Shown here: piece by piece, positions 1 through 64,000 of the stretch
Position numbering within the stretch: the first letter of the stretch is position 1
Layout of the letters: each line of letters starts with the position of its first letter
DNA from: Candidatus Woesebacteria bacterium RIFCSPLOWO2_01_FULL_39_61
GTDB taxonomy: Bacteria; Patescibacteriota; Microgenomatia; UBA8517
Reading direction: 5' to 3'
Length of the DNA: 64,000 bases
Assembly (NCBI GenBank): GCA_001793155.1
Contig: MGHI01000026.1
Location: forward strand, 271-64,270
Translations under genes and position numbers: made by a program
Notes under the pieces: generated by a model
Databases searched by the model: none
Told to the model about the DNA's origin: nothing
Seen by the model: only the letters and a program-made list of their open reading frames with translations

Positions 1-2
1 CC

Positions 3-230
3 CAGACTAAAAATGAACCTGCAAAAGACAGATTTGAAGCTAGTGTCAAGGGCCAATTTAAAATAGCCGATAAAAAGGGAATTCCTCAAGCTAAGATAGC
101 TAAAACGGCCGCAATTTCGGCAAAATCTGATTATTTGAAGCGGATTAAGAAAGATATCATGAGAAGTCTTACAATCGCAGCTTTGATAATGGGTGCCGAA
201 CTGGTGCTATACTTAGCCTTGAACGCTTGA
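3..230 (+). CDS. 3' end of a gene truncated by the window edge; hypothetical protein with a hydrophobic C-terminus
   Basis: Frame 3 is open from the window edge to TGA at 228-230 (…KDRFEASVKGQFKIADKKGIPQAKIAKTAAISAKSDYLKRIKKDIMRSLTIAALIMGAELVLYLALNA*). Not in the ORF track because it is partial. No recognisable motif. Confidence 0.3.
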   Translation, partial: QTKNEPAKDRFEASVKGQFKIADKKGIPQAKIAKTAAISAKSDYLKRIKKDIMRSLTIAALIMGAELVLYLALNA

Positions 231-426
231 GCTTATTTGAATATAAAGAAATCGTAACTTATGATTATGCCAACTCAAAGATTTGACACGTCAGAAAATA
301 GATTTCTTTCATAATTTGAATGAGTCTGCGATTTCTGTAGCATACATCGCGATCTTTTTAGTTTAATTTTGAAATGCGATGTCTGTAAATAATTTCTGCC
401 CTACTGAGAGGAGGTGAGCCAAATTT

Positions 427-564
427 ATGTACTGTGTAAAATGTCGCGCAAAGAGAGAAGGTAAGAATAAAGAAGATGTAACCATGAAAAACGGAAAGAA
501 AGCCATGAGAGCTATCTGTGAAGTTTGTGGAACCAAGATGTTCAAGATTGTTGGAAACGCTTAA
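427..564 (+). CDS. Small zinc-ribbon protein, 45 aa, with CxxC…CxxC (MYCVKCRAKREGKNKEDVTMKNGKKAMRAICEVCGTKMFKIVGNA)
   Basis: Strong RBS GGAGGTGAGCC 8-12 nt upstream of ATG 427. Two CxxC pairs spaced about 22 aa apart. Followed by a hairpin/T-tract. Missed by the ORF track because it is under 60 aa. It resembles a widespread family of about 45-aa CxxC…CxxC proteins; this is from memory and unverified. Confidence 0.6.
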   Translation: MYCVKCRAKREGKNKEDVTMKNGKKAMRAICEVCGTKMFKIVGNA

Positions 565-600
565 CTTCTCTTCTTGCAAAGTACAAATCACTCTCAAGAG

Positions 601-628
601 GACCGAGTCAGACTCGGTTTCTCTTGGT
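601..628 (+). terminator. Rho-independent terminator candidate after the zinc-ribbon ORF
   Basis: GACCGAGTC-AGA-CTCGGTT stem-loop followed by TCTCTTGG. Confidence 0.4.
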
Positions 629-659
629 CAAAAATTTTCTTTAGACTATTCACCTCAAT

Positions 660-1271
660 ATGGCTAACTACGATTTTGAAAAAGTATTTTCACTGTTTAG
701 GAGAAAATACAAGTTAGTTCCTCTGGAATTTTTCAAAAAGGACCCCTATAAGACCCTCGTTTCAACAATTCTGTCATCGCGTACTAAAGACGAAGTCACA
801 CTTTTAGCTTCTGAGAGATTATTTAAAAAGGCCACAAATATAAAAAAATTGGAGCAATTGGAGCAACTTGAAATTAGAAAGGCAATATTTCCCGTGGGAT
901 TTTACAAAACCAAAGCTGCTCATTTAAAAAAATTGGCGAAAATGATTAATAATAAATATAAAAGTGAAATTCCAGATTCTTTAGAGGAGTTAATTAAGCT
1001 GCCGGGAGTCGGTAGAAAAACGGCAAATTTAGTTTTAAATCGAGCTTTTGGAAAACCGGCAATAGCCGTTGATACTCATGTTCATAAAATTTCAAATCTT
1101 TTAGGTTGGGTAAAAACAAAAATGCCTGAACAAACTGAAAGGGAACTAGTAAAAATTCTTCCTAAAAAATACTGGCCAGAAATCAATCGTCTTTTTGTAA
1201 GCGTTGGTCGTCGATTTACATCTAGGAAAAAACTTATCGAATTTTTGAAGGAAAATAACCTGATTAAATAG
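660..1271 (+). CDS. HhH-GPD DNA glycosylase, endonuclease III-like, lacking the C-terminal [4Fe-4S] cysteine cluster
   Basis: Helix-hairpin-helix LPGVGRKTANLVL with a catalytic Lys. A conserved Asp in AVDTHVHKI matches E. coli Nth K120/D138. No Cys-X6-C-X2-C-X5-C motif at the C-terminus. Confidence 0.8.
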   Translation: MANYDFEKVFSLFRRKYKLVPLEFFKKDPYKTLVSTILSSRTKDEVTLLASERLFKKATNIKKLEQLEQLEIRKAIFPVGFYKTKAAHLKKLAKMINNKYKSEIPDSLEELIKLPGVGRKTANLVLNRAFGKPAIAVDTHVHKISNLLGWVKTKMPEQTERELVKILPKKYWPEINRLFVSVGRRFTSRKKLIEFLKENNLIK

Positions 1272-1326
1272 ACACCTTCACTTCTAGGTTGAAGTCTGTA
1301 ATATTCACCAAATTATCGACGAAGTT

Positions 1327-1959
1327 TTAAAATGCAGTTATGGCTACGGCGAATGTATTTTGTGCGTAAATACATCCCCAAACATACTCGCCACCGTCAA
1401 GGAGCTTTCTATGACCCAAGGCATTTAACCACAACGAAACCGTTTCTTCGGGAGTCTTACCTCCGACCGCTAAAAACTCGGCGATCGTAGAGTAGTCATC
1501 AAAAATCCACTTTAAATCAGGACGCCTTTCAGGCAGATTACTAAATCCTTCATGATTGTCCAATTTCCCAAGTTCCAGTAGTTCATTCAATCGAATCGAA
1601 GCAACTGTACATAATTCGCTTCTTGTTTTCAGGGGATTTACGCCCAGCTCTACCCGTTTTGCATTAACAGCCTCCCACAGCTCAGGACCTCCCCAACTAA
1701 CATTTAGTTTTGTAGGTTTTGGCGTGAGCGCTTGAGTTGGAAAAACTTCTCTGGTAATCGTTGGGGTTGGATTTAACGATTTTTGATTGACAAGCGAGAG
1801 GAAATATTTTTCTGTATCATTTTGCCCAATATCATAACCGCTTACCAAGCCTAACACATAAACTAAAACTAAAATCAGAACAAAAAACGCACTAAGTATA
1901 ACCAAAAGAAATACTTTTGTTATAGACCTCAAATCTACCGAAAATTTTGGTAGGATCAT
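1327..1959 (-). CDS. Membrane-anchored CAP/SCP (YkwD-like) domain protein
   Basis: N-terminal TM helix. The C-terminal region GHRKLL…YVWGC resembles the CAP-domain GHY/HRxN signature. Weak call. Confidence 0.4.
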   Translation of the reverse strand: MILPKFSVDLRSITKVFLLVILSAFFVLILVLVYVLGLVSGYDIGQNDTEKYFLSLVNQKSLNPTPTITREVFPTQALTPKPTKLNVSWGGPELWEAVNAKRVELGVNPLKTRSELCTVASIRLNELLELGKLDNHEGFSNLPERRPDLKWIFDDYSTIAEFLAVGGKTPEETVSLWLNALGHRKLLDGGEYVWGCIYAQNTFAVAITAF

Positions 1960-1966
1960 GAAATTT

Positions 1967-2410
1967 TCATTCTTTACTATTAATTAATATCGTTACCGGT
2001 CCGTCAAGCTCGCAATTTATATTCATATACTCCCCAAATTGACCAGTACTAACTTGAGTGCCGGTTTTTTTGAGCTCGTTGATAAAAAGATTATAGATTT
2101 TATTTGCAAATTCAGGTTCAGCTGCTTGTATAAATGACGGTCTATTGCCTCCGGTTGCGTCACCCAAAAGCGTGAATTGAGAAACTACTAAAAATTCCGC
2201 ATTCATCTCGCTGACTGTTAAATTCATTTTTCCTTTTCGGTCAGACATAATTCTTAGCTTAACTAATTTATCAGCCAACTCTAAAGCTACCTTTTCTGTG
2301 TCTTCTTTTCTTATGCCGACTAACACAAAAAGTCCCTTTTTTATCTCTCCTACAAGTTTGCTTCCTACCGAAACCGACGCTTTATTTACCCTTTGTACAA
2401 CGAGTCTCAT
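1967..2410 (-). CDS. dtd: D-aminoacyl-tRNA deacylase
   Basis: MRLVVQRV…VSQFTL…NRPSF…DGPVT are the hallmark Dtd motifs. Length 147 aa. ATG start at 2410. Confidence 0.9.
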   Translation of the reverse strand: MRLVVQRVNKASVSVGSKLVGEIKKGLFVLVGIRKEDTEKVALELADKLVKLRIMSDRKGKMNLTVSEMNAEFLVVSQFTLLGDATGGNRPSFIQAAEPEFANKIYNLFINELKKTGTQVSTGQFGEYMNINCELDGPVTILINSKE

Positions 2411-2439
2411 GGGCGAATTGTATCAAATTATCTCTCTTT

Positions 2440-2655
2440 TCACTCATTTTTCTTTTTTTTCTCCATTAGTTCCCAAAAATACTTAATCAAAAAGATCGTC
2501 CAGCCGATTGCGATCAGCAGAAATACCAAATTCACAATCAGTCCCTCAAGTCGTAGATAGGCATAGATTACTCCAATGATAAAGATAAAAAGCAGTCCCG
2601 CAAAAAAAACGAAATACTCTGCGATAAAGCGAAAAAAGGACTTAATCATATTCAC
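2440..2655 (-). CDS. Small hypothetical membrane protein (71 aa)
   Basis: Two predicted TM helices. No motif recognised. Confidence 0.3.
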   Translation of the reverse strand: MNMIKSFFRFIAEYFVFFAGLLFIFIIGVIYAYLRLEGLIVNLVFLLIAIGWTIFLIKYFWELMEKKKKNE

Positions 2656-2697
2656 TTTAAGTGTATCACGTTACATTTCTAATCCGGGGTATCTGGA

Positions 2698-5046
2698 TTA
2701 TATCTTTATTGTTTTCAGGCGAAGAGAATTTCCGACAACAGAAATTGAGCTGGCTGCCATAGCGAAAGCGGCAAGAGCCGGATTAAGAAGTAGTCCAAAA
2801 AATGGGTATAAAATTCCCATCGCAACTGGTATAAGGATAACATTGTAACCAAAAGCCCAAAAAAGATTTTGTTTTATTACCGAGAGTGTTTTTTTGCTGA
2901 GATTAATTGCAGTATTCACCATCCTTAGGTCCTTATTCAAAAGAGTAATTCCGGCTGATTCCATTGCTACATCCGTTCCAGTAGCCATGGCAATACCTAC
3001 ATCCGCACTTGCCAATGCGGGGGCATCATTAATGCCGTCACCGACAAAAGCTACGAAACTGCCCGGTCTTTTTTTGAACCCTCTAACTTTCTCGGCTTTA
3101 TCCGCCGGCAATACTTCCGCCAAAATATTTTTTATACTAGCCTCATTTGCAATCGCTTTTGCCGTCGTTTCATTATCGCCAGTTATCATCCAAACTTCGA
3201 TTCCTTTTCTCCTAAGATCCGAAACCATTTCTGCGACACCTGATTTGAGCGTGTCCGCAATTGCTATAACTCCTACATGTATCCCGTCTACGGAAACATA
3301 AGCCAAGGTTTTTCCATCTTCGGTCCAACTCTTGGTCTTTTCTTCCAAATTTTTATTTATATTTATCTTGTTACTATCCAAGAGTTTTTTATTTCCTACG
3401 ATAACCTTCTTATCCAGAACTATTCCTTCTACCCCAAATCCCTCTATTGCCTTAAAGTTTTTAACCGACATCATATACCGTTGTGTTTCACCCGTGTCAA
3501 ATTTGCCAACTATGGCTTTAGAAAGTGGGTGTTCAGAGTGATACTCCACGCTGGTCAGCAAACCCTTTATTTCTTCATCCTTTAGATATTTCTTATCTGA
3601 GCTGTCAAATTTATAATCTGTAACTAACGGCTCTCCTTGAGTTAGGGTACCGGTTTTATCAAAAATAACCGTTTTTACTTTATGAGCCGTCTCAAGAGCT
3701 TCTGCGTCTTTGATTAAGATTCCCTTTTCTGCACCTCTGCCAGTACCAACCATAATTGCGGTTGGGGTTGCAAGCCCGAGTGCGCAGGGACAAGCAATAA
3801 TAAGAACCGCAATCATATTCGTAAACGCCTGAGAAAAAGTTCCCAGGTCATACCAAACTACAAAGGTTGTTACCGCAAGCATCAAAATAATAGGCACAAA
3901 ATATGAAGAAATTACGTCAGCCAGCCGTTGAATTGGTGCACGCGAAGATTGCGCTTCGGAAACCATTTTTACAATTTGGGAAAGCATGGTATTTTTACCG
4001 ACCTTCGTTGCCCGAAATATAAATGACCCGTTTTTATTAATGGTTGCTCCGATTACATTGTCTCCAACTTTTTTATCCACCGGGATTGATTCGCCGGTTA
4101 CCATCGATTCATCTATCGAACTTGACCCTTCGATAATTTCACCGTCAACCGGAATTTTTTCTCCCGGTCGGACTCTAATTTTGTCACCATCGATAACTTC
4201 TTCGATCGGGATATCAATTTCCTTTCCATCCCTAAAAACCCGGGCTGTCTTGGCCTGTAAACCTAAGAGTTTTTTAATAGCATCGGACGTATGGGCCTTT
4301 GCTTTTGCTTCCAGGTATCTACCCAAAAGAATAAGGGTGATAATAATGGAAGCCGTGTCGTAATACATAACCCTGGGAAAACCCAGGTTTTCAAGATTAC
4401 TTCCAAAAAGTGTCACTAATAGTGAAAATCCATAAGCAGCAGATGTTCCAAAGGCAATTAAGGTATCCATACTTGCAGTTCTATTCCGAAGACCCGACCA
4501 AGTCGCCTGATAAAATCCTTTACCCGCCCAAAATTGAACCGGGCTGGAGAGAATAAGTAAGACAAACGGGTTAGTTAAGAATCGGGGTATAAATGTAAAC
4601 CACTCCGGAAAACTTCCAAGAAAAATAAATGCGGAAAGAATAGATGAAACTATTACCTTAATTTTTAAATCTGCCAATTCTTTTTTCTTTTCAGTTTGTT
4701 TAACCTCGTCAGCCGTTTTTTGTTTATCTTCATCTACAAATACTGCCTTATAACCGGCTTTTTCTACGGCTTCTGCCAGATCTTTATCTTTAACTTTGGG
4801 ATCACATTCTACACTCGCCTCTTCACTAGCATAGTTGACAGAGGACGAAATTACTCCAGGAGTTTTTTGTAAACTCCTTTCAATTAACCGTGCGCATGAA
4901 GCACAGTGCATTCCGATGACGGGGAATGACTTCTTAACAAATTTTGAGTTATTCAAACTCGCCTTAGGCGAGGAGTGAACAAACTCGCTCGAAGGGTCGA
5001 TTCGCAGTTTACTGCGAATTGGTTTATTCAACGATGATTTTTCCAT
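2698..5046 (-). CDS. copA: Copper-translocating P1B-type ATPase
   Basis: N-terminal HMA domain [12 protein letters not shown]. Transmembrane CPC motif ([11 protein letters not shown]). DKTGTLT phosphorylation site. GDGINDAP hinge. Confidence 0.92.
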
Positions 5047-5383
5047 GATACATATTCATACCGCAATGAAAGCCGACTTCTCCAACCTTCTGTGGTGTTA
5101 TCTCAATATCGACTTGTTCATTCAAGGGCAAATACTTTTTAATCTTAAATTCGGGTAAAATTATTTCTTCTAAACAGGTATTTGGGTCTTTACGTGTAAT
5201 CTTAAGAGTGGTTTTTATTCCTTTTTTTAATCGAATTGCAGCCGGTTTATACCCTCCATCTACAATAATATTTATCTCGCTCGAAGCCCTTACCACCTCT
5301 TCTTTCTTTCCAAAGAAAAACCAGTAGATTAGACCTACCAGTCCGACGCCCAATGTTGTTACAAGTAGCTTATTTAATTCCAT
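5024..5383 (-). CDS. Membrane-anchored cupredoxin-like domain protein
   Basis: N-terminal TM helix. C-terminal [10 protein letters not shown] motif is shared with the C-termini of 8928..9923 (YTCSMGMYTG) and 11516..12058 (YYCLIGQH). Looks like the cupredoxin_1-like copper-binding domain family (from memory). Confidence 0.55.
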
Positions 5384-5386
5384 GGA

Positions 5387-5605
5387 TTATTTTTCCTTGT
5401 TGCCTTTTAGCCAAAAATACCTGATAAGTGCAACGAGTAGCATCACAATTAGTATCCAAGTGATAAACCGCATCAGGCCCAAAAACGGCCAATACGAGCT
5501 TACATTTTGGTAATACTTTTGCATCATTTGTCTCATTGATTCGGGCATAGAATCCCAATTTCCGTAATAACCACCGTCAAATATATGACCCATCATACAT
5601 ATCAC
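5387..5605 (-). CDS. Small Met/His-rich membrane protein (72 aa), possible Cu-binding
   Basis: MMGH…MPESMRQMMQ Met-rich N-terminus followed by a TM helix. Sits in the copper operon. Confidence 0.35.
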   Translation of the reverse strand: MICMMGHIFDGGYYGNWDSMPESMRQMMQKYYQNVSSYWPFLGLMRFITWILIVMLLVALIRYFWLKGNKEK

Positions 5606-5871
5606 CTCCCTGTCTTATTCATCTTATTGTATAGAAAGGCAAATAAATATCCCACCAGCCAGCTCCCGGCAACGGTAGTTATAAGTCCGAGTGTAAAATT
5701 GCCTCTGGCAGCTCCTGTCCAAATTTTCCCCAAATCCATTCCGTGAAACCAACTAATGGCAACTGTTTTTGAAACTTCCGGGAAAATCCCGATCAGAATC
5801 GCGCAGGTGAAATAAACCACTCCCATTGTCAAGGCCAAAGAATTTGCCAGAACACTTTCTCTTATTTTCAT
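5602..5871 (-). CDS. Small 2-3 TM membrane protein (89 aa; start revised from 5949 to ATG 5871)
   Basis: Strong RBS AAGGAGGGGGTGA 5 nt upstream of ATG at 5871. The track's longer ORF starts inside the upstream structured repeat element. Confidence 0.5.
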   Translation of the reverse strand: MKIRESVLANSLALTMGVVYFTCAILIGIFPEVSKTVAISWFHGMDLGKIWTGAARGNFTLGLITTVAGSWLVGYLFAFLYNKMNKTGR

Positions 5872-5892
5872 TATTCTCACCCCCTCCTTTTT

Positions 5893-6012
5893 TATGACAT
5901 TCTCCCCGCTACTTATGTGCGGGGTTTCTCTTCCAAAAGAGAATGACATATCAGAGTTCGATTCATCTCTGGGTCAATTGCCCAGAGTTTTCTCGAGATC
6001 TGCTATAAAATC
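5893..6012 (+). repeat. Structured repeat element, copy A: ATGACATTCTCCCCGC…GCGGGG hairpin + U-tract, ATGACATAT box, CTCTGGG…CCCAGAG hairpin + UUUUCUCG
   Basis: About 80% identical over about 115 nt to 13853..13972. Also related to the minus-strand copy at 33414..33509. The hairpin arms differ between copies while the stems stay paired. Confidence 0.55.
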
Positions 6013-6142
6013 TTAAAGATCTAAAACGACTATTAATTTTACAATTTCAGAGAAATCTGCTGTCCTTTGAAAAAGGAATTTACATCTGATTTATTTTTTC
6101 TTTGTCTACCTTTCTTTTGGGAAAAGAAAGGTAGAGTTAAGG

Positions 6143-7390
6143 TTATGCTCCGCAACTCCCTCCGCTCTTACCTCCATATGGTAATGGGCCGACTTTCTGA
6201 TTTAATTTTGCGGCGCCCTGACCTGAAGAATACTCCGAGCTTAAGACCAGTTTTGCATCGACTTTATCCCAGTTTATTCCCTGTCGGGCAAAGTATGTTG
6301 CGATTGTTAAATAATTTTGGGGAAACCAAAAAGAGTTCAACTTCAATACATTTTTGTAAATTTCCTCATCTGATATTCCCTTAGAAACCATTAACTCGAT
6401 TGCGGCGAGGGCTGCCATGCCGTGATTACAATCGGGAAAGGCAGTGTGATTTCCACAACATGGTCTATAAACATTTTCCGCTATTTCCATAACTTTCTTC
6501 TGCTGCTCCGAGGTAAGGGAAACGATATCGTGCTTATTGTAATGGTCCATCGCATTCCCGCGCGCCAGAGTCCAACCCCCTGTCGATGCAAAATTTCCGA
6601 CTTTTGCTTTATTCTCCTTGCCCATCGGTCCAATCTCGTAAACTAAACTTTTCTGCGCAAGCCCCAAGGCCCATAAAAGGTCGACGACGAATTGACCATT
6701 CTTACTATTTATACTGATCATTTGATCGCTATTACCGGCAAAGACTTGTTTTTCGGAATCTCCCATTGCAACAGCTTTCTCAAATTTCAGTTTATCAATT
6801 GCACCTAACTCAACTAATTTCGGAGCTATATCTCCCCAAGAGATCGGAAGCTCAAATCCTTCTTGCGGTAAAACCGTCTCGGGTAGCTTTGTTAAATCCA
6901 AAAGTGCATAGTTTTGTATTGTCCACTCATCCATACCGCCCTCGAGGTGGCGTATATTTTTATAGCCCGTACTCTTCAATGTCGCCAGAGCCTCAGCGCT
7001 CATTCTTCCTGTTTTACAATAAAGAATAATGGGTGTTTCCTTATCTTTTGGAAGCTTATCGCTGTTGGCAACCATTAAGTCGTAGTCAATGAATAAATCG
7101 GTCTTTTCAATCTCCCCTTCGTAAGGGGTGTGAACATTAATTAAAATCGGATTTGCCCCCTGGCTTGTCTTTGCATCAAGTTCACTTTTAAGATCTTTGG
7201 CTGATATTTCTTCTTCTTTTGAAACTCTCACTGATTTCACCTCTGTCCAGGGGAAACTCAACTCCCCTGCGTTTTTCCCCAACCAAAAGCCGATAGAAAG
7301 AAGCATCAGAAAAATCCCGAGTGTAAAGATCTCTCTATTTTTCTTGACAAATTTTTTGTAAGTTTTAATTCTAACTTTTGATAAAACCAT
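6143..7390 (-). CDS. Membrane-anchored rhodanese (sulfurtransferase) domain protein fused to a Cys-rich C-terminal domain of unknown function
   Basis: N-terminal TM helix. Rhodanese active-site loop YCKTGRMS (CX4R). C-terminal CCGNHTAFPDCNHGMA … SGGSCGA. Sits in the CsoR-headed operon. Confidence 0.65.
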   Translation of the reverse strand: MVLSKVRIKTYKKFVKKNREIFTLGIFLMLLSIGFWLGKNAGELSFPWTEVKSVRVSKEEEISAKDLKSELDAKTSQGANPILINVHTPYEGEIEKTDLFIDYDLMVANSDKLPKDKETPIILYCKTGRMSAEALATLKSTGYKNIRHLEGGMDEWTIQNYALLDLTKLPETVLPQEGFELPISWGDIAPKLVELGAIDKLKFEKAVAMGDSEKQVFAGNSDQMISINSKNGQFVVDLLWALGLAQKSLVYEIGPMGKENKAKVGNFASTGGWTLARGNAMDHYNKHDIVSLTSEQQKKVMEIAENVYRPCCGNHTAFPDCNHGMAALAAIELMVSKGISDEEIYKNVLKLNSFWFPQNYLTIATYFARQGINWDKVDAKLVLSSEYSSGQGAAKLNQKVGPLPYGGKSGGSCGA

Positions 7391-7414
7391 AGGTTTATCC
7401 CAAATCTTTAAAAT

Positions 7415-7981
7415 TTAAATATAATAATTTATGAGAATATATACTCCGATACTTGCTAGAGTTACAGATCCCAAACTAAATGCCATAGACTGGTAGGGGA
7501 AAAGAGATTTACCGTTTTTTCTTTTTATAAATATGTTTCCGATGTCCACCAAATAAAAAACCGCAGACCCCAAAATCATCCCAAAGGTTAGCTTATCCAA
7601 GCCAAAGATATTATCCATTCTTATTATTAAATTAAATCGATAGAAAGACCAAAGTGTTACAACAAAAATAGTTAGGTATATAAAAAATCCGACGAAACGG
7701 TTAAAGAAAATCTTATTTTTTTGTCCTAAGTATCTTAATAGCCAAAACGCGCTTGCTCCCAAAAGCGCTCCAATCCAAATTCCGGTGATGGAATCGTCCA
7801 CTCCGACCCAACGAGTCAAAGTTATCCCCGCCGCGGCTCCCGCAACACAGAGTGGACAGTGTGCTTGGATTACCCTGGGAAATCCAAAAAATATAACATT
7901 TATAACGATTATAAAAGTTATGACGCAACTTAAAGTTGCGACATATCGAACTTTGTTCGCTATAATAATTGTCTTTCTCAT
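7415..7981 (-). CDS. Polytopic membrane protein with a CPLC motif in the first extracytoplasmic loop
   Basis: Five or six predicted TM helices. C42-P-L-C45 only; no second Cys pair, so not a canonical DsbB. Overlaps neighbours by 4 nt (operon). Confidence 0.4.
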   Translation of the reverse strand: MRKTIIIANKVRYVATLSCVITFIIVINVIFFGFPRVIQAHCPLCVAGAAAGITLTRWVGVDDSITGIWIGALLGASAFWLLRYLGQKNKIFFNRFVGFFIYLTIFVVTLWSFYRFNLIIRMDNIFGLDKLTFGMILGSAVFYLVDIGNIFIKRKNGKSLFPYQSMAFSLGSVTLASIGVYILINYYI

Positions 7982-8487
7982 TTAACAACCACACCATTAA
8001 ATTTAAGCTCTTTTATCCCTGCTGGATCACTAAATGTTAAAAAAACTGATCTGTCAACAGGACCTGCTCCCTGTGGACCATGTGCTGCAGGATCAAAACG
8101 AACAATAGTCTTCCCTGTTGCCCCGGCGCCGATTTCAACATTTACAGAGGGGTTTTTATCACCGTGTCCCTCCATTCCGAAAAATTTAGTAGCCTCGCCT
8201 CCAATTTCAAATGAAGCTTTTGTACACATACAAGAGGTGGTAATTTTCTTTATTATCAACGTCTTATCGGTAGTATTTTTTATCTCGTATTCTTTGGTTA
8301 CAAGACCTCCGTTTATAGGTACATTTCCCAAGTCATAATTACCCGGATTGACCTCGATCCCTACCGCGTCTCCCAGGATTTGAGAATCTTGGGAGCTTTC
8401 AACTTGAGTGTTATCTTTCCCTTGCAAAAAAATAAAACCAAAAATAAGCAATATCGTTACTCCGATAGTAATAATTAAAGGTTTCAT
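7978..8487 (-). CDS. DUF1573-like secreted protein with an SCMCT motif
   Basis: Signal-anchor N-terminus. TTSCMCTKA resembles the DUF1573 CGCT signature (from memory). Beta-rich. Confidence 0.5.
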   Translation of the reverse strand: MKPLIITIGVTILLIFGFIFLQGKDNTQVESSQDSQILGDAVGIEVNPGNYDLGNVPINGGLVTKEYEIKNTTDKTLIIKKITTSCMCTKASFEIGGEATKFFGMEGHGDKNPSVNVEIGAGATGKTIVRFDPAAHGPQGAGPVDRSVFLTFSDPAGIKELKFNGVVVK

Positions 8488-8490
8488 GGT

Positions 8491-8781
8491 TTAACTTTCC
8501 GATTTGTTAAAAACATCCAGTATTTCATTTACTAACCTATTGTTTTTACCCCCATCTTTTTTAATTTCAGCCAAGACACAACCCCGCAGATGACCATCAA
8601 GTACCAACTCGTCAACTTTCTTTAATGCCGACTGGACTGCTTGGGATTGATGTATAACATCAATGCAATACTTATCATCAGCGACCATCTCGATTATTTT
8701 CTCCAGGTGACCTTTTGCAATCACAAGTCGGTGAAGAATTTTATTTTTAGTTGGTTCCTTCGTATATAAACGTGTGTTCAT
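8491..8781 (-). CDS. csoR: CsoR-family copper-sensing transcriptional repressor
   Basis: 96 aa. Cys in KYCIDV plus H-x3-C in LDGHLRGC gives the C-H-C Cu(I) ligand set of CsoR (DUF156 fold). Operator-like palindrome immediately upstream. Confidence 0.8.
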   Translation of the reverse strand: MNTRLYTKEPTKNKILHRLVIAKGHLEKIIEMVADDKYCIDVIHQSQAVQSALKKVDELVLDGHLRGCVLAEIKKDGGKNNRLVNEILDVFNKSES

Positions 8782-8791
8782 AATTTTCTAC

Positions 8792-8808
8792 ATCCCCCGT
8801 GGGGGGAT
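8792..8808. promoter_or_regulatory. Candidate CsoR operator: ATCCCCC-GTG-GGGGGAT palindrome in the csoR/8928 divergent promoter
   Basis: C-tract/G-tract inverted repeat. Resembles known CsoR operators such as B. subtilis copZA TACCC…GGGTA. Confidence 0.5.
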
Positions 8809-8927
8809 ATGACTATCATACAACTTTTATTCCGGCTGTCAATCTCCTATATCGTCTTTAATAAAAAATCTACTTTTTATTCTAAAAATTTGGTATGCTA
8901 TACCAATCATTAAGAGGTAAATTAAAC

Positions 8928-9923
8928 ATGAATCAAGTTTGGTTGGCATTTATAACGGGTTTAACCACAGGTGGAGTTTCCTGCTTTGCAATTCAGGGGG
9001 GATTGCTTGCATCAAGTCTTTCGAATCAGCAAAAAGATAACCAAAAAAACGCGGTTATTGTTTTTCTTTCCTCGAAACTTGTAGCTTACTCAATCCTGGG
9101 AATAATTTTAGGAGCTTTAGGTTCCACTCTGGTTATTTCTCCCAAAATTCAGGGTCTCATGCAAATCTTTGCTGGTCTTTTTATGCTGGCTACAGTAGGA
9201 AAACTCCTTAATATTCATCCCTTATTCAGATACTTCACATTAACCCCACCTAAGGCGATTTTCAGAATTGTTCGTTCAAAAAGCTTGGATTCGGGCTTGT
9301 TTTCGTCTTCAACCCTGGGATTTTTAACCGTGCTTATACCCTGCGGGGTCACACAAGCAATGATACTTCTTTCTGTTGCTTCCGGAAGTGCGCTATACGG
9401 TGGATTAATTCTGGCGGCATTTGTAATAGGAACATCACCGGTATTTTTTGCGCTCGGAATCGCCTCGGGGGAAATATTAAAAAGAAATTCACTTAAATAT
9501 CTTGCCGCTTTAGCTATTTTTATTCTCGGAGTAATTTCGATTAATACCGGCCAAATACTTCGGGGCTCCGTTCACACCCTACAAAATTACTACGCCGCAG
9601 CAACCGGAAATTTGTATTCAAAAAATTCCAAACTCGTGGCAGGGGTATCTGCATCCGGGAAGCAAGAGGTCGAAATTAAGGTTACAAGCGGGGGTTATCA
9701 GTCAAATATTCAAACCTTAAAAGCGGGAGTACCTGTTTCTCTTACCCTCGTTTCCCAGAATGTAAGCAGCTGTGCCCGCTCATTCACGATTCCGGAATAT
9801 AATATCTCAAAAGTTCTACCCCAAACCGGAGTTTCAACGGTCGAATTCACACCAACGAAAAGAGGCAGACTAACCTATACCTGCAGTATGGGGATGTATA
9901 CGGGATATTTTGAGGTAATTTGA
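8928..9923 (+). CDS. Polytopic membrane protein fused to a C-terminal cupredoxin-like domain (track start 8895; ATG 8928 has the RBS AAGAGGT)
   Basis: About six TM helices, with single Cys in TM1 and a PCG in a later TM. The C-terminal about 90 aa carries YTCSMGMYTGYFEVI, as in 5024..5383. Confidence 0.55.
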   Translation: MNQVWLAFITGLTTGGVSCFAIQGGLLASSLSNQQKDNQKNAVIVFLSSKLVAYSILGIILGALGSTLVISPKIQGLMQIFAGLFMLATVGKLLNIHPLFRYFTLTPPKAIFRIVRSKSLDSGLFSSSTLGFLTVLIPCGVTQAMILLSVASGSALYGGLILAAFVIGTSPVFFALGIASGEILKRNSLKYLAALAIFILGVISINTGQILRGSVHTLQNYYAAATGNLYSKNSKLVAGVSASGKQEVEIKVTSGGYQSNIQTLKAGVPVSLTLVSQNVSSCARSFTIPEYNISKVLPQTGVSTVEFTPTKRGRLTYTCSMGMYTGYFEVI

Positions 9924-9924
9924 T

Positions 9925-10122
9925 ATGACAAAAAAGACTTACAAGGTTAAAGGAATGGATTGCGATGCCTGCGCAAAAATGATCGAGCTGGATTTGGAAG
10001 ACCAAAATATAAAGGCGTCATGCAACTATGCAAAGGAACTTTTGGAAGTTGAATTAACGGACGATAAAGACGAAGAGAAAGTTAAAAATATTGTAAAAAA
10101 CGGCGGATACGAACTTGCTTAA
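9925..10122 (+). CDS. copZ: Heavy-metal-associated (HMA) copper chaperone
   Basis: 65 aa. GMDCDAC metal-binding motif. RBS GAGGT. Confidence 0.8.
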   Translation: MTKKTYKVKGMDCDACAKMIELDLEDQNIKASCNYAKELLEVELTDDKDEEKVKNIVKNGGYELA

Positions 10123-10127
10123 GATCT

Positions 10128-11270
10128 TCAGTTATTTGAAATGTTCTCAAGAGATACTTGAGCCTTTTTAAAATATTTGTTGTAGGCTAGAGCTTGCTCA
10201 AATTCATTTTTTGCCAAATCTTTTTTCCCTTGATCTAAATATATTTCTCCTCTTATTTGGTAAAGTTCGGAATAAGCTCTGTTTCCATTTTCCAAAACTT
10301 TTGCGATAATCGTAAATACTCGATCGTATTTTCCCAGCTTTTGATAAGATTGAATAGGTTCTATCTGGTACCAAAGCATCCGTTTTGGCAGACGATCTTC
10401 AACCTTTTCAAAAGCTGTGACTGAATTTTGGTAATCCTCAAGGTGATAGTAAGCAGTGGACATATTAAACCAGGGATAAACACTATCTTGGGAAAGTTGA
10501 CTTTCCCTTTCAGCTCGCTCTAGTGCATTCTCCCAAGCAACTTTTTCATCTATCTCTGAACCTAATATTGCTTCGACTAAACTTTCCTGTTCCTGCTTAT
10601 AAACAATGATGTAAGCATAATTAAAAGGTTGCCAGAGCGATAAAAAGTCATAATATGAAAATTTCATATTAGGTCCTTCGTAGGAATCATCTTGAATAAT
10701 TACTTTCTTTGATTCATCAAATCCTCTCACAATCCTGAAATGTCCTATATCCTCATTAACGTGCAGCCAGGTTTTTACTACAACAGGAATTCCATTGGTG
10801 GTAAATTTTTTCAGAAGTTCTATATCCCCGTTAACCCGTCCAGTTGCTTCAAACCCATATTCTTTCACCCAGTCCACAAATTCGTAAGTGAAAATCGTCT
10901 TATCGTCATTGTCTCCTTTTTGGTTTTGGTAAGGCCGCATTTTATCTGCCAGCTCGGATTGTGAAACGTTTCTTCCGTACCAGCCTAAAACCATCGATAA
11001 AGTCGCCGGTCCGCAGTTATTGAAAGTCTGATAGATATGACGGGGATTAGTTACAAGCGCCGAATTTCCCGGTTTTTTTATTCCAGCTGAGCTTTGAGCG
11101 TTACCTGAATCCTGGAGTTCTCCAATAGTCGGAGTTATTTCTTTCCTGACATCCGTAACAAATTTTGTCTCAATAGCTGGACTCGGCCTGTTTGTCCAGA
11201 AAAATACGCCTCCAGTAATAAGGATTGCTGCGGCAACAGAAAATACTAATAATCTTTTCATCATCCCCAA
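10128..11270 (-). CDS. Membrane-anchored C39-like (papain-fold) peptidase domain protein with C-terminal TPR repeats
   Basis: NNCGPATLSMVL Cys motif plus downstream His. C-terminal helical repeats with the TPR-like pattern (…YYHLEDYQNSVTAF…YLDQGKKDLAKNEFEQALAYN). Confidence 0.5.
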   Translation of the reverse strand: MGMMKRLLVFSVAAAILITGGVFFWTNRPSPAIETKFVTDVRKEITPTIGELQDSGNAQSSAGIKKPGNSALVTNPRHIYQTFNNCGPATLSMVLGWYGRNVSQSELADKMRPYQNQKGDNDDKTIFTYEFVDWVKEYGFEATGRVNGDIELLKKFTTNGIPVVVKTWLHVNEDIGHFRIVRGFDESKKVIIQDDSYEGPNMKFSYYDFLSLWQPFNYAYIIVYKQEQESLVEAILGSEIDEKVAWENALERAERESQLSQDSVYPWFNMSTAYYHLEDYQNSVTAFEKVEDRLPKRMLWYQIEPIQSYQKLGKYDRVFTIIAKVLENGNRAYSELYQIRGEIYLDQGKKDLAKNEFEQALAYNKYFKKAQVSLENISNN

Positions 11271-11344
11271 ATTATACTTGAAGGTAACAAGTTCGCATCA
11301 TTTTCAGGAAAAATTCAGCTTAATTGGTTATTATTTATCCCACA

Positions 11345-11373
11345 AAAAAACTGGGGAGCTTGCACTCCCCAGC
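11345..11373 (-). terminator. Rho-independent terminator (minus strand)
   Basis: CTGGGGAG-CTTGCA-CTCCCCAG 8-bp stem preceded on the plus strand by A7 (= U7 on minus). Confidence 0.5.
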
Positions 11374-11472
11374 GTCAGATGTACTTGATTTAAGACTAGT
11401 TTCAGAATTCCCTAGTCCATAGGACTAGGGATGAATGAACCTGGGCTAGAAGCCTCGCCGAAGGCGTATCTT

Positions 11473-11508
11473 AAAAAAATGCCTCAGACCTCTGTGTCTG
11501 GGGAGGCT
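11473..11508 (-). terminator. Rho-independent terminator of the 11516..12058 gene (minus strand)
   Basis: GCCTCAGAC…GTCTGGGGAGGC imperfect stem adjacent to A7 on the plus strand. Confidence 0.5.
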
Positions 11509-11515
11509 TCACTTC

Positions 11516-12058
11516 TTATTCAACGATAAGCGTTCCGACCTGTCCCAGCTTTCTGTGTTGTCCTATTAAACAATAATATTCAAACTCTCCGAGTTTATTG
11601 GCGACAAAATCGATAGTTGTTGTTTCTCCTGCGTTTAACGTAGGACTTTTTACTCCCAATTCATCGATATTAAAATTGTGCATCGCGTCCATTGCTTTTA
11701 AATTTATCTTAACCGTTTGTCCTTTTTTAACACGGATTTCTTTAGGATTAAAGTAAAAACTACCCGCTTGCATTTCTATTGTCACAACCTTAGAGTCTGT
11801 CGAAGTTCCTTCAACCGGCTGACTGGTTGGTCGCGGTGTCGGAGTACTTGTCACAATCCTATTTTGAGTAGAGTTAGTACTTACTTCAGTTTGTGCAGGA
11901 AGAGTCTCTGGAGTTTTACTCCCCCTGCGACTTGCTAAAATTGCGCCGCCCACAAGGGCGACTGCCAAAATTAATCCTCCCACGAGCATCAAATAGGAAC
12001 TTTTATTAGATCCAACTTGTTCTTTCTTTTCGTCTTCTATCTTTTGCTCTTCTTCCAT
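11516..12058 (-). CDS. Membrane-anchored cupredoxin-like protein (track start 12067 is GTG; ATG 12058 has the RBS GGAGGGGGTGA)
   Basis: N-terminal TM helix. Thr/Pro-rich linker. C-terminal MHNFNI…YYCLIGQHRKLGQVG, consistent with H…C…H…Q type-1-copper-like ligands. Confidence 0.55.
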   Translation of the reverse strand: MEEEQKIEDEKKEQVGSNKSSYLMLVGGLILAVALVGGAILASRRGSKTPETLPAQTEVSTNSTQNRIVTSTPTPRPTSQPVEGTSTDSKVVTIEMQAGSFYFNPKEIRVKKGQTVKINLKAMDAMHNFNIDELGVKSPTLNAGETTTIDFVANKLGEFEYYCLIGQHRKLGQVGTLIVE

Positions 12059-12259
12059 GTACTTCACCCCCTCCAGTTAAGTAGCTCTTTTCAAGAGCAC
12101 TTAACTTAAATCACGTTAGATGCATTTCATGCTATCTAACTGTGATCCGCAAAGCTCGTCCAGGTATCATCTTAACTAAATTTTATGAGAAAAAGCTGAA
12201 AGCTATTGTAACATACAAGTTTTTTTCTTCTAAGAAGTCATTTCCAAAAATACTTAAGG

Positions 12260-13432
12260 CTACAATTTCTCGGGGTTAATTCGAAGGATTTTATCGTCTC
12301 CTGATTTTGGTATTCCGCGCCCGTCGCGATTACTGGTTGTTATATAAAGCATACCGTCCGAACCTATTATTACTTCCCTCAACCTTCCAAATTCTCCCTT
12401 AAAATGTGTTACTAATTTAGGGGAATTAATTGCATTCTCTACTTCATATAAGGCTTGCCCCCTTAGGCCTGCGAAATAAAAACTATCGTTCAGGTATGAA
12501 ATCCCTGCGGGAGCCCAGGTATCGGCACGACCCGATTCTATAATTGGAGCAATCATACCTTCTTTTGTTTGTTTACCTCGAATTTCCGGCCAGCCATAAT
12601 TTTTCCCAATTTCAATCTTGTTGAATTCATCGTTGCCAGTTTCGAATCCCGAAGGACCATGTTCGGTCTCCCATAAATTTCCGTCTTTATCCCAAACTAT
12701 TCCTTGGGGGTTTCTATGACCATATGTATAAGCCCGATTACCGAAAGGGTTCCCGGGTGCAGGCTTACCCTCGTCAGTTACGCGCAAAATTTTTCCGGCT
12801 AAAGAATTTTTGTCCTGGGCGTGAGACGGGTTTTGAGCATCACCTGTCGTAATATAGAGCATATTGTCCGGACCGAATTTAATTCTTCCCCCGTCATGAT
12901 TAGAGTTACCCGGAATTGCATCGACAATTATTTTTTCGTCACGCATACTATTACCGTCATAGGTATAGCGAACAACCCGATTTAAAGTGTTCCCCTCAGA
13001 TCCCGAATAAGTATAGTAAAGATAAACAAATTTGTTATCATGAAAGTCGGGATGAAGCGCAATTCCATGCAGTCCTCCTTCGCCAATTTGCTTTACAGCA
13101 GAAATTGTAATAACAGGATCGTCTTTTAATTCCCCGTTTTTTGAAATAAATCTAACTCTGCCTTTTCTTTCCGTAACCAGCATTCCACTTTCGGGTAAAA
13201 AGACAAGTCCCCAGGGAACTTCCAACCCTTGAGCAACAATACTAACAGCTGGGATATCGGCTTTTTCAGATGGGGTGTCTGAATTACTACCGTGTAATGG
13301 CAACTCACTTACAACATTTTCCTTTCCATCTGATTTTTCAACTTGCTTGGTGCTTCTGACATAAAAAAAGCCAACTATCAAAAGAAGAAATCCAGTTAAA
13401 ATAACAGGAAGAGTGAATCCTCGTCTTGTCAT
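12260..13432 (-). CDS. PQQ-dependent sugar dehydrogenase (soluble glucose/sorbosone dehydrogenase family beta-propeller)
   Basis: GLEVPWGLVFLPESGMLVTERKGRVR and repeated propeller blades. N-terminal signal anchor. Confidence 0.75.
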   Translation of the reverse strand: MTRRGFTLPVILTGFLLLIVGFFYVRSTKQVEKSDGKENVVSELPLHGSNSDTPSEKADIPAVSIVAQGLEVPWGLVFLPESGMLVTERKGRVRFISKNGELKDDPVITISAVKQIGEGGLHGIALHPDFHDNKFVYLYYTYSGSEGNTLNRVVRYTYDGNSMRDEKIIVDAIPGNSNHDGGRIKFGPDNMLYITTGDAQNPSHAQDKNSLAGKILRVTDEGKPAPGNPFGNRAYTYGHRNPQGIVWDKDGNLWETEHGPSGFETGNDEFNKIEIGKNYGWPEIRGKQTKEGMIAPIIESGRADTWAPAGISYLNDSFYFAGLRGQALYEVENAINSPKLVTHFKGEFGRLREVIIGSDGMLYITTSNRDGRGIPKSGDDKILRINPEKL

Positions 13433-13436
13433 CAGG

Positions 13437-13874
13437 TTAAGAGCGGTGTTTTTCCAATTTAATAATTATTGAAAGAAGTACAACTGAAAGGCTGACGGAG
13501 GTTAAACCAAACATAAAATAAATTGTTTGCAACCAAGAAATCTGACGGACAATATGCATTTCTGCAAAAATCCATATAAGTAATGTACAACCCGCTATGG
13601 CAGTCCATTGGATTGCGTTTGCGTCTTTTTTTGATAAAAGTATGGAGGCGATAAAATGCGTACTTCCAATTACGCTTACTAAAATAATTCCAGGTTCGAG
13701 ATAAGTTGGAAAGGGCGATTGCGGTAGCCAGTCAATGGGTATTCCAAGTCTGAATGTAGCAATAAGCCCAAGTCCCCCGACGATCGCGGAAAGCCCGACC
13801 AGAAATTCAAAAAAGGTAAGAAAATTATATGTGAATTTGTATAACTTCTTCACTATGACATTCTTCCCGTGCAA
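13437..13874 (-). CDS. Hypothetical polytopic membrane protein (start uncertain)
   Basis: Four predicted TM helices. The track start at 13874 is TTG inside repeat copy B. An in-frame GTG at 13848 or a later start is possible. Confidence 0.35.
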   Translation of the reverse strand: MHGKNVIVKKLYKFTYNFLTFFEFLVGLSAIVGGLGLIATFRLGIPIDWLPQSPFPTYLEPGIILVSVIGSTHFIASILLSKKDANAIQWTAIAGCTLLIWIFAEMHIVRQISWLQTIYFMFGLTSVSLSVVLLSIIIKLEKHRS

Positions 13875-13972
13875 ATAGCACGTGGTCTCCCTTCTAAAGA
13901 GAAAGACATATCAGAGTTCGTTTTATCTTCGGGCTATAAGCCCGGAGTTTTCTCGAAATCTGTTATAAATAG
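13853..13972 (+). repeat. Structured repeat element, copy B
   Basis: ATGACATTCTTCCCGTGC…GCACGTGG hairpin, GACATATCAGAGTTCG box, CGGGCT-ATA-AGCCCG hairpin + AGTTTTCTCGA. About 80% identical to copy A. Confidence 0.55.
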
Positions 13973-13991
13973 TGTATCATAAATCACATTT

Positions 13992-14405
13992 CTACTCTCT
14001 TATGGAGATCCTAAGTAAAAGTTCATCCAGACTCCTATAGAATTCTATCGATGGTCTTTCCCTATCAACTTTGTAGTTTTGAGTTAACTGATCAAAGAGT
14101 ACAGGTATTTGTTCTAAACTTTGGCTCCAATTCATGAGCTTGGTTTGAGCATACCTTCCACCAGGAATCGTCCAAGTTTGAAAACCTAAAAGTCCTGGAT
14201 TGTCGTCGGGAAAAAGAGAAACAGAAGACCAATATTCGAGACTCGGAGGCGATCCAAAAATTAACCCGTAAAACTTTCTTCCTTTTAAACCTGGCAATTT
14301 AGCTTCCAGTTTACTAAAAGCCTCGGTAGCTCCTGATGGACCGGTTTCCGATTTAATATACATAACCGGAATATCTTCCAAAACTTTTTCAACAATATTT
14401 ATCAT
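13992..14405 (-). CDS. GyrI-like small-molecule-binding domain protein
   Basis: About 137 aa. The pattern fits the AraC-effector-binding/GyrI-like fold (…GRKFYGLIFG…GGRYAQT…). Weak. Confidence 0.4.
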   Translation of the reverse strand: MINIVEKVLEDIPVMYIKSETGPSGATEAFSKLEAKLPGLKGRKFYGLIFGSPPSLEYWSSVSLFPDDNPGLLGFQTWTIPGGRYAQTKLMNWSQSLEQIPVLFDQLTQNYKVDRERPSIEFYRSLDELLLRISIRE

Positions 14406-14448
14406 TAGTTTTTTGAATTATGTTATTTCTTAATGATAATATCAACTT

Positions 14449-14721
14449 ATGGATAGAGTAGGAAGGCTGGAGGAAAAAATTGAGAAAATAGACGCCAGAA
14501 ATAAAAGGGTTGAAGCAGATAAAGATTGGGAGGTAAGTTATACAAGAAGAATTTTGCTTTTCGTTTTTACTTACATATCAATCGGGCTTTATTTAAACGC
14601 TATTCAAATTCCCAACCCATGGCTTAATGCGATTGTCCCCTCAATCGGATTTTTACTTTCAACCCTCACCCTTCCCTACTTCAAATCTATCTGGTTTAAG
14701 AAACGAAGCAAAAAGATTTAA
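14449..14721 (+). CDS. Hypothetical 2-TM membrane protein
   Basis: Charged N-terminal coiled segment followed by two TM helices. Confidence 0.35.
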   Translation: MDRVGRLEEKIEKIDARNKRVEADKDWEVSYTRRILLFVFTYISIGLYLNAIQIPNPWLNAIVPSIGFLLSTLTLPYFKSIWFKKRSKKI

Positions 14722-14730
14722 ATATAAGAT

Positions 14731-15195
14731 ATGAAAAAAATCTGGCTTTTTATTCCTTTAACTTTGATCGGAATCGCTGTCGTCTTCTTCTCGTCTAGTA
14801 ATAGCTCAACGCCAAAACCAAATCCCACACCCGAATTTCCGTCTTTCACTCCGACTCCTCAGAACGTTGATATCACTGCCAGTTTTGAAATATACACCTT
14901 GGGAACAAAGCGAATTTTCACCGATTCAAAATATCGCAACCTTTCGCAAGAGGTTTATATTTCGCAACCAAACCCCAGCCAAATCCACGTTAAAAAAATA
15001 GGTATCACCTGGGCGGACTTTTTTGCGACACTTCCTATGAAATTGGAAAGGAATTGTCTTACGACGGGAACGAGCCAGACTTTCTGTACTAACAATTCTC
15101 AAAAGCTGAAATTTTTTATTAATGAAAAAGAAGACCCAAATGCGTTGGATAAACAAATCAAAGACGGAGATAAGTTAAAAGTCGTTTATGAATAG
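14731..15195 (+). CDS. Hypothetical secreted protein
   Basis: N-terminal signal/TM. Pro/Thr-rich linker. Confidence 0.4.
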   Translation: MKKIWLFIPLTLIGIAVVFFSSSNSSTPKPNPTPEFPSFTPTPQNVDITASFEIYTLGTKRIFTDSKYRNLSQEVYISQPNPSQIHVKKIGITWADFFATLPMKLERNCLTTGTSQTFCTNNSQKLKFFINEKEDPNALDKQIKDGDKLKVVYE

Positions 15196-15240
15196 GGTCC
15201 TCGTCCGCCCGCCTCTGGCGGGAAGGAAAAGGTTTCTCAA
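15196..15240. repeat. Short hairpin repeat (CCCGCC-TCT-GGCGGG + AAGGAAAAGGTTTCTCAATCC), copy 1
   Basis: Related copy at 15893..15940 (CCCACC-TTTG-GTGGG + AAGAAAATGGGTTCTCAATG). Stem changes are compensatory. Confidence 0.45.
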
Positions 15241-15860
15241 TCCTTGTCAAACAATTCTTCAAATTTAAAATCTACAAATTTTCCGTTTTGCTCATCAAAC
15301 AACTTAGTTTCATTTTCTTTAAGCTTCAATACATTAAATCCTTTTTCTTTTGCAAAGTCTCCAACTTTTCTAATAAGCACTCCACTACAATATTTCGGGT
15401 TATTGACATGAACAATTACTATTGTTTGAGTCTCGGGGTATATCCCTTCAATAAAGTCAATTGCCATTCTGTCTTCGGTTTCGTAAAAGTAAGGAGCCAT
15501 AAGCATCGCTCCTGCACTGTCGGCCAAAACGACCGCGTCTTTTTTAAGAATATCAAAATTGAATTTCTTTTTTAAAAGTCCTTCTTTTAAGGGAACCGTA
15601 TCGCCACCACAAAGAAAGATTAGGTCATACATGTTCCAATCAACATCTTCTATTCCGTTTCCGATAATATCTACCGAATTCCCGAATTGGGGAACAATAT
15701 ATTGGTCATAATAATGGTCTGGTTTTGCCATTGTTACAAAACTAACTTTCTTCCCGATTCCAATCAGTTTATTAATGGCTCCTGTATATTCGTATAAGTA
15801 AGATTTTTTCCAACCATCGGGGTCGCGCTTGTTTAATCCCCCGCGAAAAAGCAATTTCAT
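15237..15860 (-). CDS. Peptidase S51 family (dipeptidase E-like)
   Basis: LCGGDT and ADSAGAMLM motifs typical of the S51 catalytic Ser region. Confidence 0.55.
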   Translation of the reverse strand: MKLLFRGGLNKRDPDGWKKSYLYEYTGAINKLIGIGKKVSFVTMAKPDHYYDQYIVPQFGNSVDIIGNGIEDVDWNMYDLIFLCGGDTVPLKEGLLKKKFNFDILKKDAVVLADSAGAMLMAPYFYETEDRMAIDFIEGIYPETQTIVIVHVNNPKYCSGVLIRKVGDFAKEKGFNVLKLKENETKLFDEQNGKFVDFKFEELFDKD

Positions 15861-15892
15861 AAATGAAGTATAACAATTTGAGAATAAATTCA

Positions 15893-15940
15893 GAAGTCGC
15901 GCTTACCCACCTTTGGTGGGAAGAAAATGGGTTCTCAATG
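15893..15940. repeat. Short hairpin repeat, copy 2
   Basis: See 15196..15240. The two copies flank the S51 peptidase gene. Confidence 0.45.
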
Positions 15941-15992
15941 TTTTTGTCCCGGAGCTAATTTGAAGACAAATCAGGACTTTAAATGAAAATGT

Positions 15993-16604
15993 ATGTTAAA
16001 TTGGCATATGTTTTTAATACCGGAAAGTTACTGGGAAATTAAAAAAACGAAAAATAAAGGAAGGGGTGCTTTTGCCAGGAAACCAATTGAGCAAGGAACA
16101 CTCATCGGTGATTACGTGGGCAAATTAGTTCATCTAAAAGATTTCGATTTCGATAAAGAAAAGAAAAAATTATACTTGATGTTTTACAACGATGAGTTGG
16201 GCATTTATCCCTATTTAAAAAAACCCGGCGTACACCTCATAAACCACTCATGCTTCCCCAATTGTTGGATAATAAGATATAAAGATCACACTATTATCTT
16301 TACTTTAAAAAATATCAAGAAGAAAGATGAGTTAACTATTTCATATCTGCTTCCTCCAAAAACAAATTGCAAACCTTGCCCTCACAAATGTTTCTGCAGA
16401 TGTAAAAATTGCACAGGGACGTTGCACTTAACCGAAAGTGACTACAAAAAATGGCAGGAGTTTCAGGATAAAGAAGACGACAAAAATAAGTCTAAAACAA
16501 AGAGGTTGGCAGACAAACTCAAACCTTTTAAAAAATACCCTAAATTTGTTTCCAAACGACTTATATCAAAGATCAAAGCGTTGCAGAAAGAAATGTATGG
16601 ATAG
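15993..16604 (+). CDS. SET-domain protein (putative lysine methyltransferase)
   Basis: NHSCFPNC. ELTISY (ELxxxY). Post-SET Cys cluster CFCRCKNC. N-terminal GRGAFA. Lys-rich C-terminal tail. Confidence 0.8.
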   Translation: MLNWHMFLIPESYWEIKKTKNKGRGAFARKPIEQGTLIGDYVGKLVHLKDFDFDKEKKKLYLMFYNDELGIYPYLKKPGVHLINHSCFPNCWIIRYKDHTIIFTLKNIKKKDELTISYLLPPKTNCKPCPHKCFCRCKNCTGTLHLTESDYKKWQEFQDKEDDKNKSKTKRLADKLKPFKKYPKFVSKRLISKIKALQKEMYG

Positions 16605-16628
16605 CGCCGGACACATTAAGAAAATAGG

Positions 16629-17699
16629 CTAACCAGAAGACAAATTATTCATAAAAAACTCAACAGTCTTTTGCATAGCTTGGTTAAATGTTATTCCGCT
16701 TAAGTTATGACCTCCCGCTGCATATTCATTCAACTCATGTCTAATGTTTGCCTGGTTAAGAATACTATTTAAATTTCTGCTGTACTCTATACTTACGACA
16801 TTGTCATCTTTGGAATGATTTAATTGAACAGCCCCGGTTACTCCATCAAGATAATTAGTTGCCGGAACCTGTTTCCAAAACCAATTATTCGGATCAAAAT
16901 TGCCATACATATCTCTTAGTTTTTGTCTTTCTTTGGCTCTTTCAGAATCGGAAGGAGGAGGTCGGTAACTCGTATCCTCTATCCTATACTCCTGCAGGTC
17001 GCTATAGGTGAAGCCGGCGCCAGCCCAAACAACAACAGCAGGAATTTTAAGATCAGCAACGAAGCTTCGCAGGACTATATTGCCTGCCATTGAATGCCCC
17101 CAAAGCCCGATGTTGTCCGGATTTACAAAATCCGAATTTCTTAAGGCAGAAACTGCATTGAGGGTATCAATTACATAATCTCCAGAGTAGTATCCTCCGC
17201 CAGGTTCTCCCTCGGAATTCCCGTGTCCTCTAAGGTCAATTTTAAAAATCACAAAACCATTCTTAGCAAGGTAGTCTACATAGGATGCGTAATTAACCTT
17301 CGTCTGGTAATTTTCGGGGGGGATATAGCCGTGGATAAAGACGACCGCAGGATAACCATCTTTTGGCATCTCACCGCGAGGTTTGGTCAGAAGCCCGTAG
17401 ACTTTGAACCCATCAGAATTATAACTTGTTAGAAAAGAAGTATAATTTGGGTTCTCTCTAACTTTTTGCATTTCGCCCAATGAACTTAAATACGTTTTAC
17501 TTCTAAGATAGGGAATTGTCATTTCCTGGAAGGCAAAAGGCGTAGGTGTTGGTTCTTTATTTACTTTAGAAATATTTTCTATAACCGGCTGTACAAACCG
17601 CTTATCAACATCTTTCTCCAAAAATAAATATCCTATCGCTAAAATAGCAAATATAACAATTAAAAATGTGACCGCAAACCCGCGGAAATTTTTTCTCAT
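16629..17699 (-). CDS. Membrane-anchored alpha/beta hydrolase (S9/dienelactone-hydrolase-like)
   Basis: GHSMAGN nucleophile elbow. Downstream Asp/His. N-terminal TM helix. Confidence 0.65.
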   Translation of the reverse strand: MRKNFRGFAVTFLIVIFAILAIGYLFLEKDVDKRFVQPVIENISKVNKEPTPTPFAFQEMTIPYLRSKTYLSSLGEMQKVRENPNYTSFLTSYNSDGFKVYGLLTKPRGEMPKDGYPAVVFIHGYIPPENYQTKVNYASYVDYLAKNGFVIFKIDLRGHGNSEGEPGGGYYSGDYVIDTLNAVSALRNSDFVNPDNIGLWGHSMAGNIVLRSFVADLKIPAVVVWAGAGFTYSDLQEYRIEDTSYRPPPSDSERAKERQKLRDMYGNFDPNNWFWKQVPATNYLDGVTGAVQLNHSKDDNVVSIEYSRNLNSILNQANIRHELNEYAAGGHNLSGITFNQAMQKTVEFFMNNLSSG

Positions 17700-17739
17700 G
17701 TAAAAATTCTACAGGATTTGAAGAAAGAATTGAAAAAAA

Positions 17740-18852
17740 TTATTTAAGATATTGATCAAAAAAGTCAACCGACCGACTAAGTGCTAGTGAAAGATTTTTT
17801 GAAAGGTTGTGATCGTCTCCCGTATATTCATAAAGTTCTACCGCTTTATTTACGTCTGTCATTTGTTTTTCCAGCGTTCTGGAAAACTCAATCGGAACTG
17901 AGGCATCCAAAGTACCATGATGAAGCTGCAAAGGACCGGAAATATCGGAAAGGTATGAATTTGCAGAAATTGAATTCCAAAATTGGGGATTTTGACTTGG
18001 GTCCCCGTATTTATCTACTAGCTCGCGTCTCCACCTACCTCTTTGGCTGTTTGTGCTAATAGTTGGTGTCGGACCAGATCTTCTTCGCCACCGCTCAATC
18101 AAATCGGGGTACGAGCCGACGACCCCCGCCCAAATTACTCCGGCTTTAATATCCTTTGTCGTAACCATGGACTTTAGCGTAATCGAACCGCCCATAGAAT
18201 GTCCCCACATACCTATTCGGTCGGCATCGACGATCAACCCCGAGCGATCAACGGGAGTCGAAGGGTTTTCAGGGTTCTTCAACCTTTTAATTGAAGAAAC
18301 TGCATTTAATACGTCAATTGTGTACGCGTTTGATCCGTAACCGCCGGTTGCATTCCCTTCGGAATTTCCGTGCCCGCGGTAGTCAGATTTAAATGTAGTA
18401 TAGCCTGCCAGAGCTAAAGCATCCTGATAAGCTATATATTTTTCTGTAGTCTTATAAATAGAAGGTGAAATATAACCGTGGTTAAAAATAATCACAGGCC
18501 AACCACCTTCTGGGCTTGTGCCATTTGGAACAGTTAAAAGGCCGTAAATTTTGAGGCCTTCAGATTTGTAAGAAGTAATGTACCTCTTATAATTTGATCC
18601 AGAAGAAAGCGTCTGCTCAACAAAAATATCACTTCCCGGATATTCTCCTTTACGAAGCGCTTCAATAGACAATGGGTGAATTTCTTCGTCCAATCCACCC
18701 TCGTCTTCCAAGTTGAGGGCTGGATTATCTGATGGCTGTTTTACGAGTTCAGAAACATTTTTGCCTTTGTTCAGGTAAATAAATATTCCAACTACAATGA
18801 GAACTACTGTTACGAGGAATAATAAGCGATTGTTAAAAAACACAAATTTCAT
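17740..18852 (-). CDS. Membrane-anchored alpha/beta hydrolase, paralogue of 16629..17699
   Basis: GHSMGGS elbow. Colinear similarity to the neighbour, for example YKTTEKYIAYQD vs YQTKVNYASYVD. Confidence 0.65.
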   Translation of the reverse strand: MKFVFFNNRLLFLVTVVLIVVGIFIYLNKGKNVSELVKQPSDNPALNLEDEGGLDEEIHPLSIEALRKGEYPGSDIFVEQTLSSGSNYKRYITSYKSEGLKIYGLLTVPNGTSPEGGWPVIIFNHGYISPSIYKTTEKYIAYQDALALAGYTTFKSDYRGHGNSEGNATGGYGSNAYTIDVLNAVSSIKRLKNPENPSTPVDRSGLIVDADRIGMWGHSMGGSITLKSMVTTKDIKAGVIWAGVVGSYPDLIERWRRRSGPTPTISTNSQRGRWRRELVDKYGDPSQNPQFWNSISANSYLSDISGPLQLHHGTLDASVPIEFSRTLEKQMTDVNKAVELYEYTGDDHNLSKNLSLALSRSVDFFDQYLK

Positions 18853-18957
18853 TATACCCGATAGGTATAATTTTAAAGATCTCTCCTGAGAAAATGCTGA
18901 AGATTAGTAGTTTTGCATTTGTCAAACAATTTTTCAGATACTATACTTCTAGCCTAA

Positions 18958-19536
18958 ATGATACAAAAAGAGTATATTGGGTCTGGAGCAAATTGTGTAG
19001 ATTTCGCAAAAGAACATTTTTTAAGAACTTATGACAGGTGTGATGACCCTCTCTATGAGTACCACAAACGACACGTAAAAGAAGTTGAGAGATGGGCAAA
19101 GATTATTCTGAAAGATTTTCCCGATGCTGACGAAGAAGTTGTTTTACTTTCAGTCTGGTTACACGACATTGGTAGGTATAAGTACGATCAAAACACCGAT
19201 CATGCAATTAATTCTCAAACAGAATCCTTGAGATTTCTACCGAAAATTGGGGTTTCACCAGAAAAAACTCTTGCGGTCGCTCACTGTGTAAGGTCGCACA
19301 GAAATAAAGATATCGAGCCCCAAACACTTGAGGCCAAAATTCTAGCTGCTTCCGATTCTGCAAGCCATATGACCGATTTCCCCTATATTGTACTCATGGG
19401 GGAAGGAAAGAAGGATTACGTAAGGGCGAAAATTGAGAGAGACTATCGTGATATAGGCCTTATCCCAGGTGTCCAAGAAAAACTTACTCCCCTTTATACT
19501 GCATGGAAACACTTATTAGATGCTTTCCCTGAATGA
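18958..19536 (+). CDS. HD-domain phosphohydrolase
   Basis: H…HD motif (VWLHDIGR) plus downstream His and Asp. Confidence 0.7.
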   Translation: MIQKEYIGSGANCVDFAKEHFLRTYDRCDDPLYEYHKRHVKEVERWAKIILKDFPDADEEVVLLSVWLHDIGRYKYDQNTDHAINSQTESLRFLPKIGVSPEKTLAVAHCVRSHRNKDIEPQTLEAKILAASDSASHMTDFPYIVLMGEGKKDYVRAKIERDYRDIGLIPGVQEKLTPLYTAWKHLLDAFPE

Positions 19537-20047
19537 TTATTACTTCGAAAATCACAGCGTTCTTGACTTCGTTGATTCGAATCATCATAGTGGAAATATG
19601 ACACAAGTTTCGCGCTTCATGCTCAGGCCAGAGGTATGGGAAAAAATATTTGATTTATTTACGGATACATTCCTACGAATAAAAGATAAAAAGAGGTTGA
19701 ATAACTTTTTTGATAATTTTTTCTCCCCAACTGAAAAGATAATGCTTTCAAAAAGACTCGCTATTGCTGTGCTTCTTGCTAAAGGAAATGATTACGCATC
19801 AATCAAAAACACGATTAGAGTAACCGATGGAACGATCTCTAAAGTTAATCTATTACTTAAAAGTAACCGCGCAGGATTGAGACTTGCGGTTGAGGAGATT
19901 CTAAAAAGGGACGCTGGGAAAATTTTCTGGCAGGAAATCTCTGATATGCTTGATTTTCCTCGTAAAGGTGGAAATTGGTCCGAGATGGGAAAAAGAAAAT
20001 TTCAAAGACGAAGAAAGATACAAGACCTAAAATCCGGATTGAGTTAA
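19520..20047 (+). CDS. TrpR/YerC-like helix-turn-helix protein (likely start ATG 19598)
   Basis: EKIMLSKRLAIAVLLAKGNDYASIKNTIRVTDGTISKV resembles the Trp-repressor-like HTH. Palindromic sites sit at both ends of the gene. Confidence 0.45.
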   Translation: MLSLNDYYFENHSVLDFVDSNHHSGNMTQVSRFMLRPEVWEKIFDLFTDTFLRIKDKKRLNNFFDNFFSPTEKIMLSKRLAIAVLLAKGNDYASIKNTIRVTDGTISKVNLLLKSNRAGLRLAVEEILKRDAGKIFWQEISDMLDFPRKGGNWSEMGKRKFQRRRKIQDLKSGLS

Positions 20048-20051
20048 CTCA

Positions 20052-20079
20052 CTACGATGATTCGAATCATCGTAGTGAT
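20052..20079. promoter_or_regulatory. 28-bp perfect palindrome CACTACGATGATTC|GAATCATCGTAGTG
   Basis: Perfect inverted repeat directly after the TrpR-like stop. Shares its core TGATTCGAATCATC with 19569..19590, upstream of the probable start. Confidence 0.4.
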
Positions 20080-20155
20080 AACGCAGTAATCTATGAGCTA
20101 ATTAAGCAAAGTGTGAGTTTTTGGAGTCATTATTTTCAAGACAACTCCAATACGT

Positions 20156-20190
20156 AAAAACACCCCCGCGTTTGTCGCGAGGGTGTTTTT
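20156..20190. terminator. Bidirectional rho-independent terminator
   Basis: AAAAA-CACCCCCGCG-TTTGT-CGCGAGGGTG-TTTTT between convergent genes. Confidence 0.6.
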
Positions 20191-20207
20191 AAAGTAGTAA
20201 TGGATCT

Positions 20208-20660
20208 CTAGTGCATCATTCCCATACCCATTTTGCCAAAGCCAGCGGGGTGTCCAAAACCACCGTAGGGTGCAAGTTCGGTCGGATCGATTCCTTGATC
20301 TTCAAACCACTTTTGTATTTCCTCCCTTTCCTGTTCGTGCTTTTGCTGCATCTCTTCCCACTTAGCTAAAAGTGCGTTCTTTTGCACTTCATTAATTACT
20401 CCGTCCTCCACAGCATCATTTAGCCTTTCCTCCCTTGCTGCTTTCATCTGCTCCCAACGTTCTTCGTGAACGGCATCAAATACCGCTTCGACTTCATCCT
20501 CTTTCAGATCAAAGGTTTCTGCCAAGCGAGAAATTACGGGATTAGAATAACCGTCCTCGTTAGCTCTAATAGAAGTTGTTACTCCGTATGTAGCCAGAGA
20601 AATTACTGTGCCAAGAATAAGCAACGATATTAAAAGTCTTTTACTCATCTTTCTCACCAC
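20208..20660 (-). CDS. Hypothetical secreted protein with a charged helical region and a C-terminal GMGMMH tail
   Basis: Signal peptide. Glu/Lys-rich helices. RBS AAGGAGGG upstream. Confidence 0.4.
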   Translation of the reverse strand: MVRKMSKRLLISLLILGTVISLATYGVTTSIRANEDGYSNPVISRLAETFDLKEDEVEAVFDAVHEERWEQMKAAREERLNDAVEDGVINEVQKNALLAKWEEMQQKHEQEREEIQKWFEDQGIDPTELAPYGGFGHPAGFGKMGMGMMH

Positions 20661-21186
20661 CCTTCGCCCTCCTTAAACTTTTTTAAAAATAGTGGGCGAC
20701 CCTTCCGTAGCCTTGGTGAAGGAGGGTATTCCTTTTTTACCAACGGGCTTCGGAGTGGCAAGCCTCCCAACACGAAACAATATAAACTCTTATTCTGAGA
20801 AAAGGCTTAAAAGGTAATGCTCAAGAAAATTGAGTATACTTGAATGAGTGGAGTTAAGCATTTCAAAAATTCAAAAAGAATTTGTACCTTCATCTGACAG
20901 ATGGCACGGTAAACTTCTGCCAAGGATAGCCTCGTGGTTTAATCATATATTGGAAATTGTTTACTTAGAGTTAAAGGAAACAAAGCTTACAAAAGACATG
21001 GTTTGAAAAATGAAACATGTCGGAAGCATGCTTATTTAGAATTAGGAGACTGGTTATACCTCACCGCTGAAATTATTTATATGATTACCCGTATTGAATT
21101 ATCTATAAGTACCAAAAAGAGTGTGGAATAAAATGGAAGGAGAAAAATTAACATCTACTAAAAGTTAATACTATTTCGATGTTTAT

Positions 21187-22260
21187 CTATGCGGGCAATT
21201 CTACAGTAAACTTTGAACCTTTTCCTACTTCACTTTCAACTTTAATTTCACCATTATGAACATCGACAATTGACTTTGCAATTGAGAGACCGAGGCCATA
21301 GCCATCAGCTGTAAGTTTATTTCTTGAAGTATCTACCCTATAAAATCGATCGAAAATATGGGGAATGTCTTTTTCAGCAATCCCAACTCCTTCATCCTTA
21401 ACTTCAACCACCGCATATTTTTTCTTTTTTCTTAAACTTAAACTTATTTCCCCTTCGACAAGCTCAGGGCTTTCGGTTTTCTCTTTAGGACTGTATTTAA
21501 TTGCATTATTTAGAAGTATTGATATGAGTTCAATTAAGCTTTGAGGGTTACCCTTAACAATTACTTCCGGCAAATTCTCCTTTACTTTTATGCCCCTATC
21601 CTTTGCTTGGGGCATATTTCTTTCAATCGCTTGTCTTGCCGCCTCGGCTAAATCAACGTCTTCCATTAGTAAATCATGATCGTTTGATTCATAACGGGAT
21701 AAAGACAGAAGGTTGTCTGAAAAATGTTTCATTTTATCAACTTCTGCAAGATTACTTTTTAAAAATTTTTTGGCATCTTTTAATGTTAGTTTTTTATCAC
21801 GAAGTGCAACTTCTAATTCCGTCTTCATCGAGGTTAGGGGCGTACGTAATTCATGCGAGGCATCTGCAACAAATCGCTTCTGTTCGTCTACCATCAATTC
21901 AATAGGTTGAAGTGTCTTTCCCGCCAAAAAATAACCTGCCGTTCCAGCTAAAACCAGTACGCCTCCATTTATAATTGCAAGTTGCATTGCAAATCGGCGC
22001 TTGGCAAGATTTATAATCTCAACAAATTCCTCAGGCGGAATCTCTTCAGGATATATTAAAAAGGGTAAGATTCGAAAAAAACCGTTTCTCTCTTGCACTA
22101 CTATTCTTTGTTGAGGAGCACCTCGAAGTGCCTGCATATGAAATCCACGCCCAAGTTCTTTAGTAAATCCACGATAAACAATCAAGCTAAAAAACCCGCT
22201 TACTAACATAATAATAAGAAGGTACCAAAGAGTTAATTTAAGGCGAGCACTTTGAAACAT
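21187..22260 (-). CDS. Sensor histidine kinase
   Basis: H-box ASHELRTPLTSM. N, G1 and G2 boxes (GLGLSIAKSIV). Two N-terminal TM helices. Confidence 0.85.
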   Translation of the reverse strand: MFQSARLKLTLWYLLIIMLVSGFFSLIVYRGFTKELGRGFHMQALRGAPQQRIVVQERNGFFRILPFLIYPEEIPPEEFVEIINLAKRRFAMQLAIINGGVLVLAGTAGYFLAGKTLQPIELMVDEQKRFVADASHELRTPLTSMKTELEVALRDKKLTLKDAKKFLKSNLAEVDKMKHFSDNLLSLSRYESNDHDLLMEDVDLAEAARQAIERNMPQAKDRGIKVKENLPEVIVKGNPQSLIELISILLNNAIKYSPKEKTESPELVEGEISLSLRKKKKYAVVEVKDEGVGIAEKDIPHIFDRFYRVDTSRNKLTADGYGLGLSIAKSIVDVHNGEIKVESEVGKGSKFTVELPA

Positions 22261-22382
22261 GGTTTTAAAAATTTCTAATTACTAATTTCTAATTAGCCTA
22301 AATAAATCCCAAGCACCAATTACCCTTTTGGGATTTGGGAAATTTTGAAATTAGTTAGAAATTAGACATTAGAGCAATTAGG
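22261..22382. promoter_or_regulatory. Nested inverted repeats between the response-regulator and kinase genes
   Basis: TAATTTCTAATT…AATTAGAAATTA outer repeats around AAATCCCAA…TTGGGATTT inner repeats. Confidence 0.35.
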
Positions 22383-23057
22383 TCAATTTCCTAAACGGTA
22401 TCCGAATCCCCTTACTGTTTGTATTAACGGTTTATTTTTAGGAAAAGCGCCGTCAATTTTTTTCCTTAAATAACCGATATAAACCTCAACGGTATTGGGC
22501 AAAATATCCGCGTCATAATCCCAAACATGAGCGATTATCTGATCTTTACTCATAATTTTACCGCTATTGCGCATTAAATATTCCAACAGTGCGAATTCAC
22601 GCTTTGAAAGATCAATTTTTTTCCGGCCACGGGTCACTTCAACATTTATACTATCCAATTCCAAATCGGAGACTTCTAGTTTAGCATTGACAACCTCTTG
22701 TGGTCTTCGTGAAAGAGCACGAATTCTGGCCAAAAGTTCTTCGAAGGCGAAAGGTTTGACCAGATAGTCATCTGCCCCCGCATTTAATCCTAAAACTTTG
22801 TCATGCAGAGCTCCTTTGGCAGTCAACATAAGAATTGGGGTATAATTTTTTCCAGCTCTTAATTTCTTACAAATTTCAACTCCTTCCATCCCTGGAAGCA
22901 TAAGATCAAGTACGATTACATCGTATTTTTCGCTTGCAGCCAAATCGTATCCCTCGATCCCCTCATAGGCAACATCGACAGCAAAAGTTTCCTGCTCAAG
23001 TCCCTTTTTTATCGAATTTGCAATTTTGTATTCGTCCTCGACTACGAGTACCCTCAT
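22383..23057 (-). CDS. OmpR-family response regulator
   Basis: Receiver domain (MRVLVVEDE…DLMLPGM). C-terminal winged-helix domain (…LLEYLMRN…GYRL). Confidence 0.9.
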   Translation of the reverse strand: MRVLVVEDEYKIANSIKKGLEQETFAVDVAYEGIEGYDLAASEKYDVIVLDLMLPGMEGVEICKKLRAGKNYTPILMLTAKGALHDKVLGLNAGADDYLVKPFAFEELLARIRALSRRPQEVVNAKLEVSDLELDSINVEVTRGRKKIDLSKREFALLEYLMRNSGKIMSKDQIIAHVWDYDADILPNTVEVYIGYLRKKIDGAFPKNKPLIQTVRGFGYRLGN

Positions 23058-23168
23058 ACCGCCAATTATACATTTAAGGCTGAGAAATAGCTGAAAGACA
23101 CTTAGGATCTTGTTGCTATTTACATTTGGGCTAAATATACCTAATAATTAAAGACAAACATTCGTAAA

Positions 23169-25697
23169 TTGCCTGTGAGGAAAAATTTTATAATATTACT
23201 TTCAGCTTCTACGTTAGTAACAATATTTGCCCTTTTGACTTCAATTTCTGTCCAAAACAGATCCCTTGCTTCAAATCTGCAAACTAACGAAACCCTGGGT
23301 ATAGAAAATTATCTGGCTGAAGGTTCTTGTACCGAACCATCAGGCGGTTGCGGAAGTGGTTATTATTGGAACGGTTCAACGTGCAGCTGTCAGTCAAGCT
23401 GTCAGGAACCCTCTGGCGGATGTGGAACAAACTACTATTGGGATTCAGCTAGCTGTTTGTGTAAACCCTATCCCACTACTTCAACTTGCCAACCTCCTTC
23501 AAACGGTTGTGGTACGAATTATTACTGGGATTCCAATTCTTGCTCCTGCAAATCCAGCACATCTTATTGCAGTCCACCGTCAACCGGGTGCGAAACGAAC
23601 AAATATTGGGACTATGCCTCGTGCTCTTGTGTGTCCTCAAGTAGCGGGAGTGGAAGTGGAGGTACCTCGTCTTGTACTGCTCCTTCATCAGGATGCGGGA
23701 CTAATTATTATTGGGACTCGGGGAGTTGTAGTTGTAAATCCTACTCAACGTGCTCACCTCCCTCGACTGGCTGCGGTTATAACTACTACTGGGACTATTC
23801 TTCCTGCAATTGTAAATATTATTCGTCTTCGACTTCGTCCTGTCAACCTCCGTCATCTGGGTGTGGTTCTAACTCTTATTGGGATTCATATACTTGCTCG
23901 TGTAAATCAAGCTCTGGCACGAGTTCTTGTTCTCCTCCTTCCGCAGGATGCGGGACAAACAACTATTGGGATTCGTACAGCTGTATGTGTAGGTCCCAAT
24001 ACTCAACCTGCTATCCGCCAAGTAGTGGCTGCGGAACAAATAGTTATTGGGACTCCTACTTTTGTTCCTGCAGGCCGTACACCACAACATCCACGAGTTA
24101 CTGCTCACCTCCATCGAGCGGATGTGGCTATAACTATTATTGGGATCAATATTCCTGTTCGTGTAAATATTACACGTCCTCGTGTGTACCTCCACCTGCT
24201 GGGTGTGCTGCTAATAACTATTGGGACTATTATTCATGCAACTGTAAAGAATATCAATCCGGTTCAACCTCAAGCTGTGTTCAACCAGCGACAGGTTGTG
24301 GATATAACTACTTTTGGGACTCCTCATCGTGTTTATGTAAACCCAATCCCAATATAACTAGCTGTCCGCAACCGACTTCAGGCTGTTCAGCAAATGCATA
24401 TTGGGATTCATATTCATGTTCTTGTAAATCTACATTTCCATATTATAAACAGGAAAATTTCGACAGATTCGCTTATGAATCAACTGAAAGAATATCCTGC
24501 GTAAAATCGCTTCTTTCATCATACGATTATGAAAGATTACGCTACTTTATTCCGACGGGTTCTCTTGAACAAAATGAAATATATAATTTAGGAGGAAAGG
24601 TGAGTGCTTGCTGGACAACTCCCCAAACATCAACTCAAGTTTCCATAACACCCTTAACTTATAAGTCTCCACTGGAATCTGAAAGCTGCATTATAAAATC
24701 TCTGGGCGAGACTGCCTATAAAGAAATATACAAAGGCGTCAGAAACCCAACCTATACCGAACATTTAAAATACGGGGTTTGTAATAAAGGAGAAGTAAAA
24801 AATAGCGTTATTACGTATTACACGAAAGAAGAGAAAATTCCAAAAGGAACAGATGCGTGTCTAAGGACAGTCCTGGGGGGCGGAGTTTACGAAAAAGTCA
24901 GAGCAGGCAATACAGATGTTCCTCACGATCTCCGTGGTAAGGTAGACAGGTGCTTTGGCGTAAATCCACAAGCTTTCGAACAAGCAAGGGTATATAAGGC
25001 TCCCGATCAGGTCAGGAGTTGTTTAAACGATACTCTGGGTGAAACTAGATTTAATGAAATAAATTCCGGTGCCTCCCAACCGACTGAAGAAGAAAGAGTA
25101 AAAGGCTCTATCTGCTTTAGTAAACTTAACACTAACCAATCAAGGTTCCTTCCCCCGCCCCCGGAGGAAGTTCACTATTTAGAGACTGACCCAAATATTG
25201 TGGAACTTTCGGATGCTGTGCAAGAGACTCAAAAAGTCAACACTCAGAGTTTGGGAGGGAAATTGGTATTTGCCGGTAAATCATTGGCGAATTCTAATGT
25301 CTATATTTATATCTATTCAACCGAACCCATTGTTGTAACGACAAAAGCCGATGATAACGGTGATTGGGTCTATGAACTTAACCAACCGCTGAATGGTGAA
25401 AAACATATCGCTTATGCAGCTACAAGGACTAGTGAAGGAAAGTATGTAAGATCTTCAGTTTTTGATTTTACGGTTGTTGCTGCCGAGACGGATTTGCAAA
25501 ACCAGCTCGTCAACGAGGCTCAATTAACCCAAGAGACTGGCAGGGGTTTTATAGCAAGAGTCCTTGTACTGGCAATAGTGCTTTGTGTTACCATCATTTT
25601 AATTCTCAGTTCCTTCAAAGCATTAAGAAAAAAGCACGGAATTCAAAAAACTGAAGATAATCAGAAAGTCAGCCAGAACCAACCACTGCAAAACTAG
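23169..25697 (+). CDS. Cell-surface protein with 13 tandem Cys-rich CxxPSxGCGxNxYWDSxSCxCK repeats, 4 CxxxLGE-type repeats, an Ig-like domain and a C-terminal TM anchor
   Basis: Signal peptide. Repeats of about 24-30 aa, each with four Cys at C-x5-C-x9-C-x-C and an invariant YWD. A PPPPEE linker leads to a YIYIYS…DDNGDW Ig-like module. C-terminal TM plus basic tail. Confidence 0.7.
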   Translation: MPVRKNFIILLSASTLVTIFALLTSISVQNRSLASNLQTNETLGIENYLAEGSCTEPSGGCGSGYYWNGSTCSCQSSCQEPSGGCGTNYYWDSASCLCKPYPTTSTCQPPSNGCGTNYYWDSNSCSCKSSTSYCSPPSTGCETNKYWDYASCSCVSSSSGSGSGGTSSCTAPSSGCGTNYYWDSGSCSCKSYSTCSPPSTGCGYNYYWDYSSCNCKYYSSSTSSCQPPSSGCGSNSYWDSYTCSCKSSSGTSSCSPPSAGCGTNNYWDSYSCMCRSQYSTCYPPSSGCGTNSYWDSYFCSCRPYTTTSTSYCSPPSSGCGYNYYWDQYSCSCKYYTSSCVPPPAGCAANNYWDYYSCNCKEYQSGSTSSCVQPATGCGYNYFWDSSSCLCKPNPNITSCPQPTSGCSANAYWDSYSCSCKSTFPYYKQENFDRFAYESTERISCVKSLLSSYDYERLRYFIPTGSLEQNEIYNLGGKVSACWTTPQTSTQVSITPLTYKSPLESESCIIKSLGETAYKEIYKGVRNPTYTEHLKYGVCNKGEVKNSVITYYTKEEKIPKGTDACLRTVLGGGVYEKVRAGNTDVPHDLRGKVDRCFGVNPQAFEQARVYKAPDQVRSCLNDTLGETRFNEINSGASQPTEEERVKGSICFSKLNTNQSRFLPPPPEEVHYLETDPNIVELSDAVQETQKVNTQSLGGKLVFAGKSLANSNVYIYIYSTEPIVVTTKADDNGDWVYELNQPLNGEKHIAYAATRTSEGKYVRSSVFDFTVVAAETDLQNQLVNEAQLTQETGRGFIARVLVLAIVLCVTIILILSSFKALRKKHGIQKTEDNQKVSQNQPLQN

Positions 25698-25715
25698 TTA
25701 TATAAGCCGGAAGAA

Positions 25716-27062
25716 TTAGGTATTAATCGGAAGGCTGAAGGTAAATTTCGTGCCCGTACCATATATTGACTCAACAGAAATTTTTCCGCCGAGTAGTTCT
25801 ACAATTTGTTTAGTTATCCAAAGCCCAAGTCCTGTCCCTCTTACTTCATTCGTTTGCTTGTCTTTTATTCTGTGAAACTTGGTAAAAAGATTTGGGATTT
25901 CATCTCCCGGAATCCCGATACCTGTATCTTTTATCATTACCTCGATAAATTTATCTTTGAGACTTACTGCAATATCAATCTGTCCTTTCAATGTATATTT
26001 GGCAGAATTCGAGACTAAATTTGTTACAACCTGACGAATACGGTTAGGGTCACTTTTGATAAGTGGAAGGTCTATCGGTGTAAAGTTAATCACCAATCCT
26101 TTTTGGGCGGCACTCGGGATTAAGAGCTTAATAACATTCCCAACAATCTCATTTATATTAGTTTCTACAATCTCTACCTTTAATCTTCCTTGCTCGATGC
26201 GTGATACATCAAGTAAGTCATTGATTAGGTTATTCAAATCCCCTATCAAAACATTCAATATCTCCAGATCGTCCTTTATTTTCTCCTTCTCGGAAGGAGA
26301 AATTTCACCACTAAGCATTTCCAAATAACCGACGAGGGCAGTAACAGGAGCACGAAGTTCATGCGCGGCCATGGAAATGAATTCGTCTTTCAATCTGTCT
26401 AGCTCTTCCAACTCCCTTGTTCTTTCTGCCTTTTTGTAAAAGATAAAGTGGTTTATTAGAAGCGCTAAAGTGACCAAGGTGAGAATCGCCAAAATGATAT
26501 AAGAATCTTTTGAAGTTCTTCCTAAAATTTCCTCAACCGTGTCAGTTTTAAGCTTTATAAATAGTAGGTAGTTACCCTCTCCTTCGATTCCTTCTAAAGG
26601 AATCGATACGTTCCAAATATTTTTGCCTATGTTCGGATCGTAGGTTAGCCCCGCAAACGGCTGATTAAATCCCAGTGCGAGGTGATTGAGGCCGGATTTT
26701 TTTAAATCCTCTAAGTTACTTGAACTTTCGGTTGTCGAAACTACGTTAAGTTTGCTTCCGCTCTCGCTAAATACGGTTATTCCTAAAATTTCAGAGTTGG
26801 CCTCAACGCTGCTAAATAAAAGTGCTGTTAAGTCTTCCTGATTAGCAATACTTCTTGAAATTGCTGGTTTGAGGGTATCTGCCGTACTTACTGCCTGATG
26901 ACGAATTAAAAAATTGACGTCGCGGTTAAAAGTCCTTAAATTCCAAAAAGTGTTGATTATCAGTAAAAGTGGAATCGAAATAATAATGATAAGGGGATAG
27001 ACAATAGATGCCGGTTTTCCCAAACTCTTTATCTTATTGATTATCTTTGAAATGAGTATCAT
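25716..27062 (-). CDS. Sensor histidine kinase with an extracytoplasmic sensor domain
   Basis: ISMAAHELRAPVTAL H-box. GTGLGLWITKQIV G2 box. Two TM helices bracketing an extracytoplasmic domain of about 150 aa. Confidence 0.85.
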   Translation of the reverse strand: MILISKIINKIKSLGKPASIVYPLIIIISIPLLLIINTFWNLRTFNRDVNFLIRHQAVSTADTLKPAISRSIANQEDLTALLFSSVEANSEILGITVFSESGSKLNVVSTTESSSNLEDLKKSGLNHLALGFNQPFAGLTYDPNIGKNIWNVSIPLEGIEGEGNYLLFIKLKTDTVEEILGRTSKDSYIILAILTLVTLALLINHFIFYKKAERTRELEELDRLKDEFISMAAHELRAPVTALVGYLEMLSGEISPSEKEKIKDDLEILNVLIGDLNNLINDLLDVSRIEQGRLKVEIVETNINEIVGNVIKLLIPSAAQKGLVINFTPIDLPLIKSDPNRIRQVVTNLVSNSAKYTLKGQIDIAVSLKDKFIEVMIKDTGIGIPGDEIPNLFTKFHRIKDKQTNEVRGTGLGLWITKQIVELLGGKISVESIYGTGTKFTFSLPINT

Positions 27063-27133
27063 CGTTTAAATTCTATCTTATGCTTTCTGTATAGCCTTTC
27101 ACTTAAAAACCTATTAAAATAAATATAGCTTTA

Positions 27134-27320
27134 TGGCAAAAATATTGATAGTAGATGATGATATTGTACTGGCACGGCTTTATAAAAAATGCCTGTTACA
27201 AAGTCGAACTTGCAGCGGCACTCCGAAGTATGGCTAAATATTCAGGAGATAATGGACAGAATTCTTTGACTGCTTTTGGGGATAATTCGCTACTTTACTT
27301 AAACTTAGTCCCCTGACTGC
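27134..27320 (+). pseudogene. Decayed response-regulator remnant (MAKILIVDDDIVLARLYKK…)
   Basis: The first 33 codons encode a textbook receiver-domain N-terminus including the DDD acidic pocket. A stop follows. A +1 frame then continues a receiver-like segment (…YSGDNGQNSL…). Confidence 0.5.
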
Positions 27321-27356
27321 GCAGGCATGCTTTATACCTTTTGTGTAGAAAGTTAC

Positions 27357-28061
27357 TTACTTAAAAATCCCACTCAAAATACCAACCAACCACGTCAAAA
27401 AACCTCCCCAAAAATTCTTGGGTTTCGGAATAGGTGTTGGAGTGGGGCCTGGAATGTAAGTTCCAGGTAAGGGTTTCAGAATACAATCTACATTGTAAAA
27501 AGTCCCTTGCCTCATTTCTACGTACTTTGCTGCCTCGACACTCGCGACGAAATCTTCATAACCCTCACTTACGCACTTTACAGTGTGAGTGCCTTTAGCA
27601 ACCGTAAAAGTTCCAACATCCATCCCTCCTTTGGACTCATCATCGATATAAACATTCGCTAGCACTCTATTACCTAAAGTGTCTTTTACCTTGACAGTCA
27701 TTGGCGTCGTCTTTGCCATTTTGCACTGAAAATTGCTCACTTGGGGATAATCAATTTCTCCTTCAAAATCAAAATAACCATTTTTTACGCATTTAACCGT
27801 ATGCCTTCCGGGTAATATATCTATAGAGGAGTCCCATTCTTTGAGCTTCCCGTCCAAATAAACCGAAACCGAATAATCCTCAGTCGGCTCATAATAAAGA
27901 GTATTAATTTCAAGACCTTTTGGTGGTGAGGGTGGAAGAAGAGGTAACTGAGCAAAAACCTTCGAAGTAAATCCCAAAGCAAGCCCAAAGAAAAATAGAG
28001 CGAATACAAAAGAGGGGATAATTTTAATACACGCTCTCTCCATATTTTTTATTAATTTCAT
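27357..28061 (-). CDS. PEGA-domain protein, secreted with a C-terminal TM anchor
   Basis: Two PEGA-like modules (VYLDGK…PGRHTVKCVKNGY and VYIDDES…KGTHTVKCVSEGY). Signal peptide from MKLIKN. The track start at 28097 is TTG. Confidence 0.55.
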   Translation of the reverse strand: MKLIKNMERACIKIIPSFVFALFFFGLALGFTSKVFAQLPLLPPSPPKGLEINTLYYEPTEDYSVSVYLDGKLKEWDSSIDILPGRHTVKCVKNGYFDFEGEIDYPQVSNFQCKMAKTTPMTVKVKDTLGNRVLANVYIDDESKGGMDVGTFTVAKGTHTVKCVSEGYEDFVASVEAAKYVEMRQGTFYNVDCILKPLPGTYIPGPTPTPIPKPKNFWGGFLTWLVGILSGIFK

Positions 28062-29064
28062 CAATTTGTTTTTGAATTTTCTCTGCTTTATTTCCAACTC
28101 TTTCCTTTAATATGTCCTCCGAAAAGGGAGACGTCAAAATACTATTTGCATCAGCTTGGTTAATTTTATCGTCTAGGAGCCTAACGAAACTGGCAACCTG
28201 ATCGATGGCAAGTGCAACTTGACCGGTGGGGGGTTGATTAAGTTCAGAAGTTTCAAAGGGCTGACCGGGGTCAAACGAGTTTACATAAATAAGAATCGTA
28301 TCTAACGCAGTTTTTGTTTTTGTCCAAGATGTCTTTAATTCTTCCATACTTGTCTCCAGTGATTTTGGCCAATTCTCTGCAAAAAGCTCATCCCCAATTC
28401 TTTTTGCTTTCGGAACTTGCTCATTGTAAATGGTCTGGATTTCGGCAATTGTAGGAGTCTGTTGACTAAAAGAAGAGGGTTTGGGATCAAGACTACTTTT
28501 GAGTTTAATTAGTTTGAACATGAATTCGGCTGCATCTTTGGATTCATCGCTGGCCTCTACGAAAATACCAAACGCTTCGGAAAAGTCAGATATTAAACTT
28601 TTATATGGGCCGAAATATGGAGGTCGAATTTTTGAGATTTTTTCCTTTTGTTCTTGGAAAAATACCTTTCGCGTTTCTAATATTTCAACGGCACCCTGAT
28701 AATCATAATTGTCTTTAACAGTCTGATTACTCAAAACGCTTCCTTCATTTTCAATCTCCTTAAAAAACCCCAAAACCTCACGGGCAAAGCGCTCCTGATC
28801 ATAAACCGCAAAGTAGTAATATCCTAAGGTCCCTCCGAAGGTAAGAAGAATAAAAGCAAGAAGAATTACTAAAATTTTTGCAAAACTTTTTCGTTTTAGT
28901 GGAGGAGTTTTAGCTATCTCTTGAGACGGTTGAGGGAGTGTTTGACTATCTACCTCTTTAAATTTAGGTTCTGTTGTCGGTAATTGTTCTTTGTTTGAAG
29001 TAAGCGTCTTACGGATTTCTAACGGATCAGAGTTTAAGCTTACGGGCAAGTTATTCATCTCCAC
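28024..29064 (-). CDS. Hypothetical membrane-anchored protein
   Basis: N-terminal Pro/Gln-rich region, a single TM helix, then a helical extracytoplasmic domain. Confidence 0.4.
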   Translation of the reverse strand: MEMNNLPVSLNSDPLEIRKTLTSNKEQLPTTEPKFKEVDSQTLPQPSQEIAKTPPLKRKSFAKILVILLAFILLTFGGTLGYYYFAVYDQERFAREVLGFFKEIENEGSVLSNQTVKDNYDYQGAVEILETRKVFFQEQKEKISKIRPPYFGPYKSLISDFSEAFGIFVEASDESKDAAEFMFKLIKLKSSLDPKPSSFSQQTPTIAEIQTIYNEQVPKAKRIGDELFAENWPKSLETSMEELKTSWTKTKTALDTILIYVNSFDPGQPFETSELNQPPTGQVALAIDQVASFVRLLDDKINQADANSILTSPFSEDILKERVGNKAEKIQKQIDEINKKYGESVY

Positions 29065-29089
29065 AATTATTATTTTAGCCTAAACTGCA

Positions 29090-30625
29090 CTAAAAATCAG
29101 GATCTTTTGGTCGATACTGCAGTGCCTCGGCTAAATGGTTGACGACGATTTGTTTTTCGTTAGCTAAATCAGCTATAGTTCGAGCGATTTTAATGACTTT
29201 AAAATAACTGCGGGCGGACAAATTCATTGAAGCCGTTGCGGATATCATCATTGTGCGACACTCGGGGGGAAGGGAGCAATAACTTTTAACGTCTCTTGTC
29301 GCCATTTCGGAATTTGATTTAATTTTCGTCCCTTTAAATCTTGCTATTTGAAAATCACGGGCTCTCTGTACTCTTTTTTGGATAATTTTTGAGGATTCTT
29401 TCTTCACATCCTTATCTTTCTCGACTAATTTTTGAGTTTCAACCGACGGAACATCTACGTGCAAATCTATTCTGTCTAAAATAGGACCGGAAACTCTTTT
29501 TTGATAACGAGAGATGGCTCCAGGTAGACATTTGCAGGCACGCTTGGAATCACCATAATAGCCACAGGGACAGGGATTGCTGGCGGAAACTAATAAAAAT
29601 TGTGCAGGATAAGTTACCGAACCTTTCGCCCGGGAAATCGTCACCACTCCATCCTCCATCGGTTGCCTGAGGGATTCCAGAACATGCCTTGGAAACTCTG
29701 GGAATTCGTCCAAAAACAAAACCCCTCGGTGGGCTAAAGACACTTCGCCGGGGGAAGGATTTGTACCTCCTCCGATTAAACCTATCCGGCTGGTAGTATG
29801 ATGAGGACTTCTAAAAGGACGGGTAGTAAAAATCGATTGCCCCTGCGGTAGATTACCGGTAATTGAATATATTTTTGTAACTTCCAATGCTTCGTCTTCC
29901 GTTAATGTCGGTAAAATCCCAGGCAGTGCCCGTGCGAGCATAGTTTTTCCACTACCCGGGGTTCCCTTCATAAAAATGTTGTGACCACCCGCCGCTGCGA
30001 TTTCCGCGGCTCTTTTTGCTTGTTCCTGACCGATAATTTCTCTAAAATCAAACTCCGCCTCTGTCGTTCTTAATAGTTCTGATAGTTTTGATTTTTGCGA
30101 AGGAAGAATTTTATTGGTGCCGTTGAACATTCGGATTAGTTCAAGAAGTGAACCAACGGCATAAACATCCACCTCCGAAACAATAGAAGCTTCCTTTTCA
30201 TTAACTTTAGGAATAAATATTTTTTTATATTTTTTTTCCTTTGCAAGATAAGCCATAGGTAAAATACCGTTTGTATGACGCAAACTTCCATCCAAGGAGA
30301 GCTCTCCAAAAAACAGACTGTCGGAAACATCCGGTGCAATTTGTCCCGAGGCAATCAGTATCCCTAATGCTATAGGAAGATCGTACGAAGGTCCTACTTT
30401 GGGTAAATCCGCTGGGGCGAGATTCACGGTTATTCTGGTTAGAGGAAAATCAGCCCCGGTATTTTTAATAGCTGAGCGCACCCTCTCTCTTGCTTCTTCC
30501 ACTGCCTTATCCGGTAATCCTACGATAGTGAGGCTGGGAAGACCTTGTTCGGCAACGTCTACTTCAACCTCAATTAAAGTTGCGGTCAGTCCAACGGCTG
30601 CCCCTGAAGTAATTTTTGCAAGCAT
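29090..30625 (-). CDS. comM: Mg-chelatase-like AAA+ ATPase, YifB/ComM family
   Basis: N-terminal Lon-like domain (GLPSLTIVGLPD). Walker A GTPGSGKT. Walker B. Typical 511-aa length. Confidence 0.9.
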   Translation of the reverse strand: MLAKITSGAAVGLTATLIEVEVDVAEQGLPSLTIVGLPDKAVEEARERVRSAIKNTGADFPLTRITVNLAPADLPKVGPSYDLPIALGILIASGQIAPDVSDSLFFGELSLDGSLRHTNGILPMAYLAKEKKYKKIFIPKVNEKEASIVSEVDVYAVGSLLELIRMFNGTNKILPSQKSKLSELLRTTEAEFDFREIIGQEQAKRAAEIAAAGGHNIFMKGTPGSGKTMLARALPGILPTLTEDEALEVTKIYSITGNLPQGQSIFTTRPFRSPHHTTSRIGLIGGGTNPSPGEVSLAHRGVLFLDEFPEFPRHVLESLRQPMEDGVVTISRAKGSVTYPAQFLLVSASNPCPCGYYGDSKRACKCLPGAISRYQKRVSGPILDRIDLHVDVPSVETQKLVEKDKDVKKESSKIIQKRVQRARDFQIARFKGTKIKSNSEMATRDVKSYCSLPPECRTMMISATASMNLSARSYFKVIKIARTIADLANEKQIVVNHLAEALQYRPKDPDF

Positions 30626-30644
30626 CTACTATTACTATACTAAA

Positions 30645-30875
30645 CTAAAAAAGTAGAGTGTAGATAAAAACAAGAAGAAATATTATCAAAATTGCTGTAG
30701 TGTTAAATACCCACCTATATCTTTTAATTTTTCCCTCGTCGTCTTTTAAAAACTTTTTATATCCGCGATAAGATATCTCAACAACAAAAACACTAAAGGC
30801 AAGATATCCAATACTCGCTATTGTCCTAAAAACTGTAATTAGTTCTTCGATGGTAGATCTTGACATCGAACTCAC
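30645..30875 (-). CDS. Small hypothetical membrane protein
   Basis: Two TM helices. Confidence 0.3.
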   Translation of the reverse strand: MSSMSRSTIEELITVFRTIASIGYLAFSVFVVEISYRGYKKFLKDDEGKIKRYRWVFNTTAILIIFLLVFIYTLLF

Positions 30876-31111
30876 TTCAAAAAATCCCAGTGATCAAAAA
30901 TCAACGTAAAGGCGTAAAGAAATAATAAAAGCGGAATTATTCCTGAAATAACAAAAAGCCACCAAAACGACCTTGCCTTCTCTCGGAAAATTGTATTAAA
31001 GGCTTTGTGATTAATATTAATTACTAAAGTCGTCACCGCGATAAAACCAGTAATTGCACCATAGCGCACAAACTCTAAAAACTCTCTGGGAAACACATCC
31101 GGGTTAATCAT
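30872..31111 (-). CDS. Small hypothetical membrane protein
   Basis: Two TM helices. 4-nt overlap with the neighbour. Confidence 0.3.
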   Translation of the reverse strand: MINPDVFPREFLEFVRYGAITGFIAVTTLVININHKAFNTIFREKARSFWWLFVISGIIPLLLFLYAFTLIFDHWDFLK

Positions 31112-31216
31112 TAGTTTGATTTTCTCACAAACAAATTCTCAACTCAAACCTCAAACAGTTGCGAATTTGAATCAATTCTTGCTTCGATTAAAAAAATTTG
31201 TCATGCTGAAAGATAT

Positions 31217-32854
31217 ATGAAGCTACCCGAACTGGAAGAACCAGTTGCCTATTTTTGTAGCGAATTTGCACTAGATAATGAACTTCCTATATATTCCGGT
31301 GGGCTTGGTATACTCGCCGCGGACATACTAAACGCCGCCGCCTTACAACATTACCCAATGGTCGGAATAGGAATTCTCTATAAGGGTAAGGAGTTCATGC
31401 AGCATATAACCGCTGACGGAAAGGAAGAAAAACGCGATTCAGAATTTGATCACGATACTTCATTTTTAAGACCGACGACTGTAAACGGTGAAACCATAGT
31501 TTTTACCCTGCCTTTGGAAAACCAGGAAGTTAAAGTAAAATCCTATCACTTTAGACTTTCGGATAAAACGATTGTTTTTCTTCTATCAACAGACATCGAT
31601 GGAAATCCTCCCGAGTGGATTAATGACATGAATAAGCTTTATGGCGGAGATATGAACAGCCAATTGCGACAACAAATACTTCTGGGAGTGGGTGGAGTTA
31701 TGTTATTAAATACACTAGGAATCAGACCGCGAAAATATCACATAAACGAAGGAAGATCGGCATTTCTTATTTTCGAAGAAACCCATATCCTGATGAAAGA
31801 GGAAGACCTTTCTTTTGAAGCGGCCTGGGCGAAAGCTAAACAAAAAATTGTCTATACCAACCATACTCTGATAGCTGCAGGAAATCCTACTTACTCGCCG
31901 GAGTTGGTTAAGGATTGGATAAAATCTATTGCCAATAAGCTCGGTGTGGAAACCGAATCGCTTATTAAATATGGACTTCAAGATTCTCAATCTTTTAGCA
32001 TTACCCTTTTTGCTCTCAATACTTCTGCAAAACAATCTGCCGTCAGCAAAGTTCATGGCGAATATGCCCGAAGGGATTGGCCTGACTATAACTGGATAGC
32101 TATAACCAATGGTGTACACCTTCACCGCTGGCAGGATAGTGATTATCGGCACCCAGATCTAACCGATCAGGAATTATGGAGTGAGCATTTGGTCAAGAAA
32201 CAAGAATTGGTAGACTCGGTAATAAAACGCACAGGATTTGGGTTTGATCATAAAAGACTTATCATCTCTTGGGCAAGAAGACTGGCTGAATATAAACAAC
32301 CAACCGCGATATTTTCCGACATTCAAAGGTTAAAAAGGATACTTTCTAATCCCGACCGTCCGGCTCAACTTCTTTTCGCGGGAAACTCTCACTCCGCTGA
32401 TCCTAATGCGAAATCCATCATCGAAAATATAATTAAAATTTTTTCTAAAGATCTATCAGGTTACGCAATTTTTGTCCCGAACTATAATATATCTTTGGCC
32501 AACCATCTCGTCTCCGGAAGCGATATCTGGCTAAATACTCCCAAAGGCACGCTGGAAGCTTCGGGCACCTCGGGCATGAAGGCTCTTGCCAATGGAGTTT
32601 TAAATTGCACTGTCATAGACGGCTGGACCTATGAAGTCGACTGGACGGATATAGGTTGGACACTTGACCCCAAAAATATAGCCGAGAGTTTCTATAATAC
32701 TCTTGAAAATGAAATTCTCCCTTTATATTACAAAAGGGGCGCCGACGGACTTCCTTATGATTGGATAAAGAGAATGAAAAAGTCTATAGAGATTTCGCCG
32801 AAATTTTCTGCCGAAAGGGTACTTGAAGATTATAAGAAGTATTTATATAGTTAA
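31217..32854 (+). CDS. Alpha-glucan phosphorylase (GT35 family, short archaeal/bacterial type)
   Basis: EASGTSGMKALANG PLP-lysine motif. 545 aa. Confidence 0.8.
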   Translation: MKLPELEEPVAYFCSEFALDNELPIYSGGLGILAADILNAAALQHYPMVGIGILYKGKEFMQHITADGKEEKRDSEFDHDTSFLRPTTVNGETIVFTLPLENQEVKVKSYHFRLSDKTIVFLLSTDIDGNPPEWINDMNKLYGGDMNSQLRQQILLGVGGVMLLNTLGIRPRKYHINEGRSAFLIFEETHILMKEEDLSFEAAWAKAKQKIVYTNHTLIAAGNPTYSPELVKDWIKSIANKLGVETESLIKYGLQDSQSFSITLFALNTSAKQSAVSKVHGEYARRDWPDYNWIAITNGVHLHRWQDSDYRHPDLTDQELWSEHLVKKQELVDSVIKRTGFGFDHKRLIISWARRLAEYKQPTAIFSDIQRLKRILSNPDRPAQLLFAGNSHSADPNAKSIIENIIKIFSKDLSGYAIFVPNYNISLANHLVSGSDIWLNTPKGTLEASGTSGMKALANGVLNCTVIDGWTYEVDWTDIGWTLDPKNIAESFYNTLENEILPLYYKRGADGLPYDWIKRMKKSIEISPKFSAERVLEDYKKYLYS

Positions 32855-33282
32855 CTGCCTCTCCCAAGATATTTTTTAACCTTCTCTACAACCTGTTCCG
32901 GGGTTTGCATCGCTTTAACCAAATATTCCTTTACACCGAGTTTTAAGGCCCTTTGTCTTTCCTCCTCTTCCGCCAGGTTGGTGAGGGCAACAACCGGGAT
33001 ATTTACTCCCTTGGCATTTTGTCTCAAGTGTTCCAAAAAATCAGTGCCGGACATTCGGGGCAACATGATGTCCAAGAGAATAATATCCACCTGATTTTTC
33101 AAAGAGACGTCTAAAGCTTCTTCCCCGTCTTTTGCGTTGAGGACTTTAAACCCCTCAAAAGTAAATTTCTCGGTGTACATCTTTAAAAGAACCGGGTCGT
33201 CTTCGACTATCAAAATTACTTGTTGGTTTTTATCAACAGCTGGTTGTACCTGTTGGTCAGTGGGCGGTTGTGTGTTATCCAT
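32851..33282 (-). CDS. Single-domain response regulator (CheY-like receiver)
   Basis: ILIVEDDP…LDIMLPRMSG…KEYLVKA receiver motifs. No output domain. Confidence 0.8.
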   Translation of the reverse strand: MDNTQPPTDQQVQPAVDKNQQVILIVEDDPVLLKMYTEKFTFEGFKVLNAKDGEEALDVSLKNQVDIILLDIMLPRMSGTDFLEHLRQNAKGVNIPVVALTNLAEEEERQRALKLGVKEYLVKAMQTPEQVVEKVKKYLGRGS

Positions 33283-33413
33283 ATTTAACTCACTTAATCT
33301 TAAGTAAAATCGTTCTCTTTTTCAAACTGTAAAAAATTAACTTGAACAATGTTACCATACTATTATCCCTTGTTCGGGTTAAATTAGCACTACCATAATA
33401 TTATAGAAAATTT

Positions 33414-33509
33414 CAAGAAGACCACGGGCTTCAGCCCGTGGATGAATTGAACTTTTATATGTCATCCTCCTTAGGGAAACCCCGCCTTTTAAGGCGGGGA
33501 GGATGTCAT
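33414..33509 (-). repeat. Structured repeat element, copy C (minus orientation)
   Basis: The reverse complement reads ATGACATCCTCCCCGCC-TTAAAA-GGCGGGGTTTCCCT…GGATGACATATAAAAGTTCAATTCATC-CACGGGC-TGAA-GCCCGTG-GTCTTCTTG. It is colinear with copies A and B. Confidence 0.5.
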
Positions 33510-33564
33510 TAATCTTGTCTTTTTATTTTAACTTCGAGTACAATTGACTTAGGAAACGGTATTT

Positions 33565-34185
33565 ATGAAAAAAATACAAATTATTTTAGTTATTTTAGCT
33601 TCCACCACTCTTCTTTTTCTTTTTAAAAATAAAGTTTTGGCTTCGGATGGAACTGTTGAGCTGAGAAGCACTCAAGGAACGGATTCGCGTTGCTTCGCTG
33701 CATCTTTGCTAATGGAGGATTTGGCTTATACGATATTAGTAAGCTGTAGAGATCTAATTTATCCGGGAGAATTCGGGCTTATTAATTATGCCCTCTGGGC
33801 TCAACCCACGGACGGAACTAGCACGGTTTTTCTGGGATTGCTCGGTTACGGAAAGTCTACCGTCAGAATCGCTAAACCTTTCAATAGTTTATTTGTGACC
33901 ATTGAAAGCCAAATTGGGGCTACTCCGACTGGTAGGGTGGTAATGCGGGGAAATGTTTCACCGGTAACTTTCTTGGATAGACCGACTACAGCAACTCCTA
34001 CACCCGGCGAGGAAACAAAACAGGGTGAAGAACAAACACAAGAAGGCGAACAGGAACAAGAGCAACAACCTCAATCCACAAGAGACAAACTTTTCCTTGC
34101 CTTAAGGCGCGCGGGCATTGCGGCACTCATCGCACTTGTAGCCTTAATCGGATTAATCTTCGTAGTCACCAGAGCAAGAGGATAA
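33565..34185 (+). CDS. Hypothetical secreted protein with an acidic Gln/Glu-rich linker and a C-terminal TM anchor
   Basis: Signal peptide. -35 TTGTCT / -10 TACAAT promoter. RBS AGGAAA upstream. Confidence 0.4.
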   Translation: MKKIQIILVILASTTLLFLFKNKVLASDGTVELRSTQGTDSRCFAASLLMEDLAYTILVSCRDLIYPGEFGLINYALWAQPTDGTSTVFLGLLGYGKSTVRIAKPFNSLFVTIESQIGATPTGRVVMRGNVSPVTFLDRPTTATPTPGEETKQGEEQTQEGEQEQEQQPQSTRDKLFLALRRAGIAALIALVALIGLIFVVTRARG

Positions 34186-34192
34186 TTAATTG

Positions 34193-35764
34193 CTATTCTG
34201 CCAAGGATAATTCAAACCAAAAGATACTTCCTTTACCAGCTTCGGAATCAACGCCAATTTTACCGTTAAATTTCTCCACCAAAAGTCTTGAAATATAAAG
34301 CCCTAAACCGGTTCCTGTAGTTTTTCCAACATTGGTTTCAACTCTGTGGAATTTTTGAAAAAGCTTTTGCTGTTCTTCCTTGGAGATTCCCGGACCGGTA
34401 TCAACCACCTCGCAGCGGACAGTAGTCGCATCCGGTTGGGAAAGTCGGAGAATAACCGACCCTTGGTCGGTATACTTTATGGCATTACTCAAAAAATTTC
34501 CTATTACTTCCTGAATTCTGTCAGGATCAACTTTGACTCTATCTTTAATTTCGTTTGGAATTTCTAACTCGTACTTTAGACCCTTTCTCTGCGCCTCAGG
34601 AGCAAACTGACTAAACACCGCCCGTGCTGCTTGCGACAAATTCTCTACTTCAACTTGATAAACCATTCTTCCTTCCTCAATCCTGGAAACATTGAGCATG
34701 TTATTAACAAGCCTAACCAGCCTGTCGGTAATATTATTGGCGTCGGCCAAAAAACCACGGGCTTTTTCGGGAATGTCTCCAGTATCCCCCTCCATAACCA
34801 TCGAGACGTACCCCTTTATAGCCGTCATCGGCGCACGAAGCTCATGTGCAGCCATGGAAATAAATGTATCTTTCTGAGCATCAAGGACTTTAAGCCTCTC
34901 AGTTAATTCCGCAAGTTTCTGTCTTTGTTTGACCTCATCCATCACACTCTTTACCAACAAAATCCCAAAAAGAACAACCATAGCAAAAGTAAAAATATCA
35001 ACTAAAGCTTCCGAAAAGGAGCGGGCTAAAAATATTCTGGAAAATAAAACTACCCAAATCACTGTAGTTAAAATTTGTGCCGCTAAGATTTTAATCTTAA
35101 AAAGCTCGTGTTTAACGATGGCATAGGTTACTGATGCAACGAGAATAATGGTAAATAGTGGCCCGGATGGAACTAAGGAAGTTATATTAAAGAAATTAAC
35201 AAGCACGAAATTCGTGATCGTTGCAAGTATAAAAGTTACCGATATTCCGCCAATCAGGAATTTAAGTTGAGATTTCTCTTTGCCTTCACTGACTCGGAAT
35301 TTACGGTAGAGGGTATAAATAGTTAAACCCAAAAATAAAAAGACGTTAAGCGCAAAAAGAGGTAAGGCTGGACCTGGAATCGGAGCAACAAGACCATTTT
35401 TAATTTCCACACTTACAAAAACAAAGGATAAACCAACTAATATTTGAATTGTTAATACAAAAACTATAATTGCAAATAATACTTTTTTTGAAAGGGTAAG
35501 TTGTTCATATGGAAACGCTTTTGAGAGTAAAAAAAGTGTAGGAAACATTGCAGCAGTTAGTATCATAATTACCTTCAGCCAGATAAAAACTACTGAAAGC
35601 GGATAATTCTGTACAGAAAAGTAATTACTCAAAGCCCAGAAAGATAATATTATAGTCAGGATAAAAAATATTTTGTTAGTTGCACTTTTCCGGTTACTTA
35701 CAAAAGATGTAAAGCCTAAAAGTAGGTTACTTATAATAACGATAAGTGTTAAAATAAGAAGCAT
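34193..35764 (-). CDS. Sensor histidine kinase with a polytopic (about 7 TM) N-terminal sensor
   Basis: ISMAAHELRAPMTAI H-box. GTGLGLYISRLLV G2 box. Confidence 0.85.
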   Translation of the reverse strand: MLLILTLIVIISNLLLGFTSFVSNRKSATNKIFFILTIILSFWALSNYFSVQNYPLSVVFIWLKVIMILTAAMFPTLFLLSKAFPYEQLTLSKKVLFAIIVFVLTIQILVGLSFVFVSVEIKNGLVAPIPGPALPLFALNVFLFLGLTIYTLYRKFRVSEGKEKSQLKFLIGGISVTFILATITNFVLVNFFNITSLVPSGPLFTIILVASVTYAIVKHELFKIKILAAQILTTVIWVVLFSRIFLARSFSEALVDIFTFAMVVLFGILLVKSVMDEVKQRQKLAELTERLKVLDAQKDTFISMAAHELRAPMTAIKGYVSMVMEGDTGDIPEKARGFLADANNITDRLVRLVNNMLNVSRIEEGRMVYQVEVENLSQAARAVFSQFAPEAQRKGLKYELEIPNEIKDRVKVDPDRIQEVIGNFLSNAIKYTDQGSVILRLSQPDATTVRCEVVDTGPGISKEEQQKLFQKFHRVETNVGKTTGTGLGLYISRLLVEKFNGKIGVDSEAGKGSIFWFELSLAE

Positions 35765-35814
35765 ATTTTCATTGTACCTCCTAAATCAGAAAAATAAACT
35801 GCTCAAAAGTAAAC

Positions 35815-36978
35815 TTGCAATATAATTTTGACTATTTTGAATCTCAAAATATGGGCGGTGAATTTCTACAAAAACGCACAGTATCAAGGGCTTGGCCTTC
35901 GGTTGAGATTCATGCTATTCAGTATAATTCTGACAATTATTCAGCTTGGGAAATTGAACCGTTAAAAGACTTCGAAGAGAAAACTTGGAGAGAAACTGCC
36001 AAACATTTGGTTGGTTGGGCCACCCTTGCACCGAGCGCGCACAATAAACAGCCATGGATCGTGCAATTAGACGAAAACGAAAGACACCTGTTGATACAGC
36101 CAGATCCTGGTGAGATTGGAGCAGCTTCGGACAAAGAAGGCAGACAAACACACGTGGGTATTGGATGTTTTGTCGCGAATTTATCTCTCGCTATGGGATC
36201 ATACGATATACCGGTAACTTATAAGTTGATAGAATCTCGAAATCAAAAAAAAGACATTGCATCAGTAGTATTTGATTTGAGAGACATCCAAAAAGGACAT
36301 CTGAAAAATCCCCAAGTGTTAGAATACCTCCGTATGAGACGAGCCTATCGAGGACCGTTTGTCGAAGGTTTTGATTTACCAGAACCTTTACTGCGACAAA
36401 TGGAAGAAATAAGCGAAAATGAAGGGGTAACCTTACGGATAATACGTGATCAGGGAAGAAAAAATCTTTTAGGTAAAGCCCAAGCGTTGGCAGATATGGC
36501 GGTACTTAAAATTCCCGCCTTCCGAAACGAATTAGCCAGCCATCTGGTTGTAAACGATTCTACTCAAACAAAGGTTATGCCGGGAAATACGTTTGGGTTA
36601 AATGACCAGGAAGCCCGAGAAGTGCATGATGCGCTTAGCTCATCTGCGCAGATGCCTGGTCATTTTGCTGCCGGATTTCCAAGATCTGACCAGGAAGGTG
36701 TAATAAAATCATCCGCAGTCCTAGTAATATTGGCTGACGAAAAGAAACCTCAATATTTTGTTCGATCGGGTGTTGCTCTCGAAAAATTATGGCTTTATGC
36801 ACAAGCCAACGGATTAGGAGTACGTATTATGGCGGGTATGATCGAAAGTCCTTTACATAACCTGGGATTAAAAAAAATATTGGGTGAAAAGTCAAAACAA
36901 CCGACGGTGTTAGCTTGTGTTGGACTGCCAGAAAAGGATACCTGGCCTAAATCTCCCCGAGAACAAATCATCTTTTAG
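35815..36978 (+). CDS. Nitroreductase-family flavoprotein (enlarged or two-lobed)
   Basis: APSAHNKQPW and RMRRAYRGPF, the nitroreductase-fold signature motifs, in a 387-aa protein. Confidence 0.65.
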   Translation: MQYNFDYFESQNMGGEFLQKRTVSRAWPSVEIHAIQYNSDNYSAWEIEPLKDFEEKTWRETAKHLVGWATLAPSAHNKQPWIVQLDENERHLLIQPDPGEIGAASDKEGRQTHVGIGCFVANLSLAMGSYDIPVTYKLIESRNQKKDIASVVFDLRDIQKGHLKNPQVLEYLRMRRAYRGPFVEGFDLPEPLLRQMEEISENEGVTLRIIRDQGRKNLLGKAQALADMAVLKIPAFRNELASHLVVNDSTQTKVMPGNTFGLNDQEAREVHDALSSSAQMPGHFAAGFPRSDQEGVIKSSAVLVILADEKKPQYFVRSGVALEKLWLYAQANGLGVRIMAGMIESPLHNLGLKKILGEKSKQPTVLACVGLPEKDTWPKSPREQIIF

Positions 36979-38440
36979 TGGTTTCTGTGTGATGACCAGA
37001 TGTTTGAATCGCGGTTTCCCCCTTTTCATCGTCATACAGTTCCCTATATACATTTCCGGACCGGTCAATATGTGTTAATTCGACTCGAAAATCCGAGTCT
37101 ACCAAAATCGCCTCATGTGTCATGGTACCTTCAAAGGGTCTTTGAGTATCTCTTGTTAAAACCCACGTATCAAAATACTTTCTTTGATATTCTGTAATTT
37201 GAGTGCCTGAGCGAAGATCCACGAAGTGTCTGTTTGGCTGTTCCCATCCTAATAGAACCGAAGCCATGTGCAAAGCAGTGTGACTGGCGCCTCCTTCGGA
37301 CGCTATGGAAGTCTGGGGAATTCCCTTTGTAAAAGGAGTTCGATTTCTTTGATTTATAAAATCAGCGAACTCGGGATCATTTTTCCAGTGATTGCCCACC
37401 AGCGAAAATGCAAAATCGAAGAATAACTCTCTATTTGCGGGATTATTTTTCCATGCGTCCCTTGCTGCTAAGAGCTGTCCATCGCTCATACCAATTGCCA
37501 AAGGAAAATCAGATATCCTATCATACGGAAAATATTCAACCTGGAATGTTTTACCAAAATCGGTTAGTCGCCATAGGGGTATTCCACTCTCTTTGCATAT
37601 TTTTCCTACATCAATTTTTCTGTCGGGATCATCACACACCTCAACTGCCATGGTTACTGGCGGTTCACCCAGACTTTCGTTACCTAACATAAAATCTGAT
37701 ATGTTTTTTGGATAAACTCCAACTGAATAGACGGATACAGGAAGCCACGGATCCGTGGCGTGAATTTGTTTTGCAGCGACCTCCGCTTTGTTCTGATTTA
37801 AATCCGCATAACCAAATCGGACCCTATTTCTATTCGCGTCATCAAAAACATCCGGATCGGCTACTTTCATCCAGGAAGGTAAAAGCACATCCCGTGTTCT
37901 TTCAAAAATATTCATTCCGACACTGCCTCCTACAACACCGATAACCTGATTTCCTAAAAGTTCTCTTTGTTTTTCCCAAGAAATATTTTGTTCGGGATCT
38001 TTGAGTTGAATTTCATTTCTTGCCAGCCAGGCTAACAGTTTTAAGTCTCTTGGCGCAAACCAAACCAAGTCGTTTCTTTCAGGATAGTAAACAAGCTCCC
38101 CATATCTAAGTCTACGAATTTCACCTCCACTCTCTATTAAAGCTTCCTCGTACTTGTCTTTCTCGCTATTAAATACCTCTTCATATGAGGATCCCGGTGT
38201 AAGATTTCCCAAGAGAGCATTAATCGTCGGCTCTATACGATCAAGTTGTCTATCTGGAGATATTTTTATCTGTTCACCAGCCGGAAGAGTGATAATCGCA
38301 TTACCGGTTCGAGTCCATCTCACTTTATCTGAATCAACAGCTTCATTAACCGAACCTAAAATGAAAGGCTTGGCGGAATAGTTTAAATAAGGATTCTCTA
38401 AACTTGGGGCAAGCTCGGTTCCACTTTCAACTATAGACAT
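36968..38440 (-). CDS. E1-like / ThiF-MoeB-family adenylyltransferase with N- and C-terminal extensions
   Basis: Gly-rich loop VIGVVGGSVGMN. ADPDVFDDANRNRV aligns with ThiF DDDDVHLSNLQRQ. A Lys 12 aa later. VEVCDD and TDFGKT align with ThiF CTDN/GFGG. TAA/ATG-coupled to the upstream gene. Confidence 0.7.
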   Translation of the reverse strand: MSIVESGTELAPSLENPYLNYSAKPFILGSVNEAVDSDKVRWTRTGNAIITLPAGEQIKISPDRQLDRIEPTINALLGNLTPGSSYEEVFNSEKDKYEEALIESGGEIRRLRYGELVYYPERNDLVWFAPRDLKLLAWLARNEIQLKDPEQNISWEKQRELLGNQVIGVVGGSVGMNIFERTRDVLLPSWMKVADPDVFDDANRNRVRFGYADLNQNKAEVAAKQIHATDPWLPVSVYSVGVYPKNISDFMLGNESLGEPPVTMAVEVCDDPDRKIDVGKICKESGIPLWRLTDFGKTFQVEYFPYDRISDFPLAIGMSDGQLLAARDAWKNNPANRELFFDFAFSLVGNHWKNDPEFADFINQRNRTPFTKGIPQTSIASEGGASHTALHMASVLLGWEQPNRHFVDLRSGTQITEYQRKYFDTWVLTRDTQRPFEGTMTHEAILVDSDFRVELTHIDRSGNVYRELYDDEKGETAIQTSGHHTETTKR

Positions 38441-38442
38441 AA

Positions 38443-39339
38443 TTAGTCAGAAACGGTCCAGGGAGCAAGATAAACTCTGGGTTGCTGGGAAGGATCTCCC
38501 TTAGGAAACCAATATTCTTTAAATTTATTTCTTATTCCAGTAGCATACTCACTTTCACTGGGCACAACCCCCTGTATTTCAACAGGGTTAATTCCGGATG
38601 ACACAACAAAATCTTCAACATGGGGAGCAAGAATAAAATAGGGATGGGTTACCCCACGATTTCTCAAGAGAGTCATTCCTTCCGGCCACATTTTTCTAAG
38701 TAACTCTCCTTTAAATTCTCTTGCCTTGTTACGCAGGTCACTATTTTCATTCCCACCAATAAAATCAAAAACAGGATGTAAACTAAACCTTGCAAGTTCA
38801 CCAGGCTGATTTGCAGTGACACCGTTTGTCGGAATCTCGGCTACATGCGGCCATTTATACGGATCCACGTTTTCAAATAATCTGAAAATATCCAAATCTT
38901 CACCGTGCACTACTCTGAAAGTTGCAAGCACAACACTTTCTTCACCAAGCTGATATTCTGCAAGAATAATTTTTGAATTTCCCTGAAAATCAAAGCTATC
39001 GGTGGCCATATCAATAACTTCCCCGCCATTTTTTACATACCTGGAGTTATAGGCAAAGTTAACTACGTCAGCAGATTGTTCACCCAAGGAAGACGTCCGA
39101 TCAACAGCTTTCAAATTGACTTTCGACGAAGTCAAAGTGACTTCTTTTTCCAATACAGGGGAAATTAATCTATCAAGTAAAACGAAAAGATCAGTTCCTT
39201 CGTATTTCTCTTTAAACCTTTCGTACATTGATCGGACATCTGCTAATGTTAAAGTTTTCTGGCCTGTAGATGACAACTGGTCTAAAATTTCATCAGGCGA
39301 AACGGGCCTTCCTAGATGCCTATCAATTTCGAGCGTCAT
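38443..39339 (-). CDS. Hypothetical 298-aa cysteine-free protein, translationally coupled to the E1-like gene (start revised to ATG 39339; the track TTG start lies in a terminator)
   Basis: No recognisable motif and no Cys residues at all. Its stop at 38443 lies 2 nt from the E1-like start. Confidence 0.45.
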   Translation of the reverse strand: MTLEIDRHLGRPVSPDEILDQLSSTGQKTLTLADVRSMYERFKEKYEGTDLFVLLDRLISPVLEKEVTLTSSKVNLKAVDRTSSLGEQSADVVNFAYNSRYVKNGGEVIDMATDSFDFQGNSKIILAEYQLGEESVVLATFRVVHGEDLDIFRLFENVDPYKWPHVAEIPTNGVTANQPGELARFSLHPVFDFIGGNENSDLRNKAREFKGELLRKMWPEGMTLLRNRGVTHPYFILAPHVEDFVVSSGINPVEIQGVVPSESEYATGIRNKFKEYWFPKGDPSQQPRVYLAPWTVSD

Positions 39340-39345
39340 AATAAT

Positions 39346-39371
39346 AAAAAAAACCGCCAACGTCGGCGGTT
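39346..39371 (-). terminator. Rho-independent terminator (minus strand) downstream of the XRE regulator gene
   Basis: AACCGCC-AACGTC-GGCGGTT hairpin followed by U8 on the minus strand. Confidence 0.6.
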
Positions 39372-39505
39372 ATAACTCGGAAGTTAATCCGAAAAAAACA
39401 AAAGGTGTAAAAAAAATAATTTCCACTCTATTTAGAAGGTAATTTTAGCAATAAACCGCCAAAAATGCGAGTAAGAATTAAAGAAGTCTCAAGGCTTAAA
39501 GAAAA

Positions 39506-40300
39506 TTATTTCTTTCCTTGAAAATACTTATAAGTTTCTATATCTTTGGGAACATATAACTCAATATAAAAACGCGGATCGTTGAATAATTGTGTCAAAA
39601 AGAAATAAAAATTTAATTTTTTTCCTTCCTTCGCCTTGATTGTTTTTTTTGCAAAATCAGCAATAAGAGGTCTTTCAGTCATTTTCTTTCGTACCTCTAG
39701 CCATACATCGTGAAATACAGAATTACCCATCATGTGTTTAATTAACTGCTGATACCAGTGTTCGTTGGTCCTTTGACGTTGCGCATGTTGAAATTGCATA
39801 AGTGTTTTAACCATAAACTCCCTTCGTTCCTTGCTTTCCGTAATATTTTGTGTTTTGTTTTGCGAAAAGTCAGGATCAAAAATAATATCAATTGTATGAG
39901 GAAAATATTTTTCTATTCCTTCCTGTTCTTTTAAAGAAACATTTAATGCCTTATAAAGCTTCTGATTTGCAGAAATAATTCTCCAGGTGTAGTCAAGCGA
40001 TGATGCTGGAAATTCCCAGTTGTTAACTATCGGATCAATCTTTTTTCGGGCCTCTTTTATGTCTTCAGCAGTCGGTAAATAATTTCCTATAACCAGTAAT
40101 TGGTTTTTTTCTTCCTCGGACAAGGTCATTGCGTCAATCAATTTATCGATTAGCTCTCTTGGGGGATTTCCGACCTTGCCTTGTTCTATCCGGGAAAGGC
40201 GCGAGGGTTCCTTCCATCCCAATGCAAATGCGATCTCCAATTGAGAGATGTTTTTCTGAAGCCTTAAATCCTTAATATAACCTCCGAGTGTTGCTGACAT
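39506..40300 (-). CDS. XRE-family HTH regulator with a C-terminal domain of about 190 aa of unknown function
   Basis: N-terminal LRLQKNISQLEIAFALGW…LSRIEQG helix-turn-helix. Confidence 0.6.
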   Translation of the reverse strand: MSATLGGYIKDLRLQKNISQLEIAFALGWKEPSRLSRIEQGKVGNPPRELIDKLIDAMTLSEEEKNQLLVIGNYLPTAEDIKEARKKIDPIVNNWEFPASSLDYTWRIISANQKLYKALNVSLKEQEGIEKYFPHTIDIIFDPDFSQNKTQNITESKERREFMVKTLMQFQHAQRQRTNEHWYQQLIKHMMGNSVFHDVWLEVRKKMTERPLIADFAKKTIKAKEGKKLNFYFFLTQLFNDPRFYIELYVPKDIETYKYFQGKK

Positions 40301-40348
40301 GATCTTAATCGAAAATTAGATATGCAAATCCATCAATCAAATTATTTT

Positions 40349-40365
40349 ATCAAATGCTATTTGAT
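40349..40365. promoter_or_regulatory. Perfect 7-3-7 palindrome ATCAAAT-GCT-ATTTGAT in the XRE / GreA-like divergent promoter (candidate operator)
   Basis: Sits about 55 nt upstream of the XRE gene start. Confidence 0.4.
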
Positions 40366-40389
40366 TTATCAACCATTAAACTATATTAA

Positions 40390-40662
40390 GTGAGTCAATT
40401 ACTTGACATGATTTATTGTATATGTTATTTTTGGAAAATGAAGAGTAGGCCGGTTATCCTCTACTCAAAGGTAACTGTTAGGGTAAATAACACTGAATAT
40501 ATTTTTAAACTTGTGCGTTCTGACGAAATAAATATTACCCAAGGAAAGATTTCAATCGAAGCGCCCTTGGGAAAAGCACTTTTAAACAAAAGGGCAAAAG
40601 AAAAAGTTTGGGTAAAAACGCCAATCGGAAAAACAAAATATCAAATTATTGCAATTGATTAG
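40390..40662 (+). CDS. GreA/GreB C-terminal (FKBP-like) domain protein, stand-alone
   Basis: GKISIEAPLGKALLNKRAKEKVWVKTPIGKTKYQIIAID closely follows the GreA C-terminal pattern (ISxxSPLxxALLGKxxGDxVxVxxPxGxxxYEIL). No N-terminal coiled coil. The start may be ATG 40438. Confidence 0.55.
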   Translation: MSQLLDMIYCICYFWKMKSRPVILYSKVTVRVNNTEYIFKLVRSDEINITQGKISIEAPLGKALLNKRAKEKVWVKTPIGKTKYQIIAID

Positions 40663-40817
40663 TACTTTAAACAAATAAATCGATTTTTTAAGAAAACCGC
40701 GAAGATTTTACGGTTGTTTTAAGAAATTGAACCATTATTCGCTCTTTGACAAATAAATAATAATAAGTTGAAGAGCCTGCACACTATTTGTATCAACCTT
40801 CGTGATATTATGGGTAT

Positions 40818-41510
40818 ATGAATATAAAACTTTTCGATAAAAAATACTTTCTGACTTTTCTTGCAGCTGTGGTTGTGATTGTACTTTCTGTCGTAATCAC
40901 ACAAGACCTTGGTTCGTTAAAAAATAAACCAGAAATTTCATCAGCACAAAAATCACTTTCAGTTGAAGAAAATGTTCAGGTGAATAAAAATGACCCAGAA
41001 TCGCCCAACTTTTATACTGAAACACGAATTTACAAGAGTCCTGCAGTTACTGGAGTAGATAATAAAAAGAGAGCATTTACATTACATCTACCGGAAGGTT
41101 GGAGCATTGAAAAAGAAAATACTGATAGTGGGTTCTACATTTCTTTCAAAAAAGATAACTCGATGATAATTATAAGCGAGTATGGAGAAGGTGGAAATTG
41201 TATCTTCCCTGAACATGAAAGTATCGGTGAATTCGGATATGTCCGGATGGACAACTATAAAAATATTGAAACAAGCTTTGGAACTTATAGAATAGGCAAA
41301 AGATATGAAGCACGTTACAATGATGTTTTTTTCAATCTATGCAGAAAAGTAATTACTAAAGATCCGTACACTGATTCGCCATGGCATTTCGGCACACAAA
41401 TTGGTTATATAAATTACAGTACGAAAATTGAAGACGGTAAAAATTACGATCCCGAGATAGTCCAAGAAATGGAAAACATCATCAAAAATATTCAAGTGAT
41501 AGAAAAGTAA
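40818..41510 (+). CDS. Hypothetical secreted protein
   Basis: Signal anchor. No motif. Confidence 0.4.
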   Translation: MNIKLFDKKYFLTFLAAVVVIVLSVVITQDLGSLKNKPEISSAQKSLSVEENVQVNKNDPESPNFYTETRIYKSPAVTGVDNKKRAFTLHLPEGWSIEKENTDSGFYISFKKDNSMIIISEYGEGGNCIFPEHESIGEFGYVRMDNYKNIETSFGTYRIGKRYEARYNDVFFNLCRKVITKDPYTDSPWHFGTQIGYINYSTKIEDGKNYDPEIVQEMENIIKNIQVIEK

Positions 41511-41589
41511 TATTTTTAGGTAAACTCTCCTTTCCCCTCATTTTTACCTATACAACAGCATTCTTCTTATAAATATTGTTGTATGGGCA

Positions 41590-41790
41590 AAAACCCATAA
41601 GCTCTTTAACAAGTGAAGATTGTGTGTAAATAAGTTGTAAGAAGTTGGAAGTAAGCAGTAAGAAAAGAATAAATCTAAAGTTCACAAACCAAAAGGGGGT
41701 TTGCTGTGAACGCAAAACCAGGTAGTCAATTACAACTGAATACTTCAGGGGGCAAGAAAACACTACGGTCAGTTTTCCATTCTTACGCCG
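41590..41790 (+). repeat. Leader repeat, copy 1 (ATAAGCTCTTTAACAAGTGAAGATTGTGTGT…GTTCACAAACC…TGTGAAC…TTACAACTGAATACTTCAGGG)
   Basis: Shares three blocks with 43232..43400. It carries an internal insertion of about 50 nt. The GTTCACA/TGTGAAC stem is conserved. Confidence 0.45.
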
Positions 41791-41925
41791 CAAAGCGGCA
41801 AGGAGAGAATAAAATGATAGTCTTTAGAAGAAGGTTCAAGATTTGGTTTTTCTAACAATCTTGACATCTGAAGTACTGATAACCCTCTTACGAATGGGAA
41901 GCATAGTTACATAATAATATATAAT

Positions 41926-43152
41926 ATGAAGCAGATTATGAAAAAAACAGAAAATACGAAGTCAAAAATACTCTACAAGAAGAAATTTTTTTTATTGGTT
42001 ATTCTAACTGTATTTGTATTTGGGGGGCTGGTCATTTTTAGATTTGGTAGGGGCGAGCAGAGACAGGAATTTCCTCTTCAAGTAGTCAACGAAGCAATCC
42101 TAACAGGAAATTGCACAGAAACTACCGATTGTGTTTTGACACTTTTATCTCCGAATGGAGCAACAAAGGAGCTAGAAAACGTTTTTTCTTTTAAGAAAGA
42201 TACACCTGTTTATTTACTTCCGAATGGGAAAACTTTGGTTTATTTATCGGAAAATGAGGGGGTTGGCATTGTGGATATTTTAAATAAAAGAAGAATCTTA
42301 ATTCCCAATACTCAGCAGGCAAAGTTATTGCAAAGGTACTCAGACAGTTTTTGGATTGATAATGAAAATCAAGTTGAACTTTATGATTTAGAAGGTAAAC
42401 AAAAAGTATCTATCAAGAAAAACTTATTACCTAATTACGAAGAGAGCAAAGACTTTAGACCACCATCATTAAGTCCTTTATATTCAAATAAAAAGATTCT
42501 TGCTATAACTGGAGCTAAAGGCGAAGGCTTCAGCACAACTACTCTTTGGGAAGTATTCTCTGAAAAAAGATCAACTAAACTTAAAAGTAAGGACACTTTT
42601 ATGAATGCCTGCGGCGATGAGGAATGTGTTTCTAATGAAATTTACTTTTTAAACACACAGGCCGGATATCTAGTAATTGTAAACCACAACGATCGCTCGA
42701 CATCTTGGACAGAGGTGTATAAATTATTTCCAGATGCTAGTAGGGAAAGTTTCGCACTTAACGAACTTGTTAACTCTTCACTATCTCCTTGGGATGGCGT
42801 AATTTTATCTAACGACGACAATAAATTGTATTACGTGCAAAATGGTGTAATTAATGCGGGAGATGGGATCAGTAATTCAAGAAATTTTATATATGAATAT
42901 AACCTTGAGAGTGGAAAGCTTAAAACAATCCTTGAATTCGAACTACCTTCAGGTGGAAGCAATTACTTCAGTCCATTAACCCTCTCGCCAACTGGAAGTT
43001 ATATGCTACTTAACGATTCTCGCCCCGATGAAAAGGATATCCGTCATAATTTCTATACTATACTAGTGATAAATGATGGTGAATTAAAAAGTAACTTAGA
43101 CCCACTTCTTGAAGGGAAGAAAATCATCGGATGGGTAAATACCGAAGACTGA
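41926..43152 (+). CDS. Hypothetical secreted protein, possibly beta-propeller (TolB/PD40-like)
   Basis: Signal anchor. Repeated blade-like segments (…KLYYVQNG…, …SPTGSYMLL…). Weak. Confidence 0.35.
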   Translation: MKQIMKKTENTKSKILYKKKFFLLVILTVFVFGGLVIFRFGRGEQRQEFPLQVVNEAILTGNCTETTDCVLTLLSPNGATKELENVFSFKKDTPVYLLPNGKTLVYLSENEGVGIVDILNKRRILIPNTQQAKLLQRYSDSFWIDNENQVELYDLEGKQKVSIKKNLLPNYEESKDFRPPSLSPLYSNKKILAITGAKGEGFSTTTLWEVFSEKRSTKLKSKDTFMNACGDEECVSNEIYFLNTQAGYLVIVNHNDRSTSWTEVYKLFPDASRESFALNELVNSSLSPWDGVILSNDDNKLYYVQNGVINAGDGISNSRNFIYEYNLESGKLKTILEFELPSGGSNYFSPLTLSPTGSYMLLNDSRPDEKDIRHNFYTILVINDGELKSNLDPLLEGKKIIGWVNTED

Positions 43153-43231
43153 GAATAACGGTCTCCAATTAACTGGCGATATAATCAGCCTATGCGTAAG
43201 TGTCTTATCTAAAGATATTTACGTATGGGCT

Positions 43232-43400
43232 AAATAAGTCCATAAAGCTCTTTAACAAGTAAAGATTGTGTGTTGAAAAAATGTTCACAAACCAAATGGA
43301 GGTGTGCTGTGGACAGAAAAGGTAAGATCCAAAACTTACAACTGAATATTTCAGGGAGTAACGAGAATCAAGATTTCACCAACCAGAGTTCTAGATACAA
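43232..43400 (+). repeat. Leader repeat, copy 2
   Basis: ATAAAGCTCTTTAACAAGTAAAGATTGTGTGT…GTTCACAAACCAAATGGAGGTGTGCTGTGGAC…TTACAACTGAATATTTCAGGG. Confidence 0.45.
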
Positions 43401-43413
43401 AAGGAGAACTTCG

Positions 43414-46400
43414 ATGTTTAAGAAAGTCACGCACGTTGTAATTTCGATGGTGTTGATACTGCTTTTCTTTCCGCACGACACCAACAGAGTGCAGGCAGCT
43501 CAGACTATCCGTCTGCCTTTTCCACCACTTTATAGCTACAACCCAGCAAATGGTTCTTTTAGCCAAAACAGAGTTCCAATTACAGATGCTTGCCAAGATG
43601 GACAGGGCGCAGCTGGAACTCACATCGAGCACACCCGTAATGCTAGGTTTGCGGTTGATTTCGGAATGAGAACTGGAACTCCTGTTTACGCTCCTGTTTC
43701 GGGAGACGTCGTCTATGCTGCTTATACAGCCGGTTACGGTCTACTAATGCGTATTAGAGAAAGTAGCGAACGGGAACATTACTTGGCTCATCTCTCAAAG
43801 TTCTATGTAACGAGTGGGCGTGTCAACCAAGGTGATCTTGTAGCTCTATCTGGTGAGACAGGAAAAGGTCCTGCACATCTACACTACCATGTTCAAAAAC
43901 CAGGCGGCGGTACCGCTATTCAAGACGCGGACGATGTTCGTGATGAGCTACCAGGAATTAACTGGATCGATTCTAGCGACTACTGTAATCAAGGTGGTGC
44001 GATCGATGGGACAGCTCATGCATCACCACTCCCAAATGGCGGTTCTCCAGCCAATAATTGTGCCGAGTTTTACAACCAAGGGCGTCCCGGTGTATGGGGA
44101 TTTGACGCTCCGAACTGCCAGGGCAACGTTGTTTTTGGTTCCCTATCTGACGGGACAAATTTCAACTTGGCACAGAATAATGTCAATGATCGTTTGCGAT
44201 CTATTTCTGCACGACCAAATCTGCATTTCTGGCTCTACGCCCACACAGACAGCGAATCCTTGAAGCACTGCCATGAAAAGGATATGTGGAATCTGGATAC
44301 AGACAACTATAACTTCACAACAACTGATATGATAGGTTGGGATTCAGATTACGACAAGCAAAATGTCGGTGGCGGAGAGTTAGTTAGTACTGGCTACAAC
44401 ATGGTCTCCCGTCTAAGGGTCGTAACCGAAGCGTGTCCCCAGAATCAAGGTAGCAGAGTGCAGGCTTACGAAATAAGCACTGGCTACGGAATAGGCGGCG
44501 GAGGCGATATTACTTCTCCTGAAACTTCTGCTTCCTTTATAGGAACTGAGGGCAATAATAACTGGTATGTTTCGCCGGTTACGGTTGTTCTCTCTGCCTA
44601 TGATGAATTTGATGTGGCACATACTTACTACCGTATTAATGGCGGAAACATCACTGAGGGAACAAGCTTCTCTCTCGATGTAGAAGGAATCTACGCTGTA
44701 GAATTCTGGTCAGAAGACTCGAGTGGTAATGTAGAATCCACAAAATCCGTCCCAGTTAAGATTGACTGGACACCTCCGGAAACCACCTGTGAAGTTTTAG
44801 GTTCTCGCGACATGCTCGGAATTTTCCGCAGCCCCGTTGACAACACATGTTCGGCAACGGATAACTTATCCGGACCGGACTACACGGAATACTCGTTCGA
44901 CAACGGCAACACCTGGAACCTTTATGGTGGAGTTTTCACCTTAAGTGATAACGGCGTCTACGAGTATCTTTTCCGAAGTGTTGACATTGCCGGAAACGTT
45001 GAAGATGCAAAACCCTCCGGGGTTATCGACATCAAGCGCTTTGTCATCTTGACGAATTCGCTGACAAGTAACAGCGCAACCACCCTCCAGACTTTGGGAG
45101 TGGCCCACACAAATGGGAATGCGGGTTTTACTAATAACAATACAGTCCACCTGCAAACCCTTGAGTACTTAGGCCAGTTTACCCAATCGGGTAATGTGTC
45201 TTTCACCATCGATAACCTGGTTCAATCAAGTCAAGTGGAAACTTTACCGCTCTATCCTTTAAGTTTCTACAGAGATGTCTGCACGTTCATACCAGGACCG
45301 ATCATTGACCGTTCCACATCTCGAACTTACAACGAATGTTGGTATGTAGACGGCGACATTACTCTGGAAACTACGGGTTCAACTGGAAATCTCACGATTA
45401 TCAGTGAAGGAGTAATTTACGATAGAAGCACCAATTCGCATCTATCAGCCTGGGATACTACTAATGGAATCCTTTACTACGCTCGCCGAGGATATGTAAC
45501 CGAGTCGGGAGGAGCCGTCTATAACGGGGTTATTTACGCTCCGTACTCAAGTGTAAGCGGTCCGTTTACCAACTCAACACTCTCTGGTGGAATATTTGCC
45601 AACAACCTGAGTTTGAGCGCCGGTACGAGTTTGAGTGCCCAGCAGGCTGCCGGTTTCCCCCCGTCGACCTATCCTCTACCGCTTATCGCTGTCGAGCAAC
45701 CTGTACCTAACATTATCTATGTTAGCTCGATGGGCGGCGGAACTGTCGGTGGAATTGCGACAGCTGACGAGGACATCCTAACCTATAACCGCGAGCAGGG
45801 TAGCTACGCAATGTTCATCGACGGATCGGATATAGGACTTTCCTATACGGATATTGACGCCTTCTTTGCGTTACCAGATGGGACCTTCCTGATGAGCTTT
45901 GATTCGAGCATAAGTGTCAGTCCTTTGGGAACTGTCTATTATGCCGACATCGTCCGCTTTACCCCAACCTCGCTCGGATCTACCACCGCGGGTACTTTTG
46001 AATGGTACTTTGACGGATCAGACGTTGGTCTTACAACAAGCGACGAGGATATTGATGCAATCGGCTTTACTCCCCACGGTAAACTCGTAGTCAGCACCTT
46101 AGGCTACGTAAGCGTCACTGGTGTTTCCGGTAACGACGAAGACTTAATCGTCTTTACGCCAACCAGTTTGGGAGCAAACACCGCAGGAACCTGGGCTTGG
46201 TACTTTGACGGATCAGACGTCGGCTTGAATGAATCCTCTTACGAGGATATCAACGGCATCTGGATTGACCCAGTCACCGGACAAATCTACCTAACTACGG
46301 TAGGATCCTTTAGCGTTAGCGGCTTAAGTGGCGACGGAGCGGATATTTTTATCTGTACACCCAGTTCTTTGGGATCAACCACTGCCTGTACTTACGGCCC

Positions 46401-46473
46401 GGGACTTTACTGGGACGGATCGAAGAACGGCTTTTCCGGAAAAGTTCTCGACAGCGTCGTAGTTCAAAAGTAA
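43414..46473 (+). CDS. Secreted M23-family metallopeptidase, about 1019 aa, with C-terminal novel repeats (start revised to ATG 43414 with the RBS AAGGAGA)
   Basis: Signal peptide MFKKVTHVVISMVLILLFF. M23 motifs HIEH…D and HLHYHV. Four C-terminal repeats of about 60 aa (TPTSLGSTTAGTxxWYFDGSDVGL…). Confidence 0.75.
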   Translation: MFKKVTHVVISMVLILLFFPHDTNRVQAAQTIRLPFPPLYSYNPANGSFSQNRVPITDACQDGQGAAGTHIEHTRNARFAVDFGMRTGTPVYAPVSGDVVYAAYTAGYGLLMRIRESSEREHYLAHLSKFYVTSGRVNQGDLVALSGETGKGPAHLHYHVQKPGGGTAIQDADDVRDELPGINWIDSSDYCNQGGAIDGTAHASPLPNGGSPANNCAEFYNQGRPGVWGFDAPNCQGNVVFGSLSDGTNFNLAQNNVNDRLRSISARPNLHFWLYAHTDSESLKHCHEKDMWNLDTDNYNFTTTDMIGWDSDYDKQNVGGGELVSTGYNMVSRLRVVTEACPQNQGSRVQAYEISTGYGIGGGGDITSPETSASFIGTEGNNNWYVSPVTVVLSAYDEFDVAHTYYRINGGNITEGTSFSLDVEGIYAVEFWSEDSSGNVESTKSVPVKIDWTPPETTCEVLGSRDMLGIFRSPVDNTCSATDNLSGPDYTEYSFDNGNTWNLYGGVFTLSDNGVYEYLFRSVDIAGNVEDAKPSGVIDIKRFVILTNSLTSNSATTLQTLGVAHTNGNAGFTNNNTVHLQTLEYLGQFTQSGNVSFTIDNLVQSSQVETLPLYPLSFYRDVCTFIPGPIIDRSTSRTYNECWYVDGDITLETTGSTGNLTIISEGVIYDRSTNSHLSAWDTTNGILYYARRGYVTESGGAVYNGVIYAPYSSVSGPFTNSTLSGGIFANNLSLSAGTSLSAQQAAGFPPSTYPLPLIAVEQPVPNIIYVSSMGGGTVGGIATADEDILTYNREQGSYAMFIDGSDIGLSYTDIDAFFALPDGTFLMSFDSSISVSPLGTVYYADIVRFTPTSLGSTTAGTFEWYFDGSDVGLTTSDEDIDAIGFTPHGKLVVSTLGYVSVTGVSGNDEDLIVFTPTSLGANTAGTWAWYFDGSDVGLNESSYEDINGIWIDPVTGQIYLTTVGSFSVSGLSGDGADIFICTPSSLGSTTACTYGPGLYWDGSKNGFSGKVLDSVVVQK

Positions 46474-46504
46474 ATAAATCACACACAATCTAACTTGTAG
46501 AGAA

Positions 46505-46600
46505 AGGGTGGGTTCTATCCTTGTAGACCATATAATGTCTCAGCGACATTCTTAAGGTATACAAAAAAGATAGAGCCCACCGAATTTTTTTTATTTTTTC
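46505..46600. terminator. Long-stem terminator, possibly bidirectional, after the M23 gene
   Basis: AGGGTGGGTTCTATC…GATAGAGCCCACC stem of about 13 bp, followed by T8ATTTTTT. Its loop contains an ATGTC…GACAT sub-hairpin. Confidence 0.5.
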
Positions 46601-46618
46601 TCCGAAGTCCTCAATTTT

Positions 46619-47077
46619 TTATTTCGTGAAGGTAACCGTTCTTGTTTCGCCCGAAGCTGAGGCTACTAATCTTCCATTTGCGTCTACCATAATGAGATAA
46701 TCCTCGCTAGTCTTTGTTTTCGGATCTGTAGGAATTTCGGCCATATATTCGGGAACTATTGTTTCGCCCGTCTCTCCTGCACTGGCCAGATCAAAACACC
46801 CAAAACTCGATCCAATACAGGTTAATGACGTCGGAAAGTTACTGGTCAGGGGATCTCCGTCCGTATCCGGTAAATCACCGCTATGCTCCGAGGTGTATTG
46901 ATAGATTGCACCCAAAATCGCGAGAATGTCGGTTTCTCTTTGAGTATCTCTGGCTTTGGCCAATTGCCTTCCCGGATTAATAACTACAACAAGGACTGTC
47001 GATAAAATACCTATAATAGCAATAACCAAAAGCAGTTCAAAAAGTGTAAAACCTTCAATAATTTTTGTTTTCATCAC
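46619..47077 (-). CDS. Type IV pilin (major pilin-like)
   Basis: Class III signal MKTKIIEG|FTLFELLLVIAIIGIL with Glu at +5. Confidence 0.8.
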   Translation of the reverse strand: MMKTKIIEGFTLFELLLVIAIIGILSTVLVVVINPGRQLAKARDTQRETDILAILGAIYQYTSEHSGDLPDTDGDPLTSNFPTSLTCIGSSFGCFDLASAGETGETIVPEYMAEIPTDPKTKTSEDYLIMVDANGRLVASASGETRTVTFTK

Positions 47078-47313
47078 TAATTAATAACAAGGGGTGTGCT
47101 TTGTCGGTTAAAAACCCAGCTGTAAGCCTCGTCTAATTTATCCTTATTGATTTTCGATCCGGATTCCAGTGCGCTCTGATCTATCTCGTATGCAGTTATA
47201 TACGACGAAAAAACTGTCCTAAAGGACATAATGACAAGTACCGACATTAAGACCAAAACAAGTGTCAGAACCAAATAAAATTTATCTAGTTTGCCCCAAT
47301 CTATCGACGACAT
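47077..47313 (-). CDS. Small membrane protein in the pilus operon
   Basis: Single TM helix. Confidence 0.3.
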   Translation of the reverse strand: MSSIDWGKLDKFYLVLTLVLVLMSVLVIMSFRTVFSSYITAYEIDQSALESGSKINKDKLDEAYSWVFNRQSTPLVIN

Positions 47314-48112
47314 ACAAAAATACTCCGTATTTAAAGTCTATCACAGACGGATCCTCAGAATCCGTTTTAACTTCGATTACCGCGGATCTATAGAGAAAAG
47401 GAAGTTTTTCAAGATCTTCCAAATCCTGGCCTATCGCTTCCCATGATCCTTTCATCTCGATAACTATTGGCACACCAAAGTTATCTGTCCTGTCCTGAAT
47501 TGCTTTCTGACTGGTAAAGGTTACCTTCACTATACTTCGACCTTTAGCTCTGATTTTTTCCACTTCATTGACAAAGTTAACGACTCCCGATTCGTCCAAA
47601 AATAATCCTTTTAGAGTATCGGCTTTATTCTTGCTCAATTCAATTTCTGAAGTTTCTAAAGTAGCTTGTGGTCCTTCAATCAAACTTTGATTTCTTAAGC
47701 CTTTGAGATCTTGAGCTTTTTGGGGGAACCTGGTCAATATAATAATCAAAAATACTATGGTTATTAAATTTATAACCCCTAAAATTACATCCTTTGAGGT
47801 AAAGGGTAATTTAGATTTTTCTCCACCTTCAAATACCTCTGGGCTTGTTTCTAAATCTTTACCTTTCACCTCAGGCTCTGCATCTTTCTTTCTTTCTTCT
47901 TTTGCTGGGAGTTTATTCTCTTTGTCTACAGGAACGGGGGATTGATTTACAGTAGGTTTAGGTTCTGGCTTCCGTGCCGGTTTAGATTCCTCAACCGTTT
48001 CCGGAGGCAGTTCCTTCATTTCAGTTAAATACTTTCCCACTTCCGGTTTTTTGATTTCCTCACTTGCCGTCGACAATTCTTTATTGATCTCTGAGCTAGG
48101 TTTTTTAATCAT
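47282..48112 (-). CDS. Bitopic membrane protein in the pilus operon (PilO/PilN-like)
   Basis: Lys/Glu/Pro-rich N-terminus, a single TM helix, then a domain of about 140 aa. The position after pilM/N suggests PilO. No motif. Confidence 0.35.
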   Translation of the reverse strand: MIKKPSSEINKELSTASEEIKKPEVGKYLTEMKELPPETVEESKPARKPEPKPTVNQSPVPVDKENKLPAKEERKKDAEPEVKGKDLETSPEVFEGGEKSKLPFTSKDVILGVINLITIVFLIIILTRFPQKAQDLKGLRNQSLIEGPQATLETSEIELSKNKADTLKGLFLDESGVVNFVNEVEKIRAKGRSIVKVTFTSQKAIQDRTDNFGVPIVIEMKGSWEAIGQDLEDLEKLPFLYRSAVIEVKTDSEDPSVIDFKYGVFLYVVDRLGQTR

Positions 48113-48130
48113 TTTAGAAAATAGGCTGGT

Positions 48131-49546
48131 TTATTTCTTTGCCGGTATGTTTTCTGTTATCGGTAAAAAGTCAAAAGATAACTTGAATTCCTGATTTACC
48201 TCTGATTCAAAACTTGAAATGGGAATAATTACGGATCCAACGTTTGGATTAGTTTCTAAGTTATCCTTAAATTGGAGAAGGTCAGCACGAGTTGCCGCAA
48301 CACCACCCAAGTCGATCTTACCTATATCCAAATCTAATTTATAAATGGATATCGTTATCCCAGCAGGCTTGGCGCCGTTAATATCGTTCAGGACTTTTTG
48401 GGGAGGAGTTGTAATTTTTTTAATCTTAAGTATCTTTTCTGCAAATTCATTTATGTATTTAACATCCTTAATTGCTTCCTGCCTTTCGACCATCAAACTA
48501 CCGCCTCTCGTTTTACTATCTTTTAAGTCGCTTACCTGTTGCACCATCAAAAGGTATGCCCCTAATGTAATTAAAAAGGAAATCCAAACAAATAAAGTAA
48601 CTGTCAGAGTTAAACTCCAAATCTGGAGTTTAAGGCGTGCTTTTTTATATTTTTCTACCAATAAATTCGGTAAAAGGTTTATTGTAAAGGGGTCAGACGG
48701 CTCGCTCAAATCCTTAAGTTGCATGGAGATAGGAATCAAATACTCCTGCAACTGAGTGTCTGATAGTCCGCTAATTTTGGGTTTAAGAAAACTTATTTCT
48801 TTATTAATAATTTTTTGAAGCTCCCTTTGAAGCGTTTCGTCTGTCTCTGTTCCACCAATAAAAACTTTATCCGCGTTAAACTCTTTATAGTGAGATATCA
48901 TCTTTACCGCTGTAGCAACAACGGATTTTACATCCTGGTTTCTTAGAACCGAGGTACCGAAAATTTTGTCTCCTTGAGCCAAAATTATAATTGACTCGCC
49001 GTAATTTTTATAGATAATTAGGCAATTTTCTTTGTTGTCGGAGGAAGTTAATCTCGATAAACACAAAGATGGGATTACAACTGCTAGAGGAAAAAGATCT
49101 GCTTTTTCAACTGCTTCTACATAGTCGAATAGTGTTTTTTTATCTATTGCGACGATGAGAATTTCGTACTCTTTATCCTTATTATTCACTATCTTCCAAT
49201 CCATAATCATCTCGGTCAAGGGAGATGGAAGATATTCTTGTGCTTGCCAACGAACGGCCTCATCTAACTCGGATAGCTGAAGTTTCGGAATAGTTAACAT
49301 TTTAGTAAATGTCGAAAATTCAGGAAGTATGATGCCCGCAGTTTTTTCCTTCAAATGAATCTTGGACCATGCACCTTTTAATATATTGGCTAAAGCTAAC
49401 TTATCATCGACCACACCTCCTTTAATCAGTCCTTGAGGGAGGTCCAAAGAAGCATATTTCTGAACCTTTTTCTTCTTGGAGTCAAGCTGAATTACAGAAA
49501 GTTTATTGGAAAGAAAGTAAAGTGATACAAAAGTTTGATTAAACAT
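48131..49546 (-). CDS. pilM: Type IV pilus assembly protein PilM (actin-like ATPase) fused to a PilN-like TM domain
   Basis: The N-terminus follows the PilM pattern (…LPEFST…LTIPKLQLSELDEAVRWQAQEYLP). C-terminal TM helix LQIWSLTLTVTLFVWISF. Confidence 0.6.
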   Translation of the reverse strand: MFNQTFVSLYFLSNKLSVIQLDSKKKKVQKYASLDLPQGLIKGGVVDDKLALANILKGAWSKIHLKEKTAGIILPEFSTFTKMLTIPKLQLSELDEAVRWQAQEYLPSPLTEMIMDWKIVNNKDKEYEILIVAIDKKTLFDYVEAVEKADLFPLAVVIPSLCLSRLTSSDNKENCLIIYKNYGESIIILAQGDKIFGTSVLRNQDVKSVVATAVKMISHYKEFNADKVFIGGTETDETLQRELQKIINKEISFLKPKISGLSDTQLQEYLIPISMQLKDLSEPSDPFTINLLPNLLVEKYKKARLKLQIWSLTLTVTLFVWISFLITLGAYLLMVQQVSDLKDSKTRGGSLMVERQEAIKDVKYINEFAEKILKIKKITTPPQKVLNDINGAKPAGITISIYKLDLDIGKIDLGGVAATRADLLQFKDNLETNPNVGSVIIPISSFESEVNQEFKLSFDFLPITENIPAKK

Positions 49547-49716
49547 GGCAGGAAATTTTAGATTATCAATCCATTATTGCAAATGCATCGCGTGATATCA
49601 ACCAAATTAATATTAGGTGCTACTAAATAATTGCTTTTTCTATTGCATTTGCGAGTGTCCGGTCTTTAGGTTGGGGGGTGAAGCGAATGCAACAAACTTG
49701 TTAAGCCTAAGAGGCG

Positions 49717-49748
49717 AAACTACTCTGGCCTTTAGGCCAGAGTAGTTT
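49717..49748. promoter_or_regulatory. Perfect 14-bp stem hairpin AAACTACTCTGGCC-TTTA-GGCCAGAGTAGTTT, 20 nt upstream of the 49769 start
   Basis: Direct inspection. No U-tract after it. Confidence 0.4.
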
Positions 49749-49768
49749 ATACTTAATATCAACTGATT

Positions 49769-51124
49769 ATGTTTCAGGTCCTGTCCAAAGATAGAAATCT
49801 CAAAAGTGGCCAAGTACTTCTTAGCATCCTTATTTCTATTGCTGTTTTTGCGATTCTTACACGGGCGATTTTTACGCTAGTTGCTTCATCCTTTGATCTA
49901 GTAAACTTTAACCGATCCAGGATTACCGCAAGACATTTAGCCCAAGAGAAAATCGAATTGGCAAGAAATTTACCTTATGACCAAATTGGAACTGTCGGAG
50001 GCATACCGAACGGAATTCTAGCGGAAGAAGAAAATATTCAAAGGAACGGTCTTAATTTTTTAGTCAAAACAAGCATCATCTTTGTAGATGATGATTTTGA
50101 TTTGACAGCCCCAAATGACACGGACCCGGAAGACTACAAAAGGATGAGGGTGGAAGTTTCATGGGAGGGGTTGGCGGCTTCAAGAAAAAATCCGATTGTT
50201 TTAATCACGGATATAACTTCCCAGCAGGCTTCGGGATCAACAACAGGTGGAACTTTGGTAATTCTGGTATTTAATGCTAACGGTCAAGCCGTATCTCAAG
50301 CCGAAGTTACAATTACCGCCCCTTCCTTAACCCCTCCTGTAAATGTGACTCAAACCACAGGGAATGACGGTAAAGTGACACTTCCCGGAGCAGAGCCTTG
50401 TAATAGTTGCTACCAAATTACGGTTACAAAATCAGGGTTTAGTACCGATCGAACTTACTCAACCAGCGAGGTTACAAATCCAATCAAACCCCACGCGAGT
50501 TTATTGGACGGCGAAGTCACCCAAGTTAGTTTTCAGATTGACCTGGTAGGGATAATAAACATTGCCTCGGTCGATAGCCGGGAAAATAATTTTGCAGTAA
50601 AAGGATCGGTCCCCTTCCGCCTGCGAGGAAACAAAATTATCGGAACCAATACATTAGGTCAATACGTTTATAAGCTTGATACTAACTACACTACTGATTC
50701 GGGCGGAAACTTTAATCTTCCCAATGCGGAGTGGGATACATACCAGGTAATCATGCCTACCGCAACATCCTGGGATATATCAGGCACAGAACCCCTGTTG
50801 CCGGTGTCTTTAATTCCGGGTGGAACTATAGATCTTACTTTTGCCGTCGAACCTCATACAAGCCATAGTCTTCTGACAATCATCAGAGAACCTTCTCAAA
50901 GTCTTATTGCTTCGGCATCGGCCAGACTTTACGACGGTGTCGGATTTGACCAGACCCTTGTAAGCGGCGAGTCAGGAAATCCAGATTTCGGTCAGGCTTT
51001 CTTTTCAAATCTTGGGGAAACGACATACCAAATCGAGGCAACCGCCTCAGGATATCTGAATTTTAATGGTAATTTTGACGTTACCGGTTATACGGTGGGG
51101 GAGGTGGTTCTCACCCCCGAATAA
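49769..51124 (+). CDS. Pilus-operon protein with an N-terminal hydrophobic pilin-like anchor and beta-sandwich domains
   Basis: N-terminal KSGQVLLSILISIAVFAIL is a non-canonical prepilin-like segment. The rest is Thr/Gly-rich and beta-rich. Confidence 0.4.
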   Translation: MFQVLSKDRNLKSGQVLLSILISIAVFAILTRAIFTLVASSFDLVNFNRSRITARHLAQEKIELARNLPYDQIGTVGGIPNGILAEEENIQRNGLNFLVKTSIIFVDDDFDLTAPNDTDPEDYKRMRVEVSWEGLAASRKNPIVLITDITSQQASGSTTGGTLVILVFNANGQAVSQAEVTITAPSLTPPVNVTQTTGNDGKVTLPGAEPCNSCYQITVTKSGFSTDRTYSTSEVTNPIKPHASLLDGEVTQVSFQIDLVGIINIASVDSRENNFAVKGSVPFRLRGNKIIGTNTLGQYVYKLDTNYTTDSGGNFNLPNAEWDTYQVIMPTATSWDISGTEPLLPVSLIPGGTIDLTFAVEPHTSHSLLTIIREPSQSLIASASARLYDGVGFDQTLVSGESGNPDFGQAFFSNLGETTYQIEATASGYLNFNGNFDVTGYTVGEVVLTPE

Positions 51125-51126
51125 AC

Positions 51127-51219
51127 TACTGCAGACCAAAGTCTGCAGTATTCTAGAACATTCGTTCTAGACAGTTTGTTCACTGCTTCGCTTCTCCGCC
51201 AGTCGGCGGATCGCGAAGT
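51127..51219. promoter_or_regulatory. Three consecutive perfect hairpins in the 100-nt gap between pilus genes
   Basis: ACTGCAGAC-CAAA-GTCTGCAGT. TCTAGAAC-ATTC-GTTCTAGA. CTTCGC…TCCGCC-AGTC-GGCGGA…GCGAAG. Confidence 0.45.
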
Positions 51220-51229
51220 TTGAATAAAA

Positions 51230-51895
51230 ATGAAAAAAAGTGTAAATTGTAAATTGAAAATAAATAACCAGCTTCGCTGTGAAAATTACGAGCGAAGTGG
51301 GTCAGGTTTTACCTTAATTGAGATACTAGTTTCGGCTGCAATTATGGTCATCCTCGCTGCAGGATTTCTAGGTCTTCAGTATATTTTAAGCAGAAACCAA
51401 GTCACCGCTTGGTCCAATTACTTCGCAATCGAAAGTTCAAATACCGCAATGTCAACACTTATCCGGGAGCTGAGAAACGCCCAACCAAGCGGTAACGGTG
51501 GATACTCATTAGAATCACTTCAGGATTTTGAGATTATCTTTTATTCCGATTACGATTTCGATAGCCACATAGAAAGACTAAGGTATACCTTGACTGGGAG
51601 CCAATTCGTAAAAGGAATTATTGAACCTGTCGGCGATCCTGCAGTTTATGATCCAGCCACCGAGGATGTAAAAGTAATTTCCGATATAATAAGAAACGGA
51701 GCTAATCCGGTTTTTTATTATTACAATTCAGGCTGGCCGCAGGATACGGTTAATAATCCTTTACTACAAATCGACAGAATTGCAGATACCAGGTATGTGA
51801 AATTAATATTAAAGTCAAATCCTAATCCGAATAACTCCGACTTTGATTATGTCTTAGAATCGGATACCAGAGTTCGAATGTTACAAGATAACTAA
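51230..51895 (+). CDS. Pseudopilin / minor pilin with a prepilin-type N-terminal methylation domain
   Basis: GFTLIEILVSAAIMVILAAG class III signal. 221 aa. Confidence 0.75.
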   Translation: MKKSVNCKLKINNQLRCENYERSGSGFTLIEILVSAAIMVILAAGFLGLQYILSRNQVTAWSNYFAIESSNTAMSTLIRELRNAQPSGNGGYSLESLQDFEIIFYSDYDFDSHIERLRYTLTGSQFVKGIIEPVGDPAVYDPATEDVKVISDIIRNGANPVFYYYNSGWPQDTVNNPLLQIDRIADTRYVKLILKSNPNPNNSDFDYVLESDTRVRMLQDN

Positions 51896-51896
51896 A

Positions 51897-53318
51897 ATGA
51901 TTTTAGAAAAACAAAGAGGGACAATAACCCCAGCGCTACTTATTATTGCCAGCGCTTTTATCATTATTATATACGGACTTTTATTTATATTGAGTCTGCA
52001 ATTCGACTATTCCCATAGACAAGTGGCGTCAGACCGCGCGCTCCAAATAGCGGAAGCGGGTATAAATTATTACCGTTGGCATTTAGACTCGGATCCCCTG
52101 GACTTTACAGACGGAACAGGAGGAGCGCCAGGTCCATATGAACACGACTATGTCGATCCTCAGGGATCGTCCATCGGAAAATACTCCTTGGTAATTGATC
52201 CACCTACCGAATCTAACCCTGTTGTTACGATAACATCAACGGGTTGGACAAATCAGTACCCTAAAGTAAAAAGAAAATTACAAATAAAATACGGTCAAAT
52301 CTCATTAACCCGTTTTGCATTTCTTCATAATTCCAACGTCTGGTTCGGCGATGATGTAACTATTAACGGTCCAGTATTTTCCAATGGAGGAATAAGGCAG
52401 GACGGACACAATACATCAACAATCGAAAGCTCTAAAGTAACTTATACCTGCGGAGAAGAAAGCGGTTGCAAACCCGACAAGGATGGTGTCTATCCCACGA
52501 AAGACGGTGTCTGGGGCAATGGGGAGCTGGACGAACTTTGGAGCTGGGGGGTAACCCCAATCGATTTTGACAGCATTAAAGTCGACTTCAATGAAATGAG
52601 GACCGCTTCCCAAGGATCAAGCGGTATCTATCTTGGTCCATCGGCTAATCAGGGGTATCATCTTACCTTTGCAGACGACGGCACTGTCTCCGTCTATGAA
52701 GTCACGGGAGTAAATACGATAAAAGGATATTCTTTGGAATATGGTTGCGAAAATCTCGCCCAGGAGATCACTAACGAAGTTGCAGCGGGAACTTATAGCT
52801 TAGCAGATAAAAATATTATATTTGCGGAGAATAATGTTTGGGTGGAAGGAGTCGTGAAGGGTGAAGTCAGTGTCATTGCAGCAGTATATCCGCTGGGGTC
52901 ATCCAATCCGACAATATGGATAGCCCAAAATATTACTTATCTTGATAAAGACGGAAGTAATAAATTGGGATTAATTTCGGAAAAAGATATTGTCTTCGGA
53001 CGGGATGTCCCCGACTACTTTAAAATAAATGGTGCGCTTTTAGCCCAAAACGGCAGAACGATAAGACACCACTACGGTTATCAAGGTTGTAGATCAGTCG
53101 GTCACGATAAAATTAAAAACGAATTTGAATTTTACGGATCATTAATTAGTAATCAGAGATCATATTGGAATTTCAGCTCAGGTGGCGGAAATCCTGCCTC
53201 AGGGTTTACGAAATCTATTCTTAACTATGATCCCACTCTGTATAGCGATCCTCCTCCTTACTTTCCATCTACCGGCGGATACCAGTTCATCTCCTGGAAT
53301 GAAATTAAAAGTAATTAA
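51897..53318 (+). CDS. PilX-like minor pilin / pilus tip protein
   Basis: N-terminal QRGTITPALLIIASAFIIIIYGLLFIL resembles the PilX N-terminal pattern. Confidence 0.5.
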   Translation: MILEKQRGTITPALLIIASAFIIIIYGLLFILSLQFDYSHRQVASDRALQIAEAGINYYRWHLDSDPLDFTDGTGGAPGPYEHDYVDPQGSSIGKYSLVIDPPTESNPVVTITSTGWTNQYPKVKRKLQIKYGQISLTRFAFLHNSNVWFGDDVTINGPVFSNGGIRQDGHNTSTIESSKVTYTCGEESGCKPDKDGVYPTKDGVWGNGELDELWSWGVTPIDFDSIKVDFNEMRTASQGSSGIYLGPSANQGYHLTFADDGTVSVYEVTGVNTIKGYSLEYGCENLAQEITNEVAAGTYSLADKNIIFAENNVWVEGVVKGEVSVIAAVYPLGSSNPTIWIAQNITYLDKDGSNKLGLISEKDIVFGRDVPDYFKINGALLAQNGRTIRHHYGYQGCRSVGHDKIKNEFEFYGSLISNQRSYWNFSSGGGNPASGFTKSILNYDPTLYSDPPPYFPSTGGYQFISWNEIKSN

Positions 53319-53662
53319 CGAAGACAAACCGTGTTTGAAGAAACAGACGGCAAACCATCTCCCGCTGTTGCTGCACATTTTTCTCTAAAAGGATCATCTT
53401 TTAGAAATTGATCTTGATCCAGTGAGGAATCTTCGAATGATATATCTTCAAAATACTTACCTATATCTTGGTCGCTTGCTTCTTTTGTTCCAACCGAAGC
53501 TTCTGCTTTTTCGGAAACCGTTTCTAATTCTTTTTTTTGGCTAACCAGCCCAAAAATAATAAGCCCGATGGATGCTGCTAAAAGAATCAAAACAATATAA
53601 AAAACCAACGGAAGTTCAATCTTATTACTCTCCTTAAATTTTGCAACTTCCTCCAAATCCAT
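53315..53662 (-). CDS. Hypothetical single-TM protein
   Basis: TM helix, then an acidic tail. Confidence 0.3.
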   Translation of the reverse strand: MDLEEVAKFKESNKIELPLVFYIVLILLAASIGLIIFGLVSQKKELETVSEKAEASVGTKEASDQDIGKYFEDISFEDSSLDQDQFLKDDPFREKCAATAGDGLPSVSSNTVCLR

Positions 53663-54874
53663 TTAGATACTTCCTTCCAATCCTCCTACAATACTATAGA
53701 TTGGAGTGATCAATAAAACCACCATAGCTCCCACCGCAATTCCTATAACAAGCATGAGTAAAGGTTCGAGTAGTGCCGTTGCCCTTTTTAATCCATAATC
53801 CACTTCCATTTCATAAAAAGTGGCGAGCTCTTCCAGGACTACTTCTAAACTGCCGGTTTTTTCACCGGCTTTTAGTGTTTGAATCATCGTTATCGGAAAA
53901 GAACGCTTATGTTTTAAGATTATATCGGAGAGGGCTTGTCCTTTGGCAACACCTTCGCTGAATTCCTTTGCCTGGAGCTTAAGATGGGGTTGCTTTAAAA
54001 CATCAGATGACACATCCAAAGCTACCATTATTGGAACGCCACTTTTCAATAAAGTAGAAAGAGTTCTTGCAAAACGTGCCGTGTCAAGTTGATCCATAAC
54101 TTTGGAAATCACAGGTAGCTTTACAAGGTAAGAAAAAATATAAGTTCGGGTAGAACGAATAAGAAAAAGGGCTATTACAATTAATATAATTCCGAAAAAA
54201 ACTCCTATTGTTAATGCTAAATTTCCGCCCACGGTGTCTCCCACGTTTAAGACAAAGCGTGTAACGGGGGGTAAATCCGCATTAAGAGACAAAAATACAT
54301 CGCTCATTTTTGGAAGAACAAAACCAAGCATGATAAAAGCATTTGCGATCATTGCTGCGATAATAACCATCGGATACATCATTGAACTTTTTACTTTTTG
54401 TGATAGTTCGTAGGTTGCCAAAAGTTGCTTTGCAAGATAGTCAAAAGATTTTTCCAAGGTTCCGGATTCTTCACCGGCTTTAATCATCGTTAAAAATACT
54501 GCATCAAAATCGGTTTTATATTTTGCTATTACGGAAGACAGCGGCTCGCCTTTTTGAATATGAAATGCGGAATCAAATAAAACTTGTTGCAGTTTTTTGC
54601 TTTGGGTCTCCTGACGGATAATATCAAGAGCCTCCGGCATGGGAAGACCTGCCCGAAGCATTGTAGCCATAAATCTGCAAAATGCAGCTTTTTCGGATAC
54701 CCCGATCCCGCCTCCGAACATTGAAGTCGCTTTGGGGTTTAAATTTTTGATTGATAATATCTGGAAGTCCTCGGATTTGAGAAATGTAGCGGCTTCCTTT
54801 TGGTTTGCCGCCTGAATTACATCCTCAATTATCTTTTCCTCTTTATCTTTTGCTTTGTATTTATATAAAGGCAT
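53663..54874 (-). CDS. pilC: Type IV pilus inner-membrane platform protein (GspF/PilC family)
   Basis: Two T2SS-F repeats. 403 aa. Typical topology. Confidence 0.9.
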   Translation of the reverse strand: MPLYKYKAKDKEEKIIEDVIQAANQKEAATFLKSEDFQILSIKNLNPKATSMFGGGIGVSEKAAFCRFMATMLRAGLPMPEALDIIRQETQSKKLQQVLFDSAFHIQKGEPLSSVIAKYKTDFDAVFLTMIKAGEESGTLEKSFDYLAKQLLATYELSQKVKSSMMYPMVIIAAMIANAFIMLGFVLPKMSDVFLSLNADLPPVTRFVLNVGDTVGGNLALTIGVFFGIILIVIALFLIRSTRTYIFSYLVKLPVISKVMDQLDTARFARTLSTLLKSGVPIMVALDVSSDVLKQPHLKLQAKEFSEGVAKGQALSDIILKHKRSFPITMIQTLKAGEKTGSLEVVLEELATFYEMEVDYGLKRATALLEPLLMLVIGIAVGAMVVLLITPIYSIVGGLEGSI

Positions 54875-54938
54875 AATTTATCTCAGTATTTCTTTTAAAA
54901 AAAGAAATACTGACAAAGAAAATAATACAAAAAAAATA

Positions 54939-56627
54939 TTAATTCTCTCTTACTACTCTAATCACCTCTTCAATAGTTGTTAAACCGGATGAGACTTTGT
55001 CAAGTCCGTCCTGAAGCATTGTTATCATTCCTTCGCTGACGGCTTCCTTCTGCAATATTTCGCTTGTTGCTCTTTGGGTTATCAAATTACGCAATTTTTC
55101 GCTAACTTCCATAACCTCGTAAATACCAATTCTTCCCCTGTAACCTTTATGATTACACTCCTCGCATCCCTGACCCTTATAAAATTTTTGTCCTTCAAGA
55201 CTGATTCCGAGATCCTTAGAAAGCTTTTTTACAACAACGTCAGGCGGAGAATATTTCGTAATACAATTACTGCATATTTTGCGAAGTAACCTTTGAGCCA
55301 TGACCACATTTAACGTTGAAGCAAGTAAAAAATCTTCAACTCCCATATCGATAAAACGGGGAATAGCACCGGCAGCAGTGTTTGTATGAAGCGTTGTTAA
55401 AACCAAGTGACCGGTTAATGCGGAATGGATAGCAATCTCGGCGGTTTCCTGGTCACGGATTTCACCTACCATAATTATATCCGGATCATGGCGCATAAGA
55501 GCTCTAAGTCCTGCAGAAAATTCCACTCCGGTTTTAGGATTAACCTGAATTTGTGTAACTCTTGCCATAGCATACTCGATGGGGTCCTCAATCGTACAAA
55601 TTTTCACTTCAATCGTATTTAAGATGTTAAGTACGGAATATAAAGTTGTAGTTTTACCCGAACCAGTCGGACCGGTTACAAGTATCATGCCATGGGGTTT
55701 TGTGATATTTTCCCGAAGTATTTCGAGTCCCCGACCGGTTAGACCCAACTCCTCCAAACTTTGCGGTCTATTGCCTTCCCTGAGAAGCCTCATGACCACA
55801 TTTTCTCCGTAAAAACCGGGAATTATTGAAATTCTCAAAGAGACAATCTGATCCTCCATGCTGAATTTATGACGACCGTCCTGGGGAACCCTGTGTTCGT
55901 CAATTTTCAGATTGGAAAGAATTTTTATCCTAGCAACGAGAGCCGCTTCGACTCCGCGGCTAAGTTTTACGATATCCCGTAAGATGCCATCAATTCTGAA
56001 CCTTACTATAACTTCGTCTTCCTGAGTCTCAATATGAACGTCAGATGCTTTTTCCGATATGGCATAACTTAATATTGAGTCAAGGATTCTGACAATAGGT
56101 ACTTCCTCGGCGGCTTTAGCCAAATCTTCCTCTTTAGTAGCTTTTTTCAGATTTTCGGAAATAATTTTCTGGAAGTCTTCTTTTATTCCCTTCTTATATT
56201 GTCCCAGGGCTCGGATTATACTTTCCTTATCGGAATAATAAGGAATTACTTCAAGACCTGTGTGCCTTTTTGCAAACTCCAGTGCTTCAAAATTCTCAGG
56301 ATCCTCCATCGCCAGCTTGAGCTTGCCTCCGTCCTTTTCAAAAGGAACGATTCTGTAAACCCTCGCCATTTTCTCGGGAATTAGTGAAAGTATTTCCTGA
56401 GGAATATTTATTCGGGCTATATCGGTATAAGAAACACCAAAGTGCTCAGAGGTGAGTTTCGCTATCGTTTCTTCGTTGATTAAACCCCTGAAGATCAGAA
56501 CGTCGGTTATTTCTTTATCCAGTTCTATTGCTGTTTTTGCCGCATCGTCGAAATCTTTTTCCTGGACAAATCCCGATCCTACTATAATTTTTTTCAGGGT
56601 TTCAATAGGCAGTTTCATAGGCGGCAC
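54939..56627 (-). CDS. pilB: Type IV pilus assembly ATPase (GspE/PilB family)
   Basis: N-terminal GspII_E_N domain. Walker A VTGPTGSGKTTTLYS. Asp and His boxes. C-terminal tetracysteine CSNC…CEEC. Confidence 0.9.
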   Translation of the reverse strand: MPPMKLPIETLKKIIVGSGFVQEKDFDDAAKTAIELDKEITDVLIFRGLINEETIAKLTSEHFGVSYTDIARINIPQEILSLIPEKMARVYRIVPFEKDGGKLKLAMEDPENFEALEFAKRHTGLEVIPYYSDKESIIRALGQYKKGIKEDFQKIISENLKKATKEEDLAKAAEEVPIVRILDSILSYAISEKASDVHIETQEDEVIVRFRIDGILRDIVKLSRGVEAALVARIKILSNLKIDEHRVPQDGRHKFSMEDQIVSLRISIIPGFYGENVVMRLLREGNRPQSLEELGLTGRGLEILRENITKPHGMILVTGPTGSGKTTTLYSVLNILNTIEVKICTIEDPIEYAMARVTQIQVNPKTGVEFSAGLRALMRHDPDIIMVGEIRDQETAEIAIHSALTGHLVLTTLHTNTAAGAIPRFIDMGVEDFLLASTLNVVMAQRLLRKICSNCITKYSPPDVVVKKLSKDLGISLEGQKFYKGQGCEECNHKGYRGRIGIYEVMEVSEKLRNLITQRATSEILQKEAVSEGMITMLQDGLDKVSSGLTTIEEVIRVVREN

Positions 56628-56727
56628 TTAGAGTTAGCTAATAGTTTATATTACTAACTTCAACAAATTCATTATATACGAAAGGTGTTGTGTAAAAGAA
56701 GTTACGCTTCAATTAATTACAACTTTC

Positions 56728-57411
56728 CTATTTCTTAAACTTGTCGTACCAGTCATTGAGTATTCTTGAAACCAAATCTTTTGCTCCCAGGCCCACCGAT
56801 AAACCGACCACTAAAACTATCGTGTAAGTTAATCCTTGGAAAAAGGTAGCAACTAATGCCCGGGCTATCTGTAGTTGTTCAACGGCTGCAAAAAAAGTAA
56901 CTATAATTATTACCCAACGGGAAAGCTTGCCTAAAGGTTTTGCAATTTCATGATCAACCGAGGACAATGCACCCCGCACCATTCCTTCTACGACCTTTGC
57001 AATAAAATAACCAGTTGCAAAAATCAAGACTGCGGCAAATATATTGGGTAGATAAGCTAAAAATCTCGTCAAGACTCTGGCAACAACACTTAGTCCCAGA
57101 ATATCAACGGCGGTTAAGAAAAATACAAGTATGATGAGCCACTCGACAATTCCACCCACAAACTGTGTTAAGTCTAATTTTGTTCCTGCTTTTGAGAGAT
57201 AGCCGTCTATCCCTAAAGATTTGGATAACTTCTCCAGTTTTACAAGTTTTAATACTTCAACCACCAGTCTCTTTGCCCAAAAGGCTAATACCAATCCGGC
57301 ACTGAAAACTATGACCGAACCCACAATAGCAGGGATAAATCCGAGAAATGCCGACCAAACCTGGCCCCAAGATGCAATTAGTGCTTCTTGCCATGAAGTT
57401 ATTGAGTTCAT
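56728..57411 (-). CDS. Membrane protein with repeated conserved TM-helix motifs (MscS-N-terminal-like)
   Basis: Four to five TM helices. No catalytic motif. Confidence 0.35.
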   Translation of the reverse strand: MNSITSWQEALIASWGQVWSAFLGFIPAIVGSVIVFSAGLVLAFWAKRLVVEVLKLVKLEKLSKSLGIDGYLSKAGTKLDLTQFVGGIVEWLIILVFFLTAVDILGLSVVARVLTRFLAYLPNIFAAVLIFATGYFIAKVVEGMVRGALSSVDHEIAKPLGKLSRWVIIIVTFFAAVEQLQIARALVATFFQGLTYTIVLVVGLSVGLGAKDLVSRILNDWYDKFKK

Positions 57412-57510
57412 TTTCTATCACCCCCTTCTTTTTGTATTCTTAATCATCAAAATAATAGAATCACGAGTTATTTTCAATATTGTTTTAGACAAAACTATTA
57501 TTATTCCTGC

Positions 57511-57543
57511 CTGTAAAAGGAAAACCCCGCCTTTTGGGCGGGG
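57511..57543 (-). terminator. Rho-independent terminator downstream of rnpB (minus strand)
   Basis: CCCCGCC-CAAAA-GGCGGGG followed by UUUUCCUUUU on the minus strand. The same hairpin type appears in repeat copy C. Confidence 0.6.
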
Positions 57544-57544
57544 C

Positions 57545-58015
57545 TTATCCATATACTCTGGAAGATAGTAAGCCAGGTTCTGTTCCCTTTCGGTTTCCTT
57601 CCCGTATTGGGGAAAGTCGGAAGGGGGTGAAACCCTCTTCCGAAAAGGTGACGGTAATCTATCTGAAATTGATGTTGGCTCAACTTCCCCCGGTAGTTAA
57701 CCAGGGTGCTCGTGCATTATCACTATCCCGATTGTCAAAGTGAAATTCGACGATTGCTGCCTCTAGGATTGCCCGTTTCACTCGTCCGTCAAAATACACC
57801 GAGACGAACGCTCGTCTCTGTTGCTCTCGAACTCCGTCATTTCGGAGTCCGTTCCCGAAAAGTTTCGGTTGAACTTTCCTAAGACACTAGCCCTTCCGGG
57901 TCGGAGCTTACACTCCGTTGAGTATCGGCTCGCAGCCTGGACTTTCCTGATCACCCCAAAATCTTGCGATTTTGGGGACCCCGAATTTATTTCTTCTGGG
58001 GCCCCCGTTGACTTT
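57545..58015 (-). ncRNA. rnpB: RNase P RNA (bacterial type A-like); ends approximate
   Basis: Minus strand carries GGAAAGTCCAGGCT (CR-I/P4 5' strand) at 57957..57944 and ACAGAACCTGGCTTA (CR-IV/P4 3' strand) at 57571..57557. A P3 hairpin CCCCAAAATCGCAAGATTTTGGGG lies 5' of CR-I. GC-rich with no long ORF. The terminator follows directly. Confidence 0.7.
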
Positions 58016-58135
58016 TGTCAATGGGATAACCTAACCGTCCTTCTTCCAAAGCAAAGTGTATTATAGCAAATTTCAAGCCTTTTTTCATTTATTTTTGGCT
58101 GGAAAATGATCCGTTCGGAGTATATTTAGCTTATC

Positions 58136-59323
58136 TTAAAAAAATATAAAGCGGGGAAAAATATACTGACTAAATGTCTTCGTAGAATATGCCCCATGCT
58201 CGTCGGTTACGGTTGCAACCGGATAATAAATTCCTGCTCGTTGAGGCAAGCCGTTTATTTCACAATCAAGCCCAGAGTCGTCTTTTCTATCCAGAGAGAA
58301 TTTACATTCACCCTGACTTAAGCCAGGAGCCAAATTGGTTATCTGCATACGAATTTGATCGCCGTCTGTATCAATCGCTCGGATCACCCCTTTGTATTGT
58401 CTCCCAACATAACCTGTCTTTAACCGCTTGGTGCTAAAGCTTGGAGCTGCGTTAAATCCTGGTGTAGGCAGAGGTGTAGGTGTCGAAATAGGAACTCCTG
58501 ATGGTGTAGGAGCTCCGGTGGGAGTTGGCGTAGGTCCCCATGACGGGGTTGGTCGCGGACTAACTGTTGGCGTCGGAAAAACAGATGTTCCGGGAGTGGG
58601 CGTCGAAATAGGTGTCACACTTGGAATTATTCCATTCCTGAATGGTAGCAGTACCCACCCTTCAAAACTTACTTCCGCCGGAGAAGTTACCGACCCAGTT
58701 ATGAAACCATAATTTCCAAAATATGCTTGCCCCAAAGGCGTTCTAGGTACGGGATTATAAAAGTAAATCCAGTCGCCGGGATTAAGACCATTATAAATCC
58801 GCATTTCGCTGGTCCACCAACTCGTATTATCTGCGTGGAAGTACATGAAAAGACGCATTTCTACGCCATTTTCCTGCCATATTGCTTCAAGAGTGGTATA
58901 GGTCGGATTACCCGGATCGGAACGCACATTAACTGTCCCCTCATCTGCATGAAAATATAAATCGTTTACTCTAATCGTAAAACTGTCTGCTTTCATATAA
59001 ACAGTATCTGTAACCCAAGTAATTGGATATTTAATTGATACCGGCGTGGGAGTTGCTGTTGTCGGAGGAGTAATTGGAGTTGCGTACGGTAAACGAGGAG
59101 CTTTAGGTGCCAGAGTCATAACTAATCCAACTGGTAGAGAAATTAATAGCAACAAAAGAGTAATTACGGAAACTTTTTGAGAGTTGTTAAGATGTTTGAA
59201 TACTTTGAATCTCGAATTTAGATTCGTTCCTAACTTTGGAAAGATAGAAGTTTCCCCGATAAATTGGGAAGATTCTTCGTGGGGTAATTTATTACCGTCC
59301 ATCATTTCCACTTTATTCCTCAA
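58136..59323 (-). CDS. Hypothetical secreted protein with Pro/Thr-rich linkers
   Basis: Signal anchor. PTPTP linkers. The C-terminal domain has two Cys. Confidence 0.4.
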   Translation of the reverse strand: MRNKVEMMDGNKLPHEESSQFIGETSIFPKLGTNLNSRFKVFKHLNNSQKVSVITLLLLLISLPVGLVMTLAPKAPRLPYATPITPPTTATPTPVSIKYPITWVTDTVYMKADSFTIRVNDLYFHADEGTVNVRSDPGNPTYTTLEAIWQENGVEMRLFMYFHADNTSWWTSEMRIYNGLNPGDWIYFYNPVPRTPLGQAYFGNYGFITGSVTSPAEVSFEGWVLLPFRNGIIPSVTPISTPTPGTSVFPTPTVSPRPTPSWGPTPTPTGAPTPSGVPISTPTPLPTPGFNAAPSFSTKRLKTGYVGRQYKGVIRAIDTDGDQIRMQITNLAPGLSQGECKFSLDRKDDSGLDCEINGLPQRAGIYYPVATVTDEHGAYSTKTFSQYIFPRFIFF

Positions 59324-59374
59324 TTTATATATATGTCAATACTCCGTTAAAGGAGTTGTAAACTTTAATTAATT

Positions 59375-60601
59375 ATGAAGACTAATTCCGAAAAAGATAT
59401 TTTAAAATACCTTTTTCTTATTGGAATTTTTATTGGTCCTTTATTCTTCTGGCCTTGGAGTGCAATTAGTTTCGAAATACCAAAGGTTTTTTTCATGAAC
59501 CGCTGGATAGAGATATTCGCCTTTGCGAGTGTAACCTATCTGATTTTTATAAGAATCCAAAAGGAAAAGGTTGATAGCATGCTTATAAGTCTTGTCCTAA
59601 TTTTTTTCCTACAAGTCATAACTTCTTCACTTCTGGGAGTAGACTTTAACAAAAGTTTATCAGGTAATTATTACCGTGCTGATGGACTGATAACTTTAGC
59701 ACATTTGGTTATACTTTTTTTATCGGTAGTGCTTTTCTATAGGGAAAATTGGTTAGTATCAACCTTCAAAATACTGGCTTATTCCTCTATACTTCTTAGT
59801 CTTTGGACAATCATAAATGCCGTCTTTGCTTTTATTATCCATAAACCGCTAATGCCAGCTTGGGATAAGGCGGTAGGAATTAATTTCGGTAATCCGAATT
59901 TTTTAGCAGGATATCTGATTGTTTCGTTGCCATTTACTTTATATTTTTATAATAAAGAGCCAAAAATTAAACATAAGCAGTTAATCCTTATTTCTTTAGC
60001 CGTCCAGTTCACTGCAATTTTACTTACAAGAAGCTGGGCGGGAATTTTCGGAATACTTATATTTTTGCTGATGAATGTTGTAATGAAAACTTCAAAAAAT
60101 TTATTATTAACTCTCACCATCATTCTTGCCTTTATGGGTTGTCTCGGGCTATTTATCTTAAACCACAAAAGCATACAAACTCCTGGAATAACAATTGCCG
60201 AAGGTCGGGAAAGGATAATAAAAAAAGCTATTCTTGCCTTTCAAAAGCGACTGCTATTTGGGTGGGGGTGGGCAAACTTTGACTACGCATTTGAATCTGT
60301 GGATTGGCCGGTAAAATATGAAGATGACATTTATGTGGATAAAGCCCACTCACACTTCTTGGAAATATTAATTACGACAGGAATACCCGGACTGGTCTTA
60401 TATATTTTAATCGTTCTCAAAACTGGTTTTAATTTAATTATAAAAAGTGACGGAATTCTTAAATATCTTTTTATTTCATTAGTGCTGTTTGTATTACATT
60501 CTCAAACAAACATTATATCGATTTCTGAAGAAATACTGTTTTGGTTAATCGTAGGAGTATCTGCGAAGGATATAAGTAAAACTTCTAATGCTGTCCTTTA
60601 A
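59375..60601 (+). CDS. O-antigen ligase-like (Wzy_C) polytopic membrane protein
   Basis: About 10 TM helices. AHSHFLEILITTGIPGL loop typical of the O-antigen ligase family. Confidence 0.6.
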   Translation: MKTNSEKDILKYLFLIGIFIGPLFFWPWSAISFEIPKVFFMNRWIEIFAFASVTYLIFIRIQKEKVDSMLISLVLIFFLQVITSSLLGVDFNKSLSGNYYRADGLITLAHLVILFLSVVLFYRENWLVSTFKILAYSSILLSLWTIINAVFAFIIHKPLMPAWDKAVGINFGNPNFLAGYLIVSLPFTLYFYNKEPKIKHKQLILISLAVQFTAILLTRSWAGIFGILIFLLMNVVMKTSKNLLLTLTIILAFMGCLGLFILNHKSIQTPGITIAEGRERIIKKAILAFQKRLLFGWGWANFDYAFESVDWPVKYEDDIYVDKAHSHFLEILITTGIPGLVLYILIVLKTGFNLIIKSDGILKYLFISLVLFVLHSQTNIISISEEILFWLIVGVSAKDISKTSNAVL

Positions 60602-61562
60602 CATATTCTTGTAAAACAATTGAAGCTGTCAGATAAACCGGAACTGCAATAATAATGCCAACCACTCCCGCTAATTTAAGTCCAATTGCTAACGCCAAAA
60701 GTGTAATTATCGGACTAACTCCTGTTGATTTCTGTAAAATCTTGGGGACAAGAACGTAATTTTCCAATTGTTGAACCAAAAAAGCCAAAGCGATTGTCGC
60801 CAGGCCCAAAATCGGGGAAGTGCCGAATCCAATAATAACGGCAGGTGTCGCAGCTATTATCGGTCCTATAATAGGTACGACCTCCAAAAGTCCTGATAGG
60901 ATGGATAGAGGTAGGGCAAATGGTATACCTAAAAGTCTTAAACCAATATAATTAGCAAGACCAATAATGAACATCAGTGTTAATTGTCCGCTCGCCCAAC
61001 CACCCAGTTTGATTTCTAATAAACCGATTATTCTTTCAAAATCTTTTCCTTTAGAATCTCCCAATAAAGCTCCGAGTAGCCGGTCAAGTCTATTTCTTTC
61101 AACTAAAAGATAAAAAGCAAATACCAAAACGGTAACAACAGACAAAACGTTAGAAAAAAGCGACACCGTAATTCTTGCTGCTTGTGCGGGAAGAGTACCA
61201 AGTAAATTTACTATTTGACCGATTATTTGCTGACTTACTACTGCTGACAATCCCAATTTATTCATAAATCCGGGAAGATCAGATATGAAAAGAGCTGTTT
61301 GCTCAACTAAAGGAGGTATTATTGTAGCTATTGCGAAGCTTATGCTTGCCAAGAGTATGGAATAAATCAAGAGAATGGAAAGACTCCTTGGAATTTTATA
61401 TTTCGATAGTCTGGTTACGAATGGATTCAGAATCGCCATTATCACAAGAGCCACAAAAAACTGGAGGATTATTTCCCTTATTATAAAAAGACTCCAGAGA
61501 AACAGAATGAACAATACCGCAAAAATAATAGTTTTATGTGAGACTTCTACCTTCTTAGTCAT
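60585..61562 (-). CDS. AI-2E family transporter (PerM/YdiK, UPF0118)
   Basis: 325 aa, 7-8 TM. The N-terminal pattern and the Gly/Pro-rich TM segments are typical. Confidence 0.75.
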   Translation of the reverse strand: MTKKVEVSHKTIIFAVLFILFLWSLFIIREIILQFFVALVIMAILNPFVTRLSKYKIPRSLSILLIYSILLASISFAIATIIPPLVEQTALFISDLPGFMNKLGLSAVVSQQIIGQIVNLLGTLPAQAARITVSLFSNVLSVVTVLVFAFYLLVERNRLDRLLGALLGDSKGKDFERIIGLLEIKLGGWASGQLTLMFIIGLANYIGLRLLGIPFALPLSILSGLLEVVPIIGPIIAATPAVIIGFGTSPILGLATIALAFLVQQLENYVLVPKILQKSTGVSPIITLLALAIGLKLAGVVGIIIAVPVYLTASIVLQEYVKGQH

Positions 61563-61631
61563 ATATGAGAACTAAAGTACTAAAAGTATAAAGAGATAAG
61601 TTTTTTAGTTTTTTTATTACTACCTACTTGC

Positions 61632-62654
61632 CTACTTGCTAATGTACCATTCTTTTACCATTTTTTCTACGTCATTAGGATATACCGGCTTTGTGATATC
61701 AAACCAATGGATATTTAAATTTGTCTTAAACCAAATCATTTGTCTTTTGACGTAGTTTTTTTCGTCATTTTCCCAATTTTTGATAACTTCATCTTTGGTT
61801 TTACTTCCGGCAAAATATCCTTTCCATTCTTTATATGCCAAGCTCTGCATTGATTGATCTTCCCAATATACCCCCGATTTTAACAGTCTTTTAATTTCAT
61901 CCTCTATTCCTTTTTTCAACCTTTCTTGAATCCTTTCTTGAATCCTTTTTTCCAACATCTCTTTCGGAGCGTATAGGCCTATAAAAACAGAGTCAAGATT
62001 CTTTTTCTGATAAGTTTTTTTACGTTTAATTCTTTTCAATTTCCACTGGGCAATTTCAATCGCACGGACTAGTCTCCTCGGATTTTTACTATCTGAAGTA
62101 TTAAGGGAGCCTGCTTTAACCGGGTCGAGTTGCGCTAAAATTTCAAAAAGTTCGGGTGCCGATTTTTTCCCCAAGCTTCTGCGAAGTGATTTATTTTGAG
62201 GTATAGAAATCGTTTCGATACCGCTTACCAAACTTTTTATATAAAGGCCAGTACCACCAACCAAGATAGGAAGTTTACGTCTTTCCCAAATATTTTTTAG
62301 GATTTCATCAGCAATTTCTGTATACTTCGAAACACTGTATGCTTCTTTCGGATTAACCAGATCATATCCCCAAATTTTAACTCTATCTATTTCGTAGTAA
62401 CCTATGGTTTTATTTTTAAATTTTAAATTTGAAATTTTATATTTCGCTCCTTTAGGTAATCCCTTACCAGTGCCTATATCCATATTCTTATAAACCTGTC
62501 GTGAGTCGCCGGATACAATTTCTACCCCAGAGTAAATTTTTGAATCGGAAACAAGTACTTCAGCCAAATGAAGTGCCAGTTCTGTCTTTCCGGTTGCTGT
62601 CGGACCGCAAACTATCAGAAGCTTTGGTCGAAGATTTAAGGTTGGTGCATCCAT
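61632..62654 (-). CDS. miaA: tRNA dimethylallyltransferase
   Basis: P-loop LLIVCGPTATGKTELAL. DSRQVYK. MiaA layout with a Lys-rich insertion. Confidence 0.9.
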   Translation of the reverse strand: MDAPTLNLRPKLLIVCGPTATGKTELALHLAEVLVSDSKIYSGVEIVSGDSRQVYKNMDIGTGKGLPKGAKYKISNLKFKNKTIGYYEIDRVKIWGYDLVNPKEAYSVSKYTEIADEILKNIWERRKLPILVGGTGLYIKSLVSGIETISIPQNKSLRRSLGKKSAPELFEILAQLDPVKAGSLNTSDSKNPRRLVRAIEIAQWKLKRIKRKKTYQKKNLDSVFIGLYAPKEMLEKRIQERIQERLKKGIEDEIKRLLKSGVYWEDQSMQSLAYKEWKGYFAGSKTKDEVIKNWENDEKNYVKRQMIWFKTNLNIHWFDITKPVYPNDVEKMVKEWYISK

Positions 62655-62669
62655 TTTTAGCCTACTTAA

Positions 62670-63584
62670 TTAGCTTGATGCGCTAGTATAGCTTTTCAGC
62701 GCTCTATTCCATAATTTAATTGATAAAATTACCATTAATATTCCTAGCGAAAATGAAAAGAGTATTCCCCAAGAAGAGATAAGCCCTAACATTGCCTTGA
62801 CCGGAAAAGTCATCATGATTCCTACGGGAATAAGATAAGTTAGAATTCCCTGGATCGGTTGCCTATAAATATCCACAGGAAATCGGCCTAAATTAGTCAA
62901 ATCCCGATAGATCCAAATAACATGGTCTATTTCTAAAGTAATTATTCCAAAAGCAAGAACGAGAATGTGGAAGGCCGCTGCAATCATCAAAGAATTGATA
63001 ATAAAAATAAGGTAGGAAAAAATCTGAAAAAAGTTAGGATTCAGCCCTCCCCCAACAATCGCTAACACAATAAGTAAGGGCGGTATCGTTATAAAATCAA
63101 TTACGTCTGCTCCACCCATTAAAACCCTAAACAAAGCATTCATGGGCTTTGTCATTACCAAATCAAAATCTCCTGAGACTAAAAGTGGTCTGAAACGATA
63201 TACCTCCCTAAATAAAAATTGCGAAACAATGTCCACCAAGTTGAATGTCAAAAAGAAAAAGATGACTTGATTGGAATTATAACCAGCCAAATTTTCGGTT
63301 CCTTTAACAAGAAAAACTAAAAACAAAATAAAGAAACCAAAACGCAACACTTTGCCCAGCAAGAATAAAAAGAATAATTTCTTCTGCTCTAACATGACTA
63401 TGAAAGAATTTTTGCTCATCAAAAGCCAAATTTTAAAATAGTAATAACATCTGCTAACCAACTCTTTTATGTTTTCAAATTTAAACGAAAATTTACTCAC
63501 GGCTCGGAAAGTCCCAATGACTAAGGAGAAACCAAAATATTTAATTCTTAGTTTTAAATTTTGAACTTCTTTTCTATCTTCCAT
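62670..63584 (-). CDS. ABC-2-type transporter permease-like membrane protein (the start may be ATG 63419)
   Basis: Six TM helices. Overlaps the upstream permease-like gene. Confidence 0.45.
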   Translation of the reverse strand: MEDRKEVQNLKLRIKYFGFSLVIGTFRAVSKFSFKFENIKELVSRCYYYFKIWLLMSKNSFIVMLEQKKLFFLFLLGKVLRFGFFILFLVFLVKGTENLAGYNSNQVIFFFLTFNLVDIVSQFLFREVYRFRPLLVSGDFDLVMTKPMNALFRVLMGGADVIDFITIPPLLIVLAIVGGGLNPNFFQIFSYLIFIINSLMIAAAFHILVLAFGIITLEIDHVIWIYRDLTNLGRFPVDIYRQPIQGILTYLIPVGIMMTFPVKAMLGLISSWGILFSFSLGILMVILSIKLWNRALKSYTSASS

Positions 63585-64000
63585 AAGCCTGATACGACTT
63601 TAAGCCTTTAAACCAAACGCTCCGCATTAATAACCACAAAACACCCAACCACAAAAATGATACTCCGATTCCTCTTAACATTATCAGTGTGCCAACCTTA
63701 CCCAAATATATTTGCAGAGGAAAAAATAAAAGATAAGGAAACGGAGTAAAATTTATTATCGACTGAACGCTTACCGGCAAAATATCCAAGGGGAATAGCG
63801 CCCCCGATAAAAATTCGACGACTACGAGCATCAAAAAACTTATTCCCCAAGCTGATTCCGGAACCCAAAAGGGTACCAGTCCGATGGTAAATAAAAGTAA
63901 AAAATAAATTAATATAGCCAATACTATTGAGGTTGCGAAAGAAAGTAAAAGTAAAATATTCCCTTGAAGGAAAAAATCCGGGCGAAGAATAAAGTAAAGT
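63574..64000 (-). CDS. ABC-2-type permease-like membrane protein, 5' end beyond the window
   Basis: The track start at 63921 is TTG. The frame stays open to the window edge. Confidence 0.4.
   Translation of the reverse strand, partial: LYFILRPDFFLQGNILLLLSFATSIVLAILIYFLLLFTIGLVPFWVPESAWGISFLMLVVVEFLSGALFPLDILPVSVQSIINFTPFPYLLFFPLQIYLGKVGTLIMLRGIGVSFLWLGVLWLLMRSVWFKGLKSYQAYGR

Follow-up and report, generated by a model that had tools for sequence, protein, structure and literature searches.

The window, as we call the whole stretch of DNA analysed here, comprises 64 kb of the genome of a Candidatus Woesebacteria bacterium, a tiny groundwater member of the CPR. Within it a gene for a 408-aa ORFan is followed by a gene for a secreted M23 peptidase, and each of the two is preceded by a copy of the same leader. 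The features of the locus are given below in window coordinates.

39506-40300: XRE-type HTH protein
40741-40752 (+): third BoxA match, GCTCTTTGACAA, upstream of a 230-aa gene
40767-40776 (+): complementary arm GTTGAAGAGC, local to the third BoxA
41582..41599 (+): leader 1, hairpin A0 (UAUGGG/CCCAUA) in boxB position, ending 1 nt before BoxA
41601-41612 (+): leader 1, BoxA GCTCTTTAACAA, followed by a spacer; together with the boxC-like box, the first block of the original prediction
41618-41627 (+): leader 1, boxC-like GU-rich box GATTGTGTGT
41680..41711 (+): leader 1, hairpin B, with an SD-like GGGGG in the loop and a GUG start codon (41706) in the 3' arm
41730..41750 (+): leader 1, block C, small hairpin CUGAA-UAC-UUCAG
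41787..41855 (+): leader 1, hairpin D (GCCGC-AAA-GCGGC), SD AAGGAGAG and relic ORF
41926..43152 (+): 408-aa ORFan with N-terminal membrane anchor
43224..43244 (+): leader 2, hairpin A0 (UAUGGGCU/AGUCCAUA, one G.U pair), ending 2 nt before BoxA
43247-43258 (+): leader 2, BoxA
43264-43273 (+): leader 2, boxC-like box
43283-43314 (+): leader 2, hairpin B, with GGAGG in the loop and GUG 43309 in frame with M23
43336-43356 (+): leader 2, block C
43414..46473 (+): secreted M23 peptidase, 1019 aa, with signal peptide; SD 43401-43406 and ATG
46481..46502 (+): trailer box A', ACACACAATCT-A-ACTTGT-AGAG, predicted to pair, in both leaders, with the boxC-like box and part of BoxA
46506..46593 (+): long terminator hairpin GGGTGGGTTCTATC...GATAGAGCCCACC, then a T run; stem conserved in the related locus L001

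The repeat ahead of the two secreted-protein genes is real and far above chance. As originally predicted, both genes share three blocks upstream: block A, CTTTAACAAGT(G/A)AAGATTGTGTGT (41604-41627 and 43250-43273), block B, GTTCACAAACC..TGTG(A/G)AC (41680-41711 and 43283-43314), and block C, TTACAACTGAATA(C/T)TTCAGGG (41730-41750 and 43336-43356). Each is present exactly twice in the window, and none occurred in 100 shuffles. The hairpin directly 5' (41582-41599 and 43224-43244) is a fourth block common to both leaders. Ungapped identity within the blocks is 83-88%, while the spacers between them are unalignable, a 43-nt insertion being among the differences. The stem of block B, said to be kept through a U.G change, was found to be so. 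A further, weaker echo had been placed upstream of the ORF at 56728-57411. The sequence GTGTTGTGTAAAAGAAGTT exists at 56685-56703, but this ORF lies on the minus strand, so that the echo is not upstream of it; moreover, it contains no BoxA and is undetected by the block A profile.

Public annotation starts the M23 peptidase at GTG 43309, inside block B, which gives 1054 aa. The start common to the M23 orthologues is instead the SD with ATG 43414, followed by the signal peptide, in agreement with the start originally assigned. Leader 2 reads open, in frame with M23, from GUG 43309. A coding leader peptide was rejected on the spread of substitutions between leader 2 and its L001 counterpart over the three codon positions (10/7/13); together with the location of the differences on hairpin loops, this argues that leader conservation is not at the protein level. 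In leader 1, ATG 41814 opens only a relic ORF of 13 codons (MIVFRRRFKIWFF*), and the block formed by hairpin D, SD and relic ORF is common to the leaders of the related locus L019. The 408-aa ORFan is absent from the syntenic locus L001 and its homologue search was empty; collection scans with the 230-aa and 408-aa proteins gave no useful homologues.

The core of block A and its surroundings

BoxA is the NusB/NusE site of rRNA antitermination, which prevents RNA polymerase from stopping inside rRNA operons. The core of block A reads GCUCUUUAACAA, and the BoxA consensus GYUCUUUAANA, published as GYTCTTTAANA (PMC5725501), is matched at 11 of 11 positions. Compared with the E. coli rrn BoxA, UGCUCUUUAACAA (PMC2724277), block A is identical at 12 of 13 positions; the E. 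coli rrsH leader was also read directly. Across copies block A is nearly invariant, with GCTCTTTAACA in both window leaders (w1, w2), L001, L016, L017, L019b and L049, GTTCTTTAACA in L013, the variant GCTCTTTGACA in L019a and L023, and a degenerate GCTATTTGACA in L015. The motif GYTCTTTRACA occurs exactly three times in the 64 kb, where 0.18 are expected, and no shuffle reaches three. All three matches lie on the plus strand, are intergenic and precede three consecutive co-directional genes; with one mismatch allowed, only one further, unrelated site appears in the window. In L001 the orthologous gene is preceded by the same arrangement as at the third BoxA, and L017 has a degenerate version of it.

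A hairpin of 6-10 bp ends 1-3 nt before GYUC in 9 of the 11 leaders, and in the E. coli control, rrsH, a hairpin ends 3 nt before UGCUC. The hairpin A0 of leader 1 folds at -7.1 kcal/mol, a value matched by no shuffle, and its homologues in relatives differ in stem sequence. Altogether the nine hairpins use four unrelated stem sequences and contain 12 G.U pairs; so many G.U pairs point to sense-strand RNA rather than duplex DNA. On the other side of BoxA, 5-8 nt 3' and thus in the boxC position, lies the GU-rich box GAUUGUGUGU, kept in most copies and shortened to GAUUGUGA in L049 and L023; its distance from BoxA differs by 2-4 nt between copies. It reads UUGUGUGU and not UCUGUGUGGG as the boxC of Enterobacteriaceae, which follows BoxA after 18-19 nt (PMC10250234); UGUGUG is common to both, and this enterobacterial reference may not be that of the host. 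The order hairpin, BoxA, GU-rich box is that of the rrn leader, boxB-boxA-boxC (PMC10250234). On sequence grounds, an antitermination signal as in rRNA operons (BoxA/boxC) is the best reading of the first conserved block, and not a riboswitch or an operator.

Other assignments of the leader fared less well. Against Rfam the window has no match at gathering score, and between 41400 and 43500 permissive thresholds (E up to 10) brought up only noise. A riboswitch-like fold was dropped in view of the weak z-scores of whole-leader folding (-0.85 to -1.8). Of the proposal of a common cis-regulatory RNA, the sense-strand RNA signal before unrelated exoproteins is upheld as the best reading, and the new structured RNA or riboswitch is not. 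Block A as a sigma-70 promoter, with TTAACA/TTGACA as -35, is followed by no -10 in any copy, and none of the ECF, sigma-28, sigma-B, sigma-54 and Bacteroidetes-type promoter motifs, compared by eye, fits. An anti-SD role of CUCUUU and a three-way switch involving hairpin B can both be drawn on paper, but the copies do not bear them out consistently. A Xer/dif-like recombination site has against it that the arms are asymmetric and that no recombinase is nearby.

No sigma-70 consensus promoter was found directly upstream of either window leader. Weak -10-like hexamers stand 7 nt before the hairpin in some leader copies, and in L023, L001 (3198-3232) and L019a plausible boxes of the -10 or extended -10 type stand before the hairpin or BoxA. 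Neither nusB, rho, rnc nor any nus gene lies within the 64-kb window; NusA is encoded on the contig of one relative.

The trailer and its occurrence in relatives

The inverted copy of block A reported after the M23 stop was confirmed at 46481-46502, 6 nt past the stop codon. Relatives keep it too, with equivalents 5-11 nt past the stop in L001, L019 and L049. On the complement it reads ACAAGT plus AGATTGTGTGT, with a spacer 1 nt shorter than in block A, which is why searches allowing mismatches only had missed it. Its predicted duplex with block A (-26 to -27 kcal/mol, z about -6) is the best site in the downstream 4-5.5 kb. In four lineages, namely L001, L049 and, for both leaders each, the window and L019, a pairing scan of the next 3-5 kb places the strongest predicted partner of block A 2-11 nt past the stop of the distal gene, at -21 to -27 kcal/mol and z -3.9 to -6.2; extended into the flanks, the duplexes attain -29 to -37 kcal/mol. 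The identical scan, run on E. coli rrsH as a positive control, finds the known helix directly behind 16S (z -6.6). In rrn operons boxC lies within the 5' strand of this leader-trailer helix (PMC10250234).

The trailers of the window and L001 complement ACAAGU and the boxC-like box, that of L019 lengthens the pairing by UCC/GGA, and that of L049 complements BoxA and the boxC-like box without the middle. Because the trailers differ in the part of block A that they complement, they are more readily seen as pairing partners than as second protein sites. True covariation in the long-range helix is almost absent since block A hardly varies; in these few lineages it is limited to lineage-specific extensions, UCC/GGA in L019 and the BoxA arm in L049. 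Behind the trailer stands an intrinsic terminator in the window, L001 and L019, and a long hairpin without T-run in L049. Pairing is predicted over BoxA/boxC, which lies 140-300 nt before the main SD.

The full layout recurs in three other lineages, with an M23 peptidase in L001 and L049 and a Laminin_G_3 exoprotein in L019. The flanked M23 peptidases of the window, L001 and L049 have different N-terminal domains. Judged by these sequences, the leader-trailer device is cargo-independent. In the more distant M23 orthologues L012 and L050 a full copy of block A was not found. Hairpin and block A are present in L013, but the trailer is absent at the stop codon; in L017 both elements are retained, and downstream cargo is entirely missing. 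Comparison of synteny, as originally proposed, showed the neighbouring genes to be conserved in L001 and L017, and the 23x-aa gene upstream of M23 is found in L049 as well. The window, L001 and L015 have the HTH gene alongside the M23 locus; L017, which has no M23, lacks the HTH gene as well. An ORFan stands between two leader copies, behind a relic start site, in two lineages; variable cargo and duplicated leaders indicate that the locus recombines.

A scan of the genome collection for the motif gave no copy, and a search of that collection with the M23 protein gave only an Anaerolineae relative. The metagenome motif scan yielded seven loci. Viral scans returned mostly chance matches, besides a phage-like contig (L023) in which hairpin, BoxA and boxC stand in this order. 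Nine M23 proteins, once aligned, proved too divergent for a locus search.

Probable antitermination and alternative readings

The shared leader is probably an rRNA-operon-type antitermination signal placed before protein-coding exoprotein genes and combined with a leader-trailer helix. Its sense RNA, presumably transcribed from upstream, would present in order the hairpin in boxB position, BoxA, the GU-rich box, the lineage-specific hairpins B, C and D, and SD with start codon. BoxA on the nascent RNA would be bound by NusB/NusE (S10), which together with NusA/NusG would turn RNA polymerase fast and Rho-resistant, and the modified polymerase could then traverse the long leader, which is not translated, and the exoprotein genes of 3-5 kb. 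Held at the RNA exit channel through BoxA binding, the leader may pair with the trailer as this emerges just past the stop codon, as in pre-16S rRNA. The helix would close the mRNA into a loop and might then protect both mRNA ends or offer an RNase III site.

The resemblance to E. coli rrn (boxB-boxA-boxC, rrnTAC, hLT) comprises BoxA, the upstream hairpin and the downstream GU-rich box, which in rrn forms, and here is predicted to form, the 5' strand of a long-range helix with sequence just past the payload; the same pairing scan finds both helices. The payload differs: there is no rRNA in the window or in the relatives' loci, and its place is taken by one or two genes that encode proteins (M23 peptidase, ORFan, Laminin_G_3 protein) and have SD sites and signal peptides. 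The spacer between BoxA and boxC is shorter here, and the predicted helix, with a core of 16-21 bp and 28-37 pairs including flanks, is comparable to the 25-40 bp reported for E. coli but has more bulges and G.U pairs. A further difference from rrn is the terminator, or in L049 the long hairpin, behind the trailer.

BoxA at protein-coding genes is already known. It is also said to occur upstream of CRISPR arrays, as described by Stringer et al. in 2020. BoxA controls suhB and a ParE-like toxin gene, among others (Baniulyte et al. 2017, PMC5725501), and there too a consensus BoxA lies in the 5' leader, tens of nt from the SD and outside rRNA operons. These suhB, toxin and CRISPR cases are described as BoxA alone, a boxC-like box or trailer complement not being reported for them; none is from Patescibacteria, and suhB is repressed, not antiterminated. 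A full rRNA-like bracket around ORFs appears to be undescribed. Lambda nut (boxA-boxB-boxC, N protein) likewise loads Nus factors through BoxA and a nascent-RNA hairpin (PMC2724277), whereas here the hairpin precedes BoxA as in rrn, BoxA is of the rrn-type CUUUA and there is no N-like protein. Specialised processive antitermination also serves long operons whose products are extracytoplasmic, as with RfaH/ops, LoaP, UpxY and EAR RNA; LoaP is treated in PMC12691694. The logic is similar, a leader signal making polymerase termination-resistant on long genes for secreted or surface products. These systems use NusG paralogues or a dedicated RNA, whereas here the general BoxA/Nus route appears to be taken.

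A BoxA may also act negatively, as it does in E. coli suhB, where it represses rather than promotes expression (PMC5725501). Nus factors at BoxA would then loop the leader to the polymerase and keep ribosomes off the first start site, 25-45 nt downstream, with Rho termination as the consequence. In this way costly or dangerous exoproteins would be kept low, and trailer pairing would free BoxA. Every leader has a strong SD and start codon within about 10-80 nt of block A, suhB repression acts over insertions of up to 100 nt (PMC5725501), and an overproduced M23 wall hydrolase is plausibly harmful. Yet such repression needs no full rrn-like set of boxB-like hairpin, boxC-like box and trailer, and payloads of 3-5 kb are the usual territory of antitermination; we consider it rather unlikely. 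Pairing of 5' and 3' UTRs within one bacterial mRNA is known from S. aureus icaR, in which the 3'UTR masks the SD, and from B. subtilis hbs. As in these mRNAs, a 3'UTR segment here complements the 5' leader of its own mRNA, and mRNA stability or translation might be set without Nus factors, by pairing in cis or by a 3'UTR-derived sRNA in trans. The complementarity is strong and conserved in position, one A' serves two leaders, and an A' right after the stop and before a terminator has the anatomy of processed 3'UTR sRNAs. This explanation is quite improbable all the same: unlike in icaR, pairing falls on the BoxA/boxC region, far upstream of the main SD, which is left untouched, and the exact BoxA 5' half is unexplained, being complemented only partly by the trailers of the window, L001 and L019, as are the third BoxA (40741) and the A copies without A' (L013, L016, L017).

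Two readings place the signal in the DNA. Block A could be an operator, for instance for looping or repression by the HTH protein (39506-40300), or a promoter; it is present in both orientations, the HTH gene co-occurs with the M23 locus, and three copies contain a perfect TTGACA. Against this originally suggested operator stand the variable spacer within block A (2-4 nt), the strand-specific, G.U-rich hairpin adjoining it, and the 3' copies, which keep complementarity to block A but not its conserved 5' half and positions and lie in a presumably transcribed stretch between stop codon and terminator (window, L001, L019). For the promoter, no copy has a -10 element at 16-18 nt, and a DNA-level site is in our estimate very improbable. 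The least credence is given to the mobilised cassette, also proposed originally, with A and A' as terminal inverted repeats of a transposase-less element or as recombinase sites. Imperfect inverted repeats of 22-38 nt do surround variable cargo (M23, Laminin_G_3, ORFans), an ORFan lies between duplicated leaders in two lineages, L017 resembles an empty site and an IS element in L016 sits 7 nt after block A. However, the outer edges of the repeats show no target-site duplications, the window has no transposase or recombinase, L001 and L017 keep the same neighbours, an "empty" site would not keep a terminal repeat, and all 10 source-population assemblies are co-linear and practically identical. 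The DDE transposase element of L016 has its own, unrelated inverted repeats and merely inserted there, and block A as an IS end was rejected. Correia elements and mobile insertion cassettes are short inverted repeats capable of RNA pairing that flank or adjoin genes; here, by contrast, target duplications are lacking, multicopy dispersal is not seen and the repeat core is a BoxA.

Beyond antitermination itself, we tentatively suggest that in this Woesebacteria clade the complete rRNA-operon device (boxB-like hairpin, BoxA, boxC-like box, helix) may have been copied onto the mRNAs of large exoproteins, that the Nus-modified polymerase might hold the leader until the mRNA loop closes, and that the leader might be a portable module capable of ORFan capture. 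Leader duplication and relic start sites are seen in two lineages. If this suggestion holds, no mRNA bracketed by leader and trailer would have been described before, nor any regulatory RNA logic for CPR exoproteins.

To our knowledge, almost nothing is known about gene control in Patescibacteria/CPR. For the way in which these ultrasmall cells live on their hosts, secreted wall hydrolases and adhesin-like proteins are leading candidates. For annotation, the M23 start is corrected, and the locus illustrates that a conserved leader can pass for coding sequence. A leader-trailer helix around an mRNA would offer a tractable test of whether BoxA-bound polymerase delivers a 5' leader to a distant 3' partner. 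If the antitermination reading is true, control of protein-coding genes by Nus factors would extend well beyond gamma-proteobacteria, and through the BoxA consensus a regulon of surface and secreted factors could be traced cheaply in the genomes of uncultured lineages.

Repeated leaders and their genomic setting

As originally noted, three sequence blocks are shared by the regions upstream of two neighbouring genes. The window contains two copies of each, no more, at the positions claimed; shuffled sequence contains none. Pairwise alignment of leader 1 (preceding an ORFan gene) and leader 2 (preceding an M23 peptidase gene) gives 83-88% identity within the blocks; the inter-block spacers, which include a 43-nt insertion and a 3-nt indel, are unalignable. 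A fourth common block, a small hairpin, lies directly upstream (41582-41599 and 43224-43244). The inverted copy of the first block (block A) past the M23 stop codon is confirmed at 46481-46502, with an internal spacer 1 nt shorter than that of the leader block. The weaker echo proposed as a further member is present as a string at 56685-56703, but the ORF supposed to follow it lies on the opposite strand. Since a profile of leader block A does not detect it either, it was dropped.

Features of the window in and around the gene pair
40403-40662: 74-aa protein with the GreA/GreB C-terminal domain alone, just 5' of the BoxA gene cluster
41926-43152: ORFan, membrane-anchored, no homologues found
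43414-46473: M23 peptidase with SD, ATG and signal peptide
46619-56627: type IV pilus cluster (pilin-like N_methyl proteins, PilM/N, PilC/T2SSF, PilB/T2SSE)
57565-57962, minus strand: divergent RNase P RNA (bacterial class B match, 42.9 bits, E 2.6e-10)

By its proteins, the window belongs to a Candidatus Woesebacteria organism (CPR/Patescibacteria) from Rifle groundwater. The gene pair is flanked by a ThiF/HTH group on one side and the type IV pilus cluster on the other, and the 64-kb window contains no transposase, recombinase or nus gene. The pilus cluster is the immediate neighbour of the exoprotein unit, and the two converge on the terminator of that unit. The GreA/GreB-domain gene is preceded by a TTGACA-17-TATTTT (TG) promoter whose end lies about 7 nt from the start codon, and from this spacing the mRNA may be leaderless; the TGnTATTAT box of a 230-aa gene (ATG 40820) likewise ends 7 nt upstream of the start. 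The RNase P RNA occupies much of a 720-nt gap between two minus-strand genes. Its conserved stretches align (e.g. GGAAAGUCCA), and it is missed at the Rfam gathering threshold (gathering score 97).

Public annotation places the M23 start at GTG 43309, within the leader. Hairpin B carries an SD-like GGAGG followed 5-7 nt on by GUG/AUG in the window (43309-43413) and in two of the loci compared from other contigs, L001 (4122-4226) and L019 (7214-7137, minus strand). Reading from this start enters the main ORF in phase without meeting a stop, after 105 nt at the two M23 loci and after 78 nt in L019; the chance of such an open stretch is about 0.03 for the former and 0.1 for the latter. The 105-nt stretch has no indel between the two M23 loci, and the substitution pattern is not protein-like. 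The hairpin B start may give an N-terminally extended isoform or serve as a regulatory upstream start.

A BoxA-like leader and its predicted trailer partner

The block A profile search also found half-matches, GCTCTTTGACAA, upstream of the 230-aa gene in the window and in L001. Judged by its sequence, this half of block A is BoxA, published with the consensus GYTCTTTAANA (PMC5725501); in E. coli rrn, BoxA plus spacer reads ugcucuuuaacaauuua (PMC2724277). GYTCTTTRACA occurs three times in the window versus 0.18 expected, all on the same strand and preceding three consecutive genes. The Woesebacteria block is arranged as hairpin-A(A)-GCUCUUUAACAA-GUNAA-GAUUGUGUGU, and the E. coli rrsH leader reads GCGAC..GUCGC-AAC-UGCUCUUUAACAAUUUAUCAGACAAUCUGUGUGGGCAC. 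The arrangement of the block is that of rrn leaders, boxB-boxA-boxC (PMC10250234), the GU-rich box being a candidate boxC. In rrn operons boxC lies within the 5' strand of the leader-trailer helix (PMC10250234), and the Woesebacteria GU-rich box is exactly the part complemented by the 3' copy. The rrsH trailer, read directly, is GUGCUCACACAGAUUGUCUG, a short distance past the 16S 3' end.

Of 11 leaders, 9 have a hairpin of 6-10 bp whose 3' end lies 1-3 nt upstream of GYUC. These hairpins comprise four unrelated stem sequences with 12 G.U pairs in total; what is conserved is thus the structure, on the sense strand, and this favours RNA. Long-range pairing was assessed by an RNAduplex scan of each downstream region for a block A partner. 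For both leaders of the window, both of L019 and those of L001 and L049, the best partner starts 2-11 nt past the distal gene's stop, with z-scores of -3.9 to -6.2; nothing was found at the stop codon in L013. The same procedure recovered the known leader-trailer helix of E. coli rrsH (z -6.6). With longer flanks, the predicted pairing comprises 28-37 pairs (-29 to -37 kcal/mol), and for the window and L001 it extends to the leader hairpin, whose 3' arm would pair with the 5' arm of the terminator. Block A is near-invariant and the 3' copies vary in the part of it that they complement, so the 3' copy behaves as a pairing partner and not as a second protein-binding site.

Two further BoxA-like elements were seen. 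Within the upstream region that belongs to the ORFan itself, CCCTCTTAC (41883-41891) is similar to boxA of the lambda type, CGCUCUUA, perhaps by chance. On a phage-like IMG/VR contig (3300003690_000659, 2227-2292), hairpin-CGCTCTTTGACAAGTGAAGATTGTGAGTG-SD-ATG stands behind a TGGTAAAAT extended -10; it may imitate the host's rrn leader as a nut-like site, although the pattern search that gave it found three matches with about three expected by chance.

Conservation across relatives and cargos

Relatives are few in the collections searched, yet informative. L001 lacks the ORFan and has a single complete leader; its inverted copy lies 11 nt past the stop codon and its terminator stem is the same as the window's. 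Its M23 protein (4227-7544) and that of the window have unlike N-terminal catalytic regions and share leader, C-terminal two thirds (78% identity), trailer and terminator, which makes M23 a mosaic gene. The L049 M23 is 57% identical to the window's over the matched third; hairpin and block A are present, and 10 nt past the stop lies a copy complementary to the two ends of block A. L019 has a different genomic context and unrelated cargo, yet the window layout recurs: one leader precedes a relic SD and a 168-aa ORFan, the other a 904-aa Laminin_G_3 protein with an inverted copy 5 nt past its stop. L013 has hairpin and block A alone, 45 nt upstream of its M23 start, and no 3' copy.

L017 (4116-4193, minus strand; identical with L021) is syntenic with the window (ThiF, 222-aa gene, pilin-like genes) and lacks the HTH gene, M23 and ORFan; hairpin, BoxA and boxC-like box are kept intact after the upstream gene, facing the 3' end of a convergent gene. 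L016 carries an IS element (291-1318; 315-aa DDE_Tnp_1 transposase, 14-nt perfect inverted repeats CAGGACTTACGCAG) inserted 7 nt 3' of the boxC-like box, which separates the leader from its former downstream sequence. The more distant M23 genes of L012 and L050 have no full block A copy, L050 having a short leader with a TATAAT box near the start. From this comparison, block A is the constant part and the other blocks are lineage-specific modules.

The first leaders of the window (41787-41925) and L019 (8125-7907, minus strand) end with a hairpin and SD, GCCGC-NNN-GCGGC-AAGGAGAG, at which no real gene starts any longer: a 13-codon ORF follows in the window, and L019 has no ATG. Next in both comes an ORFan gene preceded by an upstream region of its own, an arrangement that looks like gene capture via recombination between leader-bearing loci.

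Alternative readings and a proposed mechanism

That block A and its inverted copy form a DNA operator, or that block A is a promoter, is very unlikely. Block A does occur in two orientations, and an adjacent HTH gene accompanies the locus wherever this could be checked (window, L001, L015) and is missing from the M23-less L017; however, the internal spacer of block A is variable, the hairpin is strand-specific, the 3' copies are loosely conserved and there is no -10 element. A mobile cassette bounded by the two copies is highly improbable: cargo that varies, leader duplication accompanied by relic starts, and an L017 locus that looks empty would fit it, but neither target duplications nor a transposase are found, flanking synteny is kept in L001 and L017, and ten source-population assemblies are collinear with hardly any differences. 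Pure 5'-3' UTR pairing, or an sRNA derived from the 3'UTR, we regard as unlikely, since it leaves both the exact BoxA and the partnerless block A copies unexplained.

Each component has precedents: BoxA itself, its occurrence at protein-coding genes, and the leader-trailer helix. A literature search returned no report that combines them into an rRNA-like bracket enclosing ORFs, and none of BoxA from Patescibacteria. The sequences themselves show the match to BoxA, how the elements are ordered and spaced, that they are conserved with different cargos, and where the complementary stretches lie and how strong the complementarity is. In the rrn-like mechanism we propose, NusB/NusE would load on BoxA and, with NusA/NusG, render the polymerase Rho-resistant, so that it could pass leaders of 140-330 nt and 3-5 kb of genes. 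The effect on the exoprotein genes may be positive or negative: at suhB, BoxA acts to repress translation and to favour termination by Rho (PMC5725501). The anchored leader would pair with the trailer on its emergence just past the stop codon, as in the Wahl-lab model of leader anchoring followed by trailer pairing (summarised in PMC10250234). The closed helix would then stabilise the message or be cut by RNase III, and the intrinsic terminator downstream of the trailer would stop transcription.
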